Shown here: positions 1-49,993 of the stretch, in pieces | Layout of the letters: every line of letters starts with the position of its first letter | Position numbering within the stretch: position 1 is the first letter of the stretch | From: an uncultured virus (IMG/VR IMGVR_UViG_2061766007_001334) | Taxonomy: Duplodnaviria > Heunggongvirae > Uroviricota > Caudoviricetes | Virus record (IMG/VR): IMGVR_UViG_2061766007_001334 | Strand: one strand, 5' to 3' | Length of the DNA: 49,993 bases | Position numbers and translations under genes: made by a program | The notes under the pieces: model-generated | What the model was told of the DNA's origin: nothing | What the model saw: only the letters and a program-made list of their open reading frames with translations | Database searches by the model: none

Positions 1-1
1 T

Positions 2-250
2 GATAGCGGGGAGCGTTCACGCATTAAAAAAGCGCCCGTAGATTACTTCGACCCAGCAAACCAGAGGCGCAAATTGAACGAGTTAATAAACACCGCAACC
101 GATCCAGATGAGGCCCTCGATGCGTTAAAAGTGCTGATGGCAAGCCAGCGCGACGATAGGCAAGCCGCGAAAGAAGGCCGACAAGTTAGAGCGTTTTTGC
201 CGTTAAACTGTCGAGATTGCCCACTCTACCAGAAAGCCGCAAAACATTAA
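2..250 (+). CDS. 3' fragment of a gene ending in a CxxC motif; possibly terminase small subunit
   Basis: Open frame from the window edge ...RQVRAFLPLNCRDCPLYQKAAKH, stop TAA at 248-250. No small terminase is evident beside the large subunit. Function is inference only. Confidence 0.35.
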   Translation, partial: DSGERSRIKKAPVDYFDPANQRRKLNELINTATDPDEALDALKVLMASQRDDRQAAKEGRQVRAFLPLNCRDCPLYQKAAKH

Positions 251-482
251 ACAATATAAAATATATTGAGCAGGGCAAGCAGCGAGGCCAGAGGCCGAGC
301 CGGGGAGGGCACCCCCAAACGGGACTCACATACATATCCACCTTACCCTCCGAAAATTATTTTTTATTTTTTTCGCCCCGTAAACAAACGGAAACTTTTG
401 TAAACCACCTCCAGCCAAATTGCCGAAAATATATCGAAANNNNNNNNNNNNNNNNNNNNNNNNNNNNNNNGACTCTCAATTT

Positions 483-578
483 ATCGTAAGTTTCGTTACT
501 TTTTTTTGCGACTTTACGTGCAAAAGAAAAAATAAAAGTATATGTAAAGGATGAAAAAAAACTTACGAAAGTTACGAT
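483..578. repeat. 25-bp imperfect inverted repeat in AT-rich intergenic DNA (origin candidate)
   Basis: ATCGTAAGTTTCGTTACTTTTTTTT (483-507) matches the reverse complement of 554-578 at 22/25 positions. Confidence 0.7.
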
Positions 579-650
579 AGATTGATTTTCAGGGAGTTAC
601 CCGCAAAACTTTTTGCAACTTTTTGAAAATTTGTTTTCGGAGAGAAAAAG

Positions 651-692
651 AATACCCCACGAGTGAAAGAGAAAGCCCGTGGGGTATTTTGT
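651..692 (+). terminator. 11-bp inverted repeat followed by T-rich sequence (terminator-like or operator)
   Basis: AATACCCCACG (651-661) / CGTGGGGTATT (678-688). Confidence 0.45.
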
Positions 693-753
693 GTTTCGCC
701 CGTAAATTGACGCGTCACAAAGATACACTTTTTCCGTTACAAGGGAAATAAAT

Positions 754-785
754 TTTGCCCTTTGTTTCCCTTTTGCCTAACTTTG
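754..785 (+). promoter_or_regulatory. Bacteroidota-type sigma70 promoter
   Basis: TTTG (754-757), 20-nt spacer, TAACTTTG (778-785); fits the TTTG-N19-21-TAnnTTTG consensus; ATG follows at 792. Confidence 0.6.
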
Positions 786-791
786 TTCGTG

Positions 792-1019
792 ATGAAGAAC
801 CAGAAGCTCCTCCGAAAGCCGATACTCTATGTTGCCGTAGGCGATATTGTCGTCATCGCTGGTCGCCGCTATCGCTGCATCGCCCGTCCCGATGTCGATC
901 CCGCCCTTGCCTGCTCCGGCTGTGCCTTTCGTGGCTGCTCGTGTCCGCCCCGGCTGCAATGCTCGAAGTTCGACAGGAGGGATAAGCGCTTCGTGTGGTT
1001 CGAGGAGGTGCGGCAATGA
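792..1019 (+). CDS. small Cys-rich hypothetical phage protein
   Basis: MKNQKLL...ACSGCAFRGCSC...QCSKFDRRDKRFVWFEEV; ATGA overlap with the next ORF. Confidence 0.7.
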   Translation: MKNQKLLRKPILYVAVGDIVVIAGRRYRCIARPDVDPALACSGCAFRGCSCPPRLQCSKFDRRDKRFVWFEEVRQ

Positions 1020-1147
1020 TGAGTCTGCCGATTGTGCCCTTGCTTGAAACGACCGCGCAGGAAATGGGCGATTCCGTCCGGCGAATCCTTGACAACCATA
1101 GCCGCCTCGCTCCGGCGTTCCGTGTTAGACCAGAAACCAGAACAGAT

Positions 1148-2020
1148 ATGATTTATGAATTTTCGCCCATCCCCGAGGGCTTTTTCGGGGAAAGCGGCCT
1201 GACCGAAACATCGGCCAACCACATTGCCAACATCGCCAAGCTGCGGTATGACGAAATCGAGAACGACATTGCCTCTATTTCCTTCGTGAGCCACTACGCA
1301 CAGGTATTGGGTTCCGGGAATGCCCAAGGAACGCTCCGTAACGCGAAGCCGTACCAAAGGGATAAAATCGTGCAGATGCTCGATAAGGTCAGCGAATGCA
1401 AGGGTTTCATCGCCTTCCTGCGTGAAGCTATAAAGGCCCGGCAGAAGCTCATGTCCGAACTTGGCATCTTCCAGCTTCCCGAAATCCGCGATGCCGTAGC
1501 CCCGGAGAAAGACAATGTGCCCACGGCTGACGAAATCATCGCCGGTTGGAACACGAAGGAGCGCGAGCGTTACCTCTCCCTTGAGGCCCGCGCCGCAACC
1601 TATGGTCAGTTCATCCACCCGGGCGGCGCTCTCGACAAGGCTTACCGCGATGCCGTTGAAGCGGCGGGCGNNNNNNNNNNNNNNNNNNNNNNNNNNNNNN
1701 NNNNCATTACCCGCACGGTTCAGGGTGGCTCCGTCGGCGACATCCGTGCGATGATGGAATCCTTGCAGGCGGAACACCGAAAGAGCGAGGCCGAACTGAA
1801 TGGCCTGAAAAACAACATCAAGAAAGCCATCGACGATGCCAATGAAGCTGCGCTTGCGAAATTGAAGGCCGAGTCCGCCGAATGGCAGAAAAAGATGCAG
1901 GAACTGCGCATACGAGAGCAGGAAGTCATCATCGAGCGCAAGAAAGTCCTTGAGGCCCTGCGCATCGTCATTCCGAAACGATACGAAAAACTATATGAAA
2001 GCATCACAAAGAAGGACTAA
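1148..2020 (+). CDS. coiled-coil hypothetical protein (FFGESGLTETSANHIANIAK N-terminal motif); start may be 1016
   Basis: Long ORF with helical, E/K/A-rich C-terminus; one N gap. Confidence 0.75.
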   Translation: MIYEFSPIPEGFFGESGLTETSANHIANIAKLRYDEIENDIASISFVSHYAQVLGSGNAQGTLRNAKPYQRDKIVQMLDKVSECKGFIAFLREAIKARQKLMSELGIFQLPEIRDAVAPEKDNVPTADEIIAGWNTKERERYLSLEARAATYGQFIHPGGALDKAYRDAVEAAGXXXXXXXXXXXXITRTVQGGSVGDIRAMMESLQAEHRKSEAELNGLKNNIKKAIDDANEAALAKLKAESAEWQKKMQELRIREQEVIIERKKVLEALRIVIPKRYEKLYESITKKD

Positions 2021-2264
2021 CCACGGACTGAGGTCTTGACCGAAACCGTGGCCAACACTAAAGGTATCCCGTCGTTTATTTATACGCACCGCCATTTGGG
2101 GCGTACTGGGTTAAAACCCCAGAACCATCAAGCATTCATTTTTGAAGAATGAAACCAACAAATTTCTCCAGTCCGAAAACAACCGCATTGTCCTCGTCCT
2201 TGCTGGTACTGGAGGTCTTTGTCCCTGCTTTTGCCCCCGTCTGCGTGGCGGGCGACCTTTGGTG
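2021..2264 (+). ncRNA. candidate structured non-coding RNA of unknown class
   Basis: Several nested complementary segments, including a long-range stem 2056-2065/2255-2264 (see findings). Confidence 0.5.
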
Positions 2265-2281
2265 AGCCCTTCTTTTTCCTT

Positions 2282-3595
2282 ATGAAAACCGCCGAAACAC
2301 TACACACGGAACTTTACGGCCTGATCTCCGCCCTTGCGGACGAACTGTCCGATGCCCGTGCGATGAAGAATGCCAACGACCGCGTGGATGCCATAACCCT
2401 CGTGGTGCGCAAGGCTCTTCGCGCCGGTTCCCTCTGCTTCGTGGACGGCGGTCTTCATCACTTCAACGGCAACTACTATGCGCCCGTCGACAAGGGCCTT
2501 GTTTTGGCCGTTCTGGGGAACATCCTCGTTGATATGGGTGTTTCTCCCACCGATGTCCGAAAGATGGGCGAAATGCCCCTTTCTGTCATCGTAGAGAAGT
2601 CTTATCCGCGCTTCCCGTTCCTGCTCTGTTTCGACAATGGCATCCTTGATGTTCGTGGGCCTGAATTTGCGGAAGGCTTCAACCCCCGGCGCATCGTAAC
2701 CGAAAGACTCCCGTACACCTACGATCCGTCCGCATCGTGCCCCCTCTGGCTTCGTTTCTTGTCCGAAGTGCTGCCCGACGAAAGCGAGCGGCGCGTCTTG
2801 CAGGAGTTCTTCGGGATGTGCTACATCGACCGCTCGGAAATGTCCGTCGAGAAGTTCGCCATCTTGGTCGGCGGCGGCGCAAACGGCAAGAGCGTCATCT
2901 TCGAGGTCATCAAGCGCGTTGTTGGCCCGGACAATGTTTCCACCTTCGACTCCGTGCAGCTTGGCAAGGAGAATATGATCCCCTATGTCAAGGGAAAGCG
3001 CCTGAATTTCGCGCCCGATATGCGCAAATCGTCCTCCTTCGACTCTTCGCTCAAGGCCATAGCTTCCGGGCAGGATGTCACGGGGCGGCGCATCTACGGC
3101 GACGCAGAGAAGATCAAGTGCCCGCCGCTCGTCTTTGCGCTGAACGAAATGCCGCGTTTCGCGGATACATCCGACGCTTTCTTCCGCCGCCTGCTGCTCT
3201 TTTCCTTCGATGTGACCATCCCCCCGGAGAAACAAGACCGCCTGCTGGTGGAGAGAATCTGCCAGAGCGACCTCCCCGGCATCTTCAACTGGATACTCGA
3301 GGGGCGGTTGCGGCTCGTCCGCAATCACGGCCAGTTTTCGGAAAGCAGGCGNNNNNNNNNNNNCCGCGAGTCTGTTTCCCCGTCCTCTTCGCCGGTGCGT
3401 CACTATCTCGCGTCACGCGGCCTCGGCGTGTACCCCATCTATGAGGGCCAGCCGTTCACATCCATCACGCAAAGGGAGATCGTCGTCGGCCTCGGTGGTC
3501 AGCTTTCGCCCAATGCCGTTACCCGGGAGATGAACCGCTACGGCGTGTCCGCCTTCCGCAGCAAAGAACTGTTCTATCGCGTTTACCAGTTATGA
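2282..3595 (+). CDS. D5/P4-family SF3 helicase (D5_N plus ATPase), no primase domain evident
   Basis: Motifs FDNGILD, CPLWLRFLSEVLPD, Walker A GGGANGKS, AFFRRLLLFSF, LPGIFNWILEG. Confidence 0.85.
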   Translation: MKTAETLHTELYGLISALADELSDARAMKNANDRVDAITLVVRKALRAGSLCFVDGGLHHFNGNYYAPVDKGLVLAVLGNILVDMGVSPTDVRKMGEMPLSVIVEKSYPRFPFLLCFDNGILDVRGPEFAEGFNPRRIVTERLPYTYDPSASCPLWLRFLSEVLPDESERRVLQEFFGMCYIDRSEMSVEKFAILVGGGANGKSVIFEVIKRVVGPDNVSTFDSVQLGKENMIPYVKGKRLNFAPDMRKSSSFDSSLKAIASGQDVTGRRIYGDAEKIKCPPLVFALNEMPRFADTSDAFFRRLLLFSFDVTIPPEKQDRLLVERICQSDLPGIFNWILEGRLRLVRNHGQFSESRXXXXXRESVSPSSSPVRHYLASRGLGVYPIYEGQPFTSITQREIVVGLGGQLSPNAVTREMNRYGVSAFRSKELFYRVYQL

Positions 3596-3981
3596 GCATA
3601 AAGACAAAAATCGCAAAGAAACTGCGGCCATTTGTGGAGAAATACAACCCCGTTCCGCCGATTATCCCAAAAATCATCGAGCGGGAGGTTCCCTATGTGA
3701 AGTTACAGGCGCAAGTCGAGTTCAACCCGGATGCGCTTATCGGTGTCAATATGCGCGATGTCGCCGATTTCAAGCGCGGTATGCCGGTGTTCAGGCAATA
3801 TGTGTACGATAGGGCGAAACGGCAGCTTCTGGACTCAATACGCGACAGGATGCTTGATGATGGTTTCATTGAATACAAATTGCGGGACGATGGATGCGGA
3901 ATGTCCGCCCGGGCTATCTGCATAAGGCCGGGCGACCTCGCCCTACATAAGCGGCTGTTCTCTTTTGCGGACGAACTATGA
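3592..3981 (+). CDS. hypothetical protein
   Basis: 129-aa ORF with ATGA overlaps on both sides. Confidence 0.7.
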   Translation: MSIKTKIAKKLRPFVEKYNPVPPIIPKIIEREVPYVKLQAQVEFNPDALIGVNMRDVADFKRGMPVFRQYVYDRAKRQLLDSIRDRMLDDGFIEYKLRDDGCGMSARAICIRPGDLALHKRLFSFADEL

Positions 3982-4250
3982 CACTCTACGGGATCATAAA
4001 ATGCGCCCTCGACGATTTCAGCCGCCTCAACACGCGCTGGATACCCGATCTGTCAACTTTTCGTCTGTTCACGCGCAAGGAAGACCGCGACCAAGCGCTT
4101 GAAGACCTGAATGAAAAGTGCGAATCCTACGAAATTTGGAGGGCGGTGGACGCACCCCTCGTTTCGCATAAAGCATATACCTCCATGTGGGGTGTTCTCA
4201 CAAGTGCGCAGCAGCGCGGCGAACATGGACAATTTACCAAAGAACAATAG
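3978..4250 (+). CDS. hypothetical protein
   Basis: 90-aa ORF, translationally coupled to the previous gene. Confidence 0.6.
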   Translation: MTLYGIIKCALDDFSRLNTRWIPDLSTFRLFTRKEDRDQALEDLNEKCESYEIWRAVDAPLVSHKAYTSMWGVLTSAQQRGEHGQFTKEQ

Positions 4251-4252
4251 CT

Positions 4253-4510
4253 ATGAGCAAGAAAGAAAAGAAACGCCAAGTCATTACTATCGCAAAGATG
4301 GGCGAGATCCTTACCGCAAGGCCGGAAGGAATGCCCTATGACGAGTACCGCGACCGAATCTACGAGCAGAATCTTCGCCTCAAGGCCCGCTTGAAGGGCT
4401 TTATGGTCTGGAAGAGCAAGGCCGTCGCCGGTTTCGGAAAATCCCCGTGGGGCGCTCTTGAAACCCACGGAACATTGAAGGGTGCAGTACCGAGATTAAG
4501 ATTCCGTTAG
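4253..4510 (+). CDS. hypothetical protein
   Basis: MSKKEKKRQVITIAK...; starts 2 nt after the previous stop. Confidence 0.65.
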   Translation: MSKKEKKRQVITIAKMGEILTARPEGMPYDEYRDRIYEQNLRLKARLKGFMVWKSKAVAGFGKSPWGALETHGTLKGAVPRLRFR

Positions 4511-4513
4511 GCC

Positions 4514-4945
4514 ATGAAAGTAACGAAAGAAGGAAAGATCAAGCTGGCGGAGAATGATGTTCGCGTCGGCAATTTCGTGGCCTCGCTCGGCGAGAAGACA
4601 ATCCGCCTGACGGATATTAACGAGAACATCCGCGTCGCTTTTTCCCGGAAGACGCTTAACGGCGCATATCTGGAGCAGGCGTTTGAAGATGAAAAGTTCC
4701 ACCCGGCGCTCCATCTCGAGGCCGTGACCGCCAATTTCTTCCTTTCCGTACCGAAGGACGCGGAATGCCTCAAGAAGATCATGGATGCGCTGAACGAAAA
4801 CATGGAGCGCCATCCCGAAGTCTTCGGTAAGCAGGAAGGAACGGACGAAGAGCACGAAGCTGCGGCCCGCGAGGTGCGCGAAATGATGGAGTTTGAGCAG
4901 GAAATCAAAAACCTTCCCGACGATGGAGATACTGAAACACGGTAA
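4514..4945 (+). CDS. hypothetical protein
   Basis: 143-aa ORF with acidic C-terminus, tightly packed in the operon. Confidence 0.7.
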   Translation: MKVTKEGKIKLAENDVRVGNFVASLGEKTIRLTDINENIRVAFSRKTLNGAYLEQAFEDEKFHPALHLEAVTANFFLSVPKDAECLKKIMDALNENMERHPEVFGKQEGTDEEHEAAAREVREMMEFEQEIKNLPDDGDTETR

Positions 4946-5059
4946 TGTACCCCGCGTTGTAGCTACCTGTCCGCATTGCGGCTGCGTGGTGTCGTTCCGT
5001 GAGTCCGAAGCTACGCTTGTCTGGGACGACGAAAACTACATCCGCTGCCCGGAATGCAA
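4923..5059 (+). CDS. Zn-ribbon protein, 3' end lost in a gap
   Basis: MEILKHG...CPHCGC...IRCPEC. Confidence 0.65.
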
Positions 5060-5261
5060 NNNNNNNNNNNNNNNNNNNNTTTGAAAGGAAATCGTAATGC
5101 CGCCGTATGGAATAAGCGATTGGGGTACGCCATCAAAACTCTTCCTATCCCGGAAGATTTGCGATGTCCCGCAGCCAGACGGCAGCATTGCCGAACTGTC
5201 GTATGTAACGCCGTTTGAAGCCGTGGCACTCGATGGCTCGATCTCGCTCGTCCCGGAAGAT

Positions 5262-5295
5262 AGAAAACCGCCCCGCGTTTCACAACGAAGGGCGG
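5262..5295 (-). terminator. intrinsic terminator for the minus-strand packaging operon
   Basis: CCGCCC..CGTT-GTGA-AACG..GGGCGG hairpin followed by TTTTCT on the minus strand. Confidence 0.6.
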
Positions 5296-5371
5296 CGAAT
5301 CACTAAATTTTGTTTGACTTATGGTTACATAAGACGATGCAAATATAGGGATTTTTCGGGTAAAAACAAGC

Positions 5372-5700
5372 CTAAATCCGTGTCGGGCCGTCAAAATGCT
5401 CGATGCGGATTTTTGCATACTCGCGGCCCTTTTTAACCACGATCTTGCGGACTATGGCCAGATAGATTTCCTTGTCGTTAAACCCGTATTTCTTCTGTAA
5501 GATGTCCCCGAGCGGCTTACAGGGATTGTCATAGTCGCTCTGCTCGTTGCTGAACCCAAATTCATAGTAAATCTGGAACGGCGGCTCNNNNNNNNNNNNN
5601 NNNNNNNNNNNNNNNNNNNNNNNNNNNNNNNNNNNNNNNNNNNNNNNNNNNNNNNNNNNNNNNNNNNNNNNNNCTTAATGTCTATCTTTATCTCCGTCAT
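5372..5700 (-). CDS. rusA: RusA-like Holliday junction resolvase (gapped)
   Basis: MTEIKIDIK-gap-EPPFQIYYEFGFSNEQSDYDNPCKPLGDILQKKYGFNDKEI...; has the DxDNxxKxxxD catalytic pattern. Confidence 0.7.
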
Positions 5701-6440
5701 AGCTCGAAATCGCGGAACGCCGGTTCGACATAGCAGCAGCAATTTGCATGAATGGGGAGGATTACTTGGTCGAGAGGATAGACCTTACCGAGATAGGAAT
5801 CACAGAGCGGACAATCGAAGGTGCTACCCCGGTGGATAGTGTAACCAATCGCGCCATCTTCGGCGAACTGTTTCAGCTTCGCCCAGAGATATGCCCGGTT
5901 AATGAAGTCGGCCTTGATGCGGCTTATCGCTTTCACGAGATTACGCGCATACCCTCTTCCCCACGCCGGGTTTTGGAGCCCGGCGCTTCGCCAGAGTTCG
6001 GATGCGAAAGGATTGGCGATGTAGGTAAAGAGGTTGTGGATGGTTTCGGATTTCGACAGTCCGTGTACCGCAGCAACGATAATCCAGCTTTCCAAAAGTT
6101 CCTTCAAGTGCGAAGCCTGCATATCCAGCCGAAACAGGGTGTTTTCCCCGTCTATTTCGTCGTTTGCGTAGTCAATGGACTCGTCGTCCCACTCGTCAAG
6201 GTCGAGCGCTTTGAGAAGGTTTCTGGCGCGTTTCTCGGCATCCGCGAGCAGATCATCCGACATCAGCGCAAGGATGGCGTTAACTTCCGCGTCGATGTCT
6301 TCGTTGTCGGCGAAGGCGAACTTGTCGCTACGGGCATCCCAGACGAGTGCGAGAATGTCCTCTATCGCCCGGCGCATCCGTGCATTCACGCCGCGCCCAG
6401 CGTCCGTGATGGCCGCCACCGCTGTTTCCCTCTCGGTCAT
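5697..6440 (-). CDS. head morphogenesis / minor capsid protein (SPP1 gp7 / Mu gpF-like)
   Basis: Directly downstream of the portal; C-terminal CPLC...PIHANCCC motif. Confidence 0.8.
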   Translation of the reverse strand: MTERETAVAAITDAGRGVNARMRRAIEDILALVWDARSDKFAFADNEDIDAEVNAILALMSDDLLADAEKRARNLLKALDLDEWDDESIDYANDEIDGENTLFRLDMQASHLKELLESWIIVAAVHGLSKSETIHNLFTYIANPFASELWRSAGLQNPAWGRGYARNLVKAISRIKADFINRAYLWAKLKQFAEDGAIGYTIHRGSTFDCPLCDSYLGKVYPLDQVILPIHANCCCYVEPAFRDFEL

Positions 6441-7945
6441 TACTTGCTCGTGCGGCTACTGTTGACGGGGTTGTTTTTGGTCTGCGTCTGTGCCTCCTGA
6501 CCGGCAACAAACTCGTCGTGCGCCTCCTGTAAGATGCGATCCCACTCGCTTGCCGTGCCGTAGCCGGAGTTGTAGGCGATTTCCGTAGCGGTCTGCCGGG
6601 AAAGGACACCGGCGGCAACAAGCTGGACGAGCGCGTTGACCACCTCGGTTTCCGACATGAAGATGAACGGATCGAAGTACGGCTTGACCTTGACCTTCTC
6701 GATCTTGTCGGTAATCTTGGCGCAGATGCCGTAGGCGTACTTAAAGAGTTTCATCACGCGGTCGAGGAACAGTTGGTAGTCCTGCGAATCCTCGATGGCC
6801 TTAATGTACGAATCTGCGAACATCATCTTGACCGCAAGGCTCGAAGTGTCAGCCCCGGATTTCAGTTCGGGCGTTTCCACGGCAAAGGAGCAGCGCATAA
6901 TGTTCTTGTCGAGCACCTCAAGCTGCTTTGTAAAGGCCCCATCAGCGCCATCTGCGTTTTCAAGGAATCCCACCTTCGCGGAGGCATCCGACGAGTCGAT
7001 TCGCGCCGGTGTTCCGTCGGGACGGGAGATAACCTCGAAGTCAGCGCCGAGGGTGTAGAGGATGCGGAGGCCGTAGGACAGGTTGTTTTCGCTGAACTGC
7101 GAAATACCCATTTCGTAGTTCTCGATGAGCGACTGCGACGCACTCCAGACCGGCCCCTCGTTGCGACGATGGTATGCCACAGGGCAGATGCCTTTGAAGT
7201 TGTGCGGCTTCGGCGACTCAACCTGAATCCAGTCGCCGTCCGGGTTCTTGGACTGGTCGAATCGGTAAGTGACGAAGTTCTGCGTGTCAATAACATCGAG
7301 ATATTCGACATCGTTGCCCTCTTCGTCTTCCTGATGATACTTGCGGCCAAAGACCTCCAGTTCGCCCGTGATTCGGTTGTAGTGCGGGTAGAGCACATCG
7401 CCATCCGCGTAGGAGAATGTGCGCCAGCCTACCTCGCCTTCGCTCATGTAGACATAGATGGCGCAGTCGCCCGTGATGAAATCGGAATCGAGGCACTTGT
7501 CAACGCCGATCTCCATATTGGTTTCTTCCCACCCTTCGCGGATCATTGCGAGCGCGTCCTCTCCGGCCTGCTTGTTTCGGTTGCTGATAAGCCGCATGCC
7601 GATATTGTTACCCATGAGCGAAGTCTTACGCTTGGTCTTGATTCGCTGCTGGTAGGCCACGGCGATACGCGTGTGTACCTTCGCCTGATAACCGGCGGCA
7701 GAACTCACGTTGATCTGGTTGGGGTAGTAGATAAGCGATTTGATGTTGTGCGAGGACGGATACCATTCGCGCAGGAAGTCTGCCTGCGAGCGCTTCTGGA
7801 ATTGCAGTCCGTCGAATCCCGCGAGCGAAAGATTATCCCCGGTCAGCTTTTTTACGCCGGGATGCTCGTTGGGAATGGGAACAAGAAATGCCCTCTTCCG
7901 CATGACCTGTTCCGGCTTCATTGTTTCGATAGATAGTATTGCCAT
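6440..7945 (-). CDS. portal protein (SPP1 gp6-like)
   Basis: 501 aa, between the terminase and the minor head gene. Confidence 0.8.
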   Translation of the reverse strand: MAILSIETMKPEQVMRKRAFLVPIPNEHPGVKKLTGDNLSLAGFDGLQFQKRSQADFLREWYPSSHNIKSLIYYPNQINVSSAAGYQAKVHTRIAVAYQQRIKTKRKTSLMGNNIGMRLISNRNKQAGEDALAMIREGWEETNMEIGVDKCLDSDFITGDCAIYVYMSEGEVGWRTFSYADGDVLYPHYNRITGELEVFGRKYHQEDEEGNDVEYLDVIDTQNFVTYRFDQSKNPDGDWIQVESPKPHNFKGICPVAYHRRNEGPVWSASQSLIENYEMGISQFSENNLSYGLRILYTLGADFEVISRPDGTPARIDSSDASAKVGFLENADGADGAFTKQLEVLDKNIMRCSFAVETPELKSGADTSSLAVKMMFADSYIKAIEDSQDYQLFLDRVMKLFKYAYGICAKITDKIEKVKVKPYFDPFIFMSETEVVNALVQLVAAGVLSRQTATEIAYNSGYGTASEWDRILQEAHDEFVAGQEAQTQTKNNPVNSSRTSK

Positions 7946-7957
7946 AGTTGTATTGGT

Positions 7958-9604
7958 TTAGCAGAAGTAGCCCCAGTTGCCCCTTCTTTCTTTTGCTCGT
8001 CTTTGTGCATTGTCGGCCCGGTCGATGGCGTAGAGCAGCGCCTCGATAAAGTCCGGGGAATGACCGATAATGTTGGTCATCTCTTTCTTTTTGATCAGGC
8101 TCTTCGGATTCTCATTCTCAATCCATTTCAGCACCATCCTCTCGACCATCAGGCGGTCGGCGATGGAGAATGAGCCGTTTTTCTCCTTGAACAGACGGCG
8201 CAGCACCTCCTCCTCGATGGAAATCTCCCCGTTTTGCAGTTTTTCGATCAGGATACCGGCACACTCGCTCTTTCGTGTCGTGAAGGCCGTCTTATCCCTT
8301 GCCGCAGCGCGGTTGTCGAAGGCGTAGCAATGCCGCATATCTTCGGATTGCTTTACCCAGTTTCCAACACCGTTGACATCGAATGCGAAATCCTCGTTTG
8401 CAATGCCGTTGCGCCGTTGGAACGCCTTGATTCGCGGTATCACATCTTCGCTCTTGAGCCACCTTCCGGCATCGACATCTATGATGTGCCAACCATCAAT
8501 CGCCCATTGCACGAACCAGTCCTCGCGGAGCGCTATGTCAGCGCCGCCGACCTTTCGCCCCGTGACCAGCGGAGGGGCGGTGTAGAATCGCTGCATATCG
8601 TTGGCCGTGACCAGAGCGCCGGTATCGTCCACATCGCGCCATACGCCACGGATGTCGTTGATGGTAGACTTGCTGCCACCGGCGGAGATGCGGTTCATAT
8701 ATTTCGGGTCGGAAACGTGGAGGATTTCGTTTTCGGAGAAATCGCCGTCAATGAAGGTCAGGGAGGTAATGAAACTCTTGTAGTCCTCATCTGGATTGTC
8801 CGTCAGCGAGCAAATCTTGGCGTGAGCGTTGGGGTTTGCGTACACCTCTTCCGGGGTGTCGCCCCATGCGATTTCGGTAATATCCTCTCCGTAGCGCACG
8901 AAGTACCGCAGTACGCCGCTTCGTTCCGGGATCGCCTCGTCGGTCACAGGGTCGATCCACCAATCCAGAAACCAGCGCAGCTTATTGCTCTTGCCAACGG
9001 GGTTACAGGTGCAGATGAATCGCGGACGCACACCGGCGGTGCTTCGGTTGGAGCCCATCAGGTCGAAGATCACATTAAGGTCGTTGCGCGTGAACTCTGC
9101 AAGTTCCTCGATGACGATGTAAGGCATTTCCGCGCCACGGAAACGGTCTTTGATAACGCGAAGGTCTTGCAGATGCTCCATCTTCATCGTCGCGCCGCCA
9201 CCACCGAAGAATTTTGCCTCGAAGTTCGTGTCCGCGAAGGTTGCGAAGCCACGGAAGATAGGCTTGCAGGATTTCCAGATACCACGCTTCACATCCGCCT
9301 CGAGGCGACGGAAGCCGTACAGGTTGATGTCCGGGTTTTCGGCATAATAGAACGCCCCTATAAGGCTGATGGCCGTTTTTCCCGATCCGCGAGCGCCACC
9401 GCATACAATGATGTCGGCCTCGTTTGTCAGCACCTTCTCTTGGAATCCGGCCTGCGGAATGATGTTGTAGAGTCGCTTGCCCTTGCGTTTCAGTTCCACA
9501 TTTTCCCTGCGGAGCATCTGGGCGTAATCATTCGTAAATACCTCCATCCCGTATTCAAGGAACACGGGATCAAGGTATTGCCGTTCATCAATCTGTGTTT
9601 GCAT
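7958..9604 (-). CDS. terL: terminase large subunit
   Basis: Walker A GGARGSGKT, Walker B IVIEELAEF, coupling motif TCNP, nuclease-domain motifs GADIA, DVNGVG, HSPDFIEAL. Confidence 0.92.
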   Translation of the reverse strand: MQTQIDERQYLDPVFLEYGMEVFTNDYAQMLRRENVELKRKGKRLYNIIPQAGFQEKVLTNEADIIVCGGARGSGKTAISLIGAFYYAENPDINLYGFRRLEADVKRGIWKSCKPIFRGFATFADTNFEAKFFGGGGATMKMEHLQDLRVIKDRFRGAEMPYIVIEELAEFTRNDLNVIFDLMGSNRSTAGVRPRFICTCNPVGKSNKLRWFLDWWIDPVTDEAIPERSGVLRYFVRYGEDITEIAWGDTPEEVYANPNAHAKICSLTDNPDEDYKSFITSLTFIDGDFSENEILHVSDPKYMNRISAGGSKSTINDIRGVWRDVDDTGALVTANDMQRFYTAPPLVTGRKVGGADIALREDWFVQWAIDGWHIIDVDAGRWLKSEDVIPRIKAFQRRNGIANEDFAFDVNGVGNWVKQSEDMRHCYAFDNRAAARDKTAFTTRKSECAGILIEKLQNGEISIEEEVLRRLFKEKNGSFSIADRLMVERMVLKWIENENPKSLIKKKEMTNIIGHSPDFIEALLYAIDRADNAQRRAKERRGNWGYFC

Positions 9605-9695
9605 CCATTACAAAGATGCGTTGAAAATGGAAACAAACGGAAATAATTATTTCTCTTTATTTCCCAAAATCAATTATGTTTGTTGTTGTTAGAAC
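9605..9695. promoter_or_regulatory. divergent promoter region between packaging and capsid operons
   Basis: TATGTTTG on + (9675-9682) and a variant CATCTTTG on - (9611-9618) in an AT-rich spacer. Confidence 0.5.
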
Positions 9696-9866
9696 ATGGA
9701 AAACACAGCCAAAGGAGTACAGGTACATTGTCCGCTCTGCGGAAAGACATTCCCGGTCAGGGTGGACTCGTTGAAGGGTAGGCTGCGGCTTTCCGTCCGC
9801 TGCCCCCAATGCAAGAGGGTAAGCAGCGTTGAACTGCAAGACATAAGCGCCGAGAGCGCACAGTAG
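9696..9866 (+). CDS. small zinc-finger protein, Mu Com-like
   Basis: MENTAKGVQVHCPLCGKTF...SVRCPQCKRV, 56 aa; too short for the ORF track. Confidence 0.7.
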   Translation: MENTAKGVQVHCPLCGKTFPVRVDSLKGRLRLSVRCPQCKRVSSVELQDISAESAQ

Positions 9867-9967
9867 GCTACCCGAGTTCCATTTGAGAACCACACAGGCC
9901 CGTTGGTAGAGCGAAAACACCGCTCCGCCTGCGGGCTTTTTTATTAACCCAAAGTTCTTTAACACAG

Positions 9968-10628
9968 ATGAAAACAAAAATTTTGAACGCGCTTAAAACC
10001 GAGTACGCGAATCTGGGGTTAGGCGACAAGGCTTTTGATGGGGTTGCCTCGTTCCTCGAAACAACCATCACGGACGAAAGCAAGATTTCCGAGGAGATCA
10101 AGAAAGACCTCGTTAAGAATCTGCTCAAGTCAATTCAAGGCGAATCCGATGCTCTGCGTAACAGAAACACGCAGCTTCAGCGGGATTTCGATGCCTACAA
10201 ACTGGCGCACCCCGAAGACAGCGGAAACGGTGGCGGTCAGGGTGGAAACGGCGGTAATGGCGGCGGAAACNNNNNNNNNNNNNNNNNNNNNNNNNNNNNN
10301 NNNNNNNNNNNNNNNNNCGCAGGAAGCGGCGCAGGGGCTTGAACAGAGGCTCCGCGAGCGTTTTGAGGCCGAAAAACTCAACAACAAGGGTTTTCTGTAT
10401 GCCGTCTTCAAGGGCTTTGCGCTCCAGCAGGACGAAACGGAAGATGCCGCCTTCGAGCGGCTCAAGGCCGAATACAACACTATCGCAAAGGACACCCTCG
10501 GAAACGGCGTTATTCCGCCCACGGGCGCTGGCGCACCGAGTAGCGAGGGCTACAAGCCGGGCGCATTCGCTAACTACCGCAAGTCCCTCGAGCAGAGAGG
10601 AGTCGTCGAACCTCAACAGACGAAATAA
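9968..10628 (+). CDS. capsid scaffolding protein (gapped)
   Basis: Helical protein with a Gly/Asn linker upstream of the capsid genes; two frames joined across an N gap. Confidence 0.65.
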
Positions 10629-10652
10629 CCTATTCCAAACAACAAAATCACA

Positions 10653-11486
10653 ATGAGTACACGTAACACTTATGGAACCGTGCGCAAGAAATGGGGTGGC
10701 AGCATTCCCATTTGGCTTGGCCGTCAGGTTCCGAAGGCCATCGGCGGAACTCTCGCCGCTGCCTACGTGAAGCAGGGTGCTTTCTATCCTGCCGGAACTC
10801 CGCTGAACGAAACGAAGCGGGTTCTGACCCCGTTCCTCGTCTACCTCGTGACCGCAGTCGATAGCGACGAGTACACGCTGCTCGCGCCCGGCTACGTGCC
10901 GAAGGTTGGCGACAAACTCCAGCTTATCACGGACTCTTGGGCCGGTCGTCGGGATGCCCTGACCGTGACGAGCGTGGTCAAAGGTGCTGATAACACCTGT
11001 GTTATCGGCGCTACCGCAATCACGGAATCCGTGCCGAAGGCCGCCTCTTCCGTCCAGACCGCTGGTCAGGCCATCGTTGGTACGGTCTACGAAAGCGTCG
11101 AGGCCGGTACTGCCGGTGCAGTCAAGTGCGCCCTCGTCGACAAGACCGTGGTTTACCTCAACAGCGAAGCCGCTACTGGAACCGCAGTCGAGGGTAAGAG
11201 CTACTACACCAAAGACACGGCTGATCCCGTCGTGCTTGACGGCCCCGAAGTGGCCGCCAACGCCGTCCTGATCGAGAAGAGCGCCCTCGTCCCGAATGGC
11301 TATCTGGGCCATGACATCGACCTCGGCGAACTCGATGTTGCCGAAGGGGTTTACGCATCCGGCGACATCGTGGTTATGCACCGCGACGGTATCCTGATCG
11401 ACCGCACCCCGGGTGGATTCATCAAGAGCCTCATGCTCGAAGCTGTGCCCCATGTGGTTCAGGTCGAGGAAGACATTGACGCTTAA
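10653..11486 (+). CDS. head decoration / capsid-associated protein
   Basis: 277 aa between scaffold and major capsid protein; YPAGTPL motif. Confidence 0.6.
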   Translation: MSTRNTYGTVRKKWGGSIPIWLGRQVPKAIGGTLAAAYVKQGAFYPAGTPLNETKRVLTPFLVYLVTAVDSDEYTLLAPGYVPKVGDKLQLITDSWAGRRDALTVTSVVKGADNTCVIGATAITESVPKAASSVQTAGQAIVGTVYESVEAGTAGAVKCALVDKTVVYLNSEAATGTAVEGKSYYTKDTADPVVLDGPEVAANAVLIEKSALVPNGYLGHDIDLGELDVAEGVYASGDIVVMHRDGILIDRTPGGFIKSLMLEAVPHVVQVEEDIDA

Positions 11487-11505
11487 AGCATAGGAGAAAA
11501 CGATT

Positions 11506-12745
11506 ATGGCAAACACTTTTTACCCTATCGCCGAGCTCGAGAATGACATTCTCGCGCTTGCCTTCGCTGGTGTCGGTGGATTTTCCCGCGAAGCCCTCGA
11601 GGGTTTCATCGACGAAACCCTGTCCGAGTACAACAAAATCGAAATCCCCGGTTACGCTTGGGCTCGTCCGCAGGATGAGTTCTTCTACGAGCAGACTGTC
11701 CGCAAGGTTCCTTTGAACCCGATGGCGCAGTATGTCGACTGGCAGAGCGACCCGATTCCGTTTGGAACCGAAGGTGCTGAAACCTTCACGGGCAAGATTC
11801 CTCGTATGAAATCCGTCGAGATTATCGACGAGGAAAAGGCCAAGAACGCTGCCAAGCTCGCCAAGCTGCTCGGCGCAGCCGCCGGTGCAGAAGCCTCTAT
11901 GGATGTNNNNNNNNNNATTTATGTCATCCCCGGTTCAATCCCTAAACCCGAATAACGATGAGCATTTNNNNNNNNNNCTGTTCGGTTCCCATGTGAACGC
12001 CGTGACCTATCAGCGTATGCAGATGAACTCCACGGGTAAGTTCCAGATTGTTGAAAAGAACAATAAGAACGGTATCCGCAACATCACATTCGATGGTCAC
12101 ATCCCCGCTGGTAACATCATCACGAAAACCTCCACCGCCCGTTGGTGGACTGCCGTTTCGGATGGTATCTATTCCAGCCCGGGCGTAAACGCCAACCCCG
12201 TCAAGGATATGATGGAGGTCGTCCGCATCGCCAAACTGAAAGGTCTGGCTCGCGGTCACTTCGAGATCAACACCCTGTTCCTCGATCAGGTTCTGGAGCA
12301 CCCCGCAGTCCTGTCCCGTATCGGCATGGGCCTGCTTCCGAGCGGAACTTCGCAGCAGCAGATTGATGCGGCTTCCATCCGCACCCGTGCGCAGCGCAAG
12401 GCCCTGCTCGAGGATGCTGTCGGCGCGAAGATTCAGGAGTTCGACCACCTCGTTACCGTTGAGAAATGGAACAATACCAAGAAGACGCTGGAACGCGATC
12501 CGTTCTACGCCTTCGAGAATGGCGTTGTGTCCTATGTCCCGGACGGTATCATGGGCGAGTTCCATACGGTCACTCCGTATGCCATCGCCGGTGGCCAGTA
12601 CGCCCGTTTCCTCGGCGGTCTGGGCCTCCTGACCATCGAGGCGGACTACACCCACAAGGTGCAGACCTGCACGACCGAGCTCACCACTATCGGCCTCCCG
12701 AAGAGCCCTCAGTGGATGTGGATCATCAAGCCGTGCGTCATCTAA
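11506..12745 (+). CDS. major capsid protein (interrupted by gaps and a misplaced 50-nt fragment)
   Basis: About 400 aa once the two ORFs are joined; position and size fit. Confidence 0.75.
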
Positions 12746-12783
12746 ACCTGACTTGGAAGTGATAACCCTTATCGACAGAAGAA

Positions 12784-13164
12784 ATGGCTGACATTGCAAG
12801 CAATATGACCGTCACGCGCTGGCTTCGCGCAAAGGTTGACAACATTATCGACCTGTCCGACGACTTCATCTATGCGACCCTCCTCGATCGCGGAATCACA
12901 GACGATTCCGTACTGGTGGGTAGCATATCGGAAAAGCAGCGCGACCTCTGCCTCGCTGACACATATTTCGGCGCGGCCATTTCTTCTGTACGGTCGGGGA
13001 CGCAAGGGGAATCGGATGGCGGCTGGACTCACTACATCGCCAATAAGAATGTCGTCAGCCGCGACGCTCTTATGGAGATGGCCCGTCGGCTCTACGACAA
13101 GTGGGGCGAGCCATTTGACGAACCCGGGAAGGCGAAAATCACGATGAAATCCCTCTACGACTAA
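12784..13164 (+). CDS. head-tail adaptor
   Basis: 126 aa right after the capsid gene; ARRLYDKWGE-type C-terminus. Confidence 0.6.
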   Translation: MADIASNMTVTRWLRAKVDNIIDLSDDFIYATLLDRGITDDSVLVGSISEKQRDLCLADTYFGAAISSVRSGTQGESDGGWTHYIANKNVVSRDALMEMARRLYDKWGEPFDEPGKAKITMKSLYD

Positions 13165-13670
13165 TGCCGCAGTTCTACAACCCCAGATGGCCATACATTC
13201 TCCGTGCTTTTGAGGACGGAATGGATGCCAACGGCTTGCCGGTAACGGATGCGAATGGCAACCCGACCACGGAGCGCTATCTCGCCGACATGAATGGAAA
13301 CCGCCTTACGGATTCCAACGGCAATTACCTGAAAGTTCTGGGAAACACGATGCAACTGCGTCGTGTGATCTGCGACTCCGTAGGCAACCCCACCTTTCAC
13401 GCGGACGGCTCCTTTGTGACCGAACTCGTTGAGGAAATACCCTGTTCGTATCGCACGGCGACGGGCGGTATGAAAGACTCCGGCGATGTGTTCGTGTCGG
13501 ACTTCAAGCTCTCGACACCGATGCTCGCCACGCAGCTTGAAGAGGGGACGAGGGTTGCGATCATCGACAAGACCCACGCCTTCATTGCGGTAGTAAAGAA
13601 GATGACAACCTACAACTGGGGTACAAACATCTGGATTGACCGATTGGGAAATGAGCGGGCCGAACTATAA
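13164..13670 (+). CDS. head closure / neck protein
   Basis: Synteny; 168 aa. Confidence 0.5.
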   Translation: MPQFYNPRWPYILRAFEDGMDANGLPVTDANGNPTTERYLADMNGNRLTDSNGNYLKVLGNTMQLRRVICDSVGNPTFHADGSFVTELVEEIPCSYRTATGGMKDSGDVFVSDFKLSTPMLATQLEEGTRVAIIDKTHAFIAVVKKMTTYNWGTNIWIDRLGNERAEL

Positions 13671-14157
13671 GGTGCGTAATCGCAACACCATCAAGAAGGC
13701 GTTTGACAACTTCCGTAAGTATGTCGACGGCGTTTGCGAGGTTGTCGTCCGTAACATAACGCGTGACGGCATCCAGCAACTTGTCGATGCACATAGGATG
13801 GTTTTCGGCCTTCATGACGGCCACCCGATGCACCTGATCGAGGAAAACACCCTCGGCTATGCCATCGCCCACGACGGGGTTATTGTGGAATCCGGCTACC
13901 ACAAAGGGAGCGGAGCAGAACCCCTGCCGGGCGAGGCGGTTGAAATGGCGCGTTATGCCCTTGAGGGAACTATTGGTTGGTGCGGAATCGTGATCTCCGA
14001 TCTCGTTTGGAGCCACTACGACGACCACGAAGAGGATATGCAGCGCTACGCCATTGATGTCATCCGTGACCGATGGGACGGTGGCGTTTTCGGAGAAAGT
14101 GCAGAGAATATCCGCTCGGTTTATGTCATCCCCGGTTCAATCCCTAAACCCGAATAA
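13651..14157 (+). CDS. neck / tail completion protein (HK97 gp10-like position)
   Basis: Synteny only. Confidence 0.45.
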   Translation: MSGPNYKVRNRNTIKKAFDNFRKYVDGVCEVVVRNITRDGIQQLVDAHRMVFGLHDGHPMHLIEENTLGYAIAHDGVIVESGYHKGSGAEPLPGEAVEMARYALEGTIGWCGIVISDLVWSHYDDHEEDMQRYAIDVIRDRWDGGVFGESAENIRSVYVIPGSIPKPE

Positions 14158-14159
14158 CG

Positions 14160-14585
14160 ATGAGCATTTACGACCAGACCCCTATCGAAACCGCGATCTG
14201 CGACGCTATCCGCAATGCCGGTGTGTCGAAGAATGTGTGGCCCAACCGCCCGCGCTCTTCGCAGGAAAACCTCGGCGAGTTCGTCGTAGCGCGTGTTTCC
14301 GGCCCGATCCGTCCTTTGGTGGCGGACGGCAAGCTCGCGGAATGCACCATCAGCATTGCCCTGTTCTCGCGCAATGTGCAGAACATGAAAAACTCGAAGA
14401 AACTCTCCGTTATGCAGGGAATGGTAGAAAGCCTGCCCCTGCGGAAAGATGTGACCTTCGGGGAATCCCAGACGGGCAAGATCATCTTCAAACCATTCTC
14501 CTATCGCGTCCTCGGCGACAAAGATGACGAAAACGGTTATCACTTCCGGCTACTTAACATCCAAGCGTTTATACAAAATCAATAA
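14160..14585 (+). CDS. tail terminator-like protein
   Basis: 141 aa immediately before the tail tube gene. Confidence 0.5.
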   Translation: MSIYDQTPIETAICDAIRNAGVSKNVWPNRPRSSQENLGEFVVARVSGPIRPLVADGKLAECTISIALFSRNVQNMKNSKKLSVMQGMVESLPLRKDVTFGESQTGKIIFKPFSYRVLGDKDDENGYHFRLLNIQAFIQNQ

Positions 14586-14590
14586 CGACT

Positions 14591-15202
14591 ATGGCACTCC
14601 CTGATTCCCTTCTTTCGGCTCTTAACACCGGCAACTCGGTGTTGAAGCTGCTGCCCTACGTTAAGGGCACGGGTGCTAACCTCGCCTCGCTGAACCTCCA
14701 GAACGCGGTTGAGATTTACACCCTCGAAAACTCCTTCCAGATCAGCAAGGATGCGCCGTCTTTCAGTTCGACGAAGATTGACCAGAAGCATCGGGTCATC
14801 GAGTCGGGCGTGGAAACTGGCGACAACTACACGATGCAGGGTAACATCCCTTCCGTGTCCCTCGATCTGCTCTCCCTCGCTTTCGACGAAGGTTCCGCCG
14901 CTGCGGTTTCCGTGGTCGACGGTGCGAAGACCTATTCCGGCACGAAGGCGTACAAATACGGCTCGAAAGAGCTTGAGTACACCGTTGTCGCCATCGCGCA
15001 GGACGGCGCTTCTGGCATTGTCTTCGGTCGCGTCCGCTTCGTCTTCTCGGAGCCCCAGCACGACGACAACACCACGCCGACCTATGTTCACTTCGATGCG
15101 GTCATGCTGCCGAATGAACACGCCTCGGGCGACTTCGCTCCGCTGCCGTCCGTTGCCGACACCCCGGCTCAGTCCGGCGGTGGCGCTGGTGGAACCGGCT
15201 AA
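14591..15202 (+). CDS. major tail (tube) protein
   Basis: 203 aa, beta-rich composition, precedes the chaperones and tape measure. Confidence 0.7.
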   Translation: MALPDSLLSALNTGNSVLKLLPYVKGTGANLASLNLQNAVEIYTLENSFQISKDAPSFSSTKIDQKHRVIESGVETGDNYTMQGNIPSVSLDLLSLAFDEGSAAAVSVVDGAKTYSGTKAYKYGSKELEYTVVAIAQDGASGIVFGRVRFVFSEPQHDDNTTPTYVHFDAVMLPNEHASGDFAPLPSVADTPAQSGGGAGGTG

Positions 15203-15205
15203 TAG

Positions 15206-15860
15206 GTGAAAAACCTGAACCAACCGAAGGGCGGGGTTACAAGCCCTGNNNNNNNNNNNNNNNNNNNNNNNNNNNNACAACCCAATATAGAATCTCGCAA
15301 GGAGTACCAAGACATCGTTTCGGATTCGGTTTCGATCGTCCGAATCAAGGGTACTAAAAAGTCCTACCGCCTTCGCTGGGTAAAGCCCTACACAATGGAG
15401 CGACTGACGAAGGTGTGGCTGGAGCGCGACCTTGCCGCAGCCAAGATCGACAAGGGTAGCGAGGTGTTGAAAGACCTCGCCCAAGAACCTTATTTCGCCT
15501 TCAAGGAAGCAGCCCTGCTGATACTGAACCACGACATCAAAATCCGCCTGTTCTACGGCCTTTTTTGGCGGCATCTGGCCCGCCGNNNNNNNNNNNNNNN
15601 NNNNNNNNNNNNNNNNNNNNNNNNNNNNNNNNNNNNNNNNNNNNAAAAAACTTCCTCTTTTTTCGCATTACAGGACTATGGTGTATTCGATGGATATGAG
15701 GACGGATATGATGAAGATGACCAAGAAAGAAGCCGAGCAATACCGAGCCGAACTTCTCTTGGCTGCGAAGCGGCTTTCATCAAAGACTTCCCCGAATATG
15801 GCCGTCCCCGATGGCGGCTCTTCCGATGGGAGCGCTCCTTCGGCTATCGGTGCGTCCTGA
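15206..15860 (+). CDS. tail assembly chaperone (G-like; gapped, start uncertain)
   Basis: Between tail tube and tape measure; after the gap continues as KKLPLFSHYRTMVYSMDMRTDMM. Confidence 0.55.
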
Positions 15861-16071
15861 CCTGTGCGCAGATCGAGATAATGCAGATGGACTTGCCGCA
15901 TACACTTTTCAACTTCAAGAAAGAAAAGATCGGCGGCTCAAAGAAGGCAAAGGNNNNNNNNNNNNNNNNNNNNNNNNNNNNNNNNNNNNNNNNNNNNNNN
16001 AGGCCCTTGCGAAGCGCAAGGCACAAATGGAAGGCAAGGAGCCTTACCGCATGGAAGAACTTTTTAGATAG
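15645..16071 (+). CDS. tail assembly chaperone extension (T-like), probably reached by -1 frameshift
   Basis: Overlapping -1 frame is open from AAAAAAC (15645-15651) to the gap at 15954: ...FIKDFPEYGRPRW...QIEIMQMDLPHTLF. Confidence 0.5.
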
Positions 16072-16079
16072 CCCCCGAA

Positions 16080-19000
16080 ATGGCAAATTTGGATAACCTA
16101 AATTTTCAAGTCATCCTCAAGAGCGATGAGTTTGAAAAACAGATAAAGCGCGTTCAGGCCCTTGCCGACGAGTTCAACATCTCGATGTCCGCCGCCCTTT
16201 CGCTCACGAGCGCGAAGGAAGGCGCAAAGAACTTGGCCAAGATCGTTTCCGGCCTCAAGCAGGCCAAGACCGCGCAGAAAGACCTCAACGACGAAATCCG
16301 CAAGTCCCCTGCGGAAAAGATAACCATAAAGCACGGTCAGGCGGTCAAGGCAACCAACGGAAAGCTATACGACACCGCCCGTATCCTGCGCACCATCGGT
16401 ACGCTTACGGGTGGCGCGTTCTCTGTCTACGGCCTTCGCCGTTTCCTCTCCACCCTGATTGAGGTAACGGGACAGTTCGAGGTGCAGAAGATGGCGCTCC
16501 GCACGATGCTGCAAGACATCGACGCGGCAGACAAGATTTTCCAAGACCTCTACCGTTTTTCTTCGGATTCTACCTACCGCTTCTCGGAACTGGCCAAGTA
16601 TTCCAAGCAGCTTGCGGCGTTCAACATTGGCAAAGACTCCCTGCTCGAAACGACCAAGATGCTCGGCGATGTGGCCTCCGGCGTTGGTGTGTCTATGGAT
16701 AGGATTATTTTGGCCTACGGCCATGTCAAGTCCTCCGGCTTCCTTCGTGGTATCCAGCTTCGTTCCTTCTCGCAGAACGGTGTTCCGATTCTGGACGAAC
16801 TCGCCAAGATGTTCACGGAATTGGAAGGCCATGCCGTTTCGCTGGGCGAGGTATTCGACAAGATGACCAAGCGCGAGATTCCGTTTGAGATGGTCGAAGA
16901 GGCGTTCCGACGGATGACGAGCGAGGGTGGTAAGTTCTACCAAATGCAGGAGGTCTTGTCGAAGACGCTCGCTGGCCAGATTAACATCCTCAAGGGCCGC
17001 TGGGAAAACCTTATGTACGCCATCGGCCAGTCGCAGGATGGAATCCTGAAAGGCACGGTCAGTTCCATCAGCAAGCTCATTGCCAACTATGAGGAATTTG
17101 GCAAGCTGCTTCGCCAGATTATTACCGCCTTTACCATCTATAAGGCCACGATAATCGGCGTGGAGGTCGCCACAAATGCGTTTTCCTTNNNNNNNNNNNN
17201 NNNNNNNNNNNNNNNNNNNNNNNTAAGAATCTCGTATTGTGGGCCACGAAAAACCCCTATGCGATCCTTGCCGCCGCGCTTGCCGCCGCCACGGTTGTCG
17301 CAGTTCGGTATATGAACCAACTCAGCGACACGGAAAAGATTACGAAGGCGTTGGACGATGCGACCAAGAAATACGATTCTTCCGTGTCTTCCGAAATCCG
17401 CGAACTCGACTTGCTTTACGGCGCTCTCAAATCCGCAAAGGAAGGTACGCAAGAGTATGATTCCGCAAAGAGGGCCATCCAAAAGCGCTTTGATCCGTAT
17501 ATCCAGCAACTCCGCAACGAGGGTGTAGCGGTTGGTGATCTTGCGACCGTCTACGACCACTTGGCCGAGAAGATCAGGAACGCAAGCAAAGAGCGTTTCT
17601 TGGAAGAGGCACAATCGAACATTTCTACGGCATATCACGACGCGGAGAAACGCGCGGACGATACGCTCCAGAATCTCATTTCCCGAATGAGGAATACCGT
17701 CGGGAATATCACGCCCGACGAAGAGGGTGCGCTCCGTCACTACCTCTGGACGGGCGGCAAAAATGACATCTTCAAATCTCTGGAGAATAGGCTTCGTAGT
17801 GGCCAAGAGAAGGTAAATACCCTGTATTACGACGCGGAAGGAAAGGCGTATAACCAAACACTCCTTGTTTCCGGCGAGCACCTCGTGGATGACCTCCGGG
17901 AGGCGCGGAATCAGCTTGATATGGCATCCATAGCCTACGAGCAGGCGATGATTGATGCAGCAAAGCGCTTTGACGCGGTAAATAAGGCCGCCACGGGCGA
18001 CGAGGGGGATCAAATGGTCTACAAGATTTCCTCCGTTGTCGAAGGCATCAAGAAGCTGGATCAGGAAATCGAGCAGATTCGCAGCAAGGCTGCAAAAGGT
18101 TCGATTACCGAGGCGGAAAAAACCAAGCTGGAGTCCCTTGTGCAAGACCGCGAAGAGCAGGCGAAACTCTACAAGTCCATCATGGGTGTGGACTACGATA
18201 AGGCGACATCGAAAGGCAGCAAAGATGCAGACGCGCAGATCAAGAAGGAAATTCAGGCCCTTAACAAACAGGCATCCATACTCCAGAAATACAAATCTGC
18301 ATACGATTCGCTTTCTCCGTTCCTTGCCGAAGAAACCACCGAAAAGATGGCCGAAATCTTTGGCGGAAAGCCAGATGACTATGAGAGTATCGACGAAAAA
18401 GTTGTTGATCTCATAATGCACTTGCGTCAGCTTGGAGAGGAAGGTCATCAGGCGGCGGATACAATCGAGGCGCAGTTTGGAGTGAGCGCTGTTGCGCAGC
18501 TTACGAAGGCGCTCCAAGCCGCAGAAAAAGCAGATGAAGCGTTCAAGCGCGCAGAAGATGACATCAAGGATTATCTCGCAAAGGATTTCTCAACCGGCGG
18601 AGATGGTGCGGCCCACAAGATTCACGAAGCGCTCCGGGCTTGGCGAAATGCCGATACCGAGGTAGACCAGAAGATAGACAAGATGATGGCTAATCTGGAG
18701 AAAAACCAGAAGGAAAAGGTTATGGGTGCGTGGGCCGAAACCCACCCTCAAGCATCTTGGGACACCGATGGTCGTTATCAGCGATACCTTGCCAAAGAAT
18801 ACTGGTCGCAGTATAAGGAAAGCCGCCTCAAGGAACTTAAAGATCAGGCAAAGCAAGAAAAGGCCCTTAATGCTGCCAATACGAAAGAGAAGATTCGTGG
18901 TTATGCGGAGCTCATCTTTAACGACCAGATGGGCGATTACGACCTGACAAACTGGAACGACAAGACTATTGGCCAGATTCAAAAGATAAAGGACGCTATC

Positions 19001-20431
19001 GCAAATGTTGAACTCGACGACGAGGTTAAAAAAGAACTTGAAGACGACGTTGAACTCGCAAAGGTACTTGTTAAGGAGCTCGAGAAAATAAAGAAAAAGA
19101 AGACCAACCAAGCCGATAATGCCCTGCAAGACGAATGGGCGCAGAAGGCCAAGCTGGTTGCAAAATATCTCGGCAAGGCGGCAGAGTATATGGAGAAACT
19201 CGCCAATGCGACTGGTAGCGAGGCGATCGGCGACCTCGCAGTTGGTCTTGGCGCATTGAGTGAGAACCTGCAAGCCGCTGGTGCGGGATATGCCGCCGCC
19301 GCATCCGCCGGCGCTGGTGCATACGCATGGATCGGTGCGGTAGTCGGCGGCGTTGGCGACCTCACCGCCAAGATCATTGATTCCGTCGCGGAGGCTACCG
19401 AAACATCCAAGCGAGAGATGGAGGCGTACCGCGAATATCTACGCAAGGCATTTTCGGAAAGCCTCGTTGAAGGCGTTGACACCGTGTTTGGCGACAACCT
19501 AATGCGTAAGCTCCGTAACGCAACCAACGCAATCAAGAGCCTTAACCGCATTGACGCGATGGAAAACCTTACGCGTAAGTCTGGTTTCCTTAATCTTGGT
19601 CGCACGAAGTTCACTTTGGAAGAGGCATCCAAGAATCTTAACATTCCGCTCTACGATGAACTCGGAAGGTGGAATGTGGAACTATTCAGGGCCATCCAGA
19701 ACACATACACCCTTAACGACGAAACCGCCAGATGGGTGCAGGATATGATTGATAACCTTGAGGAATACAGGGAAACGCTCAAGGTGTTCGATGAGGTCAT
19801 GGAGAGCGTATTTGGCGATGTTGCTTCGCAGGCGGCGGAAACAATCGTCAATGGATGGGTTGAGGCGGGAAATGCGGCACTCGACTACGCGGACATCATC
19901 GACAATGTGGCGAAATCCTACGCAAAGATGCTCATCCAGTCCACGATTCTTGACTCCGTATTCGATGACGATGAAATTAAGCGGATCAAGGCGATGTTTG
20001 TTGGCGGCGACTACCAGTCTGCGATGTCAGCCATCGCTGACGATATGCAGCAGATTACCGAAATGGAGCCGGTGTTCAAACAGATTCTTGAAGCGTTTGA
20101 TCCGTATTTTAAGCGCACGGATGACAACGAGAACACCCTTTCCAACGGCATCAAGGGCATCACGGAAGACACCGCGAGCCTCCTCGCCTCCTACATCAAC
20201 GCTATCCGCGCCGATGTGTCGATGCTGCGTATGCTCGCCCAGCAGGGCTGGACTTCTGTAACGCACATTGCCTCGATGCTGGAGTCCCTGCCTACGCTGA
20301 ACGACTACCTCGCTAATATAGCCGCCCACAACGCGAATATCGAGGACAATACGCGAAATATCCTCGTGGAACTGAGGGGCGTAATCGTGAACGAAGGTAA
20401 CGGTCGCGGCTTCCGTTCCTATCCAGCATAA
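16080..20431 (+). CDS. tape measure protein (one gap)
   Basis: About 1450 aa, helical; tape-measure-type core TKMLGDVASG...LAYGHVKSSGFLRGIQLRSFSQNGVPI. Confidence 0.9.
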
Positions 20432-20478
20432 CGGAAACAAAGAGAAATAATTATTGCCTCTCATCCAGTTCGATAACC

Positions 20479-20486
20479 TACTTTTG
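20479..20486 (+). promoter_or_regulatory. Bacteroidota -7 promoter box before the tail-tip genes
   Basis: TACTTTTG, 11 nt upstream of the ATG at 20498. Confidence 0.45.
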
Positions 20487-20497
20487 TAATAAGTGTT

Positions 20498-21004
20498 ATG
20501 GCAATTTACATACCCCCGATAAGTAATTATGCGCCGTTCTACATTCAGCGCGATATTGACGCTTCGGCGGTCAATATCCAGTCCGTTTACGGCGTAACGA
20601 TACTTTCGCCGGAATACCCCGCCAAACGCAAGGTCAAGCAGCCGTATAAGAACGACTGGAAAGACCAGAGCGGCGACGACGAGTACAACGATTACCTGTT
20701 CTACGAGGCGTTTACGCTCAATCTCAAATGCGTCATCTTTACCCTTGAGTCCACTTCCGATTCTGCCCGTGCGGAACTCGCAAAGCAGATGCGGAACTTC
20801 CTCAACGCCATCGCGCAGGGAGAGTTCAAGATTTACGACGACTGGGTAAAGTTCGGATTCCAGAAGGTGCGGTTCGATTCCAGTTCGGACTGCGACTTCG
20901 ATGCTTGGAACACCCGGGCAAGGCTTCGCTTCAACCTGACGCTGAAAGTCAACGACCCGATTACAAGTATGAAACTGCAAAACGGATCAATCGTGGAGGG
21001 GTAA
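20498..21004 (+). CDS. distal tail protein-like
   Basis: 168 aa directly after the tape measure gene. Confidence 0.6.
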   Translation: MAIYIPPISNYAPFYIQRDIDASAVNIQSVYGVTILSPEYPAKRKVKQPYKNDWKDQSGDDEYNDYLFYEAFTLNLKCVIFTLESTSDSARAELAKQMRNFLNAIAQGEFKIYDDWVKFGFQKVRFDSSSDCDFDAWNTRARLRFNLTLKVNDPITSMKLQNGSIVEG

Positions 21005-21008
21005 TGCC

Positions 21009-24000
21009 GTGGCAAGATTCACTATCAAATCGAAAAACGGTCTTCTCTCGAGGTTCGTAGGTTCGCCCGTTTATCACGGAGCGCACCTGAAACCGGCTTA
21101 TCTGGAGTTCCGGGAGATAGCATCTCCTACGCCTATTTCGTGGCAAGTCGGGGACTATGTGGATTACACCCGCACCGGCTACCGATACAAACTATACTCC
21201 ATTCCGTACCCTACCAAACAGGCGGTTGCGGAGGCANNNNNNNNNNNNNNNNNNNNGATGTTCAATTCTTCGCCCCGACGAAAGACCTCGAAATAGCGCC
21301 GTTCAAAGACCTCGTTATTTCCGATAACACCATTCACTTTACCACACTCGCAAGCGTATCGACCTACGAGGATGTCTTTGGCATTGCCCGGCGCATCCAA
21401 GCGAATATGGACTCCTTCTACGGAGAGGGAGAGTGGGTTATCCGCGTTTACGACACTTCCGATCCCGAACTGCGCAGCGTCCTGCTCCAGACGANNNNNN
21501 NNNNNNNNNNNNNNNNNNNNNNNNNNNNNNNNNNNCCTTGATGCGCTTTCGCAGATTTATTCTCTCTGGCACGGCATCGGCTGGGTGTACTCTGTCGAGA
21601 ACGGTGTAAACACCATTACCATCGGCAGGCCGAATGAACAGGATGCGTCGAACACCACTTCCGTCTTCGCCTACGGCATCGGCAACGGCCNNNNNNNNNN
21701 NNNNNNNNNNNNNNNNNNNNNNNNNNNNNNNNNNNNNNNNNNNNNNNNNNNNNNNNNNNNNNNNNNNNNNAAGGATAACCAGAGTGTCTACATCCCCAAC
21801 CTGATGATACCGCCGTCCCGTTGGGGCGAAACGGATTCCAAGAAGGACGCTCGCAAGGCGTATCTCGAGGCTTCGCAGGAGATCATCGACAAGTACGGCC
21901 TTCGCCCCAAGACCATCTATTTCGACGGCTCCGGGGACTATGAGGAAATATACCCATCCGTGGAGGAACTGACCGCCGGGCAACTTCGTGCGGCGATGCA
22001 GTCCACGGATGATTACTATCCTAATCCGGCCTTCTCTTCCGATTCGCAGAGGGTGGACGAAATCGCTGCGGCGGAGAATCCGTCCGACGACGGTGTACTG
22101 GCCGAAACGGACGGCAAAAAGTATGTGCAGAAGGTGTCGCTGCTCGGCGTGAGCATGGATGGCTCCTATACCTTCGCCAAAGGGCAGGAATCGGCCAAAA
22201 TTCCGCTCCAGAATATCACGGTGGCAAATACTATCAGCGCGAGCGGAAAAGTGACCGTCACGCCCGCTATCGGCGGNNNNNNNNNNNNNNNNNNNNNNNN
22301 NNNNNNNNNNNNNNNNNNNNNNNNNNNNNNNNNNNNNNNNNNNNNNNNNNNNNNNNNNNNNNNNNNNNNNNNNNNNNNNNNNNNNNNNNNNNNNNNNNNN
22401 CATTGAGCCGTATGAGATTACGACAGAAGATGTCGGCAGCGTGGCGTTGAAGGGCTACATTTTTGTCGCCCCGGCATCCGGCTCGCTGAATCCCGTCCTG
22501 ACCTATGCCCTGAACATGGGGACGACCACCCTCGAGGTGCAAGTCGTCCCTTCGGAGAATTTCAAGGTCGAACTCCGGCAGATTGGCTTCGACATCGCGC
22601 AGCAGCAGAGCGCCGTTTCCGATGGCCTTTGCACTATCGCCCTCAAGACCGGCTGGNNNNNNNNNNNNNNCCAGTACAACGCGGCAAACGACCGCTGGAT
22701 ACTGACCGTTGCGCGGCAGAACGACGAAAGCCTCAGTCAGTATTTCCCGAACTCCGTGTACCGCATCGAGCCGGGCGACCGCTTCGTGCTGACCGACCTT
22801 ACGATGCCGGAAATCTACATCACTTCCGCACAGGAGCGGCTTTACGCCCGGGCGCAGGAGGTACTGAACGCGCTTTCCACCCCGAAAATCATCTATGAGC
22901 CGGAAATCGACGCGAAGGTACTGGCCGCATCCCCCGAACCTATCATGGAGGGTATGTATATGCCGCTCTTTGATGAAGACCTTATCGAAGAGGAAGGATA
23001 TAAAGACTGGGTGCTCATCGACACGGTGGAGATCGACGAAGGCGCGGAGGCCATCCCGACCTACAAGATAACCCTTCAAGACGAAAAACGCGAGAGCGCC
23101 CTTTCAAGGCTGACGAAGGAATCCGGGCGCAACGCGCATAGCATAACGGAAATCACGCTCCGCGATTTGCGTACCAGCGTCGAGGAATTGTCCCCGGACT
23201 ATGTGACCGACGAAGAGGTTTCCGTCCGCGTGGTCGCATCGCACCCCATTATCGGCTACGACCGCTCCTTTGAGGAGGAGCCGGTCAACGAGGTTGTGCT
23301 GACCTGTGAAACCACGGGTATCGAAAACCCGACCTACCAATGGTATTTCCGTGGTGCGATAGACTGGGTGGCTATCTCCGGCGCAACTGGCCAGACCTAC
23401 ACGGTAGACCCGAACTCGTCGCTCTATTTCCTGAACGGCGAAATCGTCGAGGACTTCCGCTGCGTCTGCGGCGGCATCGGGGATGAGGTGCAGATTATGA
23501 AGGTGCTTTCCAATGCCCTTACACTCTCGCTCTCCAACCCGGCCCATATCTTTGAAGCCGGTGTGCAGTTCGCCGTCGAAGCGGAAGACAGGACGGATGT
23601 CATCGGCTATCGCGGTATCGAGCGAATCCCCACGAATGTCAAGATGTCTGCCGTGCGGTTCCTTGATCCGTCCCGCGTCGTCATCCCCGTAACCTACTTT
23701 GGGGGCAACATCCTTGATAGCGATGGCGAGAAGCTGACTGATTCGCTCGGCAAATACCTCGTGACCGCGAGCGGAAATTCCGCATCCATCTATAACGAGC
23801 ATAACGACCTGATGATGACCGTCGAGGTCGTAGACAACAATACCACGGGCACATACTTGAAAGTGACCGTGACCGACAAACTCGACATTCCGGCTGGTGT
23901 TATCGAAGTCCCCGTCATCGTGCGCGAGGCTGACGATGACCATACCGAAAAGGTCGTGAATCTCTACTATTCGTGGGGACTGGCCTTGCAGGGCAATGCG

Positions 24001-27000
24001 TCCTTTACCTCCGTCGTCTTCAAGCGCAGCGCCACGCAACCGGCAACGCCTACGGGCGGCAGCTTCGACAATCCCGTGCCGGAAGGCTGGAGCGACGGTG
24101 TGCCGTCCGGGGACGATACCCTTTGGATGTCGATGCGCACTTTCTCCGCTAACGGCCTGTATCCGCAGGACGAAGCATGGAGTACGCCTACCGGCGCTTT
24201 CGACACCGCAGATGTTGACTTTGAGTGGAGCACCGAGGAAACGATACCCACGAGGCCGAATCCCGGCTACGACCCGTCCCACGATACTACGCCTCCCATT
24301 TGGCACAACGATTCCACAAATGCTATCTGGATGGCCATTCGCAAGAAATCCGGCGGCGTTTGGGGCGCGTGGGAGGTCTTCAAGTGCAAGGGCGAGAAGG
24401 GCGAGAGTCCGCTCTTTGCCGACCTCTCCAATGAGGCGGATGGCCTTGCGGTAGGTAGCAACGGCATCCTCGATGTGCAGATGGTCTTGCAGACGAAGGT
24501 GGCGCTCTGGTATGGTAACGAGGCGGTCACGATCACGAACATCACGCCCGATGTCCCTTCGGCCTTCGAGGGTAGTATTGTGCCGTCTTATCCCAACGGT
24601 AAGGCCGACGGAACCATCAACTTCACGATTGCGGCCAACACTAATTTCAACAATGTAAATTCCGTTGAGATTCCTATCGTTATCTCCAGCGCGAAGGGCT
24701 CCCGTGGTGTGACCTTTACCATTATCCCCGTTGCAGAAGGCGAGGACGGAATGGTTTACACCCTCGTACCCAGCGCGGATTGCGTCAAGGGGTCGTACAA
24801 CGCGAGCGACAATATCGTTTATACCCCGACATCCGTATCCTGCCAGCGATACACCCGCTCCGGGAACGGTGCGCTTACCGCTTCGTCTTATGGTGTACTG
24901 AAATACAGCGTTGACGGCGGATCGACGCGCCAGACCTACTCGAGCGCCGTACAGGTATCGTCGGCAGTAGCTGCTGGTCGCATCATCTTCTACTGGTACT
25001 CCGACGCACAGGAAACGACGCTGATAGATCGTGAAACCGTCCCCATCGTTACGGACGGAGCATCTCCACTCTTTGCCGACCTATCCAACGAAGCCGATGG
25101 CCTTGCTGTTGGTAGCGATGGCGTTTTGAGCGCATCCCCGTCGTCGCTCTCCACGAAGGTTCATATTTATAGCGGCAATGTGGCGCAGTCCATCACGGCA
25201 ATCTCTGCGGATAATACGCAGATACCGTCCTCGTTCCGCAATAAATTCACAATATCGTCCTCCGGCCTCAATACCACAGAAGGGACAGTATCTATCGCCA
25301 TTGCCGCATCCTCCTCTTCGCCCATTGATTTCTCCGGCGTGGAGTCCGTGAGGATTCCCATTACCATAACCTGTGGAAAGGGAAGCCGAACCGTCGTCTA
25401 TACCCTTATCATCATCAAGGACGGCGAAGACGGAGCGGTGTTTGTCCTGCAACCGTCTGCCGATGTCATCAAGGGGACGCGAAACGCAGACAATACCATT
25501 TCCTACGACCAGAGCGGCATTTCCTGCGCCCGTACGATGCGTAAGGGAAGCGGCGAACTCTCTGCGTCCACATTCGGCGTTTTGAAGATGAGCGTGGACG
25601 GTGGTTCGACGAAAAAGGCATACGCGGCCATTACGAACACCAGTTCCGATTGGACTGCGCTCGTCGCAGCCGGAAAGGTCATCTACTACTGGTTTGATGA
25701 TGCGCAGGAGAGCCACCTTATCGACCGCGAAACCGTCCCGGTCGTGGTTGATGGCGCAAAGGGTGCGGACGGCGTTTCCGCAAGCACGGTCTATCTCTAC
25801 AAGCGCAGTTCCAATGGCGCTCCGACGGTAGGCCCGAATGTAGACCTGACCTATACCTTTGCAACCGGCGCTCTTTCCCCGAAAGATTCCGGCGCGGATA
25901 CATACGGAGGCGGCTGGTCGAAGGAGATTCCTTCCGGCGACGATCCCTGCTATGTCACTATGGCTTTCGTTCAGGATAGTGCCGCGACAAAGGTTATCAA
26001 GGCCGGATACAACAACGCTTCCACTCCGGGCGACTGGGCTCCAGCCACGAGGCTCACGGGCGACAATGGCCTTATGGGTAAGGTCATGCGCGGTATCAAC
26101 CCGTTCAGCGCAACCTATGGCGCTGGCGTTAAGACCTCCACGCTCGTCGAGTATCAGGGCCTTACAGACACCGATACGAGCCATATCTACTACGATATGG
26201 TCTATCAGGAATCGGGCGGAACGAGGGTTTACTATTACTGCAAGGTTGGGGGTTCTGCGGCCCGAAGCCACGCCCCGGGCGTTTCCGGCTCCGGCTGGGA
26301 AGATTACTGGGCCGTTGCTACCAACTTCGACTTTATCGCCACACGCGTCCTCTTGGCTTCCAACGCTTTCATCGACATCCTTTCTGGCAATGCGTTGTAT
26401 ATGTACGACAATGGTCAGGAGTATGTCGTGGCAGGTGTTCAGGGTGGCTCTACTACGACGGACGGCGGANNNNNNNNNNNNNNNNNNNNNNNNNNNNNNN
26501 NNNNNNNNNNNNNTTCGCCGGTACGCACCCGGAAACGAGCGCCGGTGCTGGCGATGCGGTAACGCCGCTCAATGCTCCGTTCCGCGTTACCTATGAGGGT
26601 GTTGTCTACTGCAAGGACATTCGCATTACGGGCGGGCAAATAGAGATTTCCAACGGCAGCGCGGTCGTATTCTCCGTTTCCAATACGGGCGCTTTGATAG
26701 CCGCAAATGCGACCATCACGGGCGGCTCCATTACCATCAAGGACGCGAACAATGTAGAGGCTTTCAAGGTCACGAACACGGGCGCTTTGATAGCCACGAA
26801 TGTCAATATCACGGGCGGCAAGATCGTGGTTGATTCGGAGGTCGAACAGCTTGATGGAAACAGAATCGCCATCAAGACAAACTACGGCATCCGTGGCAAG
26901 TATTTCATGCTTCACGAGGGCTCTGGAAATAGCTTGAAGCAGATGCACATTAACGGCGACCTCGGCGCGTCGCTCGTGCCGCTGATTTCGCTTACCACAA

Positions 27001-27212
27001 CCGGCGGATTCAAGGCCCTGCAAGTTTCCAACGGCGATGTTCAGCTTGCGGCGCAGAGCAACAACATGATCGGTTCGGAGTACATCATTTCGTCCCCGAC
27101 AACCAAGCACTTTGTCGACATCGAAGAGTCCGACTACGACGCAATGGAGCAGGCCGGAACGCTCGATGCGAATACCACTTATTTCGTTTACCCTGATGGT
27201 TCGTTGTCGTAA
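21009..27212 (+). CDS. very large tail tip / hub-fibre protein (about 2000 aa, several gaps; may be more than one gene)
   Basis: Consecutive coding-like ORF fragments broken only at N gaps; internal ~220-aa duplication; C-terminal short repeats (NTGALIAxNxxITGG). Confidence 0.65.
24406..25756 (+). repeat. tandem duplication of a ~219-231-aa module in the tail protein
   Basis: SPLFADLSNEADGLAVGS starts at 24406 and again at 25063; both units end in IDRETVP(I/V)V(T/V)DG. Confidence 0.85.
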
Positions 27213-30200
27213 TGGTCGCTAACAAAATAGGAAATGCAATCAAGGTCGGGCGCAGTTCGATGCTCTGCAACCGTGTGATGCGCGGCGGCCAACAGGTGTG
27301 GCCGATGGCGTACACGGCGCAGCTTTTCGTGTCGTGGGTCTATGGCGGCCAGTACGCCCTTGATTCCGTCCCGGCTGGCGGTGGTAGCGCCGTTCCGACT
27401 TGGACGCTCAAGGTGTACCGCGTTTCGGATGGCGCGGAGGTGTATTCCACCAATGTTATCCCGACCGTCACACTCTCCACTTACTCTGGCTTCGGATTCT
27501 CCAATAACACTTGGACGGCATCTTCGCGTGGGCGCAATGGCGACGCAGCCTCCGGGACGAGCGCACCGACGAGCGTTTCCACGCCGAGGACTTGCGACCT
27601 GACAGCATCCTATACCGGCACTTACAACAATGTGCGGATCTCGGCCACCAAGACCGTTACGATGTCGCAGCTTAAAAACGAGGTGCACGGCGGGGCATAT
27701 TCAAACATTGTCGTTACGCTCTCCAAATACAAGACGACGGGCTCTCCGGCCCCAGCATACGAAACGACGGATGCGACGATTACAGCGACGATGGATCAGG
27801 CGTACACCTACGACTCCGGCGAATCCTACACCTACCAGCAGGCGCTCAAGACCAATTCGTTCAACCTGTCAGCCGGGGATTCGTGGGTTACATTCCCAAG
27901 CATATCCGCTTCCGGGGCGACGGTCAAGGTTGGAAGTCGTGGCACGACCTACGATTCCAACCGACGCAGCACCACGATCCGCGCAACGCTGGGTATGTCC
28001 CCGTCCACTTATGCTGAGGTCACGATTTATCAGGCCCCGAACACCATCATCGACACGCAGTACAACTACTACGATTTCGACCTGTGGACGAGCCCGAGTT
28101 CTCTCGGAAGCACGGACACTTCGTTCTCGGTGTATGGTACGCTCTATTACAAATACCGCAATCAGTATTCGTCCCAAGAGTGGGGCGGATGGTCTACGAC
28201 GCAGACTACGACCGTAACGCCGACGATTACAGGGGCAAAAAAGAACGGCTCGAATTATACCAACTACTCTGGCAATACCGTCACCATTCCGCAGAACACG
28301 GGCGGCAGCGACATAGAATATGAGGCAACGGCGAGCTACACCGATCCCGCTGGCTACACTTGGCGAAACTACACGGCGAGCGTCACGCAGAGCGGCATTT
28401 CGTACACCTACGGAACGCCCGTCATCTCGTTCTACTACCCGGAGATTCCGGCATCCGGCGGCACGGTCTATCCTGTTGTTTCCTTCTCGCAGCAGCGCAC
28501 ATCGAGCCTCGGCGTTACGGATACGATAACCGGCACTCTCACGCAGGGCGCAACATCCGGCTATGCTTCGGATGGCAGCTACTTTTCCGTGTCGTTCTAT
28601 GGCAGCAGNNNNNNNNNNCTTCCGATGGCCGTGTGTATATCGGAACCCGTGGAACAGACCCGGGCGCGGCCCGCAATGCGGCCACGAATTGCCGTTGCTA
28701 CATCGCCTGCCACGGACAGGGCGCATACTCCAGCTATACCACAGCAACGCAGGAGGCCAATATCGAAACGGTCACTCCTGCAAGCAATGTGTGTTCCGCG
28801 CTTTCGCTTACCCTTTCTCCTTCGACACTTACTGCGGCCTCCACGAATGTCGCGGTCACGGCGAAGGCCAGCGGAACGAGTACCACGGAGCGCAAGGATT
28901 ACACCTCCGGCGAACACACGGGCGGCGTGGTCACGAACTACTCCAACCAGACCGTAACGCTGGAATCCCTCAAGGTCAACGGCACGGCACAGTCGAGCGT
29001 TTCCGGCTTTACAGCATCCAATGTACACAACCTGTCTACCAAGTCGTACAGCGTTGAGGGTGTGTACGGCGGCAAGACCGCCACGACCGGCATCACGCAG
29101 GCGGCGNNNNNNNNNNNNNNNNNNNACGAGGGATTACCTCGTTTCGGTATCAATCGGCAGCAACAATGTGTCGGCGGCGGGCGGTCAGGCTTCGATCTCC
29201 GCATCCGGCTCGCACACGAAATACAAGAAATGGCTGTCGGACAATACGGATGTTTCCGGCTCGGTGTCTTCCGTCACGGATACGCCTACGCTTTCGCTCA
29301 TTAACATNNNNNNNNNNNNNNNNNNNNNNNNNNNNNNNNNNNNNNNNNNNNNNNNNNNNTTGACGGAACGACGCTCAAGCACCGCGACATGACCAACAAC
29401 GCGACCACGGACTCCGTGAAGGTGCGGGCCACCAACGGCAGCGTTACGGCTGATTCTTCGACCGTTTCCGCAACCAACGCCAAACACTACGGTACGGTTA
29501 CGGTTACGCCGTCGCAGTCCACGATTGCCGCATCCGGCACTATCTCTGGCTACCCGATTACCTTTGCCGCCAAGAGTGTTGTCACTTGGGATAGCGGCTA
29601 TTCCGAATCCGACTACACTAACTTCTCGTTCTCTATCCGAAGCAAGGGCAACGGAACTCATCGCACCTACACGCTCGACAGTAGCGGCCTGACCGTCGGA
29701 TCGCTCGGTACTTATGTGAATAGCAATAACGCATACACCTACATCAAGGCGACCCCGGCAGACAGTTCGGTTGGAAATGGAGAATGTATCCTGACGGAAG
29801 CCAAGAACATCATCGAAAGCACCGTTCTTTCTGTGGACTGGAGGCTTCCTTCCGGCTTCACTAATATCTCGAGTGTCGGCGGATCGGTCGAGGTTACTAT
29901 CGGAACAAACAATGTGAAGGTCAACACCTATTCGTCCGGGAGTACGGCGAATGAGAGCGTCCAGCGTCTTTCTGTCATCAGCGCACTTACGATGTCTGGG
30001 GATTCCGATTTCTCGATGTCGAAGAGCCTCACGACCTACAAGGCGACCATCAGCGCGTACTACAACCCGAGTTACACCACCGACCGCTCTTGCCGCCTGA
30101 CGGTCACGATAAGCGGACTTACGGACTATATCGACATCACGCAGAAGCACGTATTCTTCCACGAGTATGTAACCAATCCTACATCTGGCGACCCGTACAT

Positions 30201-30420
30201 CCGTGCCAAGATTGACAATGTTGATAGCGCCCAACACACCTTCGGCTATACCGTCGCGTGGAAGATCAATGGCGGCGACTGGCAGACGCGCTCTGCAACA
30301 CAGACTATCTCCGGCGGCGGATCATTTACCGCCCAGACCGTACCGAGCGGAACCGGCAACTATGCGCAGATAGAAGTAACATCGCAAGATGGTGCAACAC
30401 TCATTAAACGAACATCATAA
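27212..30420 (+). CDS. Ser/Thr/Tyr-rich beta-sandwich repeat tail fibre or adhesin (gapped, about 1050 aa)
   Basis: Fragments joined across three gaps; recurring (V/I)(P/S)A(G/S/A)GG, SRG(T/R) and TQA/YQA motifs. Confidence 0.6.
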
Positions 30421-30860
30421 TGCTTACTGTAAAGAACATATCCAAGACTCTTGATTTTGCAAAGATAAGCGACTTGCTCCACTTTGCCCTTGATGGCAAG
30501 CTGGAGCACGATGTCGTCGTCAACATCATCGAGTACGACCATATCCTTGACCGCCTTTCCACCCCGGATTTTGAACTCAAGGCGATTACCTATCCCACGA
30601 ATATCGACCACAACTATTCGCTCATCATCCGCAGGGGCGCGAGCCGCTTGGAGGAAATTGTGCTTCACGAATCCATCCACCTGACGCAGTATGAGGCCGG
30701 GCAGCTGAAATTCAACGTGCAGTCCGGGCGCTGCGAATGGGACGGCGTTTCCTTCTCTGCTTCGTTCCCGTATGAGGCGCGTCCGTGGGAAAAGGAGGCG
30801 TTCAGGGGTCAGTATGATCTGCTCGCGGCTTGGCGAAAACACAACAAAAAACTCAAATAA
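30420..30860 (+). CDS. putative zinc metallopeptidase (HExxH)
   Basis: VLHESIHLTQY...PWEKEA. Confidence 0.7.
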   Translation: MLTVKNISKTLDFAKISDLLHFALDGKLEHDVVVNIIEYDHILDRLSTPDFELKAITYPTNIDHNYSLIIRRGASRLEEIVLHESIHLTQYEAGQLKFNVQSGRCEWDGVSFSASFPYEARPWEKEAFRGQYDLLAAWRKHNKKLK

Positions 30861-30862
30861 CT

Positions 30863-31891
30863 ATGGCAGACTACCAACTTCGACAACCCGGGCCTACCAT
30901 ACAGGAGGCCATCGACATCGCCCTGAATACGACCAACCTCATCCAGCAGGAGGCAGTTGCGCGTCAGCAGGCGGATGCCCAGCTTGCAACCAAAGCGGAA
31001 TTGCAGGCTGAAACGCAGAGGGCGCAGCAGGCGGAGGCTCTTCTCGCCACCATTGCCGCCCTTGACAACGAGATTGCCCGCGCCACCGGGCGAGAGGGTG
31101 CGCTGAACGGCCTTATCGAGGCTATCAAGGCGCTCATCCCTACGCAGGCGACCACTTCCAACCAGCTTGCGGATAAAGCCTTCGTGAACTCGTCCATCGC
31201 GGCGCAGGCTGCGGACTTCCTCGGGACGAGCGCAACGGGCCTTACGTATGAACAGTTCATCGCGTGGGCCAACTCCAAGAACCCCGAAAAGAACGACTAT
31301 GTGTACTGGAATACCGTTGACGGCAACGGAAACACGGTCTACAAGCGTTACAAGTACGACGGTACGCAATGGGTGTTCGAGTACGACCTGAATAACTCGT
31401 CATTCACGGCGGCACAATGGGCGGCCATTAACTCCACGATTACGCTGGCCCTCGTCGGCAAGCTGCAAGACCTTCCCACGAAGGCCGCGCTTGATCTTCT
31501 GCTGGACGAAAAGCTGGAGTACGAACCCACGACCGACCCGACGGACGAGGATGTGGAGGACGAGTACCAGCGCGTCCTGCAAGTGCTCTATCAGGCCATT
31601 GCGGATGCGCAGAACGCGAAGGCGGACTATGTTGGCAACGACAACTATGTGTACCGCTGGAACGCAGCAAACCAACAGTATGAGCGTACCAACCTCTACG
31701 TGAAGGGCGACCCCGGTACGACGGACTACAACCAACTCCAGAACAAGCCGACCATTCCCACCCAGCTTGCGCAGCTTTCCGGCGATTCGACGCACCGCAC
31801 CGTGACGGATGTGCAGATCGAAGGGTGGGGCGAGGCGTTGAAATTCGAGGAAAGCAACGACCCGTCGAGCCTTTTTGATTCCGAAGACTAA
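30863..31891 (+). CDS. tail fibre-associated structural protein
   Basis: Coiled-coil N-half; NQLADKAFVNSSI and TDYNQLQNKPTIP fibre-type motifs. Confidence 0.6.
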   Translation: MADYQLRQPGPTIQEAIDIALNTTNLIQQEAVARQQADAQLATKAELQAETQRAQQAEALLATIAALDNEIARATGREGALNGLIEAIKALIPTQATTSNQLADKAFVNSSIAAQAADFLGTSATGLTYEQFIAWANSKNPEKNDYVYWNTVDGNGNTVYKRYKYDGTQWVFEYDLNNSSFTAAQWAAINSTITLALVGKLQDLPTKAALDLLLDEKLEYEPTTDPTDEDVEDEYQRVLQVLYQAIADAQNAKADYVGNDNYVYRWNAANQQYERTNLYVKGDPGTTDYNQLQNKPTIPTQLAQLSGDSTHRTVTDVQIEGWGEALKFEESNDPSSLFDSED

Positions 31892-31907
31892 TTAACAACC
31901 AACAGAC

Positions 31908-33111
31908 ATGACTTCCGTACAAGGTAACATCAAGGACAAAAACGGTAACAAGGTTATACCGAACACGTCCTCTATGGCCGTCTGGGATGCGGCCAAAGGT
32001 CAGGCGTTGAGCGCAACGCTTGCAAACACGCCCGATATGGGCGTACTTGGTTATCCCAATTTCTCGACTGTGGTAAACTACGCAGCCGGGGATAGGGTGT
32101 ACAATCTTAACAAAATCTGGGAGTTCAACCAAGCGCATACCGGCGCGTGGAATGCCGCCCACGTGGATGAAATTTCCCTCGACAGCATCGTGTCCGACGC
32201 GCTTGCGCTCATTACCTTCCTGAACAAAGCGCTCGGCAAGTACGCACAGGTGTCGAACATCACGCTCGCGCAGTCCGTTTCCGGCAAGTATGTGAACACG
32301 AGCGGCGTTGAGGTTGCGGCCACCGGCTACGGTATCAGCGCACCGTTNNNNNNNNNNNNNNNNNNNNNNNNNNNNNNNCCTGCTGATCCCGTCCGCGAGC
32401 GCCGTTCCTGCGGCCTGCTCCGTCGTGAGCCGTATCGCGCAGCGCACCTACGACAAGGTTATCGTCTACACCTACACCTACAACCAGACTGACCCGACGC
32501 TCTATGACACCGCTACTGCGGACTACGATTCCTCGCTGGTCTACACGGCGGTCTACGACACGACCGGCGAAACACCCGTACTGACCGGCTGGACGCGCAA
32601 CGGACAGACCTACACCACCCTTCCGGCAACCCGTCAGGTCACGGAATCGTACTATGAGCCGCTGGTCAAGCAGGCGGTTTCCGCGATGCCCGACACGGGA
32701 TACTATGTATATCTCTGCCCAAAGGAGATGACCGTCGTAGTGAGCGGCCTTACCGCAACGGTCAGCGGCGGCGTATGCCAGACCGTCGGCTTGGGTATCT
32801 TCAAGAACATCGTGAGCAACTTCCTCTCGATGCCCGGCCAGAACACCGTCGCGCAGGCACTCTGCGACCTCGAAGGCAAGGTGTCCGGCCTTACGGAATA
32901 CATCAAGAATCTTCGCAACATCGACCTCGAAAATCAGCCGAAGGTGTGCGGTGCGGACTGGACGCTGCAATGCGACGGCGCTCCGACCTTCGGTGCGATG
33001 TTCATCGGCCAATGGTGTCACGCGAAGATCAACAACAAGATCAACATCTACCGTTCCATCAGCGTAACCAACGCGGCAGCCGATTGGGTGCTTGTGGCGG
33101 TGCAAAGCTAA
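31908..33111 (+). CDS. tail fibre-associated protein (one gap)
   Basis: Two ORFs joined at an N gap; FSTVVNYAAGDRVY...HTGAW resembles a small carbohydrate-binding module. Confidence 0.55.
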
Positions 33112-33124
33112 AAACGACTGAGCT

Positions 33125-34445
33125 ATGGCTATTAAGAATTTCCCTACGAAAGCGGCCTATGATGCCGCGGTCAAGTCCACCATCGACTCCGAGGTGGCGA
33201 TGATCGAAAACGACAAGAGCGTAAAGTATGACGGCGTTAATGTCATCACGCTTGAGCCCGTCTGTGGCGATGCCCTGTTCCTCGACGAAAACAACAAACC
33301 CGTCATAATCAAGGGTGGCAGCGCGATCCAGAAGGCCAATATCCCCGCCGCTTGGACTTACATCGGCGAGGTCAACGAGCGGGTGTCGCCCGACACCGTG
33401 GCCGTCATCAACAAGGACATCAGCGCTACGCGCAAGTTCCTCGGCGTAAGCCAGTTTGCGTGGACTACCTCGCAGACCACCGAACCAATCATCCTTGACG
33501 GCGAGCAGCACTCCAAGACCATCGGCCTGCGTTTCGGCATCCCGAACTGGGATACCACGACGAGCATTACCTTTACCTACACCGCAACGACGCTCGCACA
33601 GGCCGCCGCCGCTTGTCAGGCCGCTATCGAAGCGAAGCTGGCAGAACTCGAGGCCACCGCAGCCGTCATCGCAGAATGGTGGGCGTATGCCGATGAGGAT
33701 AACAACCGCGTCATCATCCAGCGCGACAACTGCACGGACTACCGCTACTACAACTGTTCCGGCGTGACGAACATCGTCTGGGATGATATGCCCGCGACCG
33801 ACAATGCTGGTTATCGCGTCAACAATGTCGCCGGAAACCAGCGCATTATGAATGTCGCACGTGGCGCGGCCTATTACGGCACGAATGGCAGCACTCCGAC
33901 GGCGAATGTGCCGCTCAACAGCGCAACGACCATCGTTACCTCGGCTGCGTTCAGTAGTTCCCCGTACTGCGCCGCCCTGCGTGAAGCCTACGGCACTTAC
34001 GCAAACTACATCAAGAAGGAGTATCAGGTCAAGTTCCCGCAGAAACTTGGTGTCTTCGCCCTTCCTGATGGCGACACGCTGACGAAAAAGTACGGCCCGA
34101 TGACCGTACCCACGAAGAGCGGTTCCACTATGGCGAAGTTCCCGGCCCTGAACTGGGCGCTTTCCGTTGGCTACAACGGCGAGGGCTTGGAGGCTGNNNN
34201 NNNNNNNNNNNNNNNACGGCTCGATTTTCATGGATGACGACAACCTCGCCAAGATCAACGCAACGCGCAGCAAGATGGGTGTTACCCAGATTGCGAACTC
34301 CGCGACCCGTTGGTTTGCCCAGAGGTACAGCGTGCACTACGCTTGGATTTTCTACGGCAACAGCGGCTACCNNNNNNNNNNNNNNNNNNNNNNNNNNNNN
34401 NNNNNNNNNNNNNNNNNNNNNNNNNNNNNNNNNNNNNNNNNGTAA
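33125..34445 (+). CDS. DGR target protein 1; C-terminal CLec-like domain, probable receptor-binding protein (stop lies in or just after the gap)
   Basis: Ends ...RWFAQRYSVHYAWIFYGNSGY, which is the variable repeat; last gene of the tail module. Confidence 0.85.
34297..34424 (+). repeat. DGR variable repeat VR1 (34372 onward is N; end inferred from TR)
   Basis: 34297-34371 aligns ungapped to TR 34958-35032 with 9 mismatches in 75 nt, all at TR adenines. Confidence 0.95.
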
Positions 34446-34474
34446 GGGTGGGTGCAGCCTTAACCCGTACCAAG

Positions 34475-34906
34475 ATGCAAACAAGAGGCAACAAGGCGAA
34501 GAGGGACAAGGATTCCATTCTTGCAGATGTGAAGAATCTCCTGAAAATTCTTCATCCGGCGCTCCAGAATATGAACAAGATAGAGCGCTCGGAGGGTGCG
34601 CCGCATGAAATGAAAATGGCGTGTTATAACATGATTCGCTATTTCACGATTGCGAAGGCGAGCCCCGAAGTGAGAAAGGACTACATCGACAAGATGACCG
34701 GCGAATACGGAGCCCCTCTCGCCGCCTTCGAGTTGAGCATCTCTTTCGGGCTTCTTACGGATAGTTTGCAATTACGCATAGCGGAACAATTAGAACGGAT
34801 ACAGGAAGGCGTAGACAAGTGGCGCAACGCATCGCGCTCANNNNNNNNNNNNNNNNNNNNNNNNCGGTCACGGAATCCCCGCAGAGCTCGCTGCCAGTAT
34901 GAATAG
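34475..34906 (+). CDS. avd: DGR accessory variability determinant, Avd-like (3' end uncertain because of a gap)
   Basis: Basic helical protein of ~125-140 aa between VR and TR; ...LERIQEGVDKWRN C-terminal helix. Confidence 0.75.
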   Translation: MQTRGNKAKRDKDSILADVKNLLKILHPALQNMNKIERSEGAPHEMKMACYNMIRYFTIAKASPEVRKDYIDKMTGEYGAPLAAFELSISFGLLTDSLQLRIAEQLERIQEGVDKWRNASRSXXXXXXXXRSRNPRRARCQYE

Positions 34907-34957
34907 GTAAAAGGGGACGCTACTATCATTTATAGTATCAACAAAATGCGTTCAGAC

Positions 34958-35083
34958 ACTCCACGAACCGTTGGTTTGCCCAGAGGTACAACGTGAACAA
35001 CGCTTGGAATTTCAACGGCAACAACGGCAACCTCAACAACAACAACGTGAACAACGCGAATCAGGTGGGAGCCGTCACGATAT
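34958..35083 (+). ncRNA. DGR template repeat (TR)
   Basis: AAC-rich repeat directly upstream of the RT; homologous to both VR1 and VR2. Confidence 0.95.
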
Positions 35084-35106
35084 TACCGAAAACAGTATTT
35101 ACGCTT

Positions 35107-36369
35107 ATGACCGACGAAAGGTTCTTTTCGATTATGGTGCAGACCATGTTTAACGCTCGCAAAAACAAGCGTTACGGGCGCGATAGCGCAGATTTCGAGA
35201 GAAACTGGGCTCCGCGTCTTGTCCGCATGACGCACCAGCTACAAGAGAGAACCTTCCGCGTTGACCACAACTACGCCTTCCTTACTTCCATCCCCAAGTG
35301 GCGTGAGATTTTCGCCACGATCTTCGAGGGCCGCACGGCTGACCATCTGCTCTGCGACACCCTTGAAAAGTATGCCGCAACATGGCTCTCGCCCCGCACC
35401 TTCAACAACCGTAAGGGTATGGGTATGCAGGCGGCCATCAATCAAGTCCTCGAGGACATCTACGAAGCGACGCAGGGCTTTACCCAGCCATGCCGGATAA
35501 TCAAATGGGATTTGAGCGGATTCTTCCCGAATGCGCAGAACGACTACATAGAGCGCTGCTATCGCAATCTTATTGAGCACAACCGCGAAGCTATTGCGGC
35601 GGAATACGACGACGAAATGCCAAACTTCCTCCAATGGCTTGCGATGATCTGCGTACATGGCAACCCCGCGCAGCATTGCGAGCTTCGGACACCGAAGCGG
35701 CTATGGGGCGAGCACATCAAGCCGGACAAATCGCTCATCGGAAAGCCGCCGGGAATCGGTTGCCCGATCGGTCGTCAGGCAAGCCAGATCGGAATGGGCC
35801 TATATCTCAACGATGAAATCGTATGGCTCAACAAAGACTGCGGAATCCGCTCGACATTGTTTATGGATGACTGCGTGGAGGTAGTACCCGAATGGCAGCA
35901 CCAGTACGCGTTATCCCTGTTCCCCGAACTGCGGCGCAGGCTCGCGGCAAAGGGTATCAGGCTGAACGAACACAAGTTCTATGACCAGCCCTATTATCGC
36001 GGCTTCGAGTTTCTCGGAAGCCATATCAAGCTGAATAGGGTGCATCTCAACAACAAGACTTACGGAAGGGCGAGAATGCGCATCGGCGAACTTAACGCCC
36101 TGCCGAACAAATTAGCCTACATCGACCATTTCGTGCAGACAATGAACAGTTACATCGGTCTGCTCAAGAACAGAACGGACTACAAGCGGATGCTTGCGCT
36201 CGTCGATATGGCCGATGCCGGGTGGTGGACGATGTGCGAATGGAACGACGAAAAGAAATGCGTCGCATACCGTCCCGGATACAAACCAAATGAAAGACTC
36301 GTAACCAAATATCATCTAAAACTCAAACGAAATGACAAAAGCAGAAATTCAAGAGCTCAAAAACATTGA
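35107..36369 (+). CDS. DGR reverse transcriptase
   Basis: Motifs KWREIFA, NRKGMG, IIKWDLSGFFPN, GCPIGRQASQ (DGR-type PIG...SQ), LFMDD, GFEFLG. Confidence 0.95.
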   Translation: MTDERFFSIMVQTMFNARKNKRYGRDSADFERNWAPRLVRMTHQLQERTFRVDHNYAFLTSIPKWREIFATIFEGRTADHLLCDTLEKYAATWLSPRTFNNRKGMGMQAAINQVLEDIYEATQGFTQPCRIIKWDLSGFFPNAQNDYIERCYRNLIEHNREAIAAEYDDEMPNFLQWLAMICVHGNPAQHCELRTPKRLWGEHIKPDKSLIGKPPGIGCPIGRQASQIGMGLYLNDEIVWLNKDCGIRSTLFMDDCVEVVPEWQHQYALSLFPELRRRLAAKGIRLNEHKFYDQPYYRGFEFLGSHIKLNRVHLNNKTYGRARMRIGELNALPNKLAYIDHFVQTMNSYIGLLKNRTDYKRMLALVDMADAGWWTMCEWNDEKKCVAYRPGYKPNERLVTKYHLKLKRNDKSRNSRAQKH

Positions 36370-36634
36370 GCAGGCCAAGATTCTTGAGGCACAGGCTGAC
36401 CTCGTTGGGGCCGACTACAAAGACCACAAGATGTGCGAGGCGGCCATCCGCTTCCTCTGCGACAAGTATCCCACTATGGCCGCAGCACTTCCTTATCCGC
36501 TGACCGTCTTCGACGAGCGTGACGATCTCCGTGCGCAGATCAACGCCGCACAGGAACGTATCGCCGAACTCGATGCCATCGTCCCGGAGGACGAGGACGA
36601 TCCGAATGGCGATCCCGTGGAAAACGAAAATTAA
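36332..36634 (+). CDS. small helical protein, tail fibre chaperone-like
   Basis: ADYKDHKMCEA...ERDDLRAQINAAQERIAEL; overlaps the RT 3' end by 38 nt. Confidence 0.55.
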   Translation: MTKAEIQELKNIEQAKILEAQADLVGADYKDHKMCEAAIRFLCDKYPTMAAALPYPLTVFDERDDLRAQINAAQERIAELDAIVPEDEDDPNGDPVENEN

Positions 36635-36734
36635 CCACCATCGGGCGGGAGTAGGCGGCAGCGTGTCANNNNNNNNNNNNNNNNNNNNNNNNNNNNNNNN
36701 NGACGAAACCGCCCGATATTAAAACCACATCACA

Positions 36735-37289
36735 ATGGAAAAATTCTCCCTCATCTGCACGATTGCAAGCCTCGTGATATTCGTGGGGTTCTTGGCAATC
36801 TCCATCCGCAAGTTCAAGTTCCAGCCGTCGTATTCGGATTTCAGCCCGCTTTGGGACAAGGCGGTTCCGATCCACAATATGCACCTCTGGAGCATCATCA
36901 CATTTTTCTTCGGCGCGTTGCTGATCCCGGCCCTTTGCGAACTCGGCCAGAGCAACCCGTGGCAATTCTTGGGATTCTTCGCGCCGATATACCTGATTAT
37001 CGTGGCCATCTTTCCTTTGGAGGAAATAACCGACAAGGATAGCGAAGAAGACAAGAAACGCAAGGAGCGCAACCGCAAGATACACACCTTCGCCGCCGCA
37101 GCCTGCGCCGTGATAGCGACACTCTGGGTTATCCTTGTCTGCAAGATTTACTGGCTGCTCCCGGTGTCGCTGCTTATTGCTTGGTGCATGGCTTATGCCA
37201 CCGCCACGGTTAAGTCCAGCTATATCTTCTGGTTTGAAATGGCCGCTTTCGGGGCCATCTACGCCTCGATATTCCTGATAGGAGGTTAA
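36735..37289 (+). CDS. multi-pass membrane protein
   Basis: About six hydrophobic segments; start of the lysis cluster. Confidence 0.75.
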   Translation: MEKFSLICTIASLVIFVGFLAISIRKFKFQPSYSDFSPLWDKAVPIHNMHLWSIITFFFGALLIPALCELGQSNPWQFLGFFAPIYLIIVAIFPLEEITDKDSEEDKKRKERNRKIHTFAAAACAVIATLWVILVCKIYWLLPVSLLIAWCMAYATATVKSSYIFWFEMAAFGAIYASIFLIGG

Positions 37290-37292
37290 GCT

Positions 37293-37613
37293 ATGGGACT
37301 CAAGAAATTCGCCTGCAACGTGCGCACGAGCACCACGATTGCCCTTATGTCCTGCATTATGGCCGCAGTAGGGCTATCCATTGCCTCGTTCATCGTTCCG
37401 CCGACGGGTGTCATCGACCCCAGCGTACTGAAATTCGCATCGTGGCTCTTCGCCTTTGCGTCACTCGCCGTAACACGCGAGGCCATCCGCGAGGGTCTGG
37501 GCGCGAAGTTTACGCACGGCAATACGACCATCGAGATCAAGGATCAGGATGGCGATGACGGGGAACCAGAATTTACAGAACCACATAGAAGAAATCACGA
37601 TGGCAAGTTTTGA
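37293..37613 (+). CDS. holin candidate
   Basis: Two transmembrane segments and a charged tail; overlaps the endolysin start. Confidence 0.6.
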   Translation: MGLKKFACNVRTSTTIALMSCIMAAVGLSIASFIVPPTGVIDPSVLKFASWLFAFASLAVTREAIREGLGAKFTHGNTTIEIKDQDGDDGEPEFTEPHRRNHDGKF

Positions 37614-38109
37614 CAAATACGCCCCGAAGCTGCGTAAGTGGGAGGGCAACAAATTCGTTAACGACCCCGACGATTACGGCGGGGCAACCAACAAGGGTGT
37701 TACCCTTGACACCTTCCGCATGGTCTACGGGGCGGACAAAACCGTAGACGACCTTCGGAACATGACCGAAGAGCAATGGCGCGGAGTAATGAAGGGTTAC
37801 TTTTGGGATAAGTGCAAGGGGGATATGATCAACAACCAGTCCGTAGCGGAGATATTCGTGGACTGGTGCATCAATGCCGGAATCGACAAGATCAAGAGGG
37901 TGCAGGCGATGGTAGGTACGAAGGCCGACGGAGTTGTTGGCCCGAAGACCGTCTTTGCCATCAATTCCGCAACGCAGGAGTCCCTTCATGGAAAGATAAA
38001 GCTCGCCCGGGCCAAGAGGTATGTCACGCAGATTGAGAACAAAGCCTCGCAGATGAAATACTTTAACGGGTGGTTCAATCGAATCATCGACTTCAACTAC
38101 GAAAAATGA
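37600..38109 (+). CDS. endolysin, glycoside hydrolase family 108 with peptidoglycan-binding domain
   Basis: WEG..VNDPDDYGGATNKGVT, ADGVVGPKT, GWFNRI. Confidence 0.9.
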   Translation: MASFDKYAPKLRKWEGNKFVNDPDDYGGATNKGVTLDTFRMVYGADKTVDDLRNMTEEQWRGVMKGYFWDKCKGDMINNQSVAEIFVDWCINAGIDKIKRVQAMVGTKADGVVGPKTVFAINSATQESLHGKIKLARAKRYVTQIENKASQMKYFNGWFNRIIDFNYEK

Positions 38110-38633
38110 GCAAGTATTCCATCTGTGTCGTCGTAATCCTCCTGCTCGGTGCGGTCGCGGCCTTCTTTGTTGGCGACCATCGGGGGCGCGTACACGCCCT
38201 TGATGGCTACGAACCGAAGACAGATACGATCGTAAAAACCGCGACGGTCTATAAAGACTTCCCAGATGTGACAAAAACAGCCCAAATCGGCGTTATCGCC
38301 GTGCCGAGGTACAAGTTTATTGCCGACACGATCACGGCGACAGAAACGGCCTATCTGCACGATACGACCTATGTCTATCTTCCCCGCGAACAGAAGTATT
38401 ACGAGGAAGATTCCGCAAGGGTACGCATCTGGGTTTCCGGGTACGAGCCGCGCCTCGACCGCTACGAGGTTGACTACAAGACGGTGTATGTAACGCAGAC
38501 GCTCACAAAGAAGCCTCCGCGATGGGGGTTGGGTATTTCCGCAGGGTTCGGCGCGACCATATCGAAAGAGCGCGTCGTCAGCCTTGCGCCGTACATCGGA
38601 ATCGGCTTGCAGTACAACTTGGTAAGCTGGTAA
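38106..38633 (+). CDS. membrane-anchored lysis-cluster protein (spanin-like candidate)
   Basis: N-terminal transmembrane segment; C-terminal RWGLGISAGFG...PYIGIGLQYN. Confidence 0.55.
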   Translation: MSKYSICVVVILLLGAVAAFFVGDHRGRVHALDGYEPKTDTIVKTATVYKDFPDVTKTAQIGVIAVPRYKFIADTITATETAYLHDTTYVYLPREQKYYEEDSARVRIWVSGYEPRLDRYEVDYKTVYVTQTLTKKPPRWGLGISAGFGATISKERVVSLAPYIGIGLQYNLVSW

Positions 38634-38636
38634 AAC

Positions 38637-38670
38637 AAAAAAGGGGAGCAACCTTTCGGTCACTCCCCTT
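38637..38670. terminator. terminator hairpin between convergent operons
   Basis: AAGGGGAG...CTCCCCTT stem with an A-run on its left (U-tract for minus-strand RNA). Confidence 0.65.
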
Positions 38671-38737
38671 CGTCATCTTGCGCTCGGTGGTATTATCCAG
38701 AATATGCCGTCCTTCGGTTCTGTCCCGATCTGGACGG

Positions 38738-39052
38738 TCACTCCGAATTGTTTTCCGTAAAGCGGCACAACCCTCCGTGTGAGGCCGACCGCCGTNNNNN
38801 NNNNNNNNNNNNNNNNNNCAACCGCAGCTTGAATCCGTCGTCGTTCTCGGTCTTGATTATCCCGTACTTTGTCTTGTCTACCTTATCCTGCACCACATAG
38901 ATACGCTCGTGCTCGTGAATGTCAAGCAGCAGGCAGGCCCTGCGCGAGAAATAGACCACACCGTTTCGCGTGTCAAACCGCATTGTGGGTGCGCCCCTCT
39001 CCGGCAACTTTGCCGGGTAGGTGTTCCTGTTGATGATCGTGTACTCAGCCAT
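38738..39052 (-). CDS. hypothetical protein (gapped; end uncertain)
   Basis: MAEYTIINRNTYP...GVVYFSRRAC. Confidence 0.6.
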   Translation of the reverse strand: MAEYTIINRNTYPAKLPERGAPTMRFDTRNGVVYFSRRACLLLDIHEHERIYVVQDKVDKTKYGIIKTENDDGFKLRLXXXXXXXXRRSASHGGLCRFTENNSE

Positions 39053-39377
39053 TGGAATCAACGAAATCGTAAATCATCTTTTCCAGACGCTCATAGCCCT
39101 CAAAATAGACATCTATCGCGTCCTGCGACATCCGGCCAAAGAAGGAATCATTCTTGATGTTACGGGCGCACAACTCCTGAATCTGCTTCATGTTGTGCTT
39201 GATCTCGTATTTCCATCGCCCCCGCTCCTCGAGTAGCCGCCTGATGTCATCCATCAGGTTATTCTGGACGCAGGCGAGCATCTGTACGCCGATAATTTTC
39301 TTCCTGATTTTCTCCACGACCTCCGGCTCGTGGTTCTGGAGTTCCGATTTCAGCGTAACGCTAACTTCTTTAGCCAT
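39045..39377 (-). CDS. hypothetical protein
   Basis: 110-aa ORF in a packed operon. Confidence 0.7.
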   Translation of the reverse strand: MAKEVSVTLKSELQNHEPEVVEKIRKKIIGVQMLACVQNNLMDDIRRLLEERGRWKYEIKHNMKQIQELCARNIKNDSFFGRMSQDAIDVYFEGYERLEKMIYDFVDSNG

Positions 39378-39835
39378 TGGTCTTCTTATACGGAATCACA
39401 TTGACTTCAATGGAGTACACCTTCCGGCCATCCTCTTTCTCCGTCATTCGGATGCGGTTGCTAAAGAACTTCATCGTGGCGTAACCCAGTTTGGATGCGA
39501 GGGACTTGTAAATCGCCCTGTCGTCGACCTTCGCCCCGGCCTCAACGANNNNNNNNNNTGAGGGACTTGTAAATCGCCCTGTCGTCGACCTTCGCCCCGG
39601 CCTCAACGACATAGTTACCCCAGACTTTCTGGCAGGCGGCGAAATCGACCATCGTAGTCCGAAGCTGGCGCTCCCAAAGGTCGAGTTCGCGTTCTTTCTT
39701 CATAAGGCCGTTGTAGACCGTATCAAGGTCTTTCTTTCGGAGTTCGGCCTCTTTGGTCAGGCTTCTACCCTTGCAGTAGAAGAAAATGGCCACGGCGAGA
39801 ACCAGCGCCGCAACCACAATGATAAAAGTGTTCAT
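39370..39835 (-). CDS. membrane-anchored hypothetical protein (one gene once a 50-nt scaffold overlap is collapsed)
   Basis: N-terminal transmembrane segment; both halves share VEAGAKVDDRAIYKSL. Confidence 0.65.
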
Positions 39836-40017
39836 TCTGTTATGATGTTAATTGTTGTTACTTCGTCCCTTCCGAAACCAATAGGCCGCTTGCGCTCGAT
39901 TTCTATGCTCGTTACGCGAAGCCCGGTCGTGTGCTCGAACCAGTAAATCCCGTCAAGAACATAGTCTTGAAGCTGAACCTTCGGCGGTCGCGGATCGGTC
40001 TTTCTTTTCTTGCTCAT
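39832..40017 (-). CDS. hypothetical protein
   Basis: MSKKRKTDPRPPKVQLQDY...; ATGA overlap with the next gene. Confidence 0.55.
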   Translation of the reverse strand: MSKKRKTDPRPPKVQLQDYVLDGIYWFEHTTGLRVTSIEIERKRPIGFGRDEVTTINIITE

Positions 40018-40171
40018 ATTTTTTCGTAAGGATGCGGATACCGCCNNNNNNNNNNCACCATCCAAGTCGCACCATCCCATAACGCCCGGACGCAAATGGA
40101 GGGTTTGCGGTCAAGGATGGCCCACACGGGGCGGCCCACATCCGGCTTGTAGCGTTCTGCGCTATTCCACA

Positions 40172-40731
40172 TTACTTCGTCCAGATGGTTTTTATCCTTC
40201 GGAAATCCTCTCCATCCGGCACGGGACAGTCCTTAATCCACTTTATCTTCTTTACCTTCCACCTCGGGTAGTTTTCCTCGATGGTTCCGCGAAAGGCGCT
40301 GATCTTTCGGAATAGCGGACGCACACTTTGGAAGATGTTGAGGCGGAGCGAAATCTTGTCGTTCTTAATGAAACTGACTGCGCTGTTCAGTTTGATAAAA
40401 TCCCATACACCACGCTCGTCGTGCGGGGTAAAGCAAATGCCGTCCAGATCACGGAAAATGTCAATCGCAACCGGGGTCGGCAAGGACGGGAATTGTGCCG
40501 TGTACAGGTAGATAATCGTGTGCTTCCCGGTGTATTCGTCGCTCTTTCGGATGCTTTGGATCAGCTTGTATGTCCGCATCGGGAAGAGCATCGGCTCGCC
40601 GCCCGTGATGTCGATTTCGTCATAAGCACCCANNNNNNNNNNNNNNNNNNNNNNNNNNNNCGGTTGTTGCAACAGAGCGGGCAATGCCGGTCGCACTCAG
40701 CCGTTACAAGGAGTCGCAGCTTTTTATTCAT
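40172..40731 (-). CDS. radical SAM domain protein (gapped)
   Basis: MNKKLRLLVTAECDRHCPLCCNN (CxxxCxxC), then after the gap EIDITGGEPML. Confidence 0.8.
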
Positions 40732-41020
40732 CTTCCAGAATCTTTTTCATTTGCTTCGGCTCCCGAATCTCGGGATGCGCCTCGAGCGTTGCAATGAACT
40801 TGTCGCGGCCAACCTTGCGGTAAATCGGCTGGAAATCCCTTCGGATAAGGTCTGCCGGTTCGCNNNNNNNNNNNNNNNNNNNNNNNNNNNNNNNNNNNNN
40901 NNNNNNNNNNNNNNNNNNNNNNNNNNNNNNNNNNNNNNNNNNNNNNNNNNNNNNNNNNNNNNNNNNNNNNNNNNNNNNNNNNNNNNNNNNNNNNNNNNNN
41001 NNAAAATCGGTGTCATAGAT

Positions 41021-41248
41021 TTATTTGTCATACGGTTCTTTTGGAAAGTGATCATGCCATTTGCCGAAGCCGGTGGGCGTACCGTCCTTATATCGTTTCG
41101 GTGCGCAATCGGAGCACAGATGCTTTCCTTTATACTCCTCGCCAACTTCCGACCAATCGGCATCTTCGGCATTGAGGGTGGCGCACCAATACCAGCCAAG
41201 AGCGGTGTTTTCGGCGCACCCGCATTTCTCGCATTTGAATATCGACAT
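41021..41248 (-). CDS. small Cys-rich hypothetical protein
   Basis: FKCEKCGCAENTA...LCSDC...GKWHDHFPK. Confidence 0.7.
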   Translation of the reverse strand: MSIFKCEKCGCAENTALGWYWCATLNAEDADWSEVGEEYKGKHLCSDCAPKRYKDGTPTGFGKWHDHFPKEPYDK

Positions 41249-41250
41249 AG

Positions 41251-41820
41251 TTAAGCCCCGTTGCGAAGTTTCTCAATCAGCGCATCTGCGTATGAGATCG
41301 CGTTGCCAACGACGACATCTTTGAAGTAGGCCACCTGAAAGCGCGAATAATCGCTATGGGCCTCAAAGTGATTCATCCACGTAGGGTTCGCAAGGATAGC
41401 TGTGGCGAAATCCTTTGCGGCATTTCTGCGAAACTCCTCCCACTCGTCGGTATCTCCACTATCCAAACTGCGGCCATCAAAGATATTACCATCTATGAAC
41501 AGCTTGTCGTAGCCATCAATGTCGCAAGTATCGCTGGCGCTGGTAATCCCTTTGTAATAGCCGCTCAGTTCCCTCCTGTCGCAGTCGATCACATAAAAAT
41601 ACTCGTGATCCCAAGATGGGCCGTGGTCTATAAACTCAAAGTCATCATCACGGCTATTGATAAACTTTCCAAGCTGTTCGGGATTCCACTCGCCACTATA
41701 CTCTTTTAGCAAGGAAACCAAATCTTCGCCAACCCCACTTGGGTATCCATCGCAATGATGATGAAAATGAACCGGCTCGGAGCCTTTCTTTACGATTCTT
41801 ACATAAGCCCTTGTGCTCAT
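41251..41820 (-). CDS. hypothetical phage protein with HxDGYP motif
   Basis: HFHHHCDGYPSGVG...HEYFYVID; C-terminal AISYADALIEKL module. Confidence 0.75.
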   Translation of the reverse strand: MSTRAYVRIVKKGSEPVHFHHHCDGYPSGVGEDLVSLLKEYSGEWNPEQLGKFINSRDDDFEFIDHGPSWDHEYFYVIDCDRRELSGYYKGITSASDTCDIDGYDKLFIDGNIFDGRSLDSGDTDEWEEFRRNAAKDFATAILANPTWMNHFEAHSDYSRFQVAYFKDVVVGNAISYADALIEKLRNGA

Positions 41821-41823
41821 ATT

Positions 41824-42117
41824 CTAAAACAATTTTGGTAGGTTTCTTACACTCGGCTTGCGCCGATTCCTGCGTTTTCGCTCGGTCTTGCGGTACGGGC
41901 AATTCCATTGCTGGCAAGCGTCATACGACCGCTGCGAGATTGGCTCTCTGCTTCCCATTCGGATAAAGATGTCGCGCTGAACAGCACACCGAACCGGGGT
42001 GTATCTGTCCTCCTTCTCGATATACCGTGATGCCTTCACACATCGGTCGCAGTTGTTAGACTCCCAATTCATAAAATCTGTCCCATTGGAAAATGGATCT
42101 TGGCTAATCTTTTTCAT
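41824..42117 (-). CDS. Cys-containing hypothetical protein
   Basis: FSNGTDFMNWESNNCDRC. Confidence 0.7.
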   Translation of the reverse strand: MKKISQDPFSNGTDFMNWESNNCDRCVKASRYIEKEDRYTPVRCAVQRDIFIRMGSREPISQRSYDACQQWNCPYRKTERKRRNRRKPSVRNLPKLF

Positions 42118-42257
42118 AGCGACCGTATTTTATTGAGCAAATCTTGGGGGCCAATATCGGCGCGGATCGGATGCTCCACTAAATCCTTGCGGATGTACTC
42201 TGCGTGTTCCACGGTATAACCGCGCATTGATAAGCGAAATTGCAGCGTAAATAGGTA

Positions 42258-42719
42258 TCATGTCGTTTCTTCTTTCAGCAAGATCAGCTTTACTTTATCG
42301 CCTTTATTCAACCCTAATTTGTTCATCTCGCTCGGCAAATACCAATAATCAACCGAAGCTGGGTTATGTAATATTATCTCGTTTAAGCAGGGGACTTGTG
42401 ATACTACTGCACTTATCGCCCCTTTCATCATCTGCCGCTTCTCCCATTCAATGCCGTATCTAATAGCGTCAATGAATGTCGGCAGGCAATGGTGCTCTTG
42501 AATATGTTTCGCCGCAAAGTCGGATTCAAGTTTGTAGTCCTCCGGGGACATCGCATCACAGGCAGCGAGTCGCTCTTTCTCAAATTGCTTTTTCTGCCAC
42601 TCGGCAAAGTGTTTCGCAATTCGAGATAGCTTGGCGAAAGATACCTCTGGATACCGCTTACTTACAGAATCAATCTCTCTTGCTAATTCATCCTCTATTT
42701 CTTCCTGTGTCATGGTCAT
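42258..42719 (-). CDS. hypothetical protein
   Basis: 153 aa; IAKHFAEWQK and GDKVKLI motifs. Confidence 0.7.
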   Translation of the reverse strand: MTMTQEEIEDELAREIDSVSKRYPEVSFAKLSRIAKHFAEWQKKQFEKERLAACDAMSPEDYKLESDFAAKHIQEHHCLPTFIDAIRYGIEWEKRQMMKGAISAVVSQVPCLNEIILHNPASVDYWYLPSEMNKLGLNKGDKVKLILLKEETT

Positions 42720-42952
42720 AGTGCGTCAAGTTCTCTTTGGAGTTTATGGGTTTCCCGCTCGAGGGCACCGAGCATTTTATTCCAGATGTCCCTCGGGATA
42801 CACCCATGATGATCCGGGCCGGCATTGGAATTACCGCACGTAACATCGACTGCGCACCAATAATAGGTGTCTTGCTGGCTCTTCAACAAAGCGTTGCAGT
42901 CGTCGATTCTTTCCTGTAAGGCATTGGCCTTCTTTAGTGTTTCTGCTTTCAT
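42716..42952 (-). CDS. hypothetical protein
   Basis: 78 aa, translationally coupled. Confidence 0.65.
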   Translation of the reverse strand: MKAETLKKANALQERIDDCNALLKSQQDTYYWCAVDVTCGNSNAGPDHHGCIPRDIWNKMLGALERETHKLQRELDAL

Positions 42953-43110
42953 ACTATTTCCTCCTTTTGTTCCGATTTTTTATCCATTTTCTTTTTCCAT
43001 CTACGGAACGATAAATTCTCAATCCACTCGCTAATCAGATACCAGCCACCGCAGATAAACCCGCATATCAAAGCACCGACAATGCCTTCAATAATATACC
43101 CCAATGTCAT
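42949..43110 (-). CDS. small membrane protein
   Basis: MTLGYIIEGIVGALICGFICGGWYLISEW...KEEIV*. Confidence 0.6.
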   Translation of the reverse strand: MTLGYIIEGIVGALICGFICGGWYLISEWIENLSFRRWKKKMDKKSEQKEEIV

Positions 43111-43112
43111 AT

Positions 43113-43414
43113 CTATTCCTCCTTTCTTGCGTCAAGAATTTCTTCAGCAAGATTTATCATTTTATTGAGNNNNNNNNNNNNNNNNNNNNNNNNNAATCAA
43201 GAAAATCCTCTTTGTAAACCTTGTAAGTATTATCTTTATTCCTTTCGTGCCATTTTTCATAGTCTTTTTGATGTCCTCCGTCACATAGATGCTTATACCC
43301 TATATGTTCGTTCATAACGGCATACACAGTTCCGTTTTCATCCCTAAATTCACGTTTTTCATAGATGTCTTTTACGATACCGTGTTTACACCCTGTCATA
43401 CAATTCCCTTTCAT
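43113..43414 (-). CDS. AT-rich hypothetical protein (gapped)
   Basis: MKGNCMTGCKHG...; after the gap a frame ends EEILDARKEE*. Confidence 0.55.
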
Positions 43415-43417
43415 ATC

Positions 43418-43684
43418 TTATTCCTCCTTTCTTGCGTTTAGTTCGTTGTCAATATACCTTTTGGCATACAAACGAATATCTTGTTTCCAATTCCACCTAC
43501 GCATCTTTACAAGTTTTCCATCTTTGTAGAAGAAATAGGTTAGTCCTTTTGTCAGCCCAGACAACATAATGACATCATAGCCGCCATAAGACATTGTTTG
43601 CAGGTGCTGGGAACCATGTGATTGCTTCAAGTATGCAAGTTTCTCGTCATAAGAATATCTTGCGTTTCGTTCAAATTCAGTCAT
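43418..43684 (-). CDS. AT-rich hypothetical protein
   Basis: MTEFERNARYSY...NARKEE*. Confidence 0.6.
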   Translation of the reverse strand: MTEFERNARYSYDEKLAYLKQSHGSQHLQTMSYGGYDVIMLSGLTKGLTYFFYKDGKLVKMRRWNWKQDIRLYAKRYIDNELNARKEE

Positions 43685-43712
43685 TACTTTCTTGCGCGTG
43701 ATGATCACATCG

Positions 43713-43904
43713 CTATCGGACACTCGACTTCCAGACATAGAACGAAGGGAATTTGGTTGCGTCGGAATACTCGACCTTGAGGTTATTCGTAAGTGTCGTT
43801 ACCGATCCGGGCGTGGCCCCGTGGGCGAGAGAGGCGTGGATGGCCGCAATCGCATCAAGCGGGGTCACATCGTCCGAATGGGTTACTGTAATTCGTTTGC
43901 TCAT
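43713..43904 (-). CDS. hypothetical protein
   Basis: 63 aa; ATGA overlap with the stop of target 2. Confidence 0.55.
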   Translation of the reverse strand: MSKRITVTHSDDVTPLDAIAAIHASLAHGATPGSVTTLTNNLKVEYSDATKFPSFYVWKSSVR

Positions 43905-44213
43905 CGCTCGATTATCTCGCTAATGACAACTCGGGCGGTGTAGCCTTTAATGAACTTGTAGACGAAGGCGGATGCGCGGTTCTCGGTCGTGAAATTCGCC
44001 GCAAACTCCAGCGCTTCCATGAGATTGTCGCTGGTGTGCAAGATTTCGTCTTCGGCGTTGTAGACTGCGTAATGCTCCTTCTTTGCGGCTTGCGCCGCAC
44101 GGCTTGGCGCGGGAGCGCCTTCGCCCAAAGGTTTAAGGATTAGGGTGTCGCCTTCGGCGGACACCGAACAAAGCGTGACGGCTCCCACCTGAATCGCGTT
44201 GCTCGCGTAGTTG
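43901..44213 (-). CDS. DGR target protein 2, 3' part (end of VR2 plus ~90-aa C-terminal extension)
   Basis: NYASNAIQVGAVTL CSVSAEGD...ISEIIER*; the first 44 nt match the TR 3' end. Confidence 0.8.
44144..44165 (-). promoter_or_regulatory. GC-rich hairpin 4 nt downstream of VR2 (DGR target-recognition element candidate)
   Basis: Minus strand GGTGTC-C-GCC-GAA-GGC-GACACC: 9-bp stem, 1-nt bulge, GAA loop. Confidence 0.7.
44170..44213 (-). repeat. DGR variable repeat VR2, 3' part
   Basis: Reverse complement aligns ungapped to TR 35040-35083 at 38/44, with a 19-nt perfect run TCAGGTGGGAGCCGTCACG; 5 of 6 mismatches are at TR adenines. Confidence 0.9.
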
Positions 44214-44223
44214 NNNNNNNNNN

Positions 44224-44349
44224 TTGTTTACCAAAGAGGAACTGGAGCAGATGCGCCAGATGAAGAATCAGGGCGCGACCTACAAGGAGATCGGAGAAAT
44301 GTTCGGAAGGTCGGAAGCTACCGTCCAAAACAAGTTCTCGAGGCTCGGC
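44224..44349 (+). CDS. helix-turn-helix protein fragment
   Basis: FTKEELEQMRQMKNQGATYKEIGEMFGRSEATVQNKFSRL. Confidence 0.7.
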
Positions 44350-44451
44350 NNNNNNNNNNAAGCACCTCTACAATCTCGGCTACCGTATCGAGAATAACCA
44401 GATCGTGATTGTGGAGAAACGGGTTGTGAATATCAAATCTGTTCTGGAAGA

Positions 44452-44673
44452 ATGAAAAATGTAAGACTATGCCTCCTGTTCCTGCTCGGCGCTTTTGCCG
44501 CCGGATGTGTGTTTTCGTATGTTCAAGGACTGGAGGAGGGCGCTCACGGCGAATGGTGGGTGCTGATTATCGCTGCCGCAGCCGGTATTTCCTGCTGGCT
44601 TCTCGGTCGGTTGTGGGACAGGCGCGGCAAGCTGCCGGATGAAGTGTTGAACCGTAATAATGACAGAGCGTAA
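44452..44673 (+). CDS. small two-transmembrane protein
   Basis: 73 aa with two hydrophobic segments. Confidence 0.6.
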   Translation: MKNVRLCLLFLLGAFAAGCVFSYVQGLEEGAHGEWWVLIIAAAAGISCWLLGRLWDRRGKLPDEVLNRNNDRA

Positions 44674-45089
44674 TGGAAAAAACATTGAAAGTTATTGCCG
44701 TCCTTCTGTCCCGGGTGTTAGGGATGATGAGCGGCGAAAATAGCGGCGATATTCTCGCCAGCGCAGAGGCGGTGGTCGACGCGCAGACACCGCCCAGCGA
44801 AGATGAGGGCGTGGAAAAAGTCTACCGGGCATATCCGACGAAATGCCCCGTCCGTGGTACGGCTACGGGAAAATGCCAGAAGAATAAGAACCAGATTCGT
44901 ACCCTGCTGAAAAAGCACACCCCGGACGAACTTGTTTGGACGATAAACCGATACATCGACGAGTGTACCCGCGGAAATGTCTATATCAAGAATTTCGGGA
45001 CATTCCTAAACCAACTCCCGGACTATTCGGATGAAATGCCGCCGGTTGAAGTTGCCTCATCCATTCCGAGGCCAAGACCGCAGGAGTAA
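44673..45089 (+). CDS. replication initiator / replisome organiser-like protein
   Basis: VYRAYPTK...YIKNFGTFLNQ pattern; directly upstream of the primase. Confidence 0.5.
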   Translation: MEKTLKVIAVLLSRVLGMMSGENSGDILASAEAVVDAQTPPSEDEGVEKVYRAYPTKCPVRGTATGKCQKNKNQIRTLLKKHTPDELVWTINRYIDECTRGNVYIKNFGTFLNQLPDYSDEMPPVEVASSIPRPRPQE

Positions 45090-45092
45090 GCG

Positions 45093-46055
45093 ATGATCAA
45101 CGAGCAAACCATTCGGCAGTATTGGAGCATCTTTCGGTCGGACGGTCAGCTTGTGGAGATTCGCATTCTCGGTGGCGGCAAAACATGGTCAGGATACTTT
45201 ACCGATGTCGAGGCCGCAATAGAGTCCATTCGTTCTTTCGACGGCTACGGAATCTATGCGACCATCAACCCGGTAAAAGCGGCGTGTTACAGTCGTTCCC
45301 AGCGTGACCATATCGAGCAGAGGCCGAAGGCCACAACTTCGGACACCGACATCGACTATCGAACCACGCTGCTGATCGACATCGACCCGAAACGCCCGGC
45401 GGACACCAACGCCTCCGCAGAAGAGGTCGAGGCGGCGCACAGGACGGCGGTCGCGGTTTACAACTTCCTTCTGGAGCAAGGCTTTGAGCGCCCGGTCGTC
45501 GCTTTCTCTGCCAACGGATACCACCTGTACTACCGGGTGTATCTGGCCAACACGGTCGAGATAGCCACGCTGGTCAAGAATTTCTTGGCGGCGCTCGATA
45601 TGCTCTTCACAGACGATGTTGTAAGCATCGACACCAGCGTATTCAACGCAAGCCGCATCGCCAAGCTGATCGGCACGACATCCAATAAGGGCACAAACAC
45701 CCCGGAGAGGCCGCAGCGCCTTTCGGAGTTCCGTTCCGTCCCCGTCGAATACCGCACGACGGACATTGCCTACATCCGCAAGGTTGCCGCCCTGCTGCCG
45801 GAGCCGGAGCCCCCGTCCCGCTTCAACGGCTATTCNNNNNNNNNNNNNNNNNNNNNNNNNNNNNNNNNNGATTCATCAACCAGCACGGGATCGAGGTTGT
45901 CAAGCGATCATCCTTCGGGCAGGGCGAAAAGCTGGTCTTGAGGGAGTGCCCGTTCAACGCGAACCACAAGGCCCCGGACGCGGCGCTCTTTCGGATGAAC
46001 TCCGGCGCTATCGGCTTCAAGTGCCTCCACAACTCCTGTCAGCATTACGGCTGGC
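45093..46055 (+). CDS. AEP-type primase plus Zn-binding domain; N-terminal half of a primase-helicase fusion
   Basis: LLIDIDPKRP and FSANGYHLYY; after a gap ECPFNANH...FKCLHNSCQHYGW; the last 18 nt overlap the reverse complement of 49976-49993. Confidence 0.75.
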
Positions 46056-46065
46056 NNNNNNNNNN

Positions 46066-46444
46066 TGGGCAAACCATTCTTCCCATTGCTCCTTGATCTC
46101 CGGCGCGACCTTCTCGCAAGTCCAGAACCATTGGCCCGGGCCGAAAATCTTGCCGCCAACCGCGTTGAGGATTTTAATGAGGCCATCCTTGATACTGTCG
46201 TACAGGTCGATGAACTCCTTGCGCGTAGGGCAGCGGAATGCAACGCCCGGCAACGCCGCGAGTTTCACTTTGGCCGCAACCTCCTGCGCCTCGTCGAACT
46301 TGTATTCATCATCGGTAAATTTCTTCTGGAAGACCAGCGCTTTGCCGTCATCCTNNNNNNNNNNNNNNNNNNNNNGGACTTCAACCATTCCTCCGGCGCA
46401 ACAAGCTGGTTCGTGCCGGGCTTCACAACATAGAGTTTTTCCAT
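46066..46444 (-). CDS. DGR target protein 2, 5' part (CLec / DUF1566-like motifs)
   Basis: MEKLYVVKPG...FRCPTRKEFIDLY...WFWTCE...EEWFA; ends at a gap in TGGTTTGCCCA, identical to TR 34972-34982 and in the same frame. Confidence 0.75.
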
Positions 46445-46445
46445 A

Positions 46446-46949
46446 TTAGTATTCTTCTTCGTAAGCAATAATAATCAAGACAATGCCGACAAGAATAGCG
46501 ATATAGCTCACGAGCCTCCACCATCCCCACATTGCATTGTCTGGGTAACGGGATATTCCATCGGGAATAGTAAGCTGTGTCCCGCTTTCGCCGTTGTCTG
46601 TCAGCGACTCTCGGACTTTCATCAGTACATTCGACTTTTCAAGCTGCGTCCCATCAAGACAATCTCGCAGCTCGCCTTGACACGCCTTGATGTTTTGATA
46701 CCAGAAGCCGATATTTTCGTCCTCGGTTTTCCAGAGGACGGAAGTGTAGCCATCCGTGAGATTATGGCTCTCGATATAGACAAGGGCATTATCTATGCGG
46801 ACGAGCGCGAGCTCTGCGGTATTCGCGTCCGCAGCCTGTTTGAGATACCCAGCGCATTGCTGGTCGAACTTAATACTTTTTACAACGCAGATCGTTGGCA
46901 CAATAAGGCCAGCGAAGATCAGGACGATCCCGAACAATGCTTTTTTCAT
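46446..46949 (-). CDS. membrane protein with transmembrane segments at both ends
   Basis: 167 aa; CAGYLKQAADANT. Confidence 0.75.
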   Translation of the reverse strand: MKKALFGIVLIFAGLIVPTICVVKSIKFDQQCAGYLKQAADANTAELALVRIDNALVYIESHNLTDGYTSVLWKTEDENIGFWYQNIKACQGELRDCLDGTQLEKSNVLMKVRESLTDNGESGTQLTIPDGISRYPDNAMWGWWRLVSYIAILVGIVLIIIAYEEEY

Positions 46950-46981
46950 ATTGAATCTTTTTTGTGTTTTTTCAAAATTCG

Positions 46982-47164
46982 TTAATCATAATCTTCGGAC
47001 GCATAGAACATTTGTCCGCATTCGAGGCAACGGGCGGAATACTCTGTTATTCCGTCGTGGGTTTCGTGGTCGTCGATTTCGTCGACGATGACCTCTTCGC
47101 CGCAGGAAGGGCAATCACATCTTAACAAATCGCCATCCCTGTACAATTTGGCTGTCATGCTCAT
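46982..47164 (-). CDS. Zn-ribbon protein
   Basis: CPSCG...CLECG. Confidence 0.7.
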   Translation of the reverse strand: MSMTAKLYRDGDLLRCDCPSCGEEVIVDEIDDHETHDGITEYSARCLECGQMFYASEDYD

Positions 47165-47166
47165 AG

Positions 47167-47786
47167 CTAACCCTCTTCTTTGGGAAGATCAATGATGTCG
47201 GAGATTTTGATTCTCCAGCCGTTAACGACAAGGTATCTTTCGCCGTTGTCGTTGTCGTCGCGGTAGATGAAGCAACCCTTGCCGCAGGGAGCCGGATGCC
47301 ACTTCGGGGATTCGTCGCGGATGGGCACTTTTGCGGCATCTATGATCTTCCGCGTCCACCCCTTAACGAAGCCAGCCGGGATTGGGCACTCCAGATCAGC
47401 GTAGTCCGCCAACATTTCGCAAAGCACATTTTCGAGAGGAGATAACTTGATGTCCATGATCTTCATTATCTCCTCCTGCGCGTTGTGGAAATTCTTGGCC
47501 ATTTCCTTCTTGGCGGAACCGAGGAGGCGTTCTGCTATGCTTCGCACCCTTTCGTTGTCGTATTTCCACCCTCTTTCTTGCTGTGCGCCCTCGAGAAACC
47601 CCTTGATCTCTCCCTCGAACTCACTCAATTCGGAAGCGATATACAGTTCGGAATCCTTCTCTATGACCAAGCCGCGTTTCTTGCCGTCGTAGCCATATAA
47701 TATCGCCTCTTCGTTATTCTCCCCCTGATTGATTCGGACGGCAACGCACGGCTCGCCGTTCCGCTTGAAATCCCAGCACATGACGG
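47167..47786 (-). CDS. hypothetical protein, 3' part (5' part is probably 48711-48802 on +)
   Basis: VMCWDFKRNGEP...IDLPKEEG*. Confidence 0.6.
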
Positions 47787-47796
47787 NNNNNNNNNN

Positions 47797-48045
47797 GACA
47801 TCGCTATCGAGGAAATGGCTGAGTTGACCGTTGCGTTGGAGCATTTCCGCCGTGGCCGCGCCACGATGGAGGAAGTCCAGACGGAAATCGCCGATGTGAC
47901 CATCTGCTGCCTGCAACTCGTCCAGATGTTCGGCGAGGAAGGCTGCAACGACCAGTTTGCCTACAAGCTGGAACGACTGAAACAACGACTTGAAGAATCG
48001 AAGCAAAATGAGAAGGAAAAGAGCGTACCGAAAGACGGTGCTTAA
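47797..48045 (+). CDS. MazG-like nucleotide pyrophosphohydrolase, 3' part (5' part is 48834-48903 on -)
   Basis: DIAIEEMAEL...EEVQTEIADV: EExxE and ExxD acidic motifs. Confidence 0.75.
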   Translation, partial: DIAIEEMAELTVALEHFRRGRATMEEVQTEIADVTICCLQLVQMFGEEGCNDQFAYKLERLKQRLEESKQNEKEKSVPKDGA

Positions 48046-48183
48046 AATCTACATCGCCCTTCTTACCGCACCGAGGACGGTATCTTGGAAGGGTAATGCC
48101 TGTGTGTCCCCAAAGGACTATCTTAACTGCGCAAAGGAATTTGCGCGTGAATATCTGGAGAATATCAACAAACCCGTGGAAAA

Positions 48184-48345
48184 ATGAAACCGACAGAGAG
48201 AGAAATTTACGATGTGCTCAACCAATGCGTTGAGGCGGAAGAAACCGGCGAAAGTAGATGGCCGGGCATGAGCTACGAACAGGGTGTAAAGGCTGGTATC
48301 GAATGGGTGCTCGGCCAGACAACCGACAACCCGTTGGACGACTAA
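48184..48345 (+). CDS. small hypothetical protein
   Basis: MKPTEREIYDVLNQC...WPGMSYEQGVKAGIEWVLG. Confidence 0.65.
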   Translation: MKPTEREIYDVLNQCVEAEETGESRWPGMSYEQGVKAGIEWVLGQTTDNPLDD

Positions 48346-48439
48346 CAACCGGGGCGCGGAAAAGAGGCAATCTGGACAGCGCTGGATCGTGACTCTGGAA
48401 AGCCAAGTACGCGCCCCTTCCTTAAATAAATGTCGGTCT

Positions 48440-48709
48440 ATGGAAATGAAACACCAAGATGGCTATAAGCCGTCTGCGGAAGAAACCGCAAAACTCAACG
48501 AGTTTATGTCATGGCTTGTAGATAACGGCTATGACGGGATTGTAATCATCCGCAAGGGCGATGTCGCCGTATCGTGGCTCCATGCGGAGAATGCAGAGGA
48601 AATCAAACACGCCCTTCTTAATTCCGCCTCGCACATCTTCCAAGAATCCGCAGAAGCCGGGATGGACTTTGCGAAAGGAATCTGTTTAGCCGCAAAGGAA
48701 CTGATGTGA
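48440..48709 (+). CDS. hypothetical protein
   Basis: MEMKHQDGY..., about 89 aa. Confidence 0.55.
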   Translation: MEMKHQDGYKPSAEETAKLNEFMSWLVDNGYDGIVIIRKGDVAVSWLHAENAEEIKHALLNSASHIFQESAEAGMDFAKGICLAAKELM

Positions 48710-48902
48710 TATGGAAGTAATCTCTGTTTTTAACATCGAGTACCGCCCTGCTATCGAAGCGGGTACTTACAGGCTGGTCATCGGCAAAGAGCGGCAGACC
48801 CCNNNNNNNNNNNNNNNNNNNNNNNNNNNNNNNTGACCTGTGCGTAGAAGCCCCGTTGCTTAATAGCGTCTGCGCAAAGCGCGTTGATTTCTTCTTTCTT
48901 CA

Positions 48903-49991
48903 TTATAGGGGTAAATCATCAAAATCATCTTCGTAGATGGCCGGGGAATCATCCCAGCCGTAAACGATATTCTCCGCCATTTCGTTCTTGATCCGGCGGG
49001 TTTCCTTTTCGTAGTACAACCCTATCAGCGCATCGACAACGCCCATAGAGCGGTTTTTCGCAACCTCGATGACCACATCATAGCCCATCAACTCCATAAC
49101 CTTCTGCGCACCGAAAAAGTCCTTTGCGCGGCGCTCAAAGTCGTTGCCGACACGGTGGGAGATAAGCAGATTGTCGCAGAGGTTCGTAAGGTTGGCGGTT
49201 CCGGCGATGGATTCCTTGCGGAGTAGCTGGAAGGATTGCTCCTTGCGCGGGTGGCAGACGATCAGCACATGGATGTTCGCCTCCTTCGCATAGCGCTTGA
49301 TGTCCTTGATGAACCGGGTTTCCTTCTCATTGGAAGAGCCACCCTGCGTGTCGTCGAGGTCGAGCGTCATCAGGTTATCCAGCAGCACAAGCTGAACGCC
49401 GCTCTCCTTTACGATGTCCTGTATGTCCGCAAAGAGATTCGTCCAGTTGTCGCCGTAGTCGTTGTTGTAGAGCCAGAACTTCCCGGCAAGCCAGTTGTTG
49501 ATACGCTCCGCAACGGCCTTCGGCGCGTAGTACAGATTCTCAAATCCCTGCTTCGGTACGACATTCGCCTTGCCTGCGGCCATCTGGTCGAGCCAGCCTT
49601 GAAACCTGAATCCCTGCAACTCCCCAGACCATGCCGCGACCTTGTAGCCACGGTTGGCGGCGTTTAGGATGAAGTGGTCGATAATGGTTGTCTTCCCGGA
49701 GCCCGACATACCCGAAAGGATGGTCACATCGCCGAGCGAGAATCCCATTATCCTGCGGTCGAGTTCCTCGATGCCTGACGGGATTGACACCAGCTTTGAC
49801 GGATCGTTCCATGCTATGTCGCCCATCTGGAGCCATTTCTTTCCGCGCTCGTCCTCCTTGACGGATTCGGGCTGCTTGGGTGCTGCGGTCTGGCCGTAGT
49901 ATTGGCGTTTCTGCCTGTGCTCCTCGCGGAAATGCGGATCGTAGGCCGTCGGGTCGAAATGCAGCCGGAAGTCGCGCCAGCCGTAATGCTG
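48903..49991 (-). CDS. DnaB-like SF4 replicative helicase; C-terminal half of the primase-helicase fusion
   Basis: IPSGIEELDRRIMG, Walker A GMSGSGKT, LVLLDNL, LIVCHPRK, KNR; frame is open to the window edge. Confidence 0.9.
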   Translation of the reverse strand, partial: QHYGWRDFRLHFDPTAYDPHFREEHRQKRQYYGQTAAPKQPESVKEDERGKKWLQMGDIAWNDPSKLVSIPSGIEELDRRIMGFSLGDVTILSGMSGSGKTTIIDHFILNAANRGYKVAAWSGELQGFRFQGWLDQMAAGKANVVPKQGFENLYYAPKAVAERINNWLAGKFWLYNNDYGDNWTNLFADIQDIVKESGVQLVLLDNLMTLDLDDTQGGSSNEKETRFIKDIKRYAKEANIHVLIVCHPRKEQSFQLLRKESIAGTANLTNLCDNLLISHRVGNDFERRAKDFFGAQKVMELMGYDVVIEVAKNRSMGVVDALIGLYYEKETRRIKNEMAENIVYGWDDSPAIYEDDFDDLPL

Positions 49992-49993
49992 AC

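Follow-up and report, generated by a model that had tools for sequence, protein, structure and literature searches.

The locus raises the question of what lies between two genes of a phage: whether the bases there form a structured RNA and, if they do, to what the RNA belongs. The window, by which we mean the whole stretch of 49,993 nucleotides that was analysed, is a tailed phage with terminase, portal, tape-measure and reverse transcriptase genes. An earlier note had pointed to a densely folded RNA at 2021..2264, directly behind a coiled-coil gene. We found an RNA element that fills the gap from the stop of this gene (290 aa; 1148-2020) to a D5_N/DUF5906 gene that starts at 2282. It spans 2012-2281 on the + strand, is about 260 nt long and free of masked N, and its true edges lie slightly outside the earlier coordinates, an outer helix and a U-rich run (2270-2279) having been added.

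1148..2020, + strand: helical/coiled-coil protein gene, 290 aa, with stop TAA at 2018-2020 and a masked N stretch inside
2012..2018, + strand: 5' arm of helix P0, AAGGACU, made of the last codons and the first stop base; pairs with 2265-2271
2021..2051, + strand: hairpin 1, with stem 2021-26/2046-51, inner stem 2032-34/2039-41 and loop CUUG at 2035-38
2056-65, 2068-73 and 2084-88, + strand: 5' arms of the closing stem P2 (2056-65) and its two extensions, from the fold, the duplex test and natural variants
2089..2165, + strand: variable central region with local hairpins at 2106-2122 and 2135-2153, from the alignment
2166..2214, + strand: helix P3 (2166-72 with 2208-14), from covariation; encloses an A-rich linker and array 1
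2186..2204, + strand: hexamer array 1, with G at 2190, 2196 and 2202 and pyrimidines between
2215..2247, + strand: hexamer array 2, with G at 2215, 2221, 2227, 2233, 2239 and 2245
2242..2271, + strand: 3' arms, namely 2242-46 and 2247-52 of the extensions, 2255-64 of P2 and 2265-71 of P0
2270..2281, + strand: U-rich run 3' of the outer helix; the start codon of the next gene is at 2282
2282..3595, + strand: D5_N/DUF5906 primase-helicase-like gene, from Pfam and PHROGs; outside the module

The pairings on which the earlier description was built were all found at their coordinates, including CCACGG (2021-26) with CCGTGG (2046-51) around GGTC-TT-GACC. The long-range stem of CACTAAAGGT (2056-65) with ACCTTTGGTG (2255-64) is present with its one G-U pair, as are its extensions CCCGTC (2068-73)/GGCGGG (2247-52) and ACGCA (2084-88)/TGCGT (2242-46) and the inner pairings CTGGG/CCCAG, TTCATT/AATGAA and CTCCAGT (2166-72)/ACTGGAG (2208-14). 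Folding beat shuffled controls: the + strand of 2021-2282 reached -81.1 kcal/mol against -67.8 +/- 4.4 kcal/mol (z -3.05), a value that none of 200 shuffles equalled, and the - strand gave z -1.73, with 7 of 200 shuffles as good. Present in the minimum-energy fold are hairpin 1 and the long-range stem together with its two extensions; CTCCAGT/ACTGGAG (P3) is absent from it and is supported by comparison across homologues.

Downstream of protein homologues, hairpin 1, P3 and the closing stem are conserved and covarying, as a true RNA of this kind had been expected to be. An alignment of eight homologues consists of conserved blocks and intervening stretches that are diverged but complementary. 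RNAalifold predicted 40 pairs from it, 31 of them with at least one compensatory change, and these pairs include the outer helix P0, in which the last codons and the stop face the bases just 5' of the U-run (columns 24-30 with 374-380, compensatory changes present). In hairpin 1 (10 pairs, 30 sequences), 85.5% of cells were paired against 56.6 +/- 2.3% after shuffling, and the covariation score was 0.673 against 0.204, which 0 of 500 shuffles reached and slid controls approached to 0.227 at most. The internal loop of this hairpin, ACUGA (2027-31) facing GAAA (2042-45), is invariant, and 10 of the 11 invariant columns across the 30 sequences lie in or adjoin the loop. For P3 (10 pairs, 24 sequences selected by hand for diversity), 88.2% of cells were paired against 59.0% after shuffling, with covariation of 0.751 against 0.212 (reached by none of 500 shuffles; maximum of the slid controls 0.144) and changes on both sides in all 10 pairs.

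The closing stem P2 has 10-15 bp, with a sequence unique to each lineage and complementarity kept. Since this makes P2 unalignable, it was tested by the duplex energy of each locus's own arms compared with arms taken from other loci. Own arms gave a mean of -31.1 kcal/mol and foreign arms -20.0 +/- 5.1 kcal/mol, and the own arm ranked first of 34 in 25 of 34 loci. The + strand gave the more stable P2 in 25 of 34 loci (Wilcoxon p 9e-5) and the more stable whole element in 26 of 35 (p 2e-4). Near-identical phages from other gut metagenomes carry the variants 2059 T>C, 2060 A>G and 2062 A>G in the 5' arm of P2, with no change listed among them in the partner arm 2255-2264. These variants turn U-G into C-G once and A-U into G-U twice and keep the pairing on the + strand; both A-U to G-U changes would be mismatches if read on the opposite strand. 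The preference for the + strand, argued earlier from G-U pairs, is thus borne out by the stability of P2 and of the whole element and by strand-specific natural variants. The conserved, structured + strand RNA is real, and its architecture is P0, hairpin 1, P2 and P3 with flanking single-stranded arrays of period 6.

The two pyrimidine tracts for which a 6-nt period had been noted proved to be exact in the window, with phased G and pyrimidines between, and common to the whole family, in which they follow G-N-Y-N-Y-Y (3 + 6 copies in the window). Across 115 distinct family sequences, the frequency of G was 0.97-1.0 in the phase columns of array 1, 0.77-0.99 in those of array 2 and at most 0.25 within or between hexamers, and bases 2 and 4 after each phased G were pyrimidines in 97-100%; these frequencies are biased towards the pattern because the alignment was profile-fitted. 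Natural variants at 2225 and 2226 are C/T swaps only, and the gap between the arrays is 18 or 19 nt across homologues. TRF reported no tandem array in 2021-2281, the 6-nt phasing being degenerate only.

Other parts of the element are less constant. The central region varies among homologues in length and sequence. T-runs occur at the site of the U-rich run in loci L084, L085, L086 and L087, so that a U-run stands 3' of the outer helix in these and in the window, where a consensus terminator scan reports none; loci of the L106 type have a tRNA-Pro in its place. In L085, a bona fide tRNA-Thr (GGU; L085:3937-4009; 70 bits, Rfam) lies within the variable region, inside the closing stem, and would, if processed, split the RNA in two. 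The most distant family members (e.g. L019:4125-4160 and L106:4025-4055) have, within the loop of P3, an extra hairpin that conserves UGAUGA/UGAAG and CUGA-like bases, has a GGAGG end and is missing from the subfamily of the window.

The linkage of the RNA to its upstream gene was followed from the protein side. With a 31-sequence protein alignment as query, 80 loci in bacterial genomes, almost all labelled Bacteroidales, and 80 in viral contigs were obtained; a locus search with a single protein as query gave none. By nhmmer with the intergenic region of the window, matching sequence was found directly 3' of the homologous stop in L081-L088. Iterated nhmmer profiles (+ strand only) detected the 3' domain, that is, P3 and the arrays, in 130 of the 160 loci, always 100-300 nt past the stop, or 300-400 nt in the longer-gene loci L155, L156 and L159, and detected the 5' hairpin in 38. 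R1, a covariance model of hairpin 1 built on 30 sequences, matched 75 loci when both strands of the 160 loci and the window (1.07 Mb) were searched. All R1 matches adjoin the stop on the strand of the gene, with no off-target match at E<=1 on either strand of the 1.07 Mb, and the sole match in the window is at 2016-2058 (50.9 bits). When the element was counted as present by R1 at E<=0.01 or by the 3' profile, at least one of its two parts was found in 143 of 160 loci (66 of 80 genomic, 77 of 80 viral). Neither part was found in the other 17, among them L001, which stops at a contig edge. Five whole carrier genomes were also scanned with R1, the best 150 of 700-1,300 first-look candidates being scored in each; three gave a single match, at the module, and the two without a match were those whose loci were without the hairpin. 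The earlier proposal that the RNA is attached to the coiled-coil gene is therefore upheld by these 143 protein-derived loci, which carry the element just past the stop.

Gene order speaks to the same point. The helicase gene is downstream in L081-L083, as in the window, and upstream of the coiled-coil gene in L084 and L085, where the RNA remains behind the coiled-coil gene despite the moved helicase gene. Genes downstream of the RNA differ widely among loci. These observations support the view that the gene and the RNA form a genetic unit. An RNA-first scan with a 16-base degenerate pattern, which was too loose, returned at least 119 loci; 4 of the 119 listed match the profile, and three of these four have the gene upstream. 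The exception, L182, has a complete element with its own compensatory P3 variant, with tRNA-Arg genes on one side and a tRNA-Pro on the other. Of the coiled-coil gene, no more than roughly the final 27 codons are left there, and the record of L182 (87.6 kb, 86% complete) holds no other copy of the protein. L182:1130-1650 represents a deletion variant of a ~90-kb phage in which the RNA and the following tRNA-Pro are intact; relative to L106 and L128, the tmRNA gene, a 131-aa ORF and nearly the whole coiled-coil gene are gone.

The upstream protein belongs to a large family. A search found 483 relatives at E<=0.001 among 3,755 candidates, with the consensus GLTxTSANHIANLAK, in Bacteroidales genomes and viral contigs, in agreement with the earlier note, which placed similar GLTxTSANHIAN proteins in phages of Bacteroidota. 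No Pfam domain was reported in the 120 relatives listed, one stray entry excepted. The protein itself gave nothing above the Pfam cut-off, only sub-threshold coiled-coil-type matches in its C-terminal part, and it matched no family of PHROGs, PADLOC or NCBIfam. PADLOC 2.0 assigned none of its families to seven family members, its sole matches being neighbouring WYL regulators, and a sequence profile against the PDB gave no usable match (best E 0.97). An AF2 model of P0001, which is 94% identical, is helical with two small sheets (pLDDT 83, pTM 0.73). Foldseek returned nothing from the PDB at E<=0.001, the ESM Atlas no usable match, and VIA wide gave a best Z of 7.8, to helical rows of unrelated proteins only. 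No RNA-binding fold was recognised, and no nuclease fold stood above the helical background, with Foldseek against the PDB or with VIA. The family is mildly acidic, with a median pI of 5.8 and a net charge of -5 (31 members).

The hosts are Bacteroidales of the cattle, goat, chicken, mouse and human gut, together with their phages. In phage contigs of 90-100 kb, the pair is located in a group of tRNA genes that also includes a tmRNA gene, with a tRNA-Pro only a few bases past the element. The tmRNA genes of two such contigs (L106:2158-2539 and L128:2160-2540) encode the tag peptides GNTSYRVAA and GNTSYRAAA, and with two tRNA-Arg genes they lie just 5' of the module. In the chromosomal loci L019, L027 and L059, the pair is located in a 2-3-kb islet between housekeeping genes; these islets show no other phage genes and no replication genes within 3 kb either side. 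A WYL/WCX regulator, drawn from several diverged regulator lineages, stands beside the gene in 15 of 80 genomic loci, as against 0 of 80 viral loci. Such regulators occur in divergent and co-directional orientations (L019:1890-2897, - strand; L059:1825-2856, - strand; L007:1187-2118, + strand), and that of L007 is split into two ORFs, an HTH followed by a WCX. WYL regulators have been reported, in the part of the source consulted, to co-localise with defence systems (PMC9122601).

The element belongs to no RNA class found in the catalogues, in accordance with the earlier impression. Rfam 15 gave no match in the whole window at gathering score, and at E<=10 the lone match in 1900-2400 was outside the element (sR17, E 1.9, 2359-2384). 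In 20 related loci, Rfam reported only tRNA, tmRNA, group I intron and pistol, and on the element itself only the inserted tRNA of L085. A blastn search of phage records gave no match. No description of the RNA was found in the literature searched; overlap in sequence with the 3,161 microbiome RNA candidates catalogued in PMC8040213 is possible, because the tables searched from that source give no sequences.

Several known systems nevertheless resemble the pair. It is like a type III toxin-antitoxin system of the ToxIN kind in joining a protein gene to an adjacent structured, repeat-bearing RNA and in a setting of the conflict kind, where phages, plasmids and chromosomal islets carry the two together. 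Type III RNA antitoxins consist of ~34-45-nt tandem repeats upstream of an endoribonuclease toxin, whereas here a single ~260-nt unit lies downstream of the gene, the repeats are of 6 nt with no longer-period array by TRF, and the protein is without a recognised nuclease fold. TIGR-Tas and box C/D systems, as far as the former are described in the part of PMC12045711 consulted, share a small helical coiled-coil protein, occurrence in phages and gut microbes, an RNA directly downstream and CUGA-type motifs in the RNA. The present protein gave no Nop-domain match in Pfam, and its match to the TasH chain (Z 6.1 over 69 residues) is within the helical background; unlike in TIGR-Tas, each locus holds a single unit of conserved architecture, with no tandem units and no variable spacers. 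The arrays are reminiscent of the RNAs of TRAP and HutP: in both, one base or triplet recurs at short, regular intervals along a single-stranded tract, and the bases that intervene are free. TRAP and HutP are oligomeric or ring proteins that bind RNA through phased short motifs. Here, by comparison, the motif is G-N-Y-N-Y-Y with period 6, and the arrays are split by a helix inside a large closed fold. The element also resembles 3'-UTR sRNAs and RNAs of phage tRNA clusters, of which T4 species 1 and 2 are stable examples: it begins where a coding region ends, a terminator-like U-run or a neighbouring tRNA may mark its 3' end, and in large phages it lies among tRNA and tmRNA genes. Its size and degree of structure far exceed those of typical 3'-UTR sRNAs; no seed region is evident in it, and across hundreds of elements it stays tied to a single gene family. 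Because the defining tests of known systems, where run, failed, we file the RNA as a new class linked to a new protein family, with a function inferred from anatomy and context alone.

We consider it about an even chance (roughly 0.5) that the RNA is the co-transcribed partner of the upstream protein in a mobile two-part module, with a physical partnership of the two as the leading reading. An RNA of ~260 nt would be made from the + strand as a 3' extension of the 1148-2020 gene, closed and protected by P0 and P2, with its 3' end set by the U-run or, in some phages, by the neighbouring tRNA. Hairpin 1 and the arrays would be displayed as recognition surfaces. A phase held so strictly at 6 nt, with the intervening bases free, suggests contact with a protein surface that is repeated or oligomeric, at ~6 nt per subunit, for which the product of the upstream gene would be the first candidate. 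Tailed phages and 2-3-kb chromosomal islets would exchange the pair as a whole. A mobile pair whose islets often carry a WYL regulator suggests a role in conflict, which may be defence, counter-defence or a protein restrained by its RNA. The predicted binding of protein to RNA is weakened by the acidic family, the lack of a recognised RNA-binding fold and the orphan RNA of L182, and the conflict role by the restriction of the WYL neighbour to a minority of loci.

If the pair is a ribonucleoprotein, it would be a new RNA-protein system of phage and host, in which RNA is recognised periodically, through the G-phased hexamer arrays, in a new way; to our knowledge, the phylum of the hosts is without classical RNA chaperones. 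Large, strongly covarying RNA classes outside all catalogues are rare, and the present one is represented by at least 115 distinct sequences, with a partner protein family outside Pfam, PHROGs, NCBIfam, PADLOC and the PDB. The family offers a covariance model, a genetic handle (gene and RNA together in 2-3-kb islets carried by cultured strains) and phased G positions that can be mutated. Cultured carriers whose chromosomal copy has both RNA parts include Prevotella sp. 885 (L027) and Muribaculaceae Isolate-036 (L015). More tentatively, and with a good deal of doubt, the pair may be a hitherto unrecognised kind of conflict module, of RNA and protein, in Bacteroidales of gut and rumen and in the phages that infect them, in which a helical protein of new fold is restrained or armed by the ~260-nt RNA encoded 3' of it. 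The G-phased hexamer arrays would then align several copies of the protein at ~6 nt per subunit, WYL regulators would switch the chromosomal copies, as they do many defence systems, and phage copies would act in exclusion or counter-defence. The orphan RNA of L182 fits an antidote able to outlive its toxin.

The alternative that survives best, which we still judge unlikely, is that the element acts purely in cis as part of the 3' UTR of the upstream gene, in mRNA stabilisation, termination or translation coupling, with no RNA acting in trans. Its start always at the stop codon, the inclusion of the last codons in P0 and the outer helix followed by a U-run in the window and L084-L087 are consistent with such a role, which also predicts the tight linkage to one gene (143 of 160 loci); translation coupling is conceivable because P0 and the base of hairpin 1 have to be unwound by a ribosome that reaches the stop. 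Yet about 260 nt with an invariant loop and phased arrays in 115 sequences exceed the needs of a terminator or stabiliser, the L106/L128 type has a tRNA-Pro directly after the element and no U-run, the next gene in the window begins only 11 nt past the outer helix, and in L182 the RNA is intact without the gene. If merely a cis element, it would be an unusually elaborate 3'-UTR structure beginning exactly at the stop codon.

The persistence of the RNA in L182 after the gene was lost, and its position within the tRNA/tmRNA gene cluster of 90-100-kb phages, would also suit an autonomous phage sRNA acting on a host factor, for example a sponge for a host single-strand RNA-binding protein with affinity for the U-rich, G-phased hexamers; the neighbouring gene would then only lend its promoter. 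This we regard as improbable to a greater degree, since the pair of RNA and gene is also found in chromosomal islets showing no other phage genes, and a linkage of 143 of 160 loci to one protein family would be unexpected. As to a sponge, GUCUUUG in the window (2215-2221) matches the binding preference of B. subtilis CspB, as given in the part of PMC1904285 consulted. The cold-shock-protein version is weak: a cold-shock domain was above the Pfam cut-off in 0 of 5 module-carrying genomes, in a search whose control, B. thetaiotaomicron, was matched.

A self-cleaving or catalytic RNA, whose cleavage would free the RNA from the mRNA just past the stop codon, is very unlikely. It is brought to mind by the invariant CUGA...GAAA of hairpin 1, which we take to resemble a hammerhead core, by the concentration of invariant columns (10 of 11 over 30 sequences) in or near this loop, and by a pistol ribozyme and a group I intron within 3 kb in the related loci L100 and L148. 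At a threshold as loose as E<=10, Rfam 15 still yielded no ribozyme family. A hammerhead core requires bases between CUGA and the inner stem and is complete on both sides of stem II; here, the required bases are missing, the inner stem coming one variable base after CUGA, and one covarying helix closes both loop strands, which makes an internal loop with no three-way junction or substrate strand. The pistol ribozyme and group I intron (L100:612-674; L148:2027-2296) lie within ~2-3 kb upstream of the module in viral contigs.

Just as unlikely is an element that acts at the level of DNA, either a replication origin whose 6-bp iterons serve the D5-like helicase or an origin of the single-strand type. 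The direct hexamer repeats do adjoin a primase-helicase-like gene in the window, but that gene is upstream in L084 and L085 and absent from most loci, the helices covary with arms 35 to ~190 nt apart, the pairing is strand-specific, and the element occurs in chromosomal islets without replication genes 3 kb either side. A leader or origin for the D5-like helicase was rejected on gene order, which varies without separating the RNA from the coiled-coil gene. Least probable of all, and rejected on starts, stops, indels and the L106-type UAA, is the mRNA of a small hydrophobic peptide of the type I toxin kind (38 aa from ATG 2149 in the window): the array frame is hydrophobic in 9 of 9 translated sequences (window, L081-L088) and the long 5'-3' closing stem is reminiscent of hok-type mRNAs, but no start or stop is shared, an ATG is in frame in only the window, L086 and L087 of the nine, the frame stays open up to the next gene in L081 and L082, the inter-array spacing of 18 or 19 nt and 1-nt indels break the frame, the conserved codon position is the third, and in the L106 type a UAA within the P3 arm ends the frame after 7 codons, L128 being open, so that the helix is kept and the frame lost, this UAA arising from the compensatory change that preserves P3 pairing.

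Phages like that of the window recur in metagenomes. Twelve studies of gut metagenomes, bovine and goat among them, gave 20 runs with at least part of the stretch; half or more of its words were found in 12 runs, two of which may be its source. One metatranscriptome contains a 155-nt contig on 2090-2234, with no contig on the flanking genes, which is not readable as absence; a contig from an RNA library gives weak support for expression because DNA may occur in such libraries.

Elsewhere in the window, an 85-aa cysteine-rich ORF without a family match (762-1016, + strand) is kept beside the module or the helicase gene in L081-L085. The reverse transcriptase gene of the late region (34993-36366, + strand; phrog_1423, E 5e-35) is possibly that of a diversity-generating retroelement. 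A 418-nt metagenome contig from run X14 matches hairpin 1 only (window 2014-2056; 4 differences in 43 nt) and has unrelated flanks, hairpin 1 being a conserved island in a different relative.

Follow-up and report, generated by a model that had tools for sequence, protein, structure and literature searches.

To our knowledge, what is known of the function of phage DGRs concerns tail fibers almost exclusively. In the Bordetella phage BPP-1, Mtd is reportedly a single virion tail-fiber target, adjacent to the cassette and with a C-terminal variable repeat (VR); there, as probably at the locus described below, adenine-specific transfer from the template repeat (TR) to the VR is said to act on a lectin-fold binding site. 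Phages with a second, distant target form the closer comparison. Quimbyvirus has one TR and two VRs, both in C-type-lectin-type proteins: the first follows the tail-fiber genes and the second is distal to the structural module on the opposite strand, a target that its authors read as non-structural and involved in phage-host conflict (Benler et al., 2021, Microbiome 9:78, PMC8008677). The same account states that variable repeats break contig assemblies. In four gut prophage species a second VR lies far from the reverse transcriptase (RT) cassette (Dahlman, 2025, Nature 647:698, PMC12629997). The Bacuni phages of Bacteroides uniformis have two DGR targets, one beside RT, Avd and TR and one distant; each VR encodes the final 35 residues of its protein, and that description treats the two targets as host-range adhesins (Hedzet et al., 2021, PMC8143477).

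The window analyzed here, a stretch of 49,993 nucleotides, is a scaffold of a tailed phage, assembled from metagenome data at low coverage. It contains 39 N runs of 10–139 nt, which are estimated scaffold gaps and not one-to-one masks; reading frames are lost across them, and one of the gaps has a 50-nt duplicate on its flanks. The arrangement described for Quimbyvirus recurs in it: a single TR, one VR following the tail genes, and another located far away, on the other strand, in a non-structural region. The two differ in the RT, which occupies three frames in Quimbyvirus and one ORF in the window, and in the neighbors of the second target, given as a nuclease, methyltransferases and a tRNA ligase in Quimbyvirus (PMC8008677) and consisting here of a primase-helicase and small ORFs. 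The study of gut prophages likewise found a distant second VR by BLAST with the TR and read it in terms of an arms race; its phages, however, were cultured ones, obtained by induction of Bacteroidota from the human gut, and their VR is near a DNA methyltransferase gene (Dahlman, 2025, PMC12629997), whereas the window phage is uncultured, comes from ruminant-gut metagenomes and has its VR in a replication operon. The novelty implied in an earlier note on this DNA was thus overstated, since the arrangement had been published for Quimbyvirus and Bacuni in 2021 and for the four prophage species in 2025.

The cassette and its two variable repeats

The TR (34958..35079, plus strand) is identical in L001, an independent 10.6-kb contig. 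The gene for the DGR reverse transcriptase (35101..36369, plus strand; RVT_1, E 4.5e-7; phrog_1423, 8.5e-35) starts 22 nt after the TR and is 99.5% identical in L001; the nearest cultured relatives of the enzyme are the Bacuni RTs, at 26–28% identity. The last gene of the tail-side module has VR1 at its 3' end. The first 75 nt of VR1 (34297..34371, plus strand) differ from the TR at nine positions, all of them TR adenines, and the remainder of the repeat is lost in a 70-N gap (34372-34441), the 3' end being seen at 10554-10602 of L001. An ORF between VR1 and the TR (34475..34906, plus strand; 150 aa) is assigned to the Avd position by location only, the L001 copy being bAvd-like below threshold (E 0.079; 13.9 bits against a cut-off of 40).

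Recognition at the 3' end of a DGR depends, from work on BPP-1, on a GC-rich IMH separating VR from TR and on a downstream hairpin. Here GTCACG is followed by CTTTGT in both VRs and by ATATTA in the TR; downstream hairpins exist and are no better than those of shuffled sequences (z -0.74 and -1.5). By analogy with established DGR biology, the RT would copy TR RNA with adenine-specific errors, and the mutagenized cDNA would replace VR2 as well as VR1; this replacement may be guided by the common GC-rich 3' end (…GGGAGCCGTCACG) and the VR-specific CTTTGT after it. It is very probable that one TR/RT cassette serves both repeats, VR1 on the tail side and VR2 in the split 254-codon gene described below. 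A search for the TR in the fetched DNA of the 12 relatives' loci other than L001, most of them short, found none.

VR2 was recognized in the earlier note from its similarity to the TR, and the match was reproduced: minus-strand 44213-44170 is identical to TR 35040-35083 at 38 of 44 positions, with five of the six differences at TR adenines. The homology proper spans the first 40 nt (36 identical; of the differences, three are at TR adenines and one is T>C); the four positions at the end lie outside it and read CTTT in both VRs and ATAT in the TR. No better inverted repeat occurs in 30000-49993 (40 nt, 90%; next best 28 nt, 71%), and the L001 TR matches this 3' piece of VR2 by blastn with E = 1e-8. 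The observation that the ORF starting at 46444 meets a gap at a sequence identical to TR 34972-34982 was recovered as well: TGGTTTGCCCA is found three times in the window (VR1 34311, TR 34972 and minus-strand 46066-46076; chance expectation 0.01), and the minus-strand copy directly abuts the gap in the same WFAQ frame.

Taken by itself, the window piece of VR2 is weak evidence for adenine specificity, with three of four differences at A (hypergeometric p ~0.09, calculated by hand). The full VR2 of L001 (108 nt) is 84% identical to the L001 TR, and all 17 mismatches fall at the 36 TR adenines (P = 3e-10). Four orthologs of the target protein differ from one another at 16 of the 36 codons in the VR. 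Adenine occurs in every variable codon, and the 15 codons lacking it are all invariant (Fisher 3e-6); outside the VR 15 of 218 columns are variable. A contig ending at 44198 in X1, the probable source run, adds 15 further letters, read by hand, that differ from the TR at five positions, all TR adenines, and from the window allele at eight. A second VR2 allele is thus present in the probable source sample, as judged from contigs and not from raw reads. Mapped rows over 44174-44213 with four other letters were discounted as cross-mapping of the TR contig. The predicted restriction of variation to TR-adenine positions is therefore borne out by L001 and the orthologs.

One could suppose that VR2 is a frozen relic that has common ancestry with the TR and is no longer rewritten, and the single non-adenine difference of the window allele would fit. 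This is very improbable, given six VR2 alleles (P0003, P0004, P0005, P0006, the window and the X1 contig) on scaffolds of 90–98% identity, differences from the TR that fall at adenine positions, and a TR and RT that are intact, the latter conserved in L001. On these comparisons VR2 is a genuine DGR target, rewritten at adenine-templated positions, with alleles that differ between strains and within a sample.

A target gene split by scaffolding

The VR2 target gene comprises minus-strand 46444-46066 and 44213-43901, about 254 codons (254 aa in the orthologs). The two fragments had been proposed to be halves of one gene of about 250 aa that lacks 57 nt of VR, with an unrelated plus-strand block scaffolded into the hole, and intact VR-carrying orthologs joining 46066 to 44213 were to be sought in relatives. 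The sequences of relatives confirm that both fragments are a single phage gene, split only by a scaffolding error. Four intact orthologs (P0003-P0006, 254 aa) join the halves directly with the VR between them; P0003, P0005 (the L001 copy) and P0006 are made up of the N and C halves with a VR of 36 codons between them, at 90–98% identity. In L001, 46448-46066, VR2 and 44202-43696 are colinear with the window and the block at 44224-46055 is absent. Contigs from three other studies (X3, X4 and X10) join 44199, 44201 and 44210 to 46066; the X4 joint has 69 letters between its sides, the shorter of which is 126 letters, and in X3 the shorter side measures only 28 letters. The reads were mapped at 90% likeness. 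In X1 a contig from 46066 extends 64 letters into VR2. Contigs of this run break inside VR2: two end there, overlapping by a few letters only, and no X1 contig bridges the repeat, so that for X1 we infer the join of 46066 and 44213 from the relatives. Searching the viral-contig collection with either half returned the window itself or nothing, and no match came from the genome-contig collection with P0003 or from the phage collection by megablast of 41000-49993.

The gene starts with an ATG at 46444, one base past the stop of an upstream gene for a 167-aa membrane protein, and its first 23 codons (46376..46444, minus strand) give an N-terminus identical in P0003-P0006. The frame is then broken by a scaffold gap of 21 N (46355..46375) that really holds 13 codons; the orthologs supply the 13 residues (24-36), and contigs have extra letters there. 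Residues 37-128 (46077..46354, minus strand) form a conserved scaffold with the motifs FRCPTR and WFWTCE, 98% identical to P0003. VR2 begins with TGGTTTGCCCA (46066..46076, minus strand), its first 11 nt, and ends with the 40 nt at 44174..44213 (minus strand) that match TR 35040-35079. Between them are two 10-N joints (46056..46065 and 44214..44223) flanking the misplaced block; the next 57 nt of VR2 belong at the first joint in its place, a length given by 108 - 11 - 40 because the intact VR2 of L001 is 108 nt long and free of indels relative to the TR. The VR is internal, as the note had it, and the 90 codons counted beyond it end in a stop at 43901-43903. This part (43901..44173, minus strand) encodes LCSVSAEGDTLILKP, a low-complexity linker and a domain of ~57 aa, and is a lineage-specific C-terminal extension.

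The block that fills the break (block Y; 44224..46055, plus strand) carries a fragment of an HTH gene, genes for a membrane protein of 73 aa and a protein of 138 aa, and the N-terminal portion of a primase-helicase, comprising its primase. By its overlaps, it belongs reverse-complemented beyond window position 49993, completing the primase-helicase gene, because its primase end overlaps the last 18 nt of the window on the opposite strand and in frame. This overlap is exact, opposite-strand joints between 46037-46055 and 49975-49993 occur in all four runs, and phrog_19 matches in complementary halves, positions 12-132 in block Y and 329-582 at the window end. The helicase part (48903..49993, minus strand; phrog_239, 9e-37; AAA_25; DnaB_C) has its 5' part in block Y. 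That the block is a genuine insertion or inversion disrupting the gene in the phage is what the scaffold itself, which places it inside the gene, would suggest. However, it is bounded by 10-N joints on both ends, the primase ORF cut at 46055 continues in frame at 49991, and a contig of X1 (record 5) runs from block Y through 49993-48835 to 46066 and on into the VR, a path that refutes a real insertion and leaves it hardly any credibility. The same operon contains a second scaffolding error, an inverted block (47797..48802) with opposite-strand joints in all four runs (47786 to 48802; 47797/8 to 48834-6).

The VR2 gene lies ~9 kb from the TR, on the strand opposite to RT and TR and among non-structural genes. 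This remote placement had been noted from the broken scaffold, and the strand relation is confirmed on L001, which unbroken contains the VR2 gene, a strand switch, lysis genes, RT and TR, and whose 5422-10514 correspond to window 39548-34444 at 96.5%. The neighbors in the window also include a Zn-ribbon protein, and gene order suggests that the VR2 gene is transcribed with the replication/early operon, about five genes downstream of the primase-helicase. In the relatives, a gene of the VR2 family adjoins a Gp2.5-like SSB gene (L009), lies between integrase/repressor and terminase (L005), or is 3 kb from a primase-helicase gene (L004); a position on the replication, early or lysogeny side is thus found in the window and in three of the four annotated relatives. 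A place in an early operon does not prevent a gene from encoding a virion protein.

Protein family and fold

The VR2 protein family comprises at least 281 clusters at E <= 0.001, mostly of 152–163 aa. Entropy in two subfamilies is 1.7 bits in the VR versus 0.3 outside, and the motifs FRCPTR and WFWTCE occupy invariant columns. In the rest of the family the protein stops 2 to 14 residues past the VR, and only the lineage of the window carries the 90-residue tail. Compared with 1.84 billion representatives, the tail (P0001) matched the clusters of P0003 and P0004 and two low-complexity repeat proteins, which were discounted as relatives; tblastn against 13 loci found it in L001 only, the Atlas gave no usable match, and the rows of its fold search were rejected as generic helical matches on a low-confidence region. 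The target appears soluble, with a maximum 19-aa hydropathy of <= 1.26 versus 2.79 for the upstream membrane protein, and neither a signal peptide nor a membrane segment was detected in it.

The protein and its halves gave no usable Pfam, NCBIfam or PHROG family. PF07603 (Lcl_C/DUF1566) was absent from the Pfam matches of P0002 and P0003, and PF21825 (Sequestin sponge) from those of P0003 and P0001, even at E <= 10. A profile of 123 family members had no match to PDB sequences at E <= 1, and tblastn of P0003, P0016 and P0011 found nothing in 50,697 phage records, a collection that may lack the published dual-target genomes. A first structure model, from 6 sequences, reached pLDDT 56.9, and a second, from 123 sequences, 68.1; in the latter, residues 1-110 and 161-180 score 83–95, and the VR loop and the C-terminal tail below 55. 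Foldseek returned nothing at E <= 0.001, its weak rows being mostly lectin domains. The VIA fold search with residues 1-166 ranked 4eps_A (Z 6.2), the Lcl C-terminal domain 8q4e_A (Z 5.0; 106 residues, 16% identity), dectin-2 (Z 4.8) and TaqVP 5vf4_A (Z 4.5), values of 4.5–6.2 that lie in the range the tool calls middling, and one look-alike Atlas cluster has PF07603 on 13% of its members. The model and these matches make it probable that the VR2 protein is a C-type-lectin-like binder, in which 16 Asn/Tyr codons are diversified. Of the CLec/DUF1566 assignment made earlier, the conserved motifs thus stand, a lectin-like fold is no more than suggested, by matches at middling scores, and the Pfam family does not stand. 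The top match, 4eps_A, is the fimbrial tip protein BACOVA_04982, which the Bacuni targets also match (Hedzet et al., 2021, PMC8143477). In contrast to the VRs of those phages, VR2 occupies an internal position, followed by 90 residues, in a short protein without an adhesin-type N-terminal part.

Possible role of the second target

The reading we tentatively prefer, at somewhat less than even chance, is that of a hypervariable binder that would work within the infected cell, its ligand being a variable molecule of the host or of a competitor; on that view, the 90-residue tail would represent a lineage-specific module added to it. The earlier note had raised an intracellular binder, for example for anti-defense, as speculation, and such a role is still speculative. 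All experimentally studied phage DGR targets of which we are aware, Mtd of BPP-1 among them, are receptor-binding proteins, and by that precedent VR2 could, despite its map position, serve adsorption as a second diversified adhesin, either a virion accessory or a surface binder released at lysis. The match to a Bacteroides fimbrial tip protein agrees with this, as does the templating of both VRs by one TR, because of which VR1 and VR2 explore the same sequence space and which would fit two binders of related ligands; in the Bacuni phages, host-range differences map to the VRs (Hedzet et al., 2021, PMC8143477). An adhesin is nevertheless unlikely for a protein that has no recognizable virion-attachment domain and no signal peptide, belongs to a family whose members mostly measure only 152–163 aa, and is encoded on the replication, early or lysogeny side in the window and in L004, L005 and L009.

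A role in the lysogen or against competitors, in which the diversified binder would exclude superinfecting phages or other mobile elements, has its attractions: the L005 copy adjoins an integrase and a repressor-like gene, translation of the window gene is coupled to that of a two-pass membrane protein, and published distal targets lie near defense or counter-defense genes (PMC8008677; PMC12629997). Bacterial DGR-linked defense proteins are also mentioned for comparison in the prophage study (Dahlman, 2025, PMC12629997). We consider such a role rather improbable here, the scanned ORFs of the window containing no integrase.

For the study of DGRs, the locus illustrates how metagenome scaffolds hide targets: the assembly was interrupted within each VR, and the scaffolder bridged the break in VR2 with an unrelated piece, so that repeat-based DGR finders would miss it. 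Of the three published reports of distal, non-structural second targets, we know of none that assigns a function. The present one adds a well-populated family of small, soluble and easily expressed proteins, whose genes lie consistently in replication or early regions, and a natural variant in which the VR is internal and an extra C-terminal module is present. It is possible, if doubtful, that the family as a whole consists of DGR-diversified intracellular binders, expressed early and directed at variable targets of host defense or takeover, to which the lineage of the window has fused a 57-residue module. If true, phages would possess a programmable binder that they evolve in real time, and the same TR would simultaneously tune two proteins, an adhesin outside the cell and a binder inside it.

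One gene interrupted by a misplaced block

The second, remote variable repeat (VR2) lies in a gene that the scaffold carries as two minus-strand pieces, 46444-46066 and 44213-43901. The earlier note took both for parts of one gene of about 250 aa, and orthologues, an independent contig and contigs of other runs all join the halves. Used as query in a word-indexed search of longer proteins, the N-side piece (P0002) retrieves P0003 (254 aa, 98% identical) and P0004 (261 aa); the cluster members P0005 and P0006 have 254 aa each. Intact orthologues with a VR thus exist, and comprise the 23 N-terminal residues of the window, 13 residues for a 21-N gap, the P0002 part, a 36-codon VR and then the C-side piece (P0001) to an identical ...SEIIER end. 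At the DNA level, the 10.6-kb contig L001, from a different metagenome, aligns with 46448-46066, a 108-nt VR2 and 44202-43696, with no trace of 44224-46055 between the gene halves. Contigs of X3, X4 and X10, runs from three other studies, join 44199-44210 straight to 46066. The X4 contig has 69 letters between the joined sides (the missing 57 nt and a further 12 that are variable), consistent with the claimed loss of 57 nt of VR. The predicted adjacency of 46066 and 44213 is therefore borne out by three runs, but X1, the probable source run (a bovine gut metagenome), has no contig bridging VR2: one of its contigs ends 15 letters beyond 44198 and another 64 letters beyond 46066, into the VR. 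Between 29 and 46% of sampled words occur in 18 further runs from ten other studies.

The block 44224-46055, rightly suspected to be unrelated plus-strand sequence scaffolded into the gene, belongs beyond 49993, reverse-complemented. It carries a plus-strand primase ORF truncated at 46055, and the window closes with a minus-strand ORF (49991-48903) whose 5′ end is open and which encodes the helicase portion of a primase-helicase. The placement follows from the complementary matches of these ORFs to phrog_19 (positions 12-132 and 329-582, respectively, of 621), from the joining of 46037-46055 to 49975-49993 on opposite strands in 4/4 runs compared, and from the final 18 nt of block and window, which match each other exactly in reverse complement, with frames in agreement. 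Segment 47797-48802 is inverted in the scaffold, as shown by its ends, which in all four runs compared connect on opposite strands to 47786 and 48834-48836; this makes ORF 47167..48006 (minus) a chimera. The 39 N runs of the window (10-139 nt) are estimated scaffold gaps and not masks, because reading frames shift across them. A perfect 50-nt duplicate on both sides of the 10-N gap 39549-39558 (window 39499-39609), single in L001, represents overlapping contig ends left unmerged.

In the minus direction, the corrected operon consists of an HTH gene, a 73-aa membrane protein, a 138-aa protein, the primase-helicase, block 47797-48802, 47786-47167, a 60-aa Zn-ribbon protein, a 167-aa two-pass membrane protein (46446-46949, minus), the VR2 target and small ORFs as far as 38738, where it meets plus-strand lysis genes (endolysin, DUF6808). 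The 167-aa protein, encoded directly upstream of the target, has a hydrophobic segment at each end, and a single base separates its stop codon from the ATG of the target, an arrangement suggestive of translational coupling. Because L001 covers the target gene, the strand switch, RT and TR in one unbroken stretch, the opposite strand is real, and so is the distance (about 8 kb from the DGR in L001 and 9.1 kb in the window), as the description of a remote target some 9 kb from the RT had it. Beside the target gene, about 0.7 kb is swapped for unrelated sequence between the two genomes, otherwise 96-97% identical (42968-43696 and 41252-41822 compared with L001), and a 189-aa ORF of the window is missing from L001, which points to a mosaic accessory region. 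A second primase-like gene (2219-3595, plus; phrog_864, E 3e-55) occupies the opposite end from the corrected right-end primase-helicase.

Adenine-specific variation in VR2

Minus 44213-44170 is indeed 38/44 identical to TR 35040-35083, with TR adenines at five of the six differences. The true repeat is the first 40 nt of the 3′ piece (36/40 identical to TR), since homology stops after GTCACG, followed by CTTTGT in VR1 and VR2 and by ATATTA in TR; this pair is the top inverted repeat within 30000-49993. The 11-mer TGGTTTGCCCA at the gap edge (minus 46066-46076) also occurs in VR1 and TR (3 copies in the window, 0.01 expected by chance), and both VR2 pieces, when translated, keep the TR coding frame, as proposed.

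Judged from the pattern of substitutions, VR2 is an active DGR target. The TR of L001 is identical to that of the window (34958..35079), and its VR2 differs from TR at 17 of 108 nt, all 17 at the 36 adenines (P = 3e-10). Across four orthologues 16/36 VR codons vary, each containing adenine (15 AAY and one TAC), compared with 0/15 adenine-free codons (Fisher 3e-6); outside the VR only 15/218 columns vary among three full-length proteins. The expected restriction to TR adenines thus holds in L001 and the orthologues. The window's own piece follows it at three differences but has one T>C in 40 nt, a change absent from the X1 allele and from the orthologues. In the 15 letters past 44198, read by hand, the X1 contig shows 5 differences from TR, all at adenines, and 8/15 letters differ from the window's allele; therefore two VR2 alleles coexist in the probable source sample.

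VR1 (34297..34371, plus) differs from TR at nine positions, all adenines. Its 3′ end, lost in a 70-N gap (34372-34441), is seen in L001 (10554-10602), where the protein stops five codons past the VR. The L001 contig ends inside VR1, and assemblies are broken in both VRs. The RT (35101..36369) is backed by RVT_1 and phrog_1423 matches, and an ORF in the Avd position gives a bAvd-like match below threshold. Hairpins downstream of both VRs are no better than those of shuffled sequences.

Protein family and fold

Pfam, PHROG and NCBIfam contain no family for the VR2 target. The family was drawn from 13 metagenome loci together with the 281 clusters, 120 of them listed, that a profile search gave at E <= 0.001; among the matches listed and the 13 loci, its members are mostly 152-163 aa. 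Column entropy in two subfamilies is 1.7 bits in the VR vs. 0.3 outside. In other family members, 2 to 14 residues follow the VR; among 1.84 billion representatives searched, the extra C-terminal tail occurs only in the P0003 and P0004 clusters, and relatives of the tail were found neither elsewhere in that set nor in the family loci. P0004, present on 5 contigs, is identical up to ...AAKKE and then has a wholly different 64-residue tail, the result of a frameshift or of a module exchange at the point where the lineage-specific extension starts.

AlphaFold2 (123 sequences) gives pLDDT 83-95 at residues 1-110 and 161-180 and below 55 at the VR loop and tail. Foldseek returns no significant match, its weak rows being mostly C-type-lectin domains. 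An independent search with residues 1-166 of the model matches the Bacteroides fimbrial tip protein 4eps_A (Z 6.2), the Legionella Lcl C-terminal domain (Z 5.0), dectin-2 (Z 4.8) and the DGR variable protein TaqVP (Z 4.5). These predicted similarities are consistent with a lectin-type DGR scaffold, short of proof. The suggested CLec/DUF1566-like character is partly supported, by the Lcl match and by FRCPTR and W-x-W-T-C-E, both among the family's nearly invariant motifs, but not by Pfam or Foldseek.

Relatives, precedents and possible role

In other loci, the family gene lies directly 3′ of the gene for a Gp2.5-like SSB and 6.7 kb from an RT fragment (L009), between integrase/repressor and terminase genes (L005), 3 kb from a primase-helicase (L004), or near a regulator and endolysin (L002). 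A search of the DNA retrieved for the 12 loci besides L001, many of them short, turned up no TR. L002 and L003 are identical family genes 39,119 nt apart on one 78,423-nt contig, which probably represents a circular genome of ~39 kb assembled as a concatemer of two copies.

Dual-target arrangements are known, because such layouts are described in passages of three reports. The account of Quimbyvirus notes that VRs break assemblies and presents exactly the same layout and reading as in the window (Benler et al., 2021, PMC8008677); four gut prophage species carry a further VR that is distal from their RT (Dahlman et al., 2025, PMC12629997); and Bacuni phages have two DGR targets (Hedzet et al., 2021, PMC8143477), matched, like the VR2 target model, to the 4EPS structure. 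Among cultured relatives, the RTs closest to that of the window are those of the Bacuni phages (26-28% identity). A passage of Roux et al. (2021, PMC8144416) states that their own survey was unable to detect remote targets.

The VR2 target proteins lack hydrophobic segments by hydropathy. Tentatively, the target may be an early-made cytoplasmic hypervariable binder of a variable host or competitor molecule. An adsorption-related accessory is an unlikely role, and exclusion or service to the lysogen slightly more doubtful again. New here are the protein family, the extra tail that follows an internal VR, and the resolution of the misassembly.
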